A DNA stretch of 64,000 nt from the NCBI GenBank assembly GCA_051294905.1, contig CM119371.1:2668001-2732000 (forward strand), given 5' to 3'. The notes under the pieces were generated by a model. The model was not told the origin of the DNA, searched no databases, and was given only the letters and a program-made list of their open reading frames with translations. This stretch comes from Botryllus schlosseri. Its lineage: Eukaryota. Each line of letters opens with the position of its first letter. Position 1 is the stretch's first letter. Below, piece by piece: positions 1 to 64,000 of the stretch. The position numbers and the translations under genes are program-made.

Positions 1-3000
1 CGAGAAATACAGCCCTCGTATCTGATATCTTAATATATTTTCAGAAATAGCACCATGGCTATTAGAGATGTCAATAGTTTAGAGCAGTGGTTCTCACAGT
101 TTTTAGCGGGAGACCAAATTTTATGTTACTTTACATTTCGCAACCCAAGATTCGCTCGTGTAAAAATGCATTTCTGACACAAGTAAGCCCATGCAACTAT
201 TTTACGAGCATGTATGAATCAGGCAAGGTGCAGACGAAAAGACAGTCAATATCAAAGTAGGCTACCTATACCTTTCCGGAGTACTCGAGTAAGTAGATTT
301 GATTAGATCTGCTAACCATATTTAGGCAGAACTTTTTCGACTTTGGATTTTGCCAACTAGAAGTTGGTTTTGGGATAGGTAGCGAGCACTTTTACGTATA
401 AATTTTCATAACGGTGAAGTAGCGTCTGAATCACGGTCATTAAATTTATTTAAAATGGAACCAATTACTGGAAATATTTTTTGGCTCATTTTCAAACAAG
501 TTTTTTGCATTACAGTGCTGCCAATTAGCCACAATCGACAACACACGACATGCGATTTAATTACCGGTAGTTGCATAATTTCAAAATGTCGTGGTTCGAG
601 TTCTAGTTGCACATCTCAAAAATCCAGTGGTTTGAACAAATTTGCTGTATTACATTATTTTAAGAAGTGTGTAGGCCTATACTAGTGATTCTCATTGGCT
701 GAAAGATGATCAAGTGTTGTCAAGCAGGAATGACGGCAGAAAATAAAGCAGATAACGATCAAATTTAATGTCGGATATAATATTGCAAATATCAGCATCA
801 ATAGGAATTTTACCTGGTTTCCAATGAAAATTCAACACTTGACGTGTGACTGGTCCAAAAATGTCTGGATTGATATCGATTGAAACTTCTCAAAGCTTTT
901 AAAGCGTGTTCGATTGTTTGTGTGTGAAGTTGGTGAATGCGAATCAGAGCTTGTACGCTGGAATTCTTCAGATCTCGTATGACTCGAGATTCCGTGATGA
1001 CTACACCGCGCCGATCTTTGAATTGGAACAGAAGTACCTGAAAACATGATCGCATCAGTTTATCGAAGCACTAAAAAGGTAAACGCGTTAGCCAATAGCA
1101 AGGAAAAGCTATACAGTCGAGTATGCTATTTCGGACAGTTTTGTTTTGCTTCCTTTCGGCAAAAATAAGCAGAGACACTGCTTTATCCAAACTAACCGAC
1201 AAATCAATTTCCCTTTTATGGCAACCCGGTGAACCCTTACACTAATCTGAAAGCCTTTCGTGAACCCCGTATTTTTGTCAAGTCACAAAAAAACCTATCA
1301 CAAGACACTTCTAATACATTACTATAGAACTCTAATGAGTGCGGAATGACTTATGCATCAAGCTTCCGTGTTAAGAAAAACAAAACCGTTAAAACATGAT
1401 CATCACACAAAATTCACGACTGTAAATCAGTGTGACTTCTGTTGTATGAGTTGGATGTACAGAGGAACTGTATCGTGCGAAACGAGGTATGCTTGCTGTA
1501 CAGACCGTTGTCGTTCTCATGCTTATGAGACTGAGGTCTGATTTAATATGAACTGGACTTCATTCCATGTCCAAGTTTTCGCGAATTAAGTGATTCTAAT
1601 TCCAATCTAACTTTGAAAAATTGTGTAGATTCAACTCTGATTTTAATCATAATTTGAAAAAAGTCTGGTAATAATTATAATTCTAAATCTAGTATAGTTT
1701 GTAAAAAAACTGTGGGTTTTAGCCATCATTCTATTTCCAATCTGATTTCGAAAAGTTGAAAATGATCTAGTTGTTCAAATCTGGCTCATAGAACCTCTGG
1801 AGTTATCGTGTAAAACCCCGGTTAGGAATCATTGCTTCAAGATAACCTAATTAGAAAGTACGTTAATAGTTGTGATGCTGACATACCTACAACTATTTGA
1901 CACATCTAGGAAGATTGTGAGCACAAAGTCGAATTGTGCGTTGCATTTTTCAGTTTGGCCGGCTTTGCATTTTCAATCTTCGCAAGTTTCTTCCATTCTA
2001 TTGCGTTGAGACCTTCAGCGGCTTGCGTTCCTAAACAAAAAATCACAGGTGCACTGTAAAAAATATCCTCGGTAAATCCCGACATTAGGTTAGGTTCAAA
2101 ATTATCCGACTTGTGACCCGGGAAACTACTTTCCGACCTCATTAAAGTAGGTAAATCCCGAGTTTTCCATTACTCGGATTGGAAAAAACCGACCCTTATT
2201 GATAATTTTCATCGACCTTTCACCTATATTTTCATTGACCTTTCACCTCAGCCAAATCCCAGCTGTGCTGACTGACTAGGATTGCAAGAAACCGAGCCTG
2301 ACAAATAATTGTCATTGACCTTTCACCTTAAACACACAAAATCAGTAGTCAGTCTGCAGATTAAAAAGCAGTGTATATTAGCAGCAAATAAAGCATTGTT
2401 TCATAAAAGTATACAATCAGCAATATTGGAAACCTGCAGTGTCACAAATTAATAATGATGCGTAATTATTTCAGGTAAACAAACAATATATGTTTGTTGT
2501 TCAAGTTGAAAATTTTATTATGTAATGAGCACGCTGTGATGGTGCCAACAATTGAACATTGGTGCTTATAAGGTTTAGGCCAGTTGGTTGCCAATACGTT
2601 AAGCATTCCAAAAATATAATCAAAAGACCAAACTCTGGGCCACGCCCACGACCATTACAAATATATTGCGAATTGATATCGACAAGGACTAGCATCGATT
2701 AATTAAAAAACCAATGCTAAGCGTCACAACACAAGATATTACTGCTGGCAGTCATCAAAGAGGGCAAAAACAGGACCGCCACAAATCATAATATGACAAT
2801 TAATCGTTGAGTGTCATGTTTATCTTGTTGCGAACAGCATTAGTTGGTTTGACGTTTGGAAGCTTGGCGAGAAAAGTTGCGACAAAGTTCAAGGAGTTTG
2901 ATGATGAAGGAGCAAACTTCACATTGAAAACCCAATAAATAGCCATCAGGCATGCTAGAGCATGGTGAAAACCAAATAAACCTTTCACAACTTCTCCATC

Positions 3001-3278
3001 GAAATGAATCGTCCACTTTTCCGTCTCAGAATTGAATGCGATGGTCGGATAGACATTCTTCGGCTCCTACGAAATATAAATGTTACTATCCAGTATCCAT
3101 GGAATAGTTTAAAAGAGTGTGAGGTTTATGGATCAGTGATTTATAATGTGGGCGGGTAGGCAGAAGCTGGAACATTATGTAAATTATATTTAATTAATTA
3201 ATTATAACCCATTGGGAAATATCAAGCTTGATGCGGGGTTGTTCAGTGAAAATAAGTTGGAAAACAATAGGCGTAGAT

Positions 3279-3824
3279 CAGGGGCGGGCCGCGGATCTGG
3301 CCCGCGAGGCGATTTTGTCCGGCCCGCGGACAGTTTCCCGTCTTAGTTGATAATGTGGCCCGCCCGCCGGTGTCGGGTCAATATCGAGAAAACCATTACC
3401 GGGAATGCGTGCCACAGGAGAGCTTACGCGTAAGTTCGTGGACGCGAGAAGACTTTCATTATCGGCATTTACGATGTACTCAACCAAAATGGATTGATAT
3501 CTTGGTAAATTTGTGGTACCGGGGTTATCGAACGCCTTGAAATCTTAATTAAGGATTGCACCATGTGTTGATCGATCAGACAGAAGCAGATATGGTGGCG
3601 CCTGTATGACAATGATGTTCTCAAATCCACATTGTCTTCCTCAACATCGGCGAGAAATGGCTTTGAAATGACATAGGTGTCGTTACAATACATTCATTAC
3701 ATGCGATTTATTCTTTGTATATGAGGATAAATGGGCTAATAATGTATTGATTCAGCTATCCGGCCCGCCAAGTACTTAATTTTCCTACATCCGGCCCGCT
3801 GACTGGAGAAGCTGCCCGCCCCTG
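3279..3824. mobile_element. hAT-type MITE in the last intron of the accessory gene
   Basis: TIR CAGGGGCGGGC...GCCCGCCCCTG; perfect 8-bp TSD GCGTAGAT (3271-3278 and 3825-3832). Confidence 0.9.
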
Positions 3825-6636
3825 GCGTAGATCAACACGAGCACATATAAATATTCTACAAGATACATCATGTGGTCATATCATATCGTCTCAAATTAAA
3901 TTAAGTACGAACTGTGAAAACAATACTGACAGAGGCCATTTTAAATGTCCAAAATTATGTAATGAATGGGTGGAAATGTTTAGCTGCATTTTGAGAGATA
4001 CCGATGATCAACACACCTTGTCCACAATCAGGAAGTTGTCATACTTCTCTTTGAAGATCGTTGGGATGTACACCATCCAGTCCAGTTTTTGAGTACCTGA
4101 AAACGAAGTGCCAACTCAGATTAAGCACTTAAAGGACAGAAAATGATTCCCGAAATAACAAATAACGTAGTCAGCGTAAGTTCGAACTTTTGCGGTTTAT
4201 CAAGTAAAGGGGGTACGTTGACACATGCGTAGGGCACAATAATTCGAGTACTCGAATAGGAATCCAGTATAAATTGTAATGAAAAACGATTGTTTCGAGT
4301 ATTGTAATTATATGCTTACTATATAAGTCCGTGATTTCCAAAGGACTATCCGCCGCTAGTATGAATCTTGATGCTGAACTATAACTCTTCTCCAAAATCT
4401 TTGACGTCAGGTCGACAGAGTAAGTATCGTCGGAATAGTCTTGTTTCTGACAAATCATTTTCATTTCTTCCAAAATCTGAACAGTTGAAAATATTGACTT
4501 CATAGCATATGCCATGGATGGTCTTCAATTTGATTAGTAGTTTAAATTGACGTGCAAGTCCGGTGACGTACTGGTCATAACTATGTATAATGTTCTACCA
4601 ATACCAATAAAATATATATCATATCATTTAGTGTAATTCATTCTTGTGCGTTTCGTATGTATGCACACGGGGCTTATAAAAGGTGCCCGAAACCAATACT
4701 TTATACCTACCCAATGAGCATCTGCCAAAACTGGGTACGCACGCAACAGACTCGTTGTTGGTGTCCCTTTGATAACTTCATGTCGACGATCTTTAAAGGT
4801 CCTTTTCATCCTATCCATGATTGTGTCTTTATCAGCATTTCGGCTTCTTTTCCACTCAGTCATAATTTCCTTTTGGTGCGCTTCGATGCTACGCTCATCT
4901 TCCGGCGGGTATACGGTTGGAATCTACAAGAAAAAATATATTTTCTAATCAGAGATGGTCAGAGGCATTTTTCATCGTCAAGTTTTGACGAGTTTATAAT
5001 TGCGTAATTGCTATTACTGCGCAAATATAGTCGATAGACTCTCGCATAGGCCGAGAGTAGGTTTGGGCGAAGGTACAGACCAATTTCTTCAATATTCTGC
5101 GGAGGCGGGTCGCGGGGTATTTTCCAATAAAAGTTTGAGATTGAGAATATAAAAAGTTTGGGAACCCATGCGTTGAAAAATTCGCGTGACGCTGTTCGTT
5201 ATAGACCAGTGATTCCCAACCGCGGCCCCCAGCTACCCGTGTTTCGGCCCCCACAAAAATATTGAGGAATCGATTTATTAAAAAAAAATTATATTTATAA
5301 AATACTCTTGCTTGGCTTGGAGTCTGGAGTTTTCTATTAGGATTGTAGGCAAGTTTTGAGTAGACTGCTAAGATTGCCCCAACTTTCCAGATGAACGGGC
5401 TGTACCTATAGATATAGGTATTGACAGGACCGTTTCAAAATATGCTATTCTCTTGTGCTCAATATCAATATCCTCAATATTCCCCCTCTCACCCGTTATA
5501 CAGGTAACAAACGTTAATGAACAATGAAGGATTTGAAAATTCTTACAATGCATGATGACATTCGAGGTTTGGTGCACCTTTCACTCGATGTTCCCACAAC
5601 AAGGTCGTCGGTATGTTTCCGTTTACCCTGACGGTGTTTTCCGTGTTTTTGCTTTTTTTCCGTAACAAGAGGATCTTTACGGCCCCTACGGTACTCCTGG
5701 AACTGGGTTATGAGCTGTTTTTTCCAAGAATGCTGCAACGTAAGATATTTGAAGAAATGTTTGGAATGTTCAAACACAAGCAGCTCACGAAATTTTCACA
5801 TCCATCGAATTTCAAACGATCTTGCATCCAAGGATATTTCGTTATCAAAGCAGCTACTGGCGCATCGTATTGTTGTCTTGTGGGATATAGACTAGGAATA
5901 ATGACTGTTTTAGGCCACTGCAATTATCGTCATATACAAGAAAGGTTTATTATTTATATTGTAGGTCACCTAGTGTATTGCAGCAGGTCCCAAAACAGGT
6001 GATGAACAATTTTCAGTCTCAATTTTTGTGGAAGTACTTTTGTCTTTTCATACTGCTTCACTTCCTTTTCTATGGCTTTTGGTAAAGAAATCCTATATTC
6101 GTTGGGCTATGGCAATGGTTTGTTGTTTTCGTCACAATCTGCTGAACTGGTAGATGCCTTGGAGCTCGACAAGGTACTGTTTGATATACTTTCATCTGAA
6201 GAGAAGGATAAGGAATGAGGAAAATATTAATAATTCACCGTAAGTCAATACCTTCAGGTTCAAAATCTTCAACAGGCAGGTTAGGAAATGAAGAATCACA
6301 GCAGTATCCAACATTGTCAATGCTTGACGTTTCACTATGCATTACGTCTTCGTTAGATTGCCCTCCTGAAGCCATCGTGCTGGTGCAATCGGAGCCGAGT
6401 ATATCCAAGTCACTTTGTTCAACAACAGAGTTGTTGGTTTTCGGATAGGTTACCTCTGCACCAATAAAAATAGACTCGATGAGGGGTGAATCTATTTCGC
6501 CAAGGCACATCTGATCAGACTTGGAGAACTACGGTAGATAATTATAGTTGCGTAATTTCAAAAAATTATTGCGAAATGACAGTATTCTAATTCTAATCTA
6601 ATTTATTGCAAGAAAAAATATGAGTATAGGTAAATA

Positions 6637-7086
6637 CCGTAAACCGGGGTAACTTTGGACACTAAGCAGTAAAAGATTTAAATGGTTATTGATGAAAAAG
6701 GGTTGCCGCTGGATGTCCAATTCTTTTTCATGAGGCAGCAGTACTACAAGTAGTCTTTATAAAAGGTGGATTCATTTCACTACCAGATAAACTTGACCCA
6801 ACATCGATAAATTAATGGAGGGGGTCAATTTCGCCAAAATTGATGGCCAATAAACTTCTTACAGCCAAACATAGATAGCATGTGATTCATAGATTCAAAA
6901 CTTTGGACACAGATAATTTACAAAAATAAGGTACTTATTTATGATCATGAAGATTTTGGATTAGTTAATTCTAATCTTTGCTCCATGACTCCAAAAAAAC
7001 ACAAAACTTGCCTCCCCTACACCCTAGCATTTCCAAGATACAAAGCGGAATTGTTGAAAATTGTCCAATGTTACCCCGGTTTACGG
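6637..7086. mobile_element. Tc1/mariner (pogo-like) MITE
   Basis: TIR CCGTAAACCGGGGTAAC...GTTACCCCGGTTTACGG flanked by TA on both sides. Confidence 0.85.
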
Positions 7087-7501
7087 TATTCATCTCTCTC
7101 ATGAATGAGCCTACTGATCCTACATTTCACTTACTGCCACTGGTGCTCAAAATCAGCCGCAACATTAGTCCATCTACAATTTCCGACATGTCATGAAGAT
7201 CGACGTACGAATCAAATGTCTTGTCGTAATATTCCATTTTGAATTGATTGTCACCAATTTCATCATGAAATACATTTCTCACAACATCAGGAACCTCAGA
7301 TTGGTGATCAACTCTGATCACTCTTTTACTGTCACCATAACTAACCAGCAGTTTCATATTCAACTGTACAACAATCACAGCGGTAGTGTGTTGTGTATCT
7401 GTAAAATACAATGGTCATAATCAAAATAATGAAAATTGCAAAAAAGTTGTGAAAGCAATATTTTTCGATCAACATACTGCACTGTATAAGCTCAATTATC
7501 T

Positions 7502-9841
7502 TTAGGGTTCAAACTTGAAACATATTTGTTGATGCAGCCTAATGTACTGTGATTTGCCAATGAAGTATGCATCGTGGGGCCTTTGGTAAAATAATTCCCC
7601 GGGCTGAAAAACGTAAACAGTACCAGTTTCCTCCACAGCATGGCAGTGTAAATGTCGTACAAATCTCGACCTCAGCAATTCACCACACATGTGCCACTGT
7701 TCATTGAAATAAAGAATATATTGTACACGACAAAATATTGGTCCATCATCATCCTCATTTACAACATAAATCCCCCGCCTACCATATGTTTCATATCCAT
7801 TGTCATATAATTTCGAAGAACATACTTGTCCTTCCATATCTTGTATTCCAAGAAATGCAACATAGTGGCTTGGTATATCTTTCCATGATATGTTTACGAG
7901 CTCGATATTCATTGGATCATCATGCAAACAATTGAGTGAAGACATTTCCCAACATTTTCTGTACTGAAGTCGAGTGGCTACAGTGTGAGTTATGTTTTTG
8001 AAGTTTCCAGAAATTCTACAAATTTTTTTTACGATCTGATGGTAAGATTCAAATCTAAGAGAGGACAAATGAGAGATCGGGCCGCAGATTTTCGTTGCGG
8101 TCGCATAGTGTAATAAGTAGTGAAACTTCGGCTTAATTATTTCTGGTGCCAGCTTCAACACCGCGCTATAAAAATCAACAACCAGCACATCTAGTGAATG
8201 AATCATCTGAACCGTAACACGTTTAGCAAATACAATGTCACATATATCTGATAACAGCAAATACAATTCCCATACATCATTTTGTTCATCGATTCTTGTA
8301 CCGACCATGAAACTCAGATGATTGAAGAAACACCAGCTCTGCGTTGCAGTCAATGTCGAAACTTTACCTTTGTAGCGAGGCTTATTACGGCTTTCATACT
8401 TGCCATAGGGGAATTGTTGCACAAGTTCAATAAAATCTGACTTTGTCATGTCACAATCTTGAATGATCAACTTGTTTATGACAAGTTCGAGGATTGAAGA
8501 GATACAGCCCTCCATTAGATCATGCATAACGTCGAATACATTACAATGAATCGCATCAAACGCTAAAAGATCAGAAAATGGATTACTCATTCTCACTCCA
8601 TATGCTCTTTCGAGTGATGAGTGCCTTGCTACATCACGGACATGCAGCTCATGGTTGGATGGACACCTCAATTCAAACATTGTTTCAGAAAATTTCACAG
8701 TTAAATCTGAATAATGGCACATACAGAATCTACAAATACGACCGCTACTGAATGAACGACGAAACCCAGATATGTCATGACTTGCTAAATTATCACCAGT
8801 GACTGTTGCTATACTACCTTTGAAATGCCTTGTCATGCCATTCCAAAGAGTTACATCCATTCCAGATGTTTCCAGGGATTTTAAATCTTGAATCAACGGC
8901 TTGACTATCGCATGATATCCCATTTTTTTCACAGTGGAAGTTTTTACAATCAAGACCGGATGAATATTCCTCAAGTTCGACAAAAACTTCACTTCCACAT
9001 TTCCAAGCGTAAAATAAAAGCAAGTAAGCTTGTGTATACTTCTCGAACTTCCCAATGGGTTACAAATTTCGACATCATCTAAATATAAATGGATGCGCAG
9101 CAAACTCTGATCACCTTTAAAAAAGTGATTATTTTTAAACAAATCCCCATCGCAGAAGTTGCACAGAAACCCATGAGCAGAAGAACAAGACATATTCGCA
9201 TCTACACTTTCAATTACATCCTTGTGTTCCAAGTATCTTTTCAGAGTACTTAATATGGGAATATATTGATATGATTGGTCCTCATCCCCTTCACAAAGCA
9301 CTTTAACGGGCTCAACAAGACCTATGCTTGTTAAACATTTCTTAAATTGATAGTCACTCTGTGTTTGATCCATCATTTGCCTCAGATCTGGCAAATTATC
9401 AACATTGTTGGTAGCACAAGCATTTTTAAATGCTTCTAAAAGCTCAACTACGCCGAATAAGATGTCACGGGATACCGAAATTGGCAACAGATGTTTTTCG
9501 CGACATTGCAAAGCAAACCGCAAAAATACATCATGAATGTTTGGTAAACTGTCAATAACTTTCCCAGTCTCTTGCTGCGACTGATCCGACTGTTCTAGGG
9601 TGGAAACGCGCAGATCTGCTTCAAAATCTGAGTTTAACACTGTTCGTTTCACATGCTTGCGGTTAAGATGCATCCTGAAGCTATGATAAGTCGAAAACGG
9701 TGGAATTTTACCATTGCACGGCTCCATCTTGCAGTTGAAAGTGTTGCAGAAACGATGAATTCTGCGCACATGTTTCAGCAAGGCTTTTCGCGATGAAAAC
9801 TGATTAGAAATACAACCTGATGCAGGACAAACCCAATTCAT
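7502..9841 (-). CDS. CMC-EnSpm transposase with N-terminal C2H2 zinc fingers (~779 aa, intronless, uninterrupted)
   Basis: Likely start at MNWVCPASGC (ATG at 9841). Two C2H2-like fingers (CPASGC..HVRRIH; CKMEPC..HLNRKH). Family motifs YLDDVEICNPLGS, GDNLASH, CRFC, DVMHDLMEG, KPKFHYLLHY, SLRFESYH. Confidence 0.9.
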   Translation of the reverse strand: MNWVCPASGCISNQFSSRKALLKHVRRIHRFCNTFNCKMEPCNGKIPPFSTYHSFRMHLNRKHVKRTVLNSDFEADLRVSTLEQSDQSQQETGKVIDSLPNIHDVFLRFALQCREKHLLPISVSRDILFGVVELLEAFKNACATNNVDNLPDLRQMMDQTQSDYQFKKCLTSIGLVEPVKVLCEGDEDQSYQYIPILSTLKRYLEHKDVIESVDANMSCSSAHGFLCNFCDGDLFKNNHFFKGDQSLLRIHLYLDDVEICNPLGSSRSIHKLTCFYFTLGNVEVKFLSNLRNIHPVLIVKTSTVKKMGYHAIVKPLIQDLKSLETSGMDVTLWNGMTRHFKGSIATVTGDNLASHDISGFRRSFSSGRICRFCMCHYSDLTVKFSETMFELRCPSNHELHVRDVARHSSLERAYGVRMSNPFSDLLAFDAIHCNVFDVMHDLMEGCISSILELVINKLIIQDCDMTKSDFIELVQQFPYGKYESRNKPRYKGKVSTLTATQSWCFFNHLSFMVGTRIDEQNDVWELYLLLSDICDIVFAKRVTVQMIHSLDVLVVDFYSAVLKLAPEIIKPKFHYLLHYATATKICGPISHLSSLRFESYHQIVKKICRISGNFKNITHTVATRLQYRKCWEMSSLNCLHDDPMNIELVNISWKDIPSHYVAFLGIQDMEGQVCSSKLYDNGYETYGRRGIYVVNEDDDGPIFCRVQYILYFNEQWHMCGELLRSRFVRHLHCHAVEETGTVYVFQPGELFYQRPHDAYFIGKSQYIRLHQQICFKFEP

Positions 9842-10167
9842 GGCCGTCTGATGGCGTGAAACCGCACAGCGTTCGTTACCTCTGCTGTGTTCTGGCGAAA
9901 TGCGTGGTACGCACGCGGATCCACTCGCGCGGCAAATTATTGACCTCAAAAGACCTCTCTCGGGTCGATATAGTAGCAAATAGTTGGGGAAACTTTGATG
10001 ATGTAATCTCAACTCCCGATTTTACAATGGAATTTTCCACTGACAAAAATGTTTTGACAAAGACCATACTCACATGTAATCACTTTCAGTGCATGCTTGA
10101 GTGCTGTTTTGACAAAGACTTATACTCACATGCGTGTACACTGTACAGTACGTCTTGTGAACATAAC

Positions 10168-10857
10168 ATGCCTGAAACGGTGGATTTTTGCAGAGAAGTA
10201 TTGCAGCTTCGCAATGATTTCCACGTTATTTGGGAATCTCAAGAAAGGATATTACGCAGTAATCAAGAAGTAATGAATTATTTGAAGACAGTTGCTGATG
10301 ACGTGAAAAAGCAGACTAGACGGACGGACACGATTTACAAAATTTTCCAAAAAAAATACGGCATCTTGGAGGACATACCCAGAATTATCATGGCAGATGA
10401 AGACAGCTATAAAAAAATCCTTCGCCGACCAAATGGACAGAGATTTTTGATCTCGGATGAGCTATACCACTTATTGCATTCCACGTGTGGCCTACGCGAA
10501 CGAATTCTCAAAGATATTGAGATCATAGTGTTAGTTGCCAAATATATGGATGTTCGAAATATCCGATTCTGCAGGACGAATCTTCAACTAGACGGCGACG
10601 CCATGTCAGAAATTTTGGGTGTTAGTTCCTTCAAACCAACGTTCCAGCAAATGTGGAAGCTCCTGTATTATCGACATTGCGTCCCAGTGAGCGAAGTACA
10701 AGCAACAGAATTTAAAAGATCCCATCAGATCACATGGTCACAGCAATTCGAACTTCAGAAGTCGAAATCGGAAGCTGTCATCCCAGAAACCGACGCCCTC
10801 TGGCAGATTGTAGGGCGAGCTGACCTTGACGAAGCCAGCAGCGGACAACAGGCTTGA
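10168..10857 (+). CDS. Intronless coiled-coil + SWIB/MDM2 (MDM2 p53-binding-like) domain protein, ~229 aa
   Basis: Part of the open 9820-10857 frame. Best start is aacATG at 10168; AATAAA at 10926. Residues at 10444-10689 (ISDELYHLLHSTCG..EIIVLVAKYM..DAMSEILGVSSF..MWKLLYYRHCVPV) parallel the MDM2 N-terminus (LLLKLLKSVG..EVLFYLGQYI..DLLGDLFGVPSF..IYTMIYRNLVVV, recalled from memory). Confidence 0.7.
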   Translation: MPETVDFCREVLQLRNDFHVIWESQERILRSNQEVMNYLKTVADDVKKQTRRTDTIYKIFQKKYGILEDIPRIIMADEDSYKKILRRPNGQRFLISDELYHLLHSTCGLRERILKDIEIIVLVAKYMDVRNIRFCRTNLQLDGDAMSEILGVSSFKPTFQQMWKLLYYRHCVPVSEVQATEFKRSHQITWSQQFELQKSKSEAVIPETDALWQIVGRADLDEASSGQQA

Positions 10858-11351
10858 TTTGATCAGTGACAAATGACGAAAAATTCGACGGTTGATAATT
10901 GCCTGATATGATAGGTTGGAGAAGTAATAAAATCACAAGATTCATTGGTTGTCTATATATGTGTAATGTTTTCTGTAAGCCAGTGTGAGTAATAGCCAGG
11001 CGCGTAGCCAGCCGAAAAATAAGGGGGGTTTGAAATAAAAGGTGGTGCTGGTTTCGATTTTTTCCGAATTTAGTAACGTAGCATTGACTCATTAGGGTTA
11101 AGTACATGCGATGCGTAAACAACGATTATACGACATCCCCGTATTGGCGATTATAGACGTATGATAAGCTTGTCGACGAGTCCGGAATTGCTGTTAATTA
11201 GCGACTCCCTGATCTGTCGTGAACAATGAAATACGCACGCGTCGAACATTTGAATACGCGCGCTTATCAACGAGCTAATGGTCATGAAGTCAGCATCGCA
11301 CTTTTCTACTAGTGGTAACCATAGATGGCTATACTTTCTAAGTAGCTTCAA

Positions 11352-11930
11352 GCAGGGTTGTTGATTCTACTTGAGTAATTTCTTGAAATGACTCGACTCG
11401 AGTCAATTTTTGTATTGACTCGTCTTGAACTCGAGTCATCGCGTATGACTCTTACCAAGTCACATGACTCAAGACTGGGACGGTCAAGACAGACATTTCA
11501 TTGTAACTTCGAAATATAGTGAAGCCACCGCATCATTGGTATGTTTTCCATTAGTCCTGATACTTGGAAAATATGGTCAGGAGCTGTTAGGACTGAGAAA
11601 AAGTGCGATATTCTATAACACTCGAGTAGAATTGAAAAAGTGGGTTGAATCGGATTGGACTCAAAACTGAACAGTGAACATAATTACTGTGTTTCCATGC
11701 AGTGCCGACGAACGACCAAAAGGCTATGACGCATGTATTGTACATGATGGCCGTGTTTCCATGACCAGGCTTAATCCAACCTTGTCTTGGCCGAACAAGA
11801 CTGACATGTACGTTTTTATCTCACTTATTCACTATGAATTTCCACCACATCACAAGATTGCGATGAAATGACTCGATAGGAAGGAGCCGATACGACTAGA
11901 ATCGACCATTCAATCAAACTACCCACTTCG
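11352..11930. mobile_element. Degraded hAT-type MITE of the GACTCGAGTC-rich family
   Basis: CAGGGTTG start and clustered gactcgagtc motifs shared with copies at ~18020-18200, 41038-41280, 43911-44391, 47670-47972 and 57730-57823. Confidence 0.6.
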
Positions 11931-13177
11931 ACCTGGAACATGTAGGTAGGCTGAAATTAAACATATAAAAATGGTCCCGGAATGAATTTTTGGAGTTGCA
12001 ACGCCTTGCATTTCAAGCTCGAAAGCCCGTCTTTTTGAAATGACGATTCTATCTCCATTATTACTTAGCTCATTTGCAATTCAGTAGTTTTTATTACAGT
12101 ATTATCAGTTGTTAGTTCGTTGTGTTTGAGTTAGTACGGCATCAGATTTTGAAAGGCCGTTAGTTTTAGATCAGAGGTTCTAAAACTGGGGGCGTGAAAC
12201 CATCTGAAGGGAGGCGCGAAGCTGTGATCAAATAAAAAAAAATCGCGCTTTGCGCAGTTTACATCCAATTCCATATTAGAGGATTCTCACATCAACAGTC
12301 ATAACTAGGGCGATTTTTGTAACATGTCAAAAAATGTCAAAATTATTTACAAAGTTGTATACTACTTTTTTGCAATCTGCATTTTGTTTATATTGTAGAT
12401 TTTGCAGTGTCAGTGCACTTATCGTCTGACATTTACCGCCCAGTCTGCTCATTGTGAATCATAAACATTCAAATAAAACAAATAGGTTGGCATGGTGATA
12501 TGCTCAACGTAATGGGCAATGCATGGTACTTATATCAAGAAGCGTTTTGCTCTAAACATTTTAATTATTTCTACCATAACACGTAATGTTACAACAGCAA
12601 TACTTCATAGGGACAGATTTCGGTAAAATGAATTTTTTCATGTAAAAATTTTTCAGTTATATCGGCAAAATAAAATTTTCAGGATAAACTACTTCGTAAG
12701 AACAAACAATTCCAATCAGAGGTGAAGATAGGTAGTACAATTCTAACGTTATGTGGGAAAACAACTAATTTGTATACGTTAGGTCAAATTTGGTCAAATT
12801 ATTTAGGTGGAAAATTAGGAAGTTACTTGGTATATGAAAGAGCTGGTTGGGGAGAGAAATATTACTGACATATTTGCTTAATAATATTTAATTGGTAGGC
12901 TAATAGACCTAGTCTAAATAAACTTCGTACATAGATACTTCTGAATTCAATCTGCAATTCAATTTCAGATCAAACAAAAATTAGATTGGGTGTCAATAAA
13001 GTTTCAGATTTTGCAAATATTTGGATCAAGACATTATGAAGTATGAGTTGATATGATTAAAGAGCAATTTATTTTAACGGAATACCGGTAGGCCAACATG
13101 AGCGTTATCAGGTTATCACATATAAAAAAAGAGCTTTTTCTGCAAATTTTTTCTTGAAATGGAAGATTTACAAGCAG

Positions 13178-13455
13178 GTGGCGAGATAGCGCAGTGGTAT
13201 AATCCGCGGCTACAACACCAATGGGTGCGGGTTCGAGTTCGACCGAGGTCGACTTCCGAATTTCGATACCTAAGTGTTGGAGGTTTACCTAGGCTCCTCC
13301 TCGCCACCTCATCCGTGTCAGCGGTGTCTTACAAAAGCCTAGAGGTGGGCCGTGCTATAAGTCGGCAGTTACGGAAAACAGAAGAATATCGGCCTGGTGT
13401 AAATGACCATAGTAGTCGATAAACACCATGAATACCCAAAACAACAACAACAACA
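13178..13455 (+). mobile_element. tRNA-derived SINE, full length
   Basis: Pol III A box (TAGCGCAGTGG) and B box (GGTTCGAGTTC), unique body, (CAA)n tail. Homologous copies at 45106-46230 (split) and 54466-54678. Confidence 0.85.
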
Positions 13456-14162
13456 TTTGCAAGCTGATTTGAAATTGTATGTAAATGAGATAGGCTACTT
13501 CGGCAATAAATAGTTGTTCTAATTGTTATGTTACATAAGTTGATCGATTTTATCATGCAAAAGTTAAGGTAATAATTTCAGGTACACAGCCCATAATGTC
13601 TCCCTCTCATTTCTGTCTATATCGTAGGCCTACTTCAAAACTTTTGTGAAGGGTGTCATATGAATTATGTAGTAACATGGAACATGTACTTAAGTAATGA
13701 GTTAGATGCCAAAATTCTGTAACTAGAATATGGAGCATAATTTTCAGAAATATTCCCTGTAGTCCAAGTTCGTAAGTAAATATTACATAAAAACTCCTTT
13801 CCTAAAGATTCTATGCGGCAGGTATTATACGACACTATTTACCAAAATATTCAGGCAAACAGAAATGATAGGGAGAGTTATGAAATATTTTTACACACAG
13901 CGATTTCCATGGGCTTCACCTTCAGCTACATTCTTGGCAGGGCACCAAAGATGAATATTTTCTCACTGGCTTGCTGAATTCATCAATTTATACAACATGA
14001 CAACATTCTCAGGCCTTAGTAGCTCATTTAAACTGACGCAAGTTCAGATCTGCATAAAATCAGCACTTGGATTTCACGGTTAAATGAGCAGAAAGCTTGT
14101 TTTCATCATACGATAACTTGAAAACTTCATTCAAAATGGATACCGGTAGCTATCTACTCAGC

Positions 14163-14883
14163 GATTACCAGTGAACCCAGCCCTCGGTAAACCCAGCCAT
14201 ACAAACCCAGCCCTCGGTAAACCCAGCCCTCGGTAAACCCAGCCCTCGGTGAACTCGGCCCTCGGGAAATTTTGTATTCACTGGCAACCCTAATATCCCC
14301 CTCTCCCAACCCTAATATCCCACCTCCCCCAACCCTAATTTCCCACCTCCACCAACCCTAATATCCCCCCTCCCCCAACCCTAATATCCCACCTCCGGCA
14401 ACCCTAATATCCCACCTCCACCAACCCTAATATCCCACCTACACCAACCCTAATATCCCCCCTCCCCCAACCCTAATATCCCACCTCCGGCAACCCTAAT
14501 ATCCCACCTCCCCCAACCCTAATATCCCCCCTCCCCCAACCCTAATATCCCACCTCCCCCAACCCTAATATCCCACCTCCACCAACCCTAATATCCCACC
14601 TCCACCAACCCTAATATCCTACCTCCGCCAACCCTAATATCCCAGCTCCCAGCTTTAATTCAAAATTTTTCGGGGGCGGAATTCACCGAGGTCCATAGTA
14701 TTCGAGAAACACCATGAATACCACAAAACAAACAAGTAGATTATGTGAGCGCCACGTTATCTCCCCCGCTTACTCAATCCGTGAATACAAAATTTCCCGA
14801 GGGCTGAGTTCACCGAGGGCTGGGTTTACCGCGGGCTGGGTTTGTAAGGCTGGGTTTACCGAGGGCTGGGTTCACCGGCAACC
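14163..14883. mobile_element. MITE with ~110-bp internally repetitive TIRs and 8-bp TSD (Merlin- or Mutator-like, unclassified)
   Basis: Ends GATTACCAGTG / CACCGGCAACC; arms built of aaacccagccctcggt units ending in gggaaattttgtattcac; TSD TACTCAGC (14155-14162 and 14884-14891). Confidence 0.85.
14285..14650. repeat. ~23-bp minisatellite (CAACCCTAATATCCCACCTCCCC) x ~16, containing CCCTAA
   Basis: Direct tandem array inside the 14163-14883 MITE; the minus strand is rich in G runs. Confidence 0.95.
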
Positions 14884-15906
14884 TACTCAGCAATAGCCTT
14901 TCACAAGGTGATGAGTCAAATTTCAGCAAAATCTGCAACTGGATGGAGACCGAATTTCTCTTTGGTTCATTTGACATAGAATTACCTATATAGGCCTACA
15001 TCAGTCACAAAGAATCCAATAAGCTGGCTTGGTCATTGTTCATGGCTTAAGGTTGAACTTAATCGGACTTCCAGTATCATTTTACATTCAGTAATTTTAT
15101 TCTTGAGCTAGGCAGGAAAGAACGATCGATACTCCATGGAAACTCGAAAATTATGTTTGATAGAAGCTGTAAGCCAATATGGAATTGGCGTCTCGTGCAG
15201 ACTGAAGAATCTACTGAATACACACAGGTGTGAAGAAAGACGCTTTTGAGAACCGTCTCGGCACACCAAACATATCACGCTATCAGGACGTATCAGGATT
15301 CCATTTTCGAGCATATTGATTGAATACATAAACACTTCTTCCTTGCCGACGGCGATTTTCAGAGTCCGGGGTTACCGGTGTCGAATATCAAGCCATGACA
15401 CCATTTCAAAAGATTTCACATCAGACCAACCTTTCGTAACACACTGATGCAGTCAGAGGCCATCACAATTTCGAGTTGGTAACCTCTATTCCTATCGATA
15501 TACTGTACTATTGTATGTGAGCACAGTATAGAAGCGCGAAACGGTATACCAATAAAGCACAGGCCAACAATCAATCAACATCAAGTAGCTGTACGGTAGG
15601 TTATCGGTTCGCGCATTCGCCAATTCGGCATCGTGGTGATTCATCTTTTCTTCCTAAATTCAGGTGTACCACGTCAATCTTTTTCGCTTTATCCAGTAAT
15701 ATAAGTAAGTGAGTCAGCCTGTACTCTGAAACATATTAGCCATATTTTCAACGTCCGATCGAATTAAAACTAATATTAGAACACTCAATCAGCTGATTTC
15801 ATTCCATGTTTTGACTCAGAGCCATTCATGCACGTGAGACATTAGCTCCACCACGCGGAAGAACGAAAGGCGTCGAACTGATAACACTCATGCAGTTCGA
15901 TATCAC

Positions 15907-17320
15907 CATAGTGTCCTATATGGTGTCGACACAAGCAAATCTCACGGTTCAATGAAATTGTATCACGTCACAATTTCCATTTGGCTACAGGCAATTTGAC
16001 GGTTATCTTTGACCGGCTTGCCGAGCAATAAATTTGATGAATAGGGTATCAATCGAAAGCTGACTCTGCACTGATTACGAAAATATAAATTTTATTACAC
16101 TCATGGCCCTGGAACCCCCACAATCAGCCCCAAATTATTCATTGTTGAGTAGATTGGCAGTGTGACGCAACAGTGCTGTCTGGCGAAACGAGAGAGAAAC
16201 TCAAGAGCAAGGATGCGGCCGAGCGGCGAGAGTGGGATCAGCTGACGTCGCGGCAATAGCTATGTGCAAATATAGATAACTAACCTAGCTATACTTAGGC
16301 GGAAGGATCTCTATAAGTTGAAGGATATTGCAGGAAAATTCGTAGGTCCCAAATACATTCTGTGGACGCAGTTCTACCTTTACAAATCAAGGAAAGGCTG
16401 GTAATGTGTGCTCGCTTTTAGCGAAGCGCCTATAGAAAGTATCAACAGCGCCACGCATCTCTGGAGCCCTACGCAACAAGCGGGCTAAGGTAATCGATAT
16501 CATAATAATCTGACATATCCAATGAAGACTACTTAGACGTAGCCTAAATATCTCTATCAGCTGAAGGATATTGCGCGAAAATTGGTAGGGACCAAATACA
16601 TTCTGTGAACCCAGTTCTACCCTTACAAATCAAGGAAAGGCTGGTAATGTGCGCTCCCTTTTAGCGAAGCGCCTATAGAAAGTATCAACAGCGCCACGCG
16701 TCTATGGAACCCTACGCAACTAGCGGGCTAAGGCAATCGATATCATAATAATGTGACATATCCCATGTAGACAACTTAGACGTAGCCTAAATATCTCTAT
16801 CAGTTGAAGGATAATGCGCGAAAATTGGTAGGGCCCTAATACATTCTGTGGACCCAGTTCTACCCTTAAAAGTCAAGGAAAGGCTGATAAGGCGTGCTCT
16901 CTTGTACGGAAGCGAATAGAAAAAGTGTCAACAGCGCAGCGTTTCTCTGCGACGCGATTGCACATAGCTATTGCCGCGACGTCAGCTGATCCCACTCTCG
17001 CCGCTCGGCCGCATCCTTGCTCTTGAGTTTCTCTCTCGTTTCGCCAGACAGCATTGTTGCGTCACACTGCCAATCTACTCAACAATGAATAATTTGGGGC
17101 TGATTGTGGGGGTTCCAGGGCCATGAGTGGAATAAAATTTATATTTTCGTAATCAGTGCAGAGTCAGCTTTCGATTGATACCCTATTCATCAAATTTATT
17201 GCTCGGCAAGCCGGTCAAAGATAACCGTCAAATTGCCTGTAGCCAAATGGAAATTGTGACGTGATACAATTTCATTGAACCGTAAGATTTGCTTGTGTCG
17301 ACACCATATAGGACACTATG
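15907..17320. mobile_element. Foldback element, P-superfamily-like (CATAG...CTATG), ~365-bp TIRs
   Basis: Near-perfect inverted arms at 15907-16270 and ~16958-17320; 7-bp TSD ATATCAC (15900-15906 and 17321-17327); core of ~2.7 tandem ~243-bp units. Confidence 0.85.
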
Positions 17321-18349
17321 ATATCACATTTACTTCATAATCTATTTAGTTTTGTCATCTCTCCGAATTTTATTCTCCCGTACACATCGATATTATCGGA
17401 ACAGTCCATAAGCCCACATTTAAATAGGGTATGCATTATAAACATTTAAAATAACTATACGGCCAGAAAGGTGAGGAGCCATCGATGCATGATGCCCTTG
17501 GAAACCGAGGAGACCGCCTGCCTAGTAACCGCTTTGTATATATCGTTTTGCACTTGCCCTATGCCAAGGGCGGGCACCTTCTCCGGTCGGTGAGCCGGAT
17601 ATGGGAAAATTAAGCTCTTGGCGGGTCGGATTATAGAATATATACATTATACCTTAATCGCGTCAACTTCCTCGTTCGGCGCCCAAACTACCGTATCTTA
17701 CTCCACATTGCCAGGTAGTTAAGTAAAAAAATGGTTAACTTTCCGCCCAGCTTCCGAAATACCCGCCGGAGCGTCACTTCGGTGCTGATTTACTGCATAT
17801 CAGTTGCATTTTGCTATAAATATGACCTAAATTCTCAAAAAAGAAGACTGAAGGGCGTCCTCCGAGGACACTTTAAAAAAAGAGGACAAATCCTCTTTAA
17901 AGAGGACGAATGGTAACCCTACCTTAGTAAAGACTGCACGAGAACATCAGTTATATTGGAACGCAGCCCTCCTCGTTAATGTTCGTGGTAGTGTTGGGAT
18001 TAATTCACTGCCTTCGAATCGCAAGTCATCTCGAGTCATTGCACATTTTGACTCGAGTCAAGTCTATTCACTTGATTTTCTTAGGTGACAAGGGCCGAGT
18101 CAAGTCACTCGATTTTTGGAGGTGACCCGAGTCACGTCGAGTCAAGTAACTAGTCAAGTCAAGTTGAAATTTCAAAGTACTAGGCATGATGATGATTCAA
18201 AGTCATTACTAGGGCAATTTCTTTTTTGACACGTCAAAAAAACTCAAAAATTTTTTATTGAAAAAAAAAGCTATTTTCACTCCACCCTACAACGCATGCC
18301 TATTGACATTCCAACATTTAACGACAAATGACGATACATATCCTCACAT

Positions 18350-21300
18350 TATCGAATGTGACTATGGAACGGAAACTCCCGTTTTCCCATTGTTAAGTTA
18401 CGCTCGACTGAATCTAGCGACTTTGGTCAATCGCAGCGCAACAATCGGACAATTTGCCTTAGGTTAAATGGCATATCACACTTGTAGATAATCGACTTTG
18501 ATAACGAAATTACTAGACTAATCAATCAGTGGTAATCTTGAAACTTGCAACAGTGTTAGATGACATCATCAAGATATACAATTCGGAAGCTAGTCGCTCA
18601 TCTGGGTATGAAACACAATCAAAATCAACATAGACCGATAGCGGCTTTTGCGAAAAATCCGTTACGCGCTAGGCTGCGCACACCTATATACTCGACTGCG
18701 ATAACGAAATTATCACCCTAATCAGTTAGTGGTCATCTTGAAATTTGCTACAGTGTTAGATGACATCAATATATATAATTCGAAAGCTAGTCGCTCATCT
18801 GGGTATGCAACACAATCAAAATTAACATCGACCGATAGCGGCTTTTGTGAAAACTCCGTTACGCGCTAGGCTGCGCGCACCTATATATACTTATACCCGA
18901 CTTCGATAACTAAATAGGCCTTTTGCAGGACTTCGATCACGTGACTAGATACGCATAGCAACAACAAATTGGTTAGCAAGCTACTTTCTCGCGCACCTGC
19001 TTCAGTGCTAAATATCGCATAGTGTACTGTTGATTTCTGGTTGTAAACGTTTCGGAAATTTGTTGTAGAAGTCATCAAAGATTCACCTATGATAGATGTC
19101 AATCATGTACAAAGCATTTCGAATGATATCGTCAGAATTACGCAGAAATCCATCGGTAACGTAGTCGTATTACCGTACTCAACTCTGATCATATGTACTT
19201 AAATTTATGCATTTGAAGTAAAGCGATTGGCTTATATTCTGGTAAGAGTATTTGTTAGTTCAAGCAGTACTATTTGTCTGTTGTGGAGCGTGATTTTGGA
19301 TGGAAGATATGGCTGAAGCAGCCGGGACCCGCAAGGATCAGGATATACTGTCTGCTGGTTTGGGTGCTGGCGTGCTGCTATAAAACAAATGTCGCTGAAC
19401 ACATCGGAAGTATCTTTTGGGAGAACCTGCCATCAAGACTAAGCAAATCAGTGCACTTTATTGTTACCTTTTACAATGATAATTTTATTACCACTACTTC
19501 GCAACTGCGATTGAAGTGGATTTGGCAAATCACACTCGATTTTGATAAATAGTTGATGTCACATATGTGCGATATTTAGCGAACTAAGGGAAGTAGCTAT
19601 CATATAACTCTTAGAGCAGCTCAAACGCAGTGACAAGATCGGTCATCCTATACCCAGACGTGGTCAACGTGGTTATTGTTGGGAACCGAGTAGAAGTTAT
19701 GCCTTAATTTATACTCCAGTACAAGTAGCACTAATTACTTCCAGGACATGTCCAAAGTACTTCAAGTGGAAGTAGAAATGAATTTCTGAAAAGCGGTCAA
19801 GAAATTCGTTACATGAAGTAGATTTGGTTGAGGGTCACTTAGTTTTAGAAATTGATGCCATGTGACAACTGTAAACATTGCATGTTGCATCTGCTTGATC
19901 AACGCAAAAGGGTGATGACACCACAAATAAGTGCAATTTTCAAAAATTAATTTAGTTACCGTGGTACAGGGGCTATTTTGCCCAGTTGTTATGACAACCT
20001 CACGCTTGAAGGGGATGCAATCATGCGCCAACGCTACTTTCTAGTTGACAAAATCCCAAACCTGACAAAAAAGTACTACCTAAAAAGTGTCAAGTAGAAG
20101 TGGAAGTAGCCTAAACTCATAATGACGCTAGTACTCAGGTAAAATAGTACTTCGTTTCTGACCCCCTCTGTGTATTGGCTCATCCAACTCAGAAACATCC
20201 TCTAAAGACGACTAACATTGTTTCTTTCGCATTGACTCCGTAATATTCTGAACTTATGATATTCTTTGATTCATTGAATTTACAAATAAACTTGCAAAGA
20301 AGATCGATTTATTAATTTTTGTGCATCCGATACCCAGAGCATAAGAAATAGTTGAAGAAAAATGGATGTTAACCTTATCAAGTTCAATAACGGCCGAGAC
20401 TGTTATGCATATGTATTTTCCTCTACCTCCATAGCCACTTGTCTAGACATATTCATAGCATCCACGGAAGAGCGCTTGTCTTGCTGTACACAAATGAAAT
20501 ATCATTTTCAAAGCAGACATCAACATCGGGAAAGAAGTTCAGGACAGTTAGTCAGTGGTCAGATCATCTGCTGACATTTTCTGTTGGCATGAAACCACGC
20601 TGCCTTCCACCGCATGACCAAATTTTATGTGGTGATAATAATTGGCTCCAGGTTGAATTCTTGACGAGGGCATCATCAATTTCTTAGTTGCCTATGTTCG
20701 GCTCTCTTGGGATAATCCATCAGATCATTATTCCGTATGCATGTGGTATAGCCATATGTCTTGAAACTCAAGATATTTGCACTGTGCCATAGAGTGAAGT
20801 AATCCAATCCAGGCAATCAATCAAGTAATCCAGGCCCCGGGACAGTTTGTTTCACCCTCAATTGGAGCTGATGATCATTTTCCTTCGGGTAGTGCCGTAG
20901 TGGCACTTGGCAGCATGACAGAATGATCAATAACTTGTAATATAGGTGTAGAGGTCTAAACATTTTGAATTGTTTAACTGAGAAGTCATACAATAGCTTA
21001 GGATATTTAATATATATATGGTATGTAGCACATTGCATGAATTCATAACACATCAACGTACTGGCACTGGCAGTCATTCTCTCTTAGGCTTAAAAATAGC
21101 AGTATCCTATATTGCAATCGATATCAATCATCAAAATGCTGCAATGATTACCAACTACCGCTACAATACAACTATAGTATACTATTCACATCTAACTTAA
21201 TGCTGCAATAAATATCACGCAGTCAATGTCCTGCAATGTCGAATTTTGTGTCATAAAATCATAGTTGACTACCAAATAACGGCTACAATGTCGATCATTT

Positions 21301-22763
21301 TGACGCAAGGAGTTTACATAGTTCATGAATCAAAGACATCCAACATATTTGAATCCTTGCGCATCTCCATGACACTTGCGAACGTTTACAGCCCGAAAAC
21401 AATAATATAATGTATCCGAAATACGGCTACGTTAACGACGGATTTCTGCGTAATTCTCACGATATCATTCTATGTGCTTTGTACAGGATTGACATCTAGC
21501 ATAGGTAAATCTCTGATGACTTCTACAACAAATTTCCGAAACGGTTACAACCAGAAATCAACAGTACACTATGCGATATTTAGCACTGAAGCAGGTGCGC
21601 GAGAAAGCAGCTTGCTAACCAATTTGTTGTTGCTATGCGTATCTAGTCACGTGATCGAAGTCCTGCAAAAGGCCTATTACCACCCTATTCAGTGAGTGGC
21701 AATCTGGAAAGTTGCTGCAGTGTTACATGACATCATCAAGATAAACAATTCGAAAGCTAGTCGCTCATCTCGGTATTCAACACACACCGATACCGGCTTT
21801 TGCGAAAAATCCGTTATTGGCTAGGCTGTGCGCACTGCGCACAGTGCGCAGCTAGTACATACTCTACTTCGGTAACGAAATTACTGATTCAACTGTGTAG
21901 GAAGAGCCTTTAAATTTCGCACAGAGTTAGAACGCATAATCCGAACAATAGATACGTAATCTCGTCATCTCTCCCGCTATGGAAGCACCGTCAAAATATA
22001 TAGAGCAACGCAGGTTTTTGCGTAAAATCTGTTCCGCAGGCAGCCCTATATGCTCTCGTAACCGTAACAGCACTTCGTCAGGCCCCCCAAAACGTTGGTC
22101 TTGGGCCCTACATAGGGTTATAAATAATGGCCGACGCCGAAATGCTTATTTCAATTTGCCTGTATTTGTATATTGCATATGTTTGCGCAAAGTAAACTGT
22201 CGCACAATAGATTTTACACGAGTATATAGGATAGGTGCGCGCAGCCTAGCGCGTAACGTATTTTTAGCAAAAGCCGGTATCGGTCCATGTGGATTTTATT
22301 TGCATACCCAGATGAGCGACTAGCTTTCAAATTGTATATATTGATGATGTCATCTAACACTGTAGCAAATTTCAAGATTACCACTAACTGATTACGGTGG
22401 TAATTTCGTTATTGAAGTCGAGTATATAGGTGCGCGCAGCCTAGCGCGTAACGGATTTTTCGCAAAAGCCGCTATCGGTCTATGTTGATTTTGATTGTGT
22501 TGCATACCCAGAGGAGCGACTATCTTCAGAATTGTATATCTTGATGATGTCATCTAACACTGTTGCAAGTTTCAAGATTGCCACTGACTGATTAGTCTAG
22601 TAATTTCGTTATCAAAGTCGAGTATCTATAAGTGTGATATGCCATTTAACCTAAGGCAAATTGTTCGATTGTTGCGCTGCGATGGACCAAAGTCGCTAGA
22701 TTCAGTCGAGCGTGACTTAACAATGGGAAAACGGGAGTTTCCGTTCCATAGTCACATTCGATA
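18350..22763. mobile_element. Large non-autonomous foldback element with modular TIRs of >800 bp
   Basis: TATCGAATGTGACTATGGAACGG...CCGTTCCATAGTCACATTCGATA. Arms 18350-~19180 and ~21420-22763 contain ~195-bp subrepeats. Flanks CTCACAT / CCCACAT form an imperfect 7-bp TSD. Confidence 0.8.
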
Positions 22764-25700
22764 CCCACATCTTCACCAAGTCTACCTACCTCTCATTCGA
22801 ATTAAGTTCTGACACATGAAACGATTGTCTGGCATTCATCCTGATTGCTACGCAACCTTTTGTCACATTGTACGCATTCGCGTAAAATGCATTGTCTCTC
22901 GATATCTCGATAACCCCTAAAAATGCAAGGCTCAAATAACTGATTATTATTTATTTCAAATCAATTCTATACATTTCATAACATGAAAACGCAGCCCAAT
23001 ACAACATAAAATCACGGAAATTCCAGCCACTACTCTCTAAGTCTAATACGAAGATACTCATTAGGAGTCATTAACAATACTCTTGAGTTATAATGAGTTG
23101 TGGATAATGTCAGTATAATTGCAAATTAATCACAATGGACAGTATGAGTCATTTATGGAATGTCGAGCAGCAAATCATAATATTCTCAGTAAAAAGGGAA
23201 CATTGAATCACATCCATAAGATTATCTGAAATTTCGATTGTTATGGATTAACAATTTGCCTCTTTTTCTGTTAACTATGATGTATAAGTCATTTAGAATC
23301 AATTAATCACATATCAATAATAAACGAGGTCATCAAGAGAAATGAGCCAATTATATTAAGCTCGAAGCATTTGGAAACACCAAGGTAGCAGAAAACTTGG
23401 TCATTGGTCATAGAAGCAAGAAAAATAGTTGGCTCGAAGTACAGCGACCGTCATTCTACAGAATAATATTAAGGTCATGAAATATCTTGGTAATGAAAGT
23501 TTTAAACTCGGTAAGTATACCTTTCAACACTCTACTGAAGTCAACTGTAGAGATATAGAGAGAAAGATATAGAGAAAGATCACTAGATCGTGATGGAATA
23601 TGGAGAATCCTACATAATTGACATTACAATGTATTTCATACACTACATTACATTCATTTCAACAAAATTTTTAATTATATATATATATATATATTTTTGA
23701 AGTATTCAATTTCTATCATAATCCATCACTCAAAACGTAAAGACAGAACACACTGCACAGTGCACATTTAAGAATATAAAACTTTTTTGCATTTTTCCAT
23801 ATTTATGATTTTTATGTAATTTTTATTGTATTCAATTATTTTATAAGTGTAGGACGATGGTATCTATTTATTTTATCCCGCGAGTAGATCCCAACTTGCG
23901 AGTAAATCCTTATAATAGCAAACAATTCCACGGGATGACGGCTTGAACTTCACTGTAGTCAAACAACCTTCGCATTCAAATCAATTCAACCTGTAATTCG
24001 TGCCGTAAAACATTCCTCTTCGGAAATATGTAGGTTAGATGTGACATTTATGGCATTACCATTGTTTTCGTCGATTTGTTAAGCTTTATGCAACTGTTTT
24101 GGGTACCTAATTGTAAAATGCATAACAGAAATAGTTTCGTGAAATTGCATCGATTGAACATGAAATAGTCAGTTTGAATTCCAAAACGAATAGCAGTAAT
24201 TCTGCTCTGCACGTCACAATTTTGTTGCTCTTGTACACGAGTAACAATGTTGCATCTATAGCTGTTTCCTCCACTCGCTGAAAAACAAATACCTCTGAAT
24301 AAATCACTATCCCAGTTAATCAATTACTTCAGCAAACTATTCGGACTATGAGCAGAAAATTAACTGTTCGCACGGGTATGTCATAACAATGCACAAAATA
24401 GAATTCGACTTGCTGTAGAGTACCTGGGATCAGAGTCGGATGAATCGTAGGGATTGAAACTACAGGACGATTCGGCATTTAAATTTTCGCGAGACGATTC
24501 TCACGTATCGTCGACACACAATCCAATATACGGTAACATATTTAATCAGTACACGAATTTAATGAAAAGAAACCTGCAGTCAACACATCGTATCGCGGGA
24601 GCGGTGTTGGCTGGGACGGTGTACTTGCTAAAGGACTTTAACAGTTGACATTTCGATTAGAAAAATTGCGGTGCTGTTAGCAATATCGAGTATCAATGAC
24701 ACTCGAAAAGTAGCTATCGACTTGTTTTATGGAAAGCCTAAACTATTGGTGACGATAAGCGCACTTCTGTCAGAATTGGATAATTAGATAATTCTAGTTG
24801 TCTAATTAGACTAATTAGAGCAAATGCCGGTAATGTAACTGGAATCTATTTTGTGAAATGATTCTCTGCTCTAATTCTAATCTAATTGGCATTTTCTCAT
24901 TTTAATTCAAGCCCTATCTCTGGAATTCCTGTAAATGCTACTGAGAGAATTATGTAGTGCGAAACGAGCCAAGCTTGTTGGACAGACATTTGCTATTATC
25001 ATGCTGATTTGATGGTAACGGAGCTGGATCCAATGACCTATTTTTTTGCGGAGTCAGTAATTCTAATCTCATTCTAATTTGGAAAAATGTAATAGCTATA
25101 ACTACAGTTTTAATCTATTTTGAAAAAAGTAACGCGATAGTTATAATTCTACCATAAGTTGGAAATAACTGTGTAGCGTCAATTCTAATTCTACTGTATG
25201 TTGAAAGAAAATTTAACTGTAATTATGTTACTGATCAATTTTGCAAAAGCAGGAAATCTTCTAGATGACCGAGTCTGCCTGGATATTGATCTGAAATCTT
25301 GTCGATTTGCAGCACAACTACTGAGCACATTCAAGACGAAGTTTACGAAAAATTTGTAAGTTGTCACTTGCGATTACCTAAGAAAAGTATTCGACAACCA
25401 GTCCCAGTAATAATATTTGAAACGCACATACTCCAGTACTTTTCAAACCTTCATTTACACTATTGCTACATGCACCCGAGCAAAAAATGAACGGGATCAC
25501 TCCGACTTCTGTTCGAGTTTAATCAATGACTATTTCGATAGTCTCTTTAAAAATGATGTGACAACATATTACGACCAATACCTCTATTTATATCACCCCC
25601 AGCAGCTAAACAATCCGGACGCATTAATTCCCGACCTACGCCGTATTAACATATAAATTATTCGATTATCTCATCAAATCTCAGCTTTGTAATATAACAA

Positions 25701-26741
25701 ATAATTCTCCCAAGAATATGAGATCTGCTTGGTCCGAACACAGGAAGTAATCATGCATTGAAGTAACGCAATACTGCCGAATATCAACTTTACTATTGCA
25801 CATTAGCGGAGGTTGTCAGTAACCAACTACTTCTACTTTTTCCAAGTACAAAAGTACGTTTTACTCACTTTCAATACTAAACGAAGTAGTTATTACTTTA
25901 GACTACTTTTACTTCTATTCGACAACTGTCATTTTTTCAGCAAAACTAGGATTGATGTGAAAAGTATGTTGCGACTCGATGTGAAATGATGCATGACAGC
26001 GCTATTATATTCTTGCAGAATAAATAAAGCTTTTTTTTCCACGAAGCTACGTGTGATGCACCGTGTGTAAACGTTATGATATCACTATCAGACATCACAT
26101 CAGCTGTTTTATATTAATTTAATTATTACAAAGATCGCGTCACAATATTTCTAAGCTGTTGTTTGAAACCGGATGTGCATGAGAATGGATCGACGATGTA
26201 ATGAAAGGATAAATCTCAACTCTCATTTTAGAAAGGTCAGACTTCGCAACATCTACTCACCTCCAATAAAAATTGAAGTCGAGTCGCTTCCAGGCATCCG
26301 TTTCTCGGCGCACTGAAATAAGAAATAAGTTATATAGCTTAATATGCTTGTTAGCAAAAGATGTATGCATCCTATGAATTGTGCTCTGTTGCTGAGCCTA
26401 ATGCGTAATATCTGAAACAGTCATCAGGCTCAAAGAGAGTTGAAATAATCAAAAATATAAATGAATTGTGTCCTACGATACATGGTGGTTTAGTTATGGT
26501 AGGTAGACGTACGCAACTTGCGCTTATCTACTATTTTAAATCCGAATCCTATTCCTGATGATACATTCAAATCCAAGTACAAATCCAAATTTTATTTTGT
26601 CCCGCGTTTATATCTACGTCCAATTCGGTAATGGCTGGAACTTGATCAAAAAGTCGCATGAAAATGAAAGTTACGTGAAATTCTATGTCAAAGTATGGAT
26701 GAAAATCCATCTTCGAATGAATCATAAACCATTATCTAAAG

Positions 26742-27122
26742 CAGTGGTTCCCAATGTCAGCGATATCGCCCCCCAGGGACCGATTTGACGGTCTAGGGGG
26801 GCGAAAATGACGAAGGGAGCGATAGGGCGCGAAAATGGACAAAGGGGGCGAAAATAGCGAAGGGGACGATGGCGCGTTAGAACGGATATATTGGAGTAAA
26901 GTCGCAGAAATGACATTTTTTTAGTCAACCCACGACAATTTAGCTGCAAAAGTGTAAAACTTCGATATCGAGCCAAAAAGTTGCCTTTTTTTATTCAACC
27001 CGCCGGTGATTGATTAGGCTACAGTCTGTATGCCCATTTTTCGGTTCACAAAATTTGGGGGGCGATGATCGGTGTGGTGCTTGAAAAGGGGGCGATGAGT
27101 CGAAAAAGGTTGAGAACCACTG
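26742..27122. mobile_element. hAT-Charlie-type MITE
   Basis: TIR CAGTGGTTCCCAA...TTGAGAACCACTG; perfect TSD ATCTAAAG. Confidence 0.9.
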
Positions 27123-28636
27123 ATCTAAAGCCAGGCAAAAGAGATGACAAGTGACCTCAATATCATAGAGATGCATAGAGTGGATTCGTAAAATCGTGAA
27201 ATTATTTGTTATAGTTTCCGTTCAAAAGCGATGGCTTTCGAAGGGGACATTGTTGTGGCCAAAATGTTTTTCACACTCTCCACTTTCATTTCAGAAAACA
27301 TTATATATAGAGCGCAGTGTCGTTTCAATGTGTTATAGTTATGTCAGTGGGCAGTGAAATGAGAAATTACACACAATATGATGCCCCGGCAGTGGAATGC
27401 ATATTACGTATATCCAATCCAATTAGATATGGGAATGAGTGAAAGTAACTCTAATCCATTTGTGAAACATTCCCTGCAATATGCAGCTAATTATTTACGT
27501 ATTGTCAATCGATTCAAATCGCTAAATTCATATTCGATTTATGTTTGCATAGGTTCCACGTTCTGTGAGATACTTTCACATAACGAATATGAACTGGCAT
27601 ATTCGTTTTCGTATCAAAGGTAAATCGAACAAAGTAATCCCGAATGCTATTTTAAGATTTATAGTTCTTGATTAGTTTGGACAAAACGATTTCGGAATTA
27701 ATGCAATGTTGTTGATTATAATTCAGTTCTACCTAAAAGAATGCACCATGTAGAACAACTGAACTTCCCGATGATGAAATTATTGGTATCAACACCAATA
27801 TAAAAAGTGGGATGCTGTAAAACATAAAACCACGAAGCCTGCAGAGAGGTGATCAGTAACGAAGTAATTCTACTTTATCAGACTACTCAAGTAGTGCTGT
27901 CTACTTGCATCGTCTAATCAAGGGGTTGTCATTTTAGACTACTTCTGTTTCTACTTCTTGTCACAGTTGTTAGTCAAAACTACTTACTTTATACTATATT
28001 GATTTTGAAAAGTATCGAGTTGTTCATAGCTCCGTATTCGTCACCGTTTTCAGTGGAATTCTTATATGAGCCGCCTTAAATAGCCCATGTACCACGGTGA
28101 CTGCATGAACATATTTTCAGAGATTCCACTCACTTGCAGTGTCATTTAGTCATTTTGCATTAGCCGCGAATATATATCCTGCAATTTTAAAAGCAGATAT
28201 CTCCTATAAACTGCTAAAAGTATGCGGCCCTTCGACCAAATATACTTTTTGAAACTACTTATTTCATTACATTTCAGACTGATACATTTTCTACTTCCAC
28301 CTCAAGTCAATTTGTGATTTCTTAGAAATTCCTACTTCTACTTGTATATCAGCAGCAGCTTACGGCGCTATTTATCGTTCTGCATGGGTCTACTTTGTTT
28401 ACCTCTAATCATTCATGAACTCGTGTTAGTAACTCTCATAACTCGTATTAAGTATGGGATATTGAATGAAACTAAAATTCATGAATACCGTCCGTTATCA
28501 CATAACCCTGATAACGACACTACGTCATGTATGAAACTAAAGCCTCATGATTTCTAGCGTTAGTAACGAATTGGACCTTAATTGACCATTTCATTCAACG
28601 TGATCGCGCCTATTTAATTTACCTAATAAAACGGAT

Positions 28637-28858
28637 CTAAGATACGATGCAACCAAACAATGACTCACAGTATAAAACTTCCAACTCAGTATCTAGATTA
28701 TTTACAATCTTCTGGACTTTCTGTAATTCATCTCCTTTCAACATATCATCTTGTTCGTAGTATATCAATGTTACTTTCTTCAAATTGGAGTTGTTGACGA
28801 GAGACGAAATGTCATCGAGTGGAACAGTATACCATAATATGCATCGGATATATTCGAT
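28637..28858 (-). CDS. Probable terminal LRR-like exon (NLR-related)
   Basis: Acceptor ctcactgcag, phase 0, open to a stop codon: IEYIRCILWY..LKKVTLIY..LEVLYC..VS*. Its link to the NACHT exon is not demonstrated. Confidence 0.45.
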   Translation of the reverse strand: MEYIRCILWYTVPLDDISSLVNNSNLKKVTLIYYEQDDMLKGDELQKVQKIVNNLDTELEVLYCESLFGCIVS

Positions 28859-29190
28859 CTGCAGTGAGAAATTATGACTAATAATATTGTGTATTACAAT
28901 GATGCTTACCACTATTGTTGACCTTTACACCAGGGACCATAATGTAATACAATATACTTTGGATCACCAGTTTTAACGGTTTAGTGTGGCCCGCTAGGCG
29001 TTTCTGAAAAATTGGCCTTGTTATCCGACACATTTCAAATACATGTCGAGATTTCTAGTCGGAAAAACCTCCATTTTCTCAAGACAGAAAATGTCGAGCA
29101 TTTTCTGTTAAGGTAAAATTATAACCATCCGACCGTGCTGTTGAGGTTACACTGTAGTCACCATCAGAAACAAGTCACTGCCATTGACAC

Positions 29191-31087
29191 TAGTGTTACC
29201 ATACGTCCTCTTTTCTGACTTTTTTTCGAAAGTGTTCTAGGAGCAGTAGGGGTGTTAAAAAAAGACTTGTTTTAAATTTCATCGGCTTAGTTGTCAAATC
29301 GTCCGGTTACCTAAAAAATGTTACACACCAAATTTGACTCAATTCCAACCAGCAGAAACCGGGTTCACTCAAATTAAAATTTAGGTTATTTTTGAAATAA
29401 TAGTATTTACGGTGACCAATTTTGTCACACCGACATGACCGAAAATCGTGTTCCAGGTATGTTTGAAAGAGGCAGGGATGTCTTTCCACTTGTTTTGATC
29501 TTGATACGGGCCTAGAGTGGGGTTTCCATGAAGACATCGCCAGTAATCGAAAAGAATATATGAGACGAACTACCCGGAAATTGGCATGAAATAGACATGT
29601 CAAAACGATGGTGAGATAATTTTCAAATAGAGTAGGCCTACTTTACACACAGAAATTAACGACCACTAAAAGAAAATGAACTGGTAAGCAGGTAAAATCC
29701 AGGTCAATATATTTCTCAATTGATTTATTTCTTGGTTGGTCAATGTAAATTTCTTCTCGATACCATCTGATATTATATATTTTACTATTTGCTCAGCACC
29801 ACTCCTACAGTACTATCACAGGCGAATTATAAGACTTATGGGCACCGTGACAGATCTTTTTCTTATCAAAAGTTATCGTACTCTATTCATGTCATCGTCC
29901 TCCTCCATATTCAGATTACTATAACCTAATTGTATCCATATATCGTGGTAAAACAGCAATGCCTTTTATGACTTTATGACAAGGGGGTCCTGGTGATATT
30001 GAAAGACCAGAAAATGACTAATGTGCTTTATAAGCTCACTGGGCTACCATTTGGTTTCACCGAATCTCGCATATGTGAAGTATCAGAAATGTTTTTTCAA
30101 CTCATAAATACTATTCAGTGGCCTAGCCCATTCTGAATTGCAATCGGTACCATTTTCAACACCCTGGATCAGTCAATGTCAAACAGCAGAGAAACATTCG
30201 AACACTGAGCTGCAGAGGAATGCAACTGATGTCTCAGTGGATGATGTTTCGGGAATGGCGACGTTGCAATCAGTAAAAACTTTTAATCAAGGCAGAGAGT
30301 ATGCCCTGCATAAATGAGATAGATTTCGAGAAATCTAAATTTGTCTGACGAAAAATGCTTCTAGATATGACTATCACTTGACAAATATATTACCTGTATT
30401 TTACCTGCTTGTCAGTTCATTTTATTTTCGTGGTCATTAATTTTCGTGTATTAAGTACTCTATTTAAAAATTATCTCAACATCGTTTTACCATGGACCAA
30501 TTTCCAGGTAATCCGTATCATATATTATTTTTCGTTCATTGACGAAGTCTTCATTCAAACCCCACCCCAGGACCTTTTCAAGATCAAAACAAGTGGAAAA
30601 GACATCCCCGCCACTTCGGGCAGACCTGGAACACGATTATTGGTCATGTTGGTGTGACGAGATTGGCCAACGTAAATACTATTATTTCAAAAATGACTGG
30701 TTGGAATTGAGTCAAATTTGGCGTGCAACGTTTTCTTAGGTACCCTGGCGATTTGACAACCAAGCCAATGAAATTTGAAAAACAAGTTTTTTTTACAACA
30801 CCCCTAAGGAGCAAGCTCAAATGACCTCTTTTTGAGGATTTGTCCTCTTTTTTAAAAAAAACTTTGCTAATATGTATGTGAAAATTCAACTGAGAAATTT
30901 GAAATAAGAACTGACGTAACGTGACAGGTCTTTTGGTAGTTGAGCCAGAAAGGTGACCTTTTTTACCCAACCAACTACACCCTTGAAATAAATTTGCCAA
31001 TTTTTTCAAATTTCACTCCTGTATTGCAAGTCTGAATTTTTTTCGAAAGGTGTCCTCTTTTCAGATTCCCAAAATATGGTAACCCTA
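29191..31087. mobile_element. hAT-type MITE interrupted by a nested foldback
   Basis: TAGTGTTACCATA...TATGGTAACCCTA; degenerate TSD ATTGACAC/GTCGACAC; a related end lies at ~17860-17921. Confidence 0.6.
29247..30806. mobile_element. Foldback element with ~450-bp TIRs (TAGGG termini, 8-bp TSD)
   Basis: TAGGGGTGTT...AACACCCCTA; TSD AGGAGCAG/AGGAGCAA; arm sequence related to 36214-39390 and 43261-43575. Confidence 0.8.
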
Positions 31088-31741
31088 GTCGACACTCAAT
31101 TCTGAGAAGACGAAAAAGTGCTCAGTGAGTTCACAGTTTCATGCAAAAACGGATCACAAAGTAGTTAGCTGCAGAAGTGGATAATAGAAATATGACAACA
31201 AAATATAATTTAAATATAAGTTTACGGTTAAATCTCCTGTATTCCTGACAACGCTTACACAGAATTGTCAGATTCCGACTAAAATAAAGCAAGCATAGCA
31301 ATTCGCCAACGTATATCATCGGTCGGACCATTCATCGTAATATCACCAATTCGGTTGTTTGCGAATAATAAAGGTATTGTGGAATAGAACCAGATGCCCG
31401 TGATTATTATAATGCGTTCAGCTTTATACCCAATTATTCAAGTGAAAAACAAGGGCATGGATTTTAAGAAAATATTTTGGATTCATTTGACTGTCCCGGC
31501 CCGCGAGTGCTCTGAAAGTTTGAATCCGACCCGCGACGCCAGTTGAGTTTGACACCCCTGCTTTAGATGAACAAATTAACAGGAATCACGAACTCCGCAA
31601 CTGCGGTGGATATCTCCGCATGGAATAGAACTTAATTCATGTGGATGGGACTCGTACTGTGCGGCAGAAGATAAACGTGCGATGTTGGGAGAAGACCGTT
31701 CTATATATCTAATGCAAATAAAACTGGATAATACGTACTAC

Positions 31742-31909
31742 CTTCTTTTGCTGACAAGCTTCTAACGTTTTCCTGAACTTATCTGCTGTATCAATGTAAA
31801 ACATGGCATGGATATTGCCAAAAACGGAAATTACTGTCCTGCGCTCCAAAATTCGGCTGTAATCCTGTACAGGTATCAGGCCATCCACGACAATATCCAG
31901 AATATCCAA
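31742..31909 (-). CDS. Probable internal LRR-like exon (168 nt, phase 0-0)
   Basis: ttttag|LDILDIVVDGL...FRKTLEACQQKK|gtagta; open frame of 56 codons, similar in size to NLR LRR exons. Confidence 0.5.
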
Positions 31910-34900
31910 CTAAAATGCGAAAAACAGTTATTCCCAGACTTTAAGCTAGCCCGCCGAAGAGATGATTGGGTTCGAAGTCATATAAAATGATAGGTGAATA
32001 TAAATGCGTTTAAAAATACTTTGGGAATAGAATCAGGAATCATACTTGATACTTTTTCCAGCAAGTCTCAATCAGCAACCAATCGACGTTTTCTTTTTTT
32101 GTGCAATCGAGCAGGATCTTGCTTATCTGAACACAATATCAGTTTCATTAGGTAATATGACGTAGTTGCCTCGATGTTCTCCCATTTGAATAAATATTCA
32201 TATTGGTAAAGTTCAATACTGATTTACTAGAATTCTTCGGTTCTCCATATTGCATATGCTACATCGGTTTCAGTCTCAGTCCAGAGTATGATTTCTTTTT
32301 AAATATACTTATGAATATTCTATCCATTGTACAAACGTATAATATAGAAGGTGGTAGACAAACTTGTCACCGTCGGTACTCAAGTAGAACTAAAATTAGC
32401 GATAAACGATAAGGTAAAATATAATCATTGTAGGCCTAGTTTTGCGTAAAAATGAAATCTGCCAAATAGAAGTAGTGTGAAATCTTAACCACTTGAGTAC
32501 GTCAGACAAGTAGGATAAATCTACCTGAAGTACTACGACAAGTAGAAGTACTTTGTTACTGATCACCTCTAGATAAATGTTGTAAGGAACGCTGGATAGC
32601 CTATGTAACGATGTCGCTTATGTTTACGCAAAGGTTGAATTTTACTCGAACAGTTAAACATATTGGAAACTGCGTTAAAAACTGGCACGGACAGAAGCAT
32701 ACCCTATTTTAAATTTCAAACACCTGCTTTTGAAACCTAGATTTGGAGCAGGTATTGTTGCTTTTCACCTTAGACTACCACCAATGCTTGATCGCACATT
32801 ACGAGATGATCAGTAACAATCTGCTTCTACTTCTTAAAAGTCTGTGGTTAAAATAACGGCTTCACTTATGAAATTGATGCAAAATTATGCCTGAAAGGGG
32901 CACTGCACTCTAAAAATGATGTGGTCTCAAATTGAAGGGCAAAACGAAAATAAATTTGGCCGAAGCCATTTTCTTCAGAACGCCACCGTAATGGAGCTGC
33001 AATTTATTGAAATGTCCACAGGACCTTCACGCTCCACATGCTATGCAGAGATCGAACTTGATATAGTTGTCGGCCAATGTTTTGAAGGAAAGTATGTCGT
33101 AAACGTCAATGTGGTAGATACCGCGCTCAACGGAAGATGCTCAGTCGGGAGATTTATGTCAAAATCGGGCTAGTGTATTCTATTCCTTTAGGACAGAAAT
33201 AAATCATGTCTAACGATTGTTTATACATAAACGATGTTTTATGTATAAGAATAGGACATGATTAAAGACTACTTTCACGCTAACTTACTTACTTTTCACG
33301 GATTGCATTTTGAGAAATAAAAAGTAGTTTTGCGTTACGTTTGTATCACTGTGATGCGTGAAACCGTTTCAAGAAATCGCAACAGACATCATGGTAGAGG
33401 TTGAATCTAAGTTCCAATATTATACAAAATTGCAATAATAATCATTTTTAGTTACTCGCAGAAACGCATCTTGTAATTTACAAAGTACCCGCTAGCGATG
33501 AATCACCAAACACTTACGAACCATTGACCAAAACTACTTTTCGAAACTCAAGTACTGACTTACAAAGGTACTTTTCAAACTTGTCACTTTCTGCCTCCAC
33601 TTGAAGTAGTTTTACCACATCGTGGAAGCATCTATTTCTACATATAATTGCATATAAAATTAAAACATTACTTCTACTCCTTCACGATTATCTAGGCTGA
33701 CTACTTTCACCACATCTACGTACAATCGTGACTCGACTCGCTATACTAGAGATGCAAGGAGAGTAGAAATTGAGAATGGAAGTTTTTGTCGAACAGTGAC
33801 GAGTGGATTTGAAATTTCAAAATTCAAATCCTCTTCAAATCCAGAATTAATTTTGTGTTAACTCCAAGTCCAAATCCGATAATGGCTGAAATTTGTCCAA
33901 AAGTATCATGGAAATTGAACAATATCAGAAAATCTTTTACAATAATATTATAGGAAATGTATCCAACACCTTGTTTAATTTAAACTCAGGCAACTTCTGC
34001 AAATCATCCTGCTTGGCCAACAGTTGTATTTGTTCTTTAAAATTGATAAATTCAGCATCAAAAAGTATTCCAAGAAATGCAACGTCTGCTACGGCATGAA
34101 CCCGGTTGAACGATAGATCGGAATCCTGCAAAATAAAAACGTCAGTTACGTCACGTTCTGCACCAATAAGAAACACTCAGAAGCACGCTCATACATGAGC
34201 AGATTATTTTTGCTACTTAAGTCTAGTGCGGGTGAAGCGATGGCCATGATGCTTGTCCGTTGGAAAATGCGATGTAACATAAACATTTAGAATGGACTTG
34301 ATAATGAAAATACAGTGGCGACAACTTGTTTATAATTTTATCATGTAAAAACTCTTTACTTATAAAATCAGCAGAAGTTGTTAGCTTACTATTCTCAACA
34401 AAAGCATCTCGTCTTCATGATGCTTAAGATTACGTCATAATCTACATCGTGGCTATACTACACCGCAAGGTCATCGTTGTACGTGCCTAGTGTAGCTGAC
34501 AGCTCTGTACAGTAAAGTCAGTGAGAGGAGCGAAAATTCATTCCAATCATTATTATGGACTCGCTGTCGAAGTTGATTCATCTTGATATCAAACCTTGAT
34601 GATGAAACGACCACTAGCTGAGTGACTTATCTCGATGACATCTTCTTCGTTCTTCAATTCAACATCCCATCCATCTACAGACAGCTGGACAACCTGAATA
34701 TAATCCAGATGTGAAACTTGAGATTGTGCATCGTATCGATCATCCACCATCCATTGTTGGGTCATATCTTACATACAGTGACGACCGCAGCATCACAGAT
34801 CATCATGTGCTATACTTCATCGACACGGGTCACAGATTTTACTGACGTTTTTGCCGGTGGTGGCATTTTGCTACTTTAGTGGCTCGATATCTCTAAAAAT

Positions 34901-35190
34901 GCTCGTTTATATGAGGTAAGAAGTATGATGGCGGAATCCGTGGAAAAAGTATAAGTATTGAGACGAATATATTTTGGGCAATATAGTTGACCATTAATCA
35001 AATCGTGAGCACCCGGAACCGTATTACTGCATTGACACGAATTCATGAGCTATTTTCGTCTTTTTAATCGTTGCGCAAAAATGGATAGTTTCCTTTTGTG
35101 AGCATGTAAATCGGAATTACTCTATGGACATCATAGTGACTCCTCTATTACAAGGGAGATGAAACACTGCAGTTAAGACGCTGTTATAAC

Positions 35191-35699
35191 TAGGGCTGGG
35201 CACAATGGTTCGAGTGCTCAAATCTGAATCGACTATTAATTTTAATGATTCAAGCCGAGTAGTAAAAGTTGATTTTGTCAAGTACCGAAATTGTGCGTTC
35301 GTCGACACTGAAAGTAACTTTATTGACAAAAATTGTAGTTTTGACAGTATTTGTCACTTTTGAAGCCTTGAAATCACGATTGGTTGCATGGCAGCATATC
35401 AAACATATTGTACAAAGCTATGAACGTTACTGGAATACCATGTTTTCAAAGTCATGATCATGGCCCAAAATTGCCACAAACTGCAATGAAATTGGTATGT
35501 TCGAAAAAAATACCGAAGTATCTTTATTGTGATGCATAACAACAGGCATTATATTATTTAAGGTGACATAAAACGTACATATTTGAACTTTTACATATAA
35601 CATTCTTTTATGACGTCATAACGAATAATCGGCTCAACTCTAAGCTTTATATGTGATTTAGAATCAAATCACTCAGATACTCGATTTTTCCCAGCCCTA
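35191..35699. mobile_element. hAT-type MITE
   Basis: TAGGGCTGGG...CCCAGCCCTA; TSD GTTATAAC/GTTATAAT. Confidence 0.8.
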
Positions 35700-36407
35700 G
35701 TTATAATCAGTGAATAATATCGCTATGCAATGTCAAAGTCATTGTGTTGACCTGAAAGACAGATGCGCACTTCGTTGATTAGGAGTAGTAATATTCTGTT
35801 GCGCACTAATTCATGTCGACATGCACACTCCAGAATTTTGACGATGCTGAAAAAAACTTTTTATTTACGCGAAGCATTTTGTAGGGGCACGCGCCGTTTG
35901 CTTACTTAAATGTCACATAATTTTTCAAAATATGGATGAACAATCCGATCATCGCCAGCCTGGCTGGTATCGATCACACCAATATCAAATTTCATTACAT
36001 TGCATTCATTTCATTCATTGTCAGTGTAGTAGAAAGTTGATTTTTGTTGATGAGGTCATGACATTACCTTAGCGCTCTTATTGCTACCACTACTTTACAT
36101 AATCCCCCATTTCACCAAATTCGATTGCATAGCTCGATATTAATGACACAGTGCGGATATTAAAACATCATATCAGTGGGTAAATACTCTACGGCTTCGG
36201 GATGAAAGCAGAGTAGGACTGTTAAAAAAATTCTTCAGAATTAAATGGCTATGTTGTAAAATTGTTAGGTTGGTTGAAACAACGCTGTAAACCAAATTTG
36301 GCTTCAAGTCCAACCAGTAGAAGCAAGATTATTGCTGTAAAAAGTTTTGAATTTATAATTAAAAAAAATTCAAAGTTTTTCTTTCAACCCCATAAAATTG
36401 TAAGGTA

Positions 36408-38715
36408 TATATAAATATCGACTTTTCAATTAGATAAAATAAAAAAAGGGCAAAAGAAAACGGGAGACAAAAAGAACATAAGATAATCAGTTTTGGGCTC
36501 GTGTTAAGCGTCTCCAACGTGGGCGGTCGTGAGCGTCTTCAAGCGAAAGCCCGCGTTGCGCTAGATCAGTCTCCATTGTCGAGCGCCATGTTCTCCGATT
36601 CCAGTCATCTCTGCGCCATGGCTCCGTGGGAATGTGATTAATGATGGCGGCGGCTGGTTGCTCGTCTTGGTGCCGCACTAGATGGCCGATTAGACGGAAG
36701 CGTCGTTCAGCTGCCAGTAGACGGCATGGGACCGTTCCGCTGAGTTCTCGCAATGCGTTCGTGGATATATGCTCCGGATGGTGAATGCCGAGTGCATAGC
36801 GGAGGAGTGCGTCATAGTTAGCGTTGAGCGTCTTCGCCAGCTTCTCTGTCAGCGTGAGTGCCTCTATTCCGTAGAGAAGAACCTGCTCGACAGTGGTACG
36901 GAAGATGCGGGTCTTGAGCTGGGTTGAGGCACTTGAATGGAAGAGGCTATGTAGCCGTCTTGCCGCGCCCCAGGCCTTTGCTCGCCTCGCCTTGAGCGCT
37001 TTTCCAGAGTCAGCGACGTCAATACCGAGGTATACAAAACTCGTTACATACTTGAGATCGATATCTCCGAGTCGAATTGGTGTCGCGTTCTCCGGTAGAG
37101 CTGGTATGGCCAGAACCTCAGTCTTCTTAGCGTTGATCTGGAGGCCAACAAGAGCGGCGTCGGCCTCTAGCTGGTTAATGAGGCGCTGTGCCGATGCGGT
37201 TTTCGGGGCAAGCAGGGCTAGATCGTCTGCGTAGGCAAGAATACCAACGTGGATTGCCTCGCGAGTCGTACGCGTGCGCGTTCCTTGCCGTGGCCGCCAT
37301 TCAAAGAAGTTCGTAGTATCCGGGAAGGCCGTTCGTAGCACGAAGTCAAGGATGACCACGAACAAGAATGGTGCCAGGGTGTCATCTTGAAGCACACCAG
37401 CCGAAGTGTTGAAATCTCCGCTTGGGCCGTCATCTGTTCGGACTCGCGCTCGTGTGTCAGTGTAGAGGGCCATAATGGCGTACGTTATCACCTCAGGAAT
37501 TCCATAGAATCTGAGGATCTCCGCCATGGCTGGGCGCGAGACCGAGTCGAAGGCTTTCGCGAAATCAACGAAGACGGCCACAACATTCTTTTTGTGTGAG
37601 CGGCAGGTGTCAATGATTGTGCGCAGTGCCAGGATGTGCTCTGTTGTACCGCGAGATGGTCGAAATCCATTCTGAGCATTCAGGAGCTTGGTAGAGAGTT
37701 GCTCACGTATGCGGAGGAGCAGTACTCGGTCGAACAGCTTGGCAGCGGTCTGCATCAGGGAGATGCCTCTGTAGTTCGCTGGGTCACTCGCAGCGCCTTT
37801 CTTGTAGATAGGGACGATTTCGCTCTCGAGCCACTCGGGGGGCACCGGGCCGCCTTCGAGGACGCCATTCATGACGTCGAGGAGCACAGGTGCCACGCCC
37901 GAGGTGTAAGAAGCCGTTGGGATGCCGTCCGTGCCGGTGGCCTTGAATTGTGGTACTCCACGAAAGGCTGTCTTGAGCTCACCTAGCGTGATCAGGGTTG
38001 TATTGATCGCTAGAGGATTTGCTGCTAGTGAAGGCGGTGCAACGAGCACATCGATGTCCGGTGCAGGTGTAGATAACAGGGTCTCGAAGTGTGCTGCGAG
38101 GTCTTCCGTACAAGCCTTCACGCGGGTCCTCTTGAAGCCAACTAATTCACCGATGGCTTTCCAGGCTGCTCTTGATCGGCCTGCTTCCAACTCATTTTCC
38201 ACGGAAAGGGCAATAGCTTCGACTCGTTCCTTGCGAGCTGCGTCGTAAACGTTTGTTAGGTACCGAGCTGCCGCGTTAGCATCGCTATGTGCGTCCAGTG
38301 TTCCAGATGTGTACGCAGCACGTCTGAGAGTCTTGAGGTTAGGGCGCGCACTGAGCACTGTCGGGTCGGATTCCCAGGCTAATCTTGGCCGTGGCTTGCT
38401 ACGGGCCTCACCGAGCGTTTCACGGGCTGCATCCTTTACTGCTGCTACAAGTGGCGCAAAGGCGGTCGGTATAGTATTTTGGATCTCGAGGGCACGGAGT
38501 GTGTGCGTGGTAAAGACATTCATCTTATTTGCGTCCTTAAGATCGAACCGATTTAGTAGTGGCTCTTTCGGTGTGCGCTTCGGGACGAACGGGAGGCGTT
38601 CGCGAAGCGTGGCCAGCACCAGGCGATGGTCACTCCTGATCGTTAGCATGCGCACCGTTCGGCAGTTCGTGAAATGGCGCCGTGCGGGAGCATTGCAGCA
38701 GATATAATCCAGCCG
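36408..38715 (-). mobile_element. 5'-truncated non-LTR retrotransposon (RTE-like LINE)
   Basis: 10-bp TSD TTGTAAGGTA (36398-36407 and 38716-38725); short T-rich 3' UTR with a (TA)n end; single ORF. Confidence 0.9.
36487..38715 (-). CDS. LINE ORF: C-terminal end of AP endonuclease + reverse transcriptase (partial)
   Basis: LDYI..SDHRLV (end of APE); PIYKKG..NYRGISL, QNGFR, FVDFAKAFDSV, GVLQDDTLAP, YADD, FVYLG. Uninterrupted but lacks its N-terminus. Confidence 0.92.
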   Translation of the reverse strand, partial: RLDYICCNAPARRHFTNCRTVRMLTIRSDHRLVLATLRERLPFVPKRTPKEPLLNRFDLKDANKMNVFTTHTLRALEIQNTIPTAFAPLVAAVKDAARETLGEARSKPRPRLAWESDPTVLSARPNLKTLRRAAYTSGTLDAHSDANAAARYLTNVYDAARKERVEAIALSVENELEAGRSRAAWKAIGELVGFKRTRVKACTEDLAAHFETLLSTPAPDIDVLVAPPSLAANPLAINTTLITLGELKTAFRGVPQFKATGTDGIPTASYTSGVAPVLLDVMNGVLEGGPVPPEWLESEIVPIYKKGAASDPANYRGISLMQTAAKLFDRVLLLRIREQLSTKLLNAQNGFRPSRGTTEHILALRTIIDTCRSHKKNVVAVFVDFAKAFDSVSRPAMAEILRFYGIPEVITYAIMALYTDTRARVRTDDGPSGDFNTSAGVLQDDTLAPFLFVVILDFVLRTAFPDTTNFFEWRPRQGTRTRTTREAIHVGILAYADDLALLAPKTASAQRLINQLEADAALVGLQINAKKTEVLAIPALPENATPIRLGDIDLKYVTSFVYLGIDVADSGKALKARRAKAWGAARRLHSLFHSSASTQLKTRIFRTTVEQVLLYGIEALTLTEKLAKTLNANYDALLRYALGIHHPEHISTNALRELSGTVPCRLLAAERRFRLIGHLVRHQDEQPAAAIINHIPTEPWRRDDWNRRTWRSTMETDLAQRGLSLEDAHDRPRWRRLTRAQN

Positions 38716-39534
38716 TTGTAAGGTAATCAGTAGTGATGATGCATACCAAATTTGGCTCAATTCCAACCGCTACGAACGAAGTTATTGCCGTAGTAAAATT
38801 TCCAATTCCATGATTTTATAGGAAATAATTATAGCTTTTAATACAACATCCACTGTAGTACAATATTTAAACTCAAATACTTTTCGGCACTCTAAAGGGA
38901 TGTAAATGGATTTAGAAGCAAAACCAAATCTGTTTAACTTCCTTCAGTGTGCCGTCAACTCTTGAAAGAGGCAACAAAAAAGTCTTCGAGTTTAATAAAT
39001 ATTCTACTACAATAGATTTTGAATTGAAAGCTATAATCAAGTTTTGAATCACGAATCAGCTATTTGAATAAATAATTAGAGAGTTTGCTACCGTAAAATT
39101 ATTTTATTCATGTCCAAATTTTTTTTCACTGCAATAACTTCGCTTCTAGTGGTTGGAATTGAGTCGCATTTGGTGTACATCGTCTCTACTGACAGCCCAA
39201 CAATTGTACGTTGTTGACAGAAAAATTTTAAAATTTAATTTTTTAACGATCAATCACAAAACTTTCTACTGTAAGAAAATCGCTTCTACTGGTTGCAATT
39301 GACCCAAAATTGGCGTGCAGCGTTATTTTCGCCAACCTAACAATTTTATAACATAGCCGAAGAAATCTGAAGGTTTTTTGAACAGCCCTAATGCAGAGAA
39401 TGCATGTATAATGCTTTCTATCACGGCCCTGGCGTCACCAATCACGTGCGATTGTCACGTCACAAGTCTCCACATACCTACATAAAATTATAGTGGCTTG
39501 TTAGTACACAACTAAATCATAGAATCGATCTCAC

Positions 39535-39639
39535 TTCCCAATCCAATTTTCCAGATAGCGATTCAATCCGACGATGTCGGAGAAGTGAACGCAGTGTTGT
39601 TGCTGAGAACTTATTGTAACGCAAATCCACTTCCTTCAC
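39535..39639 (-). CDS. LRR exon (105 nt, phase 0-0)
   Basis: ttccag|VKEVDLRYNKFSATTLRSLL...DWE|gtgag; matches LxxLxLxxNxL. Confidence 0.55.
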
Positions 39640-42600
39640 CTGGAATGATGAATGAAATATGAATACAATGTCTGCCAATATCATGTCAAACTAACAAAGC
39701 TTTGCACAGACTTATCCAGGGCATATTTTGGAAGCTGAGTATGTTCAACATCATTGCGATCTCCATAATAAAGGCAATTGACCCTAGGCTTAGCGCCACG
39801 GTCTTTTACTAATCCATTCAAACGGCATCAATCAATTCTAGGAATACACCGTACTCTATAAGTGAGATTACGATTTGATTTCAGTGAACGATGGCTAATT
39901 TTATTCACTTTCGCTTTCATTTTTGCGAGCGAGGCGGCCACAGTAGGATCAACTGTAATTTGTAATTGAGCTGCATGTAATTAATTATATTTTTTCATGT
40001 TATTTTAATTGTCGTTGAAGCATTTCTATTCTGTGTAATTGTAATTGTAATTTGATAAAAATTTACTAATTACAATTTCAATTGCATTGTTATTGAAACC
40101 TGACAATCACAACATAAAATAATTAGCCCATTAACATGGGTGTTCTATGCGTACCTCGTTAACTAATTCAGCCATACTAATCTGTTTCCCATAGGTCAAC
40201 TTCTGCTCCAACAGAAAACTTGGTGAATTACAATATAGGCTATTGAACCAAAAAAAATTCTAGTATTTCATAAATGGACGAAAAGCAAATAAACTCTTCT
40301 GTAACCTGTGCTGAATCATTTCCTACACCACGGCCAGTGTTTTTTTAAATCTCTTTCCAGTACTGAGGTATGCTGCAGCAATTGCAAAAAGAAATTCTAG
40401 TTTTCAACCAAGACTTCATCACGCTATAGATCACACATTTGTGGAGATGTTATCCCAGATTTACCTCCTATCTTAGCTTAATTTACTGGGGCGAGAACCT
40501 TTCCGCATACTTATGTTCATCAAATGCAGTCGAACAGTTTTGAGCAAGTGAATATGTAACTGTGAATCAAAATTTTGTACTTGGTAGTTATCAGGAGCTT
40601 CTTTACTCGTGCATATATTTTAATTTTACACACCTTATCGGTATCATCCTTATTGCCTTACCAATTACATCATTCACCTTACCCAGCTCTGAGTATTCGT
40701 TTGAGTACAATTCATTGACTGTCTTGTATCCTATTCGCTATTAGTCATTGCCAGTCGCTCGAACTTTTAATTGTTAGTAGTCGCTTACAAAAAAAATTTT
40801 TAATATTTTTGAGAGCTCATGACTAGGAATACTTTGAATACGTTAAAGTTTGTTTTTTCTAATTAAAGGGTATTCTACGTAGCACGAATCATGAATGAAA
40901 CATGTATACCTTGAGATTGTTGCTAAATACGTCGCTACAGTTGTCAAAGAGCACCTCTCTACCAAATCAGTCAGACTTTTACCAGTAATTGCAATTATAA
41001 TTGTACTTACATGTTTAACATTAATTGGAATTGTAGTCAGGGTTCTAAAGACTCGAGTCACGATTTTCTGATGACTCGACTTGACTCGAGTCATTTTCAA
41101 AAAATTCCGAAATGACTCGACTCAACTCGAGTCAATCTGTGCATTGACTCGAATTGGACTCGAGTCATTACGCATGACTGGAACCAAGCCATATGACTCG
41201 AGACTCAGACGGCCAAGATCGGCATTTCATTGTAATTTCAAAGAATAGTAAAGTGACCACACTATTGGGATTTCGTCTATTCCCAGTAAACACAGTACAG
41301 ACCAAAGATGTAGAAAAGCCGAGCCGATATAGTAGATATTAGATCTCGGCAGGTCGTAGAAAGGGGGATTTTGTGTCGACTCAATTCAATGTCTTTTCCA
41401 TGTCCTTCAATAATGTAAATATTATGCAGATGCTACAGCCTTTAAACATGGTGAGTAGAATGTAGATCCTACATTGAAAGAACATCCTGATATAATAACC
41501 TGTTTTCTACCACTGGGCATAACCTGATCACGGCTGCGTACACACACACACACCACATTATCTACTACATATTAATCACATTTGCGGTAATTTAATCCAA
41601 AACGAATTGGCAAGTAAATAATGCCGGTGTAAAAAATGAAACGAACGAAATTACTTGTAGGGCCAAGTAGCAATGAATGAAACTATGAGAACAGTCAGTA
41701 ATCAGAAGGTTTCATCGTCTGATGATGATATTCCCTCTGGCGTTTTCTTTTCAACACCCTGTAGAAATAAAATGAAAATGACGATTATTAGCTAAGACAT
41801 TCGTACTGCGAAAATGGCAAAGGTAGCGAGTAACGAATGACTCCTACATTTTTTTCACCCATACTTACTAAAATGGATTTGATTCTGGACTATTTCCACT
41901 CAAGTTTTCAAGTTTTTATTATTATATTTTTTATTATTATATGACTAGAGAACTGACTTCAATCGCCACTTCTACTTGATTATCAAGATCAACGATGACT
42001 ACTTCAGCAATCTTTGAAAACAGCCACTAACACAAAAAGAATTCTTGACTAAAATTTCTTCACATTCTGTCAAAAATGATCAATTCAACAATCCAAACGA
42101 ATCAGTTATTTGGCAGCTAGTTGGAGAGATACATACTCAAGTCTTAGAAAGTGGAATGATACTCTGCCTGGAAAGCTGAAGACCTAACAATATTGTGTAC
42201 AGAGAACAAAACATTTGAGTGGCGGCACTGGTATAGACATTAACAAATTATTAGAATTGACAGCAAGATAACCAGCAAGACATTAAAATGAGAATTAGTG
42301 CAGTTTCTTAGGCTGTAGTGATACTCAGCCAGTAATTGACCTAGCAGAGAGCAAATCGTTGTAAAAAAAGCGAGCGAAACCTCCGACAAATGATACCATA
42401 AAACATTAGAATCGACAGTCTTACTAGAAGCAGAATAACAATCATGAGGGGTTTAGAGAACAGAAGCCCGGGAAGTGACCATCGGAAATTACTGCATACT
42501 GGCCAAACAAATCCACGACCACTAACAAATGGTCTTTTAATAGTCAATGTTGATACCAAATGACACCACCCCTATTTCACCGGAACATTTAGCAAATACA

Positions 42601-43910
42601 GCGCTGGAGTCAACCTTATAAAGCGCTAACCAGACGCCCATTAGTTTTCCCACCTACTACTTCGCGCTTCGCGGATGGAAATACGCATTAAAGCGAATGG
42701 ACGCGACTTGTCACACTCTTGCTATTTCTGCTCTCTTTTTCTCTTCCTTCCTCTTGAGGAGAGAAACAGTCGGCCGCGTTTACGGATCGTGAATTCCCGG
42801 CTTAAGGGTGATTCTTCCTCCAATGGTCAGCAACTTGAAAATTGAGAACAATGTTGTTGCAAAATGCACGACAATTTGAAAGTTCCATCATTCTAATTAT
42901 TCCAGTTATGGCCGTGAATCGTTACAAGTGCGGTAACCATAAGAATTATTACTACACTTCAACTACAAATACAATATATTGTATAAAATAATTACTAATT
43001 CTTTTACGTTGATCGAGTCCCAAATGGATGAAATATGTCAAAGAATTTGCTAAATTTTTTTGTATAATTTGACAGATTCCGAAATCTTCTCAAAGTGCAC
43101 CTTTCAAAAATTTGATATCAAGACTCCCAACATTTTACAATTCGAAGTTGGATGGCTTGACCAATACAAGCGAACAGTTTGTATCGCAATTGACAATTAT
43201 GTAGAGAACGCTGCGAGACGTGTGAGTAGGCCTACCCTAAAACGTTTCTGACATGGACATTAGGGCTCTTTAAAAATGACTTTTTTTCTCAAATCGTTCT
43301 GGCTATTTGATAAAATTGTTAGGTTACCTAATTCAAGCCTACACACCAAATTTGGTTCAATTCCAACCAGTAGCCGCATTGCTACAGGAAAAGAAAGTTT
43401 CTATTTATTATATAAAAATAAATAGAAAAAATTTGAAAATTTTCTGTTCACCCCATGAAAGTGTTAGGTTATGTATAGAAACGATGTTCATCAAATTTGG
43501 TTCGATTCAAACAAGTGGAAGTGGAGTTATTGCCATCGAAAAATTCGGATTTTATTAAAATAGTATTTACGGTGGGCACCACTATAATAAATAATTAAAG
43601 AATTGTGTCACGCTGTCATACTGTTTTACGCAACCGTTGTTATGCACTGCATTGTTGCTGTGTTCTGGCTCCATTGATGTTATTTCTAAATTCGACATTA
43701 ATGCGTCATAACTCTCCATCTGGTTTTGAATTCAACTCTGTTTTGCTTCCTTTATCGTGCCGGTAGCTCTTTAATTGGCACGCGAAAAGTTCTTCGGGTT
43801 TCAATAACGTTTATCATGATGGTACTTTTGAAAGCGGTATTAAAATTTTGTAACACCAACCAGTTATTTAATTACTATTTATCTTCAAAGTAAATGCTCA
43901 TTGCATGAAG

Positions 43911-44391
43911 CAGGGTTGTAAGACTCGAGTCAGGATTTTCTGTTGACTCGACTTGACTCAGGTCATCTTCTCAAAGTACTGAAATGACTCGACTCATTGC
44001 GCATGACTTGAGACTCAGACGGCCAAGACCGACATTTCATGATTATTTCAAAGAATAGTACAGCAAATTGGGATTTCGTCTATCGATACTGGTATTTGAA
44101 AATGCGGCCAGAAACTGCTAAAAGTAGGGAAAATTCGTATATTATAAATGCGACCCACTCGATATCACAAAAAATATATAAAAAGTTGGTTTAACAAGAC
44201 TTAAATTGGAAACTGAGCAGCTAACACAATGACTCTGGCTCGAGTCATAATACCATAACTCGGACTCGGCCCTCTGCTCGCTGACTTGGACTCGGACTCG
44301 ACTCGGTGGTGAATTGAAAATGACTCGAGTCAAAACTATAAAAGTGAGATTGACTTGCGAGTCGGAGCCTTGTGACTTGGTTACAACCCTG
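43911..44391. mobile_element. hAT-type MITE (GACTCGAGTC family), complete copy
   Basis: CAGGGTTGTAA...TTACAACCCTG; TSD GCATGAAG/ACATGAAG. Confidence 0.85.
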
Positions 44392-45105
44392 ACATGAAGC
44401 CTCAATAGTTACATGAGTGGGGTGACTAGACAAAGAACACAGTGACATTTGCAGCATATCATGAATGTCTCTTACTATATGTGATCTTGTTCAAATGGAG
44501 GTTGATGAAAGCGTATTTCCCATTCTTTCCGACTCTGCTATAATTTCACCAGACTGGCAACCTTCTTCATGATGCTTTTTGCTGACTGACCAATATTGTC
44601 GCTGCCAACGGTACGAGTGCAAATGTCTGATATGTCAATATAGGAACAGAATTAGTTGACTGTTCATGACCGTCCACGTTCAGAGTTGCATCTCAAAGAT
44701 GCTAAAATAGGCCTAAATATAATCCAAGCAATACGATCGTCCACTTTGACTGACTGAATTTCTAAAAATAATAAACATAACACCTTGATAGCTTCCACAT
44801 CTTACGTTTATATATACCGTCTGCTATCGGCACAACAAAGTATTTAAAAATAACAAAACAGATTCAACATACCACATATCTTGCAAAGGCTTTTGCTTTC
44901 ATTCAATATGTCATCAAACTTCTTTAAATCCTCCTTCGTGGTGAGTGGCTTTGGAATTATTCTAGGATCAATTCTGATATCGTTTTATCATATACAATCT
45001 ATGGCGGAATAAAAGTTTCGGATAAGTTCTGAAACAAACACAATTTTCCACACAAAAGTCAATTGCCACACGAAATGCCAAATGCTACGGTCCCATTTTA
45101 CAAGG

Positions 45106-46230
45106 TATGGCGAGGTAACGTAGTGGTACGTTCCATTACAGCTAAACACCAATGAATTGCGGGTTCGAGCCTGACACGTCGACTCCATAATTCCTACCGA
45201 AGTGTTGGCCGTTTATCTAGGCTCCTCCTCGCCATCTGATCCGCATAGCCATGTCTTAAAAAGCCTAGGAGTGGGCCGTGCTATAAGTGGGCAGATGGTT
45301 GCCGATGAACTCGGCACTTGGTGAATTCGGCCCTCGGGAAATTTTGTAATGAAGTGTATTAACAGCTATTAATATGAATTATTAAACTAATAATAGTATT
45401 ATCAAGTGATTCGTCAATCTTGTAAGGAGGTCAGGGCATCCGTAGATCGTGCAGTCACGGCGTGATTAGATCACGGATTGCATAGCAGCGGGAAATAACG
45501 CAGCGCTCATATACCGACCACGCGCGGTCTGCTTGGAATCGATGGCGTGAGTGACGGGCCTGTGTCGTGTAAGTTTTGAGAAGATGGATCTTGGCGTTGT
45601 ATATGAGATCGAAACCGTGGAAGATCAGGCGGCGCTTGTTCGTTTATCGATCACGACAAGCCAGTGTTCCTCATCAACAAATGTTTCGCATGATCACGTC
45701 AAAATAAATTATTTTTTGCCTGTGGAGACGATTCCACTCTGGAGTTAGGGTGTCTCGATAACAGGGTTGACGGATCCCAAGATTACGAGATCTACCGCGA
45801 GCCACGACACGTTTAAATTTCCTTTTTAATACTGTTCATTCATATTAAATGCATTTCTAATGCGAAGGTGTTCTAGTGCCAATTCCACCAAGGGCCGAGT
45901 TCACCAAGTGAAGAGCGTCACGTTATTTCCCGCGATTACGCAATCTGTGATCTAATCACGCATTGACTGTGTGATCTACGCATGCCCTGACCCCCGTACA
46001 ACATTGACAACCACTCAAAGTGCCAAGTTCACCGGCAAACATTCCAGTAACCAATCATGGTGACCGGTACCGCTATTACGGCCGAATTCACCAAGTGCCG
46101 AGTTTGTGCGGCCGAATTCACTAAGTGCCGAGTTCACTGGTAATCGGGCAGATACGGAATGATAATAATAAGAACCGGCCAGGTGTAGTGTAGTCGAACC
46201 ACCACCATGAACACCACAAACAAACAAACA
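45106..46230 (+). mobile_element. tRNA-derived SINE split by a MITE insertion
   Basis: 5' part 45106-45296 (A and B boxes, body) and 3' part 46154-46230 with a (CAAA)n tail, colinear with 13178-13455. Confidence 0.85.
45297..46145. mobile_element. MITE of the same TIR family as 14163-14883, opposite orientation
   Basis: GGTTGCCGATG...CACTGGTAATC; perfect TSD GGGCAGAT (45289-45296 and 46146-46153). Confidence 0.9.
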
Positions 46231-49200
46231 TCTAACATGGAAAAGAAATTACCTTTACAGCCTTTGACAAACACAGTTATCATTGAAACCAGCAATTTAG
46301 GTCTTATTCGAAAGCAGAATATTAACTGTTTTAGCGGACATATCAAATCAAATGTTGGAAAAGTTCATGTAAATTAGCCCAAAATATTATCTTACTGTGA
46401 CCATATTCTATCAATATGGTCTGGCTAGCCAAATTCTCTGGGCCAACATAAATACAAGCTGCGTTTGGTTTCAACGAATAATAATCTTGTCACTGGATTC
46501 GAGGTATAATTGCACTCAAATATCAAATTTTGCTCCATTAATCAACATCAAGTTGAAAATGTCCATTCTTCCACCAACTTTTATAAAATCACGAATCAGT
46601 GTTCTACAGGTATGTATCTATATTGACTTATATACCTAGAAAATTCAAGCATAAATATTACCGTATGATATGCCGTAGGTATAGGTACCGGTAATTCAGA
46701 TGTTTGAAGCGACTTGGACAACTAGATAATTATAGTGGTCTAATTTCACTAAATTAGAGCGAAATGCCAGCAATATAAGTGTAATCTAATTCGGAAAAAA
46801 CGGTTTAGCTCTAATTCTAACCTGGAAAAGCTGAAACTTTTCTATAGTTGTCTACACCTGTTTTGCAGAAAGTCAAACAGCTCTAGGCGTCGTATACTAC
46901 AGGCAATTCGAAATACGCCATAAGCTATATGCTACTGCGTATATACCTTTAACCCGCTACCTCAGTCAGTCACAATTCCTATATATTTACGGCATTTACC
47001 ATACAGAAAGAGCGAACTATGCCTGGGTGCGACCTGTTGCGCGTCAAATCTTTGTCCGGCGCGATGACGTAAAATTTGAATCGCCGAAATATTCTATAAG
47101 TCACGCATCGATAATCATATTCCTGAACGTACAACATCTCACTTATTTAGTTATTCTCTGAATAAAACTATTAGCCATACTCCTTGAACATGCGAGATTA
47201 CCGAAAGAGCGAATATATATATAATGAAGATCATATATATCAGAAGAAAACAAAACTATTCGACCTTAGAGCAACAACACGAATATACAACACCGGTGAC
47301 ATCCTCACGCAATAAAACGAAGGGAGAACATTGTTTTCTAATGGATACAACGAAGCTACCGCATGAGATCGGACAAAACCGGATAGGAATTCATCGTGAT
47401 TGAATGTACCGACAAAGTCATCCTTTCTACGTATTTTAGTCATACCCGCGAGAGATAGAAAATTTGCATTATTAGGTTAACTACCGGATATAACGAAGCC
47501 TAATGCATGAGATGGGACAACACTGAGTATGAATTTATTCTGATTGAATATAACCACAAGACCATCCTACTACGTATTTTAGACATTCCCTCGACACTTG
47601 GAAAATCAGAACCTATTCGAGATGATCCCGGATGATCCTTTTACGGTTTTGTGTTTGCTGGGTTGGAACTAGTACTTAAAGATGCGACCAGAAACTGCTA
47701 CAAATGAGGAAAATTATTATATTATGAATGCGAACCATTCGATATCAACAAACTGGGTTATAATAAGTGGGTTACCAAGACTTTAACTGGAAGCTGAGCC
47801 GTCAACACAATGACTTGGACTCGAGTGATAACGCCTTGACTCGGACTCCACCCTCTGATCGCTGACTTGGACTCGGTGGTGAGTTGAAAATTACTCGACT
47901 TGACTCGAGTCAAAACTATGAAAATGAGATTAACTAGTTACTCGAAGCCTTCGTGACTAGGTTACAACCCTGATTGTAGTTGTAATTTGATATTGTTAGC
48001 ATAAAGTTATTTAATTAAAATGTAATGAAAACATGCAATAAAACAATTGTAATTAAAATTGAATTGAATTAATGTAATTGATCCGACTTTCGAGGTTGCC
48101 CTATATTAAAATTAATACACAGTGTACTAAATTGCGCGTAGCGCCAAGAAAAAAATTTCAGTAGCATAAATCTGTTATTATTGTTTATGTTTATTTGGAA
48201 AAGATTTTGAGCGTACTTCAGGCCATCAAAATTACGGACTTTGATGCATATATTAAAATTCCCTTCCAGACGCAACGTGAACAGTGAAATTCCGAACATG
48301 TCCCGTAAAATCCAGACGTATGGCAATCCTAATAACTTGAGAATTTCGGACAATCATCCGTGAGCGCATTTTTCCACAAGAGCAATGTTATTGTGATGCA
48401 ACGATGCGTTCGGATAATACCCACACCACACTGCGATGATCTAAATCAGTGGTGTGGAAGAAAACGAATGTTGAGTAATATTGATAGGCCAAATTATTCC
48501 CACTCTCGTGGCAAAATGTGCGCACTGAGTTCGCAGGTTTATGTAAAATGTATCGCGAAGTAGTTCTTTATAGAAGGGAAAACGCAATGCAAAATAGTTA
48601 TATACAGGTCACACGGAGATTAAAAAAATTACAAAATATGGGGTTCATATCTGTTTTCGCAGTGCTATGTCAGTTTTGAGTCAAACGGTCCCTGGCCCCC
48701 ACAGAAACCTGAAACTGGATTCAATATTGATGAACTAAATTCCAACGTCACCGTTTCCAGTTAAATCTATCTTATTCCTCACAACGTATAGTCAGTGCTA
48801 ACGCCAGATCAGGACTAAAACAATAAGGGAGCGTAGAAGCATACCAACTTATGACATCGTTAGGGCCACTGCTTCAGCGATTTATATATCTATTCAACTC
48901 GCAAATTATACTTTTGCCAAATCGATTGTTTGCGAATAAAAGCAAATAATGTAATAACATATTATTATGTACACCGGCTTCATGATTAAGTAGTACAGTG
49001 ACAAAAAAGGACATTGGAATTTGAATTAACATTTTGGAATAATTTGACTGGCTCGGTCCACAAACGATTTCAAGGTTTGAATCCGGCCAGCTACCAAAGT
49101 TGAGTTTGACACCCCTGATCTAAATCCTACCCTGATATCGAGATAATTTTATTCAGACGTCAGCACTAAATAGGAAATATGTCTGAAGATGGAAAAACTA

Positions 49201-49419
49201 GTATTCGATGCACGATGCGATTTTAGTTGACCGATAGACTACTGCTTTTTTCACTATTAGTATACTGTTGGAAGTCACGCTAGTTTTGATCGATGACCTT
49301 GAACTCGCATGTTGATTATACGGTCCATGGACATGGCACTCACTCGGGCCAGACATGGGACTTACAATATACCTCCCGAGCGACAAATAAATTCCATGGT
49401 GTTTTGTGCCTAAACTCAC

Positions 49420-52400
49420 GTGTATTCTTTTTTCCAGACATCCCGTAATTATCGACAAAAGCTCATAGTCGATGTTGCATTCGTACAACAGCAAGCTCTT
49501 CAGACTTTCACTCCTTGCTGCAAGTGATCCAACGATATGAGCCTCATCGCGACTCAATGAGATGCCAGCTGCATTGATATCGGAAATTTGTTTCATAAGA
49601 TCGCCGTCTCCTGATTCATAGATTGCTGTATAGAGTTCCATGCGAGCGTGCTTGTCCTCATTCTCCTTGAGTTGCGAACGAATCGATCTGGCGAGCAATC
49701 GTTTTTTCGGCGACCGATTTGAAACTGTTAGACAAATAATGCACCTCACTATATGATATTACATTCGATTAAAGAGAAATAGCAGTTTGCACAGAGGCAC
49801 AGCCAAGTGGTAGAATGGACGGCATATTTTCCCACAAATGTTTGACTCATACGCCTGTTTTCACAACTACACAATGATTCCTTGACGTATGTCATTGTAA
49901 TAAAATATAGAACCTAAAGTCGCATCGCTAAAATTTTCAATTACCCGTCTTTTTGGCTGCTTACGCGACTTAATGTATGCAGACCGACGTAATATGAAAC
50001 ATTTCTGAATGGATTGATCTCCTACTGTATTGTGACAATAGTGCTACTGAGCATAAATTCAATATGCTCGTTGGATCCGTGCCCACCATACTGTCATGCA
50101 TTTACGATTGATTTTTCTACGTTTAAATCCATCAAAATTATTTTGCAGCTTTGCAAAATAAATAAATTATTACACGCATCCTCAATAGGAAGAACAGCGA
50201 TTTGAAGCCAGTTGGAAAATTTGCATTACATCACAATATATTATGTATACATATTGATCGCATATGTTTTCTCTCCCATGCACTAGATTTCAAATTTCCA
50301 CCTGTTCAGCAAGATACTGCAGTCTGGCAATAGAGACTTGTTTATTTTTCACACTCATTAGAATATGTGTTGCATTCAAATATGTAGGAACGATCAAACT
50401 TTTAAGCATACTAGCGGCCATCCCGATTCTGTAACTACTTTGGTTCAATTCCATTTATCGAAAAGCCATAGAAGTAATGTTTAGCTCACTTTTCGAGACG
50501 GACATGTTCGAAGCACCGACATCGTCGCTGTGAGGCCATGAAAAATTTGAGCCTCTTTTTGATTTTGCACATATACCGGTATAACAAGACCAAGTCAAAT
50601 ATGACTAGCGATGCGCACAATGATTCGAGTATTGTAATCCGAATTGAGAAGGTCTAATCAAAGGGCACAAGAATTTTTAGGGTTCTTAAATTATATGCTT
50701 CTTTACACTGAAAGTTATACACTGTAAAAATAAAGGTGGATTTCGGGGTGGAATCAGGGTGGATATATTGTTTCCGCCTATGGTCGAGGGAGGGAGAATA
50801 GAATATACCTTCCGAAAGGTGATATCTTTCTTTCCACCCCTATTTGAGCGTGGATGATGAATCGACCTATGCGCGTGAGGTGCTTATACGGGATTGTTGT
50901 CGCGAAATTGAATGCATCTGCGCAAGGTGGCTGGTTAAACACACACATGAAGGCCGGAAGGACAGTGATATGGGATTGTGTTACATTCATATGTGATTTG
51001 TTACCCTCATACACAGAGACAGCGAGATAATACTTATAAGCCAACCGTGCAAATCAAGCACATAATCATCGAATGAAATCTCTCTCTCTCTCTTTATTGC
51101 GGGGAGCAGATATTTGTTCAATTTGAAAGTGTTGGAACCAACAATTATTCAATCGTCCGTTGATTGTACGCAGTACTAGTAGTTCGTCCGTTACTATAGA
51201 TAACTATGACCTGCCGTTACCGTATAGTTCGAAGTTTGTTGTTGCCACTGTTACGGTGTGAGTTACATGGTCTGTGATTTTGACTGTTACATCAGAATAA
51301 CACAGACGGCGAAAGAAATCGTCAGACTGATGCCTGCTTCTGATTGGTTGTTTAATTACTGAAAAGTTCGGGTGGTAAAAAATATGGCGGTGACAACATA
51401 TAGTTGTCTTCGACAGATTTTGTAGTAAGAGAAGCGAGATTTTGTGAGTCCATCGAGTATGCGAGAGGGAAATAGTTGGCTTTGGATTATGGATTGGCTT
51501 TGTCATGCATGCATTATAAATGCTTTATCGTGTTGGTCATACTTGCCCAGCCTATCAAGTCTATCAGCTGTAAAATTGGATCGTGCAATCACATTGCCAC
51601 GACATGCAACAGCTACAGAATGCATTTAAATTGACATCACATGACGGTGCAGGCTAGACGCCAGCCATTCATGAACATTTGCTAATCAATCTGTCTGTTT
51701 AGGTAGCCATGAAATTGTCAGTTAAGCTATCAAATTATTGTCGGCTGATTACTGTCGACGATGCTTCTGAGATAAGAAGTGGTGGTTTCGGAAATATACG
51801 AAGGTGAACTCCGTGAGCGTGACTTCAAAATCCAGTGTTATGACAGAAGATTTGGCCAGTATGTTGATCTGGAGAATGCGGATGTCGGAGATATTGACGT
51901 ATTCAAAGTGGACATTGCAATATGTGAAGTAATTGTAAGTAAGCACACACTGCATTCACATCATTTACTTGAAAATTACCAAGTTTTTCCAATGCCGTTA
52001 TTGTTCAAATGAGCTCTATAATTTATCATGCTGCTCAATGTTTCATCGCCAAGAAACGATCTGATATTGGTTCAGACGTTAACGCAACCACATATATCTG
52101 TGTTGCAGATCAATGTCTCCTTACTGATTTGCGGCCCGATTCATCTGTTTCTGTCCAATTGGATAGTAGTGCACGGTGAGTAAAAAATAATTGTTTTGTT
52201 TGATCAAAGTCACAAAAATTATGTTCCACTGAGTGATACAGACCTGGGCAACTAGGATTATCTCACTAAATTAGAGTGAAATGCCAGTAATCTAATTTTA
52301 TTTTAATTTGTGAAATGCTTCCATGCTCAAATTCTAGTTCTAATCTAATTTGGAAAAAGCTCTGTAGCTCTAATTCTAATTCTAATCTAATTTGGAAAAA

Positions 52401-55400
52401 GCTGTGTAGATCTAATTCCAGTTCTAATCTAATTTGGAAAAAGCTGTGTAGCTCTAATTCTAATTCTAATCTAATTTGGAAAAAGCTGTGTAGCACTAAT
52501 TCCAGTTCTAATCTAATTTGGAAAAAGCTGTGTAGCTCTAATCCTAATTCTAATCTAATTTGAATAATAAACTGTGTAGTTCTAATTCTAGTTCTAATCT
52601 AATTAGGAAAAACCTGTGTAGCGCTAATTCCAGTTCTAATCTAATTTGGAAAAAGCTGTGTAGCTCTAATTCTAATGTCATTTGGAAACTTGTGTAGCGG
52701 TAATTCTAATATAATTTGAATAATAAACTGTAGCTCTAATTCTAGTTCTAATCTAATTTGGAAAAAGCTGTGTAGCTATAATTCTAGTTCTAATCTAATT
52801 TGAATAAAGCTTTGTAGCTGTAATTCGAATCCTATTTGGAAAAACTTGTGCAGCTTTAATTCTTATTCGAAAAAGCTGAAAATTTTCTAGTTGTCCAAGT
52901 CTAGTCGTTACGTTTCTGATGTCGAACTCATCAAGCGTAGATTTCACTGGCAACCGTGGCCCGTGGGTATACATGCTTTGTAATACTGAATTCTGCAGTA
53001 CGGTTTTTGTTTTGTAATGGTACCCCTGGTCTGCCCCTACCTGCTTTTGATTACGGAACATTGATAGTAGGCTACTCAAACATTCACTCTTGCTAGTGCG
53101 AGACAATACTGTTGTGTTTAAGAACTACAATTGGTCGTGTGTCGCAAGTCCAACAGCTTTCAAAAATGCTTCATGACGACTAAGTTTGGGTGCCACTGTA
53201 CTGAATGTCCTATCAAGTTAATCAATCGGAGAGTCGCAACGGGTCATTGTTATGGCCATTGTATTGCGGTACCCGATTGTTCTGAGCAATGCCCATATTT
53301 CAGACTTGGAGGACAGATTCTAGGTGGATCAGTGGCTGATCATTATTTTAATTTATATTTTCGTAATCGGTGCAACAGTAGCTTTCGATAAAGACCAGAT
53401 TCAGTAATTTCTGCGCTCGGGAAGATAGCTTTTGGATTGCCAGAAATCCTACAGTCGCTTACGCAAAACAATTCTCCACTCCAGCATCGGCGAAGCGGAA
53501 CGAAGCTGCAAAATCGGTCGTTGCCGTTCCATGTTTAATTTCTATAGGTGCAACATTGATTAGGCTCAACGAAATGAGCATGATACATATTTTCCATTTT
53601 CTGGTGACGCGTCATGTGTTCACTTTTTGACTATAACCACAGCAAAGGCAAACTGTCAAAACGTCAACGTGCCTAAGTCAAAAGACGTAACCAGACGAGA
53701 AAACTATAATGATGAGTTGACGTAGGACGTAGGCTATCAATAAAGGACCTGTTGATCTGCCGCAACCTAAAATCTCATCTTGGGGCTTCTTCGATACATG
53801 CACTATATTAACTGGTGTTCCTCATGACCACTGATCAGCATCATTACCCGTAGCGGATTCTTATCGCTGACCTTTCTTTACCAAAACGGGCAGGATTCGC
53901 AAGTCCAACGCTAGTCACACCTTTCCGCCTTACCCCAAATATCACATCCCGTGTCTCGTAACCATAGTCATATCATATTCGTAACCGAATCGATTGGAGC
54001 CAGCGAACGCGGGTTATGGTGGTCATGGGGAACATTGCTTGATACTATATGGTGCGGTTATGGAAGAAGTGCTGATGTGTCCTGTGTGCATCAGGGCTCT
54101 GGCTATCCATTTGAATTGAAATACGTTCAGTATACGAAGACCCCTGCAGCATTCCACTATAAATCCCACTATAACGGTATATGATACCAACTTGTCACGT
54201 TTGTGATATAAACATTGTTCCAAACTGCCTGACATCAATATACAATGATCTAATCTGATTTGCCAAGCTATACATCAGAAGAACGGTCGTTATCCTTCAA
54301 CAAACAGCACAACAGTCATCAGCACTGTTGACTTCAGCCTTCCCCCTAGCTGGCTTGGATATCTGTCTTAACAAAGCGCACGCTGGAGGGGAAATCCCCT
54401 CAAGTCACAGTTTTGAAACCGACTTCAGCCTGAGGGGTGTAGCTTAAGCCCGACGACGGGCCTAAGTCGACTATTTGAAACCCACCCTAAGTGTTGGAGG
54501 TTTGTCTAGGCTCCTCCTCGCCACTTCATCCGCTTAGCGTTGTCTTACAAAAAGCCTAGAAATGGAACATGCTATTAGTCGGCAGTTACGGGATAAAAAT
54601 AAAGAATATTTTCTGGTGTAAATGACCATGACCATAGTAGTAGACAAACACCATGAATACCTCAAACAAACAAACAAATGGCATATTGCGTTGAGTGATC
54701 GTTCGGAACAATGAACGATCACAGCTACTATCCTGGACTCAAAGCCCAAGACTCAGGTGACAATTGAATCACTCCGATACTTAATATGTGACAAGACCAC
54801 GCTCGCTTCTTCAGACGGATAATTCACACACAGCCTTGTGTTTAATCGAATTTTCTAATGTATTTATATTTTTTCACATGATTTTGCAAGTAGCTCGCAA
54901 GCGTCTTTCGTCGATAAGTACCTATTAAATGAATGTCGGCAATACAAGAAGTGATCGAACCGTTAGCGAAAATGACTGGCATCAACGTCAGTTCGTTGAA
55001 AGAGCTATGTATCATACTGCCAAAAAATAGAAAAATCTGACATAGTCAGGAAAAGTCTCAGTGCAAATATCACTGTAGTATAATTTTGTTTTGCGGGTTT
55101 TGTAATTCACAAATGACGAATACCGTTTTACTGCATTCTATCCGCCTTGAAATTGAATCAATAATGTTATCGGTAAACGTATTCAAGAGATAAATAAGAT
55201 CCTTCTGCAGTGAATCAAACGAACGCATCGAAATAATTATAGGCTACTGCGGTAACATATGTTTCATAACTATCCGTTTTACGGCTTTCGAAGTCTTGAA
55301 AGTAGCGGGAATACGATCACGAAAAACTATATTCTCCTGTGAGTCTCACCTTCATGAAGATTATCCGGCGTTTCGTCGTAAATAATGCCGCACACAAATC

Positions 55401-56792
55401 TGCGAACGACCGACCATCGCTCTTTTTGCAAGTGTTTAGAGTTGAAGCTCATGAACTTTGTACTCGTCATTTCGGCTACAAAGCCCGCTGCAAGGAATTC
55501 CTGGAGACTTTGATGGCAGAAGAAGAAATTGAAATTGCCATCTAACAGATTGCAACTGAGGAGGTTATTTCCTGGAACCTTCATCATGATATCTTGAACT
55601 TCTTCTTTTGAAAGTTTAAACTTCTTCAAATCATTTTCAGAGAATGTCACTCTCCCCTCTTTCATGCCACGATATGCCATCGCTTTCAATTTATTGATAA
55701 TCCCAGCAATAGCATCAGCCTTTCTAATGTTTCTCACACTACTTAGAGTGGATATAATTATTTTGTAGAGTCCTGTGACCGTTTCAGGAGGAGGCTCATT
55801 CGTATTCTTGGCCATGATAACTGCGGTTAAGACCAGAAAAACGGGAATGGAAACTAAATTGATCAGTCTTGGTGACATCGTTTCTATCCTCTCCCATGGG
55901 TCATCCCCATGCTGACGTAGCAGAAACACGAAAAGCTTCTTTGCATCATCTAGAGTTAGACCAGAAAGTGTCATGATGTTGGCAGGTCGAGCTTCCACTG
56001 GTAAATCCGAGACTTGGAATTCTCGGGAAGTGATGACGATCTTTGTATCACCGAGTAGATTACGTGAGAGGATATTGTACATGATCGTTGCTGCGTTGGC
56101 TGAAGTATAGTGATTTATTTTCTCGTCTCCATTGTTATTGATTTTCCACATGGCTTGATCCAAGCCGTCAAAAAATAAAACTGCTTTTGATTGATTTTGT
56201 AGCAACCACTGATATGCACGTTGCTCGTTGATTTCATCTGAAAAGAGGCCACCGAAGAGAAATTTTGATGGCTTGATGAATCCTATATCTTGCATGCCTT
56301 TTATTTCTATATACCGTATTAATTTATACTTGAGCTGAGACGGGCTTGCAATGGCGTCTGTATTCGTAAGTGAATGCCCTAAAGTTCTTCTTGCGATTCT
56401 GCGCACAAGAGTGGTTTTTCCAGATCCTGCGGATGCAACTATGGCGGTGATACAACTTTCCCCGTTGATAACTTGTTGCAAAACTTCATCTAGCTCGATG
56501 AATTTGTCGTCGTCAACTTTTTGTCGGAGGAATCCGAACTCCTTTCTGAATTGATTTTTCACAACCTCCTTCTTTTTCCAGAAGAATAATTTTCTTTTCA
56601 TCGCAACTTCCATTCCGTGCACCTCTTCATAATTGCCTTTAAAATATTCTGACCTCTTCACCAGCCTCATCTGGGGATGAACCTGGAAATCTGGTTGGCT
56701 GAGATCCTCATCGGCGAAGTCTTCAAGAATTTTATCAGCCGTCGTTCTTGACGAATTTTCGTTGATTGAATGGATCAAATCTAAACACGAGT
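49420..56792 (-). CDS. NLR (NACHT-LRR) innate-immune receptor gene, partial: exons 56792-55350 and 49724-49420
   Basis: Walker A ASAGSGKTT, Walker B LFFDGLDQ, sensor IVITSRE, IPVFL, winged-helix FCHQSLQEFLAA. The donor at 55350 and acceptor at 49724 join in phase 1 (HE-V-SNR). The second exon has ELYTAIYES and the LRR LKSLLLYECNI. The N-terminal exon was not identified. Confidence 0.88.
50720..52150 (+). mobile_element. Second, degraded CACTA/EnSpm element inside the NLR intron
   Basis: CACTGTAAAAATAAAGG terminus at 50720 with (a/g)ggtgga subterminal repeats; followed by a frameshifted homolog of accessory exon 1. Right end unresolved. Confidence 0.6.
51709..51935 (+). pseudogene. Frameshifted first exon of a SAMD3-like EnSpm accessory gene
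   Basis: MKLSVKLSNYCRLITVDDASEI/VVVSEIYEGELRERDFKIQCYDRRFGQYVDL aligns with MKLLVSYGDSKRVIRVDHQSEVPDVVRNVFHDEIGDNQFKMEYYDKTFDSYVDL (7357-7135). Confidence 0.7.
52239..52903. mobile_element. MITE carrying a 42-bp minisatellite
   Basis: Ends CAGACCTGGGCAACTAG / CTAGTTGTCCAAGTCTA; ~12 copies of TCTAATTCTAGTTCTAATCTAATTTGGAAAAAGCTGTGTAGC. Shorter relatives at 46709-46860, ~6516-6610, ~1590-1790 and ~24780-25280. TSD not clear. Confidence 0.75.
54466..54678 (+). mobile_element. 5'-truncated SINE copy
   Basis: Body and tail homologous to 13248-13455; tRNA head absent. Confidence 0.8.
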
Positions 56793-57117
56793 CTGGAAGA
56801 TAATATTGTTTTTGTAGTTATATTTTACTAATACAATATTAATAACTGGTATCAATCAAATTCTATCGTTACACTGATTCCGAAAATACAATTAGTAACT
56901 GTGTCAGAGCACCAGAACCCCACCAAAATCGCCAAGGAAGGTGTCATTCGGCTTTATTACAGACAATTCCGTCGCAGAGAAACAATGGTCAGGTGAGGCA
57001 CACACGAATCTGCCCCATGCACTATTAGCTAACAATTGGACAATCACAGCACAGTGAGACTATTGTGATTGTTCCATAGTGAAACGCACCATTGATTCCG
57101 GAATCCAATTAATTTCA

Positions 57118-57489
57118 AAACTACATGCATTGCAGTATAATTTATTAACTTGAAGGCTTTTCGTGTGCCCCTTATCAAGAGTTACCGCCAGAATAAGAAG
57201 CGTACAGAAAGAGAGTAAAACCATAACCAGATTGGAAAATATGACGTAACATTGCAATAATAAAAAGGATCGCCAAGTCAGCTGTACCGCTAGTCATAAT
57301 AAAGGAACAAGAGAAAATCGAATACAATACACACATACGTTGCACAGACAATTAGCGGTATATATTAATGGAATATTTAAAGATTGTATAGAAACTCTCT
57401 CTCATTCTTATTGTGTCGTTAACTCTTGATAAGGGGCACAGGAAAAGTCTTTGAGTTAATAAATTCTACTGCCCTGCTGAATGTAGTTC
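57118..57489. repeat. Inverted-repeat pair (~70-bp arms), MITE-like
   Basis: gtgccccttatcaagagtta / taactcttgataaggggcac, with extended imperfect arms. Confidence 0.6.
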
Positions 57490-57836
57490 TGAAAACACTA
57501 TTCAAGTTCAGTTGAAGTTGAAAGACCAGATGCTATGATCCCGTGACCTGATAGTTGTTATGACACCCTGCACTGGAATGTATAAAGACTTCGACGTTCA
57601 TTCAAGTCAACGTAGGCCTAATAAGGTAAATTATATGATTAGTTATAAATAATTTGCGTTTGTGGCCATGCAGTCTTCAGGTCTTCCCGTCAGGAATCGC
57701 GTAGTATGTAGCGAGATAGTTGAAGTACTTGAGTAGCCGAGCGCAAGTCAAGTCGATACCAAGATTGATTCAAGTCGAGTCGATTCACCAAAAATCCTTA
57801 CTCGAGTCATTACAGTATCCTAGTTTCGGCCCTCGA

Positions 57837-57994
57837 GCGGCATCGTCGGCATTGTCGGCAATGGCGGCATTGGCGACATTGGTGACATAGCCGACATTGG
57901 CGACATTGGTAACATTGCCGACATTGGTGACATTGGCGACATTGACAAAATAGATAGACGTCGACATTGGCGACATTGGTGACATTGGTGACAT
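57837..57994. repeat. 9-bp minisatellite (GACATTGGC/T)n
   Basis: About 15 degenerate 9-mers; these generate the MSP/NVA repeat ORFs in the ORF track. Confidence 0.9.
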
Positions 57995-60900
57995 GTACAA
58001 ATCAAAGACACCCCTTCCAGTACTATACAACCAAAATTATTGAGTATACACGGATACAATCTTCTTGAATACCACTGAAAAGTAGTGGGATACCGTTACT
58101 GATTACCTCTGGTCTAGTCATTAGAGCGGTCGATAAAGATATATTGAACTTGTTAATTGGGAGATGAATCGAATAAGTTTGGAAACACTGATCTAGATAG
58201 GAAGAGCATAGCTAAAATACAGTATTGATGATCAATATGTTGTCAGTACTAAGCCCAGTAAAGATATGATGATTAGGGTACGAAGTAATATTCATAGCGT
58301 GATTTTGTTGAAGCTTTCTGTCATATTGATTGTCACTGGGTGATTTCATATCAAATCAACCATTCAGTGGTCACACAATCTTGAAGACCTATCAATTTTA
58401 TATTGAATTCTTGCGATGGTTCCGGTCGTAAAACAGCTTAGCCAAATCACCTCATCTAAAGATAGAATAGAATAATCTCTGGAATCTGGCAATAAAATGA
58501 GCTCAAGGGTAGAATCTGCTTAGAACACGACTTTTAAAAAACAAGTCAACAACGTATAATTCAAATATTGTTAGTGTAATTCTGTCTACACAAATATTGG
58601 AAACGCTAGTTCCAAGAGGAACAAATCGACTACTTCTGACTACGATACACATTACTGTAACAACTCCAAATGTACCTTATATATTTACTGACATCTTATT
58701 TGCTAAGCATTCAGTGTGGATCAAGTGCAGAAAGCACCGTCATAGGGTGAACATGATACTTAATCCACATATTATAGGCTAGTGAGTTATTCACCGTATA
58801 GCCTTGGAATTCGGATACAAGTGAATCATGTATTTAAATAAGACGCAAGGTCGTCATAGCAAGAAAAAAAGATATCAAATTGAGAATATGACATTCTTGA
58901 CGTGGGCGCGAAACAGGTGATCCCGGAACCAGTCGAAAACAAAATGTGTGACGTACGAAATTGACGTCGCTCAAGAATTTCACAACTAATGAATAATTAC
59001 GTTATACAAAAACTAGGCGAATGTTTTATTGCTCTAGGCAAAATGCACGGTAAAATCATAATAAAACGACGCGTCAAGTGAATGTGAAGTATATTTAAAT
59101 GGAAGATGCTCAGAAAATAAACAAATTATAAGTGGATCTTGACACACATCCCTCGTATCCGGACAAATGATGAACAGTGATCTTGCCGTGAATACAATAG
59201 GAATCGCCGCAAGGATAATATTGCGACAGTAGCGACAAGGATGTATATTGCATATGGTTAATACATGAGTTCGGTTGAAGTTAGAATGGACGACGCTGAT
59301 TCAAGAAATTAATTTCTCAAGTCAATGTATCAGAACAGAAAATAATGCGGAGACGATGCGAACAACCGGGTGGGCGACGACTTAAAACAAGAGCGTTCTA
59401 TCACGACATGGATGGCGACATCGCGAATCAACTCGACCAACATTATGTAGGCCAGATTAAAGTTGGAGGAAGTCTCCGATAACTATGCCGACGAGTGTGT
59501 GAGTTCAAGTAATAAACATAATAGTGTGCGCACCGCAGTCCTCAATTAAAACGTAACTTAACCATATTTCATGTTGATCGGAGTTTTAAAATAAGGAGTC
59601 CATGGTTCGATAAGGTATTGTAATCGAAAATACAGCGGGAAACAATGTACTAATTAGGAAGTCCAGAGAATAAATAAAATTGGGATCACACGGCAACGTT
59701 ACTGAGAATTTGCATTAAATACTTAAAATGGTGGATTAATTACTCAATACTAGTCGATTATTATATTATCATCATTATTGAGGTAAGTAATTTCAAAAAC
59801 CTCGTGAAAGGACATATATTGGTAACTGAAAATGTTAATTATTGCGATTTTGATACCACACAAAATAGTTTCTATAAATATTGGATATGTGCACATTGTA
59901 TTTGACAAAAGATCGCGAAACTAACAGCTAACTTCAGATACGGTAAACGCGATTCGTAGGTGCGAAATACTAGATATTATTGAGATCATCGCCATAATTT
60001 CATATTGGCCGGATACCCCAGATTATAAAACGTGTTTAAAACAATTCAGTCAAGCTTTGCGCATATGGCACATAACCGCAGGTTATGAAATAGCGAATCC
60101 TAATTTCCTATCGCGGTCCTAGCTAGGAAGAAATGAATTCTGAAGTATACCTTTTTTCTATATTCTGTGTTGTTCAAATTGGATTTTATATAGCATGCCT
60201 TGCAGTTCCCAGTTATAACTACTTATTAATATATATCGGTGCATATACGAAATAAGTAGAAAATATACAAAAATATTTTATTATATATGCTTTTGGTGTG
60301 TCATGAAAATAAGTCATAAAAACAATAAAAAAATTAATATAGCTCGAAAACCCACGATAAAATGCAAAAAAAAAGATGTCGATTTTTATTAAAATTTTGC
60401 TGCGATATTAAAAAAACTGGTTTCAATTTTTGTTGATTTATCGACGAATTGCTTATGAGAATCATTTAATTAATGAAGTCTAGAACTAAAGATGAGCGAA
60501 TGCTTTGTATGTAATGCCGTGAAAGTGAATATTACGAATGAATGAAGAAGGCCAATCGAAATTTTCTTGTGGTTGCCTTCTGTTCTCACGTCAAGCAAAG
60601 CACGATGATTTTGTCATAACAATATATCGCTTTCACAGGCTCCGTACTTCGGTCTGTCTTGACAATATTTTACTTTATGTTGAGAGAAAGCGACAGACCT
60701 GCCGAATAGCAAAATTATCCGGTTTTAAATATACATTAAATCCGCACGGAACAAGTTCAAACTAATCAGATATTTGGCCGTAGTCGTGTAATAATACCTC
60801 ATGACCCCGCGTCACCCTGTGGTCAAAAACCAGTAATGAAGACGTAAGCGCCAGAAACACAAAAAAGGTTACTGAGTTGTATGATAATGAGTTATTGTAG

Positions 60901-63900
60901 CGGCACTGATAAACTCATTTATGTGTGTCTGAGGTTTATCGAAGTGACTATGGAGAGTTGAAATTTGTATACATGCATTTTAAGTCCAGCTAACTGGATT
61001 GACAAAAAAGGATGCCTTGATGTTTGAGGAACATGAACTCAAATACTATTTTACACAATACCGAAGAAACCATAAAGGCTTAGTGGTTGAAGAGTGTCAG
61101 AAGGTAAGTTTACAACGAAGGAGGCTCAGGCTACGATGCCGACTAGGAACTGATACAAGCCATTTCGGAAACAATATGTAGGCTATTATTCGTACAACTA
61201 GTTTACTAATATTGGTCCCATCGATAATAACCAAGTTATAAAAGTCACGACGGAATTGCCCTTACATTACGGTGTAGTGCGGTATTTCAGTTAAGAATCA
61301 AATTAATACCATGGAAACTTATTATTAATACAATGAATATGCATGCGATTTATTTTACTTATCAATAAAGGTCGAACATACAAGACACCTGTAGACGTAC
61401 GAAATGATAAAGCCAATGCATATGAGGAATCACATAAACTCCATGGTTACGTGATATATGGCTTGATGGGGATTAATAGGTGATAGGTATAAGATTGGAA
61501 TGTTAAATGCGGAAAGCCTCACCTATTTCACTTAATCTGTGGTAAAAATTATTGAAAAAAAAGTGCGAAGCCTGATAAGACCAAATTTCATCAAGTACGA
61601 AAATTGCATGTTTCCAAAGTCATTTTTAGTTTTGCAAAAATGTGATAAATATCAAAGATATTATATTATGATTGACGTGGTGTGACGACAATGGAAGTGG
61701 TGTGGTAGCTTTCCTTTCGAGATGATTCGGAAGATTACTGAAAGAATGTTGCTCAAACCGAAAGAATTGCAAACAAACTGGCCAATCTCGACATGATAGG
61801 TAAAGATGACGTTATCTGATGACAATAGATGTATTTGTGTATCTTTTTCGAAACTTGGAATGTTGATCACCAACAGCTATAATATATCGATATATATATA
61901 CGACACGTCCTGATTCGAAATCTTATTTCAATCTCAGGGTGAGCGGCATAAAGCATAATCGATTTGAAATCAAAATATTTATTTGCTAAAGGCGAATGTG
62001 GAAGGCTAAGATATATGAAGAAAGTTTCGGAGCATAATTATATAATGATGAGGATATTACAATTGTCTCGAGTTGTCCAATGAAATGGGTAGCCTACATT
62101 ACTTATTGCGGATCAGGGAGTACTTGTCTTGGATCTAGAGACCTTGATTCAAATTTGGTTCGAGTATGAGTACATAACTAATATTGTCCAAGGCTACATA
62201 AAACGATTTGATCTATTATAGTGAATATAGATACGTCGGACACTAATGTGAATAGGGTACCCAACCAAACATTGGAGACATGTTTGAAAATGAATTTTCC
62301 AAATGAATTAGATGTATGTTTGAATTTCAATCCAAGAGCTAGTCCTGGCTTGATTTTCAATTAAGGAAACATGTCCCGGGGTATCCAAAAATGTCATAAA
62401 ATAAGTTAATAACTGTTTCTAGTGAATGATGCCTTATTATCAATAGTTTCTTTAAAGTACACTTATCTGTTTTACGAAACAGATTTGTCGAAAATTGAAT
62501 GATGATACGAAGGGTTCACGCATTCGTCACGACGCTAAACTGTCAGTTTATGCTCGATCAGTATGATAGAAGTATCCGCAAGTTTACTATTATGTTATTG
62601 AACAAACTATGACATCATTTTATGTTTCGAAATATGTGCGCTTCGCAATGGGTAATTTGAACTTTTATCGCGTATAATATCCTTTGTTTAGAAATTTTGT
62701 TCGCAAATAACAGTTATAGTACGAATTCTAACGTATGTTGCATGCAACAGCTGCGCCAACACGGCAGGCTACGCTTTAATTAGTTCATGTTTAACTACAT
62801 TTAGTAATACGTTGGCAAATCTATCGTCAGAAAAATGCGCCACTATTTTAAGTTTTCGTGTTTGCGAATCTTTTGCAAATTGATGGATTTTTAATTGTAC
62901 GTATAATATGTTATATTGTATGGTATCCACATGAATTATGCACTCAGTTGTGGTGGTCAAAACACCACTGAAATGAACTATCAACACAAAGTACCGAAAG
63001 ACATAGCCATTAACAGACTCGAGCACCAGAACTGAAAACTGACCATTGATGGGCATTGAATGAGTATCACACGTTAGGATATAAATGGTTGAAATTTGGG
63101 TGTCCGCCCATATGGCACTTAATCATATTGATTAAATCGGCCGCTTGCACCAGGAGCAAAGCATACAGAATGCAACATCGCGATAAATTGCGCCGGAATC
63201 GCTCAACAAAGCCGATGAACCGACGACGGAACGAATCAGAACAATATTTCGGAAGATATTGCATTGGAAGTCGCGGAACTCGAGACGAAACCATGTTTAC
63301 TGTCGAACTTGCCTATACGAGGAGAAGCGAAAGTACTTGATAAATCTAAGAAGCGACATACGCGAATGTGGAATCGATGCCTCAACTGCAATTGCGAGTA
63401 ATCAAAAATATATGGAAGGCTGAAAGACTCTGATCTGTGAGGTGACGATATGCAAATTAGTCAGAATGAACGCTGAGTGTTTTGAGAACAATAAGTAATC
63501 AATAGAGTTACGTGATCATGATTTGAAGGCAGAAATGTGGATGTGACAATTGACTTCCGGGTTATGAATATATTTGTAAATGTATGCCTCTATTGCTAGT
63601 TATGTGAGCAAGTATTGTTAATAATTGCTGCAGTTTTTGTATTGCTACGCCAAAATTGTCTCGGATGAGGACGAATGTCGTCATGTTTTAAAATAATCTT
63701 GTTGGCATTTCAACACATCGGCACCTGACATGCCCTCAGGCTAGTTAGTAGATGCGTCGGAAATGAAATAAAACGTTGGACTAAAACGAAAGTAATATGT
63801 ACAGAGTAGAGTTATGTGATAGTAACCATTGGAAATAATTGGGGGAGGTAGAATAAAACAGATTACCCAAATTAGCTCCCTAAATAACAAAAGAACAAAA

Positions 63901-64000
63901 CACTAATGTCATGTTAATTTTAAAATTTAGAACCTTTTTAGTCATGTTGTTAAGCATAATGAATTGTCATGTGTTAATTTTATTGCAGTATCGATTGTTT

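Follow-up and report, generated by a model that had tools for sequence, protein, structure and literature searches.

A CACTA transposon of Botryllus schlosseri carries an expressed MDM2-derived gene with a putative p53-family masking role

A CACTA/EnSpm-type (CMC clade) DNA transposon of roughly 10 kb was identified in a 64,000-nucleotide stretch of Botryllus schlosseri DNA (the window). Beside its transposase it carries a second gene, ORF2, whose residues about 91-175 are a homologue of the host MDM2 N-terminal p53-binding domain. A preliminary description of this locus had proposed a transposon-linked p53 decoy expressed head to head with the transposase. The best explanation overall is captured MDM2-derived cargo with a putative role in masking p53-family proteins, a reading that we put forward tentatively. 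The features of the window copy are as follows:

2052..11276, no strand assigned: window copy of the transposon, left end intact, right end missing
2052..2082, plus strand: left terminal inverted repeat, starting CACTG; the flanks of the copies diverge exactly at its first base
6637..7085, no strand assigned: small nested MITE-like element with 34 nt inverted arms (6628-6661 and 7062-7095)
7127..7357, minus strand: ORF3, 76 aa when read from its ATG; conserved core gene of the family lying directly downstream of the transposase
7502..9841, minus strand: transposase, 779 aa, intact, ATG at 9841 (from the open reading frame list)
9842..10167, no strand assigned: spacer between the start codons (327 bp), presumed to hold the promoters
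10168..10857, plus strand: ORF2, 229 aa, ATG at 10168, uninterrupted; the plus-strand frame is open over 9820-10857
10438..10692, plus strand: MDM2/SWIB-like domain, ORF2 codons 91-175 (BLASTP, hhalign and structure alignment)
10926..10944, plus strand: polyadenylation features of the ORF2 mRNA, with AATAAA at 10926-10931 and the poly(A) addition site at 10944

As originally noted, two intact reading frames diverge from start codons 327 bp apart (10168 minus 9841). Both genes were also correctly described as intronless, their frames being uninterrupted and the RNA reads over both containing no splice joints. The spacer between them holds a 27-28 nt direct repeat (10050-10076 and 10105-10132).

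The inverted ends of the element are ~30 bp long (CACTG...CAGTG) and are accompanied by 2 bp target duplications and a subterminal repeat array at the right end. The same termini (left, CACTGTAAAAAATATCC...; right, ...GGATATTTTTTACAGTG) were found in copies on C3, C1 (at 0.2 Mb), C7 and C12, and duplications of 2 bp flanked all three complete copies checked (AA for C3, TA for C1:0.2 Mb and TA for C12). When the left-end 31-mer was searched against the genome, 36 matches were obtained (18 forward, 18 reverse), mostly as facing pairs 3-13 kb apart, compared to 0 for the reversed-pattern control. The window copy was collinear with C3:32640497-32650442 over 2052-4533 (99.6% identity) and 4699-11276 (98.0%), which upholds the earlier observation that no terminus lies between the two genes. 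The C3 copy continues for 312 bp beyond the truncation point of the window copy and into the right inverted repeat; its subterminal array comprises about ten ATTCTCGGTAATG-like units. The last ~310 bp, including the array and the right inverted repeat, are absent from the window copy, and no right-end sequence of the element was found in the whole 64 kb window. The nested MITE-like stretch does not belong to the ancestral transposon; it is missing from the C7, C12 and C5 copies.

The C3 and C1:0.2 Mb copies are both complete and have unrelated flanks; over 6589 bp, ending with the final base of the inverted repeat, their identity is 99.95%. Since both enclose ORF2 within both ends at sites with different flanks, ORF2 is mobile cargo, and the near identity of two copies at different sites makes the element look recently mobile. 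The co-occurrence of the two genes within CACTG termini and short duplications, proposed earlier as a check, was thus observed in two copies.

The assignment of the transposase to the CACTA group was supported by the CACTG termini, the 2 bp duplications, the subterminal repeats and Pfam matches that all lay just below cut-off (Plavaka, E 0.002; DUF4218, E 0.12). Paralogues of the transposase came closer to Plavaka (E 7.6e-6, 25.8 bits against a cut-off of 26.3), and some of its database relatives bear precomputed PF13960 or PF02992. C2H2-like fingers occur in the N-terminal region of the protein, and C(2)C and H(3)H motifs at residues 370 and 574, respectively. The ends, the 2 bp duplications and the subterminal repeats, and probably the two transposase motifs, are shared with CACTA/EnSpm elements of the CMC/CMCT clade. 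Such elements have termini starting 5'-CACT(A/G), subterminal repeat arrays, target duplications of 2-3 bp and a Tnp2/Transposase_21/Plavaka-type transposase with C(2)C and H(3-4)H motifs; for the wider clade, duplications of 2-5 bp are given (PMC12730594). The transposase gave 58 scored matches across the genome, and its animal relatives, all unnamed proteins, come from tunicates, echinoderms, molluscs, insects and rotifers. Transposase and ORF3 form the core genes of the family, while ORF2 is an addition in one sub-lineage. ORF3 matched the ORF at the same position in the divergent element L004 (31% identical, E 9e-8), ORF3-like frames also follow the transposase in L010, L017 and L019, and no Pfam family was found for ORF3 at the curated cut-off. 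In contrast to plant CACTA elements, the present lineage is animal, and its ORF2 and ORF3 are unrelated to plant TnpA.

The resemblance of ORF2 to MDM2, first noticed from short motifs, proved to exceed chance. A search of the 495 Mb genome with ORF2 returned six matches, comprising five ORF2 copies and, as the sole match outside the family, the host MDM2 N-terminal domain at C13:1749465-1749806 (E 1.1e-7); no remodeller SWIB gene was among these genome-wide matches. The 469-aa product of the C13 locus contains SWIB (E 3.4e-9), RanBP zinc finger and RING (E 3.5e-10) domains, and its best named relative is a Styela clava Mdm2-like protein (39% identical). ORF2 aligned by BLASTP to host MDM2 residues 5-108 (29% identity, E 5e-12), and a profile built from the ORF2 family only aligned by hhalign to an MDM2 profile with a probability of 96.6% (E 5e-10, 95 columns). 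Host MDM2 was matched by all four ORF2-family members (E 2e-11 to 2e-6), each of which also matched P0007 or the Styela Mdm2-like protein (P0008), and the ORF2 of the divergent element likewise matched the C13 locus (E 4.8e-6). Against two vertebrate MDM2 proteins, the best E of the family members was 0.002. Language-model features of ORF2 pointed to generic SWIB/MDM2 clusters at 0.83-0.84, which is treated here as a lead only.

Three broader searches gave no MDM2 match: Pfam SWIB/MDM2 (PF02201) showed nothing on ORF2 at E<=1, a comparison of the ORF2-only profile with solved structures failed to recover human MDM2 at E<=10, and the same profile found no MDM2 among 1.84 billion representative proteins at E<=0.001. 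The family match sought in Pfam was therefore missed, while homology to host MDM2 was established by the other tests. The acidic region, RanBP2-type zinc finger and RING were absent from ORF2 according to Pfam, as had been stated before, and the protein ends at residue 229. Lacking these parts, ORF2 cannot ubiquitinate, and the absence of the RING makes it a single-domain derivative rather than an MDM2 or MDMX.

ORF2 consists of a predicted helical, coiled-coil-like part (residues 1-90), the MDM2 N-domain homologue (about 91-175) and a tail (176-229). The structure model reproduced the helical segment and ~80-aa domain of the preliminary description as long helices at residues 2-64 followed by a compact domain at about 91-175. 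When host MDM2 was included in the alignment, pLDDT was about 79-90 over residues 91-200, the Foldseek matches listed were all MDM2 or MDMX (TM about 0.8), and VIA-align superposed the model on human MDM2 with Z 10.3 and an rmsd of 1.8 A over 84 residues. Conversely, the model made without host MDM2 had a mean pLDDT of 41, and Foldseek still returned MDM2, with E about 0.09 and TM about 0.35. The confident MDM2-like fold is thus a property of the model that depends on host MDM2 in the alignment. In that model ORF2 would share the MDM2/MDMX fold; unlike these proteins, it begins with an extra helical segment of about 90 residues, has two shorter cleft-lining loops, falls below Pfam detection and is encoded by a mobile element instead of a host gene.

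The cleft was mapped by alignment, using human MDM2 numbering and a list of contact residues. By this mapping, hydrophobicity is retained at about 8 of 14 cleft positions, charged residues replace M62 and Y67, and deletions of three residues around V75-C77 and of one residue at V93 are present. The charged substitutions and loop deletions suggest that the cleft may be altered. In the same numbering, ORF2 shares with tunicate MDM2s an F and a W where the human protein has H96 and Y100.

Divergent transcription, anticipated from the gene arrangement, was supported by opposite-strand single-cell RNA reads over both genes. In run X21, minus-strand reads peaked at the 3' end of the transposase (7441-7734, depth 70 and 33) and plus-strand reads at the 3' end of ORF2 (10528-10968, depth 11, 110 and 40). 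In four reads of this run, position 10944 is followed by a non-templated run of A in place of the genomic ATTGG. Bulk RNA run X23, of which 6% was examined, gave almost no cover over ORF2.

Among 20 transposase loci inspected together with 1.5 kb of flanking sequence, only 3 carried ORF2. Relatives without it cease to match the window at 9997 or 10064, between the two start codons. This position is a recombination or replacement breakpoint and not a terminus, which leaves the absence of an end between the genes standing while placing a boundary there in other copies. One sister copy, 94-95% identical, retains an intact transposase and both ends without ORF2, and ORF2 is missing from at least 11 deleted derivatives of the element; it is dispensable in cis. 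The suspicion that other transposase copies end before ORF2 was borne out in part: some copies of the family lack it, and two complete copies carry it between both ends. Owing to these complete carriers and the additional homology tests, the core claim of MDM2-like cargo stands despite the Pfam miss and the copies without ORF2.

A second element type, with a transposase fragment 43% and an ORF3 31% identical to the window type, encodes a 222-aa ORF2 that is equivalently placed and shares the domain layout (28% identical, E 2e-20). Both types have thus kept an open frame of 222-229 codons with a shared start position, helical N-terminal part, domain and tail. A copy of the older element type on C10 is 81% identical in DNA, with protein identities of 80% and 57% over two stretches and one stop. 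Between the window and C3-type copies, ORF2 differs by 4 synonymous and 17 non-synonymous substitutions (dN/dS 1.12), compared to 17 synonymous and 14 non-synonymous substitutions for the transposase (dN/dS 0.21; Fisher p = 0.012). As the transposase shares the same copy genealogy, the contrast is gene-specific. The dN/dS comparison called for at the outset fits fast evolution, and a value near 1 for ORF2 is also compatible with relaxed constraint. The source of the domain was probably a tunicate MDM2 gene, with capture preceding the divergence of the element lineages, and ORF2 appears to have been kept open since then while evolving fast.

MDMX masks the p53 transactivation helix without degrading p53, and ORF2 may act similarly. 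A p53-family protein of the host would dock its amphipathic transactivation helix into the MDM2-type cleft of ORF2, which may act as an oligomer formed via the helical N-terminal part. The helix would be masked rather than the protein degraded because ORF2 has no E3 ligase part. The p53 response to double-strand breaks from cut-and-paste transposition would be damped in cells where the element is active, and such cells would tolerate the breaks. Candidate partners are four p53-family loci in the host, two of them intronless; the N-terminus of the two intronless genes, SQESISPIFNDVM, resembles the p53 transactivation motif. Taken alone, this mechanism, in which ORF2 would mask the host helix, is possible though somewhat doubtful. 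The fuller scenario of an active transposon with a ligase-less p53-docking decoy, a counterpart to viral antagonists in which an arms race would explain the fast protein evolution, is rather unlikely as a whole.

Transposon-borne counter-defence cargo is known from VANC of plant VANDAL elements. Within the same broad clade, fungal KDZ/CMCT transposons bear TET/JBP dioxygenase cargo, read by the author as anti-silencing (PMC12730594). ORF2 is similar to TET/JBP and VANC in being a lineage-specific, non-transposase gene within element ends with a proposed action against host control. It differs in that they act on DNA methylation or silencing, while ORF2 is derived from MDM2, which regulates the p53 response to damage. 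Viral p53 antagonists include adenovirus E1B-55K, papillomavirus E6 and SV40 large T. By analogy, and on the favoured reading, ORF2 would likewise serve a selfish element by neutralizing p53 so that its own replication stress is tolerated; in contrast, the viral proteins are virus-borne and are not MDM2 homologues, whereas here a host p53-binding module would have been copied by a DNA transposon. To our knowledge, no transposon-encoded countermeasure to p53 has been reported. Searches of open-access papers and preprints, one of them dominated by off-target matches, are limited evidence; among the matches listed, neither such a countermeasure nor a transposon with MDM2-type cargo was found. Restraint of mobile elements by p53 has been described (PMC4701979, PMC7608743, PMC5031199), and p53 was proposed as a guard against them in flies, fish and human cells (PMC4701979, PMC7608743); this work mostly concerns retrotransposons.

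A less likely explanation is that ORF2 is an accessory protein of the element whose cleft binds a ligand other than p53, such as a transposase or ORF3 helix, a chromatin factor or the DNA of the subterminal array. The second protein of plant CACTA elements offers a parallel. The model made with host MDM2 also matches the remodeller SWIB fold (VIA Z 9.0 for MDMX, 8.0 for BAF60 SWIB, and 7.0 and 6.5 for plant SWIB domains), several cleft positions and two loops depart from MDM2, the right subterminal array is presumably bound by some protein, and the fact that ORF2 has been retained for long and is expressed speaks for a function of some kind. However, the closest sequence relatives of ORF2 appear to be MDM2 proteins and not remodeller SWIB domains, and a protein that partners structurally with a conserved transposase would seldom show a dN/dS near 1. 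Moreover, the sister lineage with an intact transposase and the many mobilized deleted copies do without ORF2, which therefore does not belong to the core transposition machinery.

Alternatively, ORF2 could be a fragment of host MDM2 picked up and carried along without function, transcribed from nearby promoter activity and drifting, although this is quite improbable. The dN/dS between recent copies, the stop in the C10 copy, the sister lineages that manage without ORF2 and the very few public relatives (one 88% identical protein and one 85-aa fragment) are all in line with drift. Against it, the frame is open in two element types despite a transposase identity of only 43%, a distance at which neutral sequence would be unrecognizable; ORF2 is served by an AATAAA of its own and by a poly(A) site that is in use, its single-cell depth exceeds that of the transposase, and the low dN/dS of the transposase shows the contrast to be specific to ORF2. 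That ORF2 is a host or domesticated gene merely beside a transposase is highly improbable, as the intact ORF2 at C3:5.07 Mb, in a dead element with an internally deleted transposase and a left side cut by another repeat, is outweighed by its multi-copy, always transposon-linked distribution (5/5 ORF2 loci in transposon sequence) and, for window-type copies, contradicted by the two that are enclosed by both inverted repeats, occupy unrelated sites and have target duplications that differ.

Overall, a recently mobile element with an expressed MDM2-derived gene would provide a clean case in which to ask whether a DNA transposon tampers with the p53 pathway. If the masking role is correct, the functions of transposon cargo would extend from anti-silencing to evasion of the damage response, and ORF2 would represent a natural, minimal and fast-evolving MDM2 domain for studies of p53-MDM2 recognition in the invertebrates most closely related to vertebrates. 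If the cleft has another ligand, the element would still be a rare documented animal CACTA transposon that has kept a captured host domain over long periods.

The transposase and ORF2 diverge as the preliminary description had them, with both frames present and start codons 327 bp apart, and splice joints were absent from aligned RNA reads, which agrees with its view of both ORFs as intronless. The features of this part of the window are as follows.

7502-9841, minus strand: transposase, 779 aa, intact ORF
10168-10857, plus strand: ORF2, 229 aa, frame open from 9820
10926-10931, plus strand: AATAAA signal, from the sequence
2052-4533 and 4699-11276, no strand assigned: window copy of the transposon, collinear with other copies, right end missing
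6637-7085, no strand assigned: nested element of 449 bp with 34 nt inverted ends (91% complementary), found only in ORF2-bearing copies
10050-10076 and 10105-10132, no strand assigned: direct repeat of 27-28 nt (TGTTTTGACAAAGAC..ATACTCACATG), just 5' of the ORF2 start codon

A 345-aa frame starting at 9820 was rejected as the true start of ORF2: its beginning overlaps that of the transposase, and in the alignment with a divergent homologue the methionine at 10168 pairs with that protein's corresponding methionine. The direct repeat, a possible promoter element, falls in the portion of the spacer that is ORF2-specific. No long ORF was found in the 5 kb at the left of the element (2052-7100), and none of the five ORFs tested there had a Pfam family. 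The right part of the nested element had very high contig depth in sequencing runs X10 and X13, marking it as a member of a high-copy family.

A DNA search of the 495 Mb B. schlosseri assembly identified two further copies collinear with the window. Local blastn of window segments 2052-4533 and 4699-11276 against another copy gave 99.6% and 98.0% identity, with the first shared base exactly at CACTGTAAAAAATATCC and unrelated flanking DNA. No right end was found anywhere in the 64 kb window, where the copy ends at 11276. Past the base matching this position, the copy on contig C3 continues through about ten ATTCTCGGTAATG-like repeats to an inverted end (...TTTTTTACAGTG). This copy (C3:32640497-32650442) and the one on C1 (C1:202340-212616) are 99.95% identical over 6589 bp, and their identity stops at the final base of the inverted repeat. 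Target duplications were AA for the C3 copy, TA for the C1 copy and TA for a deleted copy on C12. Transposase and ORF2 lie together within shared CACTG ends and 2 bp duplications in the C3 and C1 copies, and the window holds a third, right-truncated, ORF2-bearing copy. Genome-wide, the 31-nt end had 36 matches (18 per strand, compared to 0 for a reversed control), mostly in facing pairs. These pairs point to ~14 complete elements, of which two carry both genes, C7 carries the transposase only and the remainder are internally deleted.

Contig depth at 10996-11276, past the ORF2 poly(A) site and up to where the element is truncated, was far above that of ORF2, with many read breaks at 10996 and 11031; this segment is probably another repeat, or else the subterminal region has a high-copy inner edge here. 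The truncated element is followed immediately by a repeat (11279-12500 and beyond) with at least 15 further copies of 78-91% identity, all in the same orientation within the first 4 Mb of C1, a pattern suggestive of a segmental array or a large regional repeat in this chromosome arm. Farther along the window are a strong negative GC skew (-0.27, 14001-16000) and a GC-rich island (0.50 vs ~0.38 background, 36001-38000).

The element fits the CACTA/EnSpm-Mirage-Chapaev clade as characterized in PMC12730594, having CACTG ends, subterminal repeats and target duplications of 2 bp. Its transposase has a C(2)C motif (residue 370), an H(3)H motif (residue 574) and Plavaka matches that recur just below the Pfam cut-off (best 25.8 bits vs 26.3). 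Relatives, all of them unnamed, were seen in Ciona, Styela, a sea cucumber, bivalves, ants and rotifers, and precomputed DUF4218 or Transposase_21 assignments exist for a few.

The MDM2-type domain proposed for ORF2 was borne out by agreement between genome search, BLASTP and profile comparison with the host MDM2. A six-frame search of the whole genome with ORF2 returned six matches, five being copies of ORF2 itself (three at 93-100% identity, one at 29% and one degenerate) and the sixth lying at C13:1749465-1749806 (E 1.1e-7). The C13 locus is a single 469-aa ORF with SWIB, RanBP zinc-finger and RING domains whose best named relative is Styela clava Mdm2-like (39% identity), and both properties identify it as the host MDM2. 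ORF2 and host MDM2 share 29% identity over 112 residues (pairwise BLASTP, E 5e-12), and the 29% ORF2 homologue matches the C13 locus independently (E 4.8e-6). A profile built only from the ORF2 family matched a profile of five MDM2s with a probability of 96.6% (E 5e-10), aligning MDM2 residues 2-98. All four ORF2-family members matched host MDM2, and each also matched the database protein P0007 or the Styela protein; none of the four produced a convincing vertebrate MDM2 match, and this pattern fits an origin of ORF2 in the tunicate lineage. The host MDM2 gene (L005:1519-2928 on C13, ~1.749 Mb), an uninterrupted ORF of 469 codons, appears intronless, which would make it simple for a transposon to capture the 5' part of the gene at the DNA level.

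The Pfam SWIB model (PF02201), suggested previously as a check, does not detect ORF2, for which Pfam gave only sub-threshold Ras-association matches (E 0.03-0.05), taken as noise. Solved structures yielded nothing relevant with ORF2 alone or with the ORF2-only profile, which did not reach human MDM2. The same profile reached no MDM2 among 1.84 billion representative proteins; two of its five matches were real (P0002, 88% identity; P0004, an 85-aa fragment), and the other three (P0003, P0005 and P0006) were judged spurious repeat or coiled-coil proteins from the P0003 and P0006 sequences. A word-based search gave one match, and none of 153 pattern matches in a metagenome contig scan was confirmed.

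AlphaFold recovered the expected MDM2-like fold when host MDM2 was included in the alignment (pLDDT ~79-90 for residues 91-200). The Foldseek matches listed for this model were all MDM2 or MDMX (TM ~0.8), with VIA Z of 10.3 for MDM2, 9.0 for MDMX and 8.0 for the BAF60 SWIB domain. Without host MDM2 the mean pLDDT fell to 41, and Foldseek still returned MDM2 matches, but insignificant ones. As confidence needs MDM2 in the alignment, the fold is consistent with homology and is not independent proof of it. Alignment-free language-model features placed ORF2 with SWIB/MDM2 clusters at 0.83-0.84, which we treat as a lead only.

ORF2 is cargo of the element and not part of its core. In the C7 copy the transposase is 94-95% identical and both ends are present; this copy and the deleted copies, which are arranged likewise, depart from the window at 9997/10064 and continue for 0.7-1.1 kb of other sequence to the right end, in which no ORF2-like frame was found. 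A profile search of all ORFs at 20 transposase loci (L007-L026, with 1.5 kb flanks) found ORF2 in only three. A divergent element at C3:5.07 Mb has the same order of ORF3 (a small ORF downstream of the transposase), transposase and ORF2, with identities of 31%, 43% (transposase remnant) and 28% (ORF2, E 2e-20), respectively. Its ORF2 (222 aa) has the helical N-terminal part, domain and tail of the window ORF2, and a second, decayed copy of this type lies on C10. From this shared gene order and the absence of ORF2 from C7-type copies, we infer from sequence comparison that ORF2 entered the family before these lineages split, that its frame was maintained, and that some sub-lineages lost it or had it replaced. 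Over the 3.7 kb covered, the ends of the divergent element showed neither a match to the inverted repeat of the family nor tandem repeats. On the left, this element is interrupted by a different multi-copy repeat (L046:1-736; C3, ~5.0675 Mb), the last 211 bp of which recur 100% identical ~4 kb upstream and are LTR-like.

Transcription was assessed by aligning reads of four runs on 7000-11400 at 95% identity or above, a threshold at which reads may stem from any ORF2-bearing copy. Transcripts on opposite strands were observed in single-cell RNA run X21 (3% read), in which 535 reads formed two peaks with opposite strand labels at the 3' ends of the transposase (7441-7734, depth 70 and 33) and ORF2 (10528-10968, depth 11, 110 and 40). 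Four reads run on as A-runs after 10944, 13 nt beyond AATAAA, where the genome is not A-rich. Both genes were barely covered in bulk RNA run X23 (6% read). The sequencing-run search listed no match recorded as RNA, and the expression evidence consists of these aligned raw reads.

Four p53-family loci were identified as host genes that ORF2 could act upon. Two are tandem intronless genes (L053:1267-2397 and L054:1267-2400; C6, ~18.60 Mb) of 376 and 377 aa with the N-terminus SQESISPIFNDVM, 77% identical and ~8 kb apart, which look like retrogene duplicates; the other two, on C12 and C10, bear introns, and their N-terminal exons were not found. The Pfam P53_TAD model gave nothing above cut-off on the genome. 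Cleft positions of ORF2 were mapped through sequence alignments using human MDM2 numbering and its contact residues. Hydrophobic residues are retained at ~8 of 14 positions, and at the sites corresponding to human H96 and Y100, ORF2 and tunicate MDM2 both carry F and W. We tentatively favor the reading that the ligase-less MDM2 domain of ORF2 would mask the p53-family transactivation helix. At two cleft positions ORF2 carries charged residues, and two of its loops are shortened. A complex prediction, run without controls, paired ORF2 residues 85-205 with the 60 N-terminal residues of a p53-like protein encoded by an intronless host gene; it scored 0.09 with a mark of 0.34 and weighs neither way on binding. 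Binding of another ligand by ORF2 is only slightly less likely than masking of the p53-family helix.

Between the window and C3-type copies, ORF2 carries 4 synonymous and 17 non-synonymous differences (dN/dS 1.12) compared to 17 and 14 for the transposase (dN/dS 0.21; Fisher p = 0.012). The combination of long retention and rapid recent change in the protein is compatible with a functional, fast-evolving ORF2; relaxed constraint could also yield this contrast, and we consider it improbable that ORF2 is a drifting passenger. An independent host gene is ruled out for window-type copies, two of which hold ORF2 inside both element ends at unrelated sites with different target duplications.

Searches of open-access papers and preprints listed nothing relevant on transposon-borne MDM2-like genes. 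VANC is transposon cargo that acts on host control. TET/JBP, described in PMC12730594, is also such cargo. Overall, MDM2-derived transposon cargo is a new form of this known host-control cargo.
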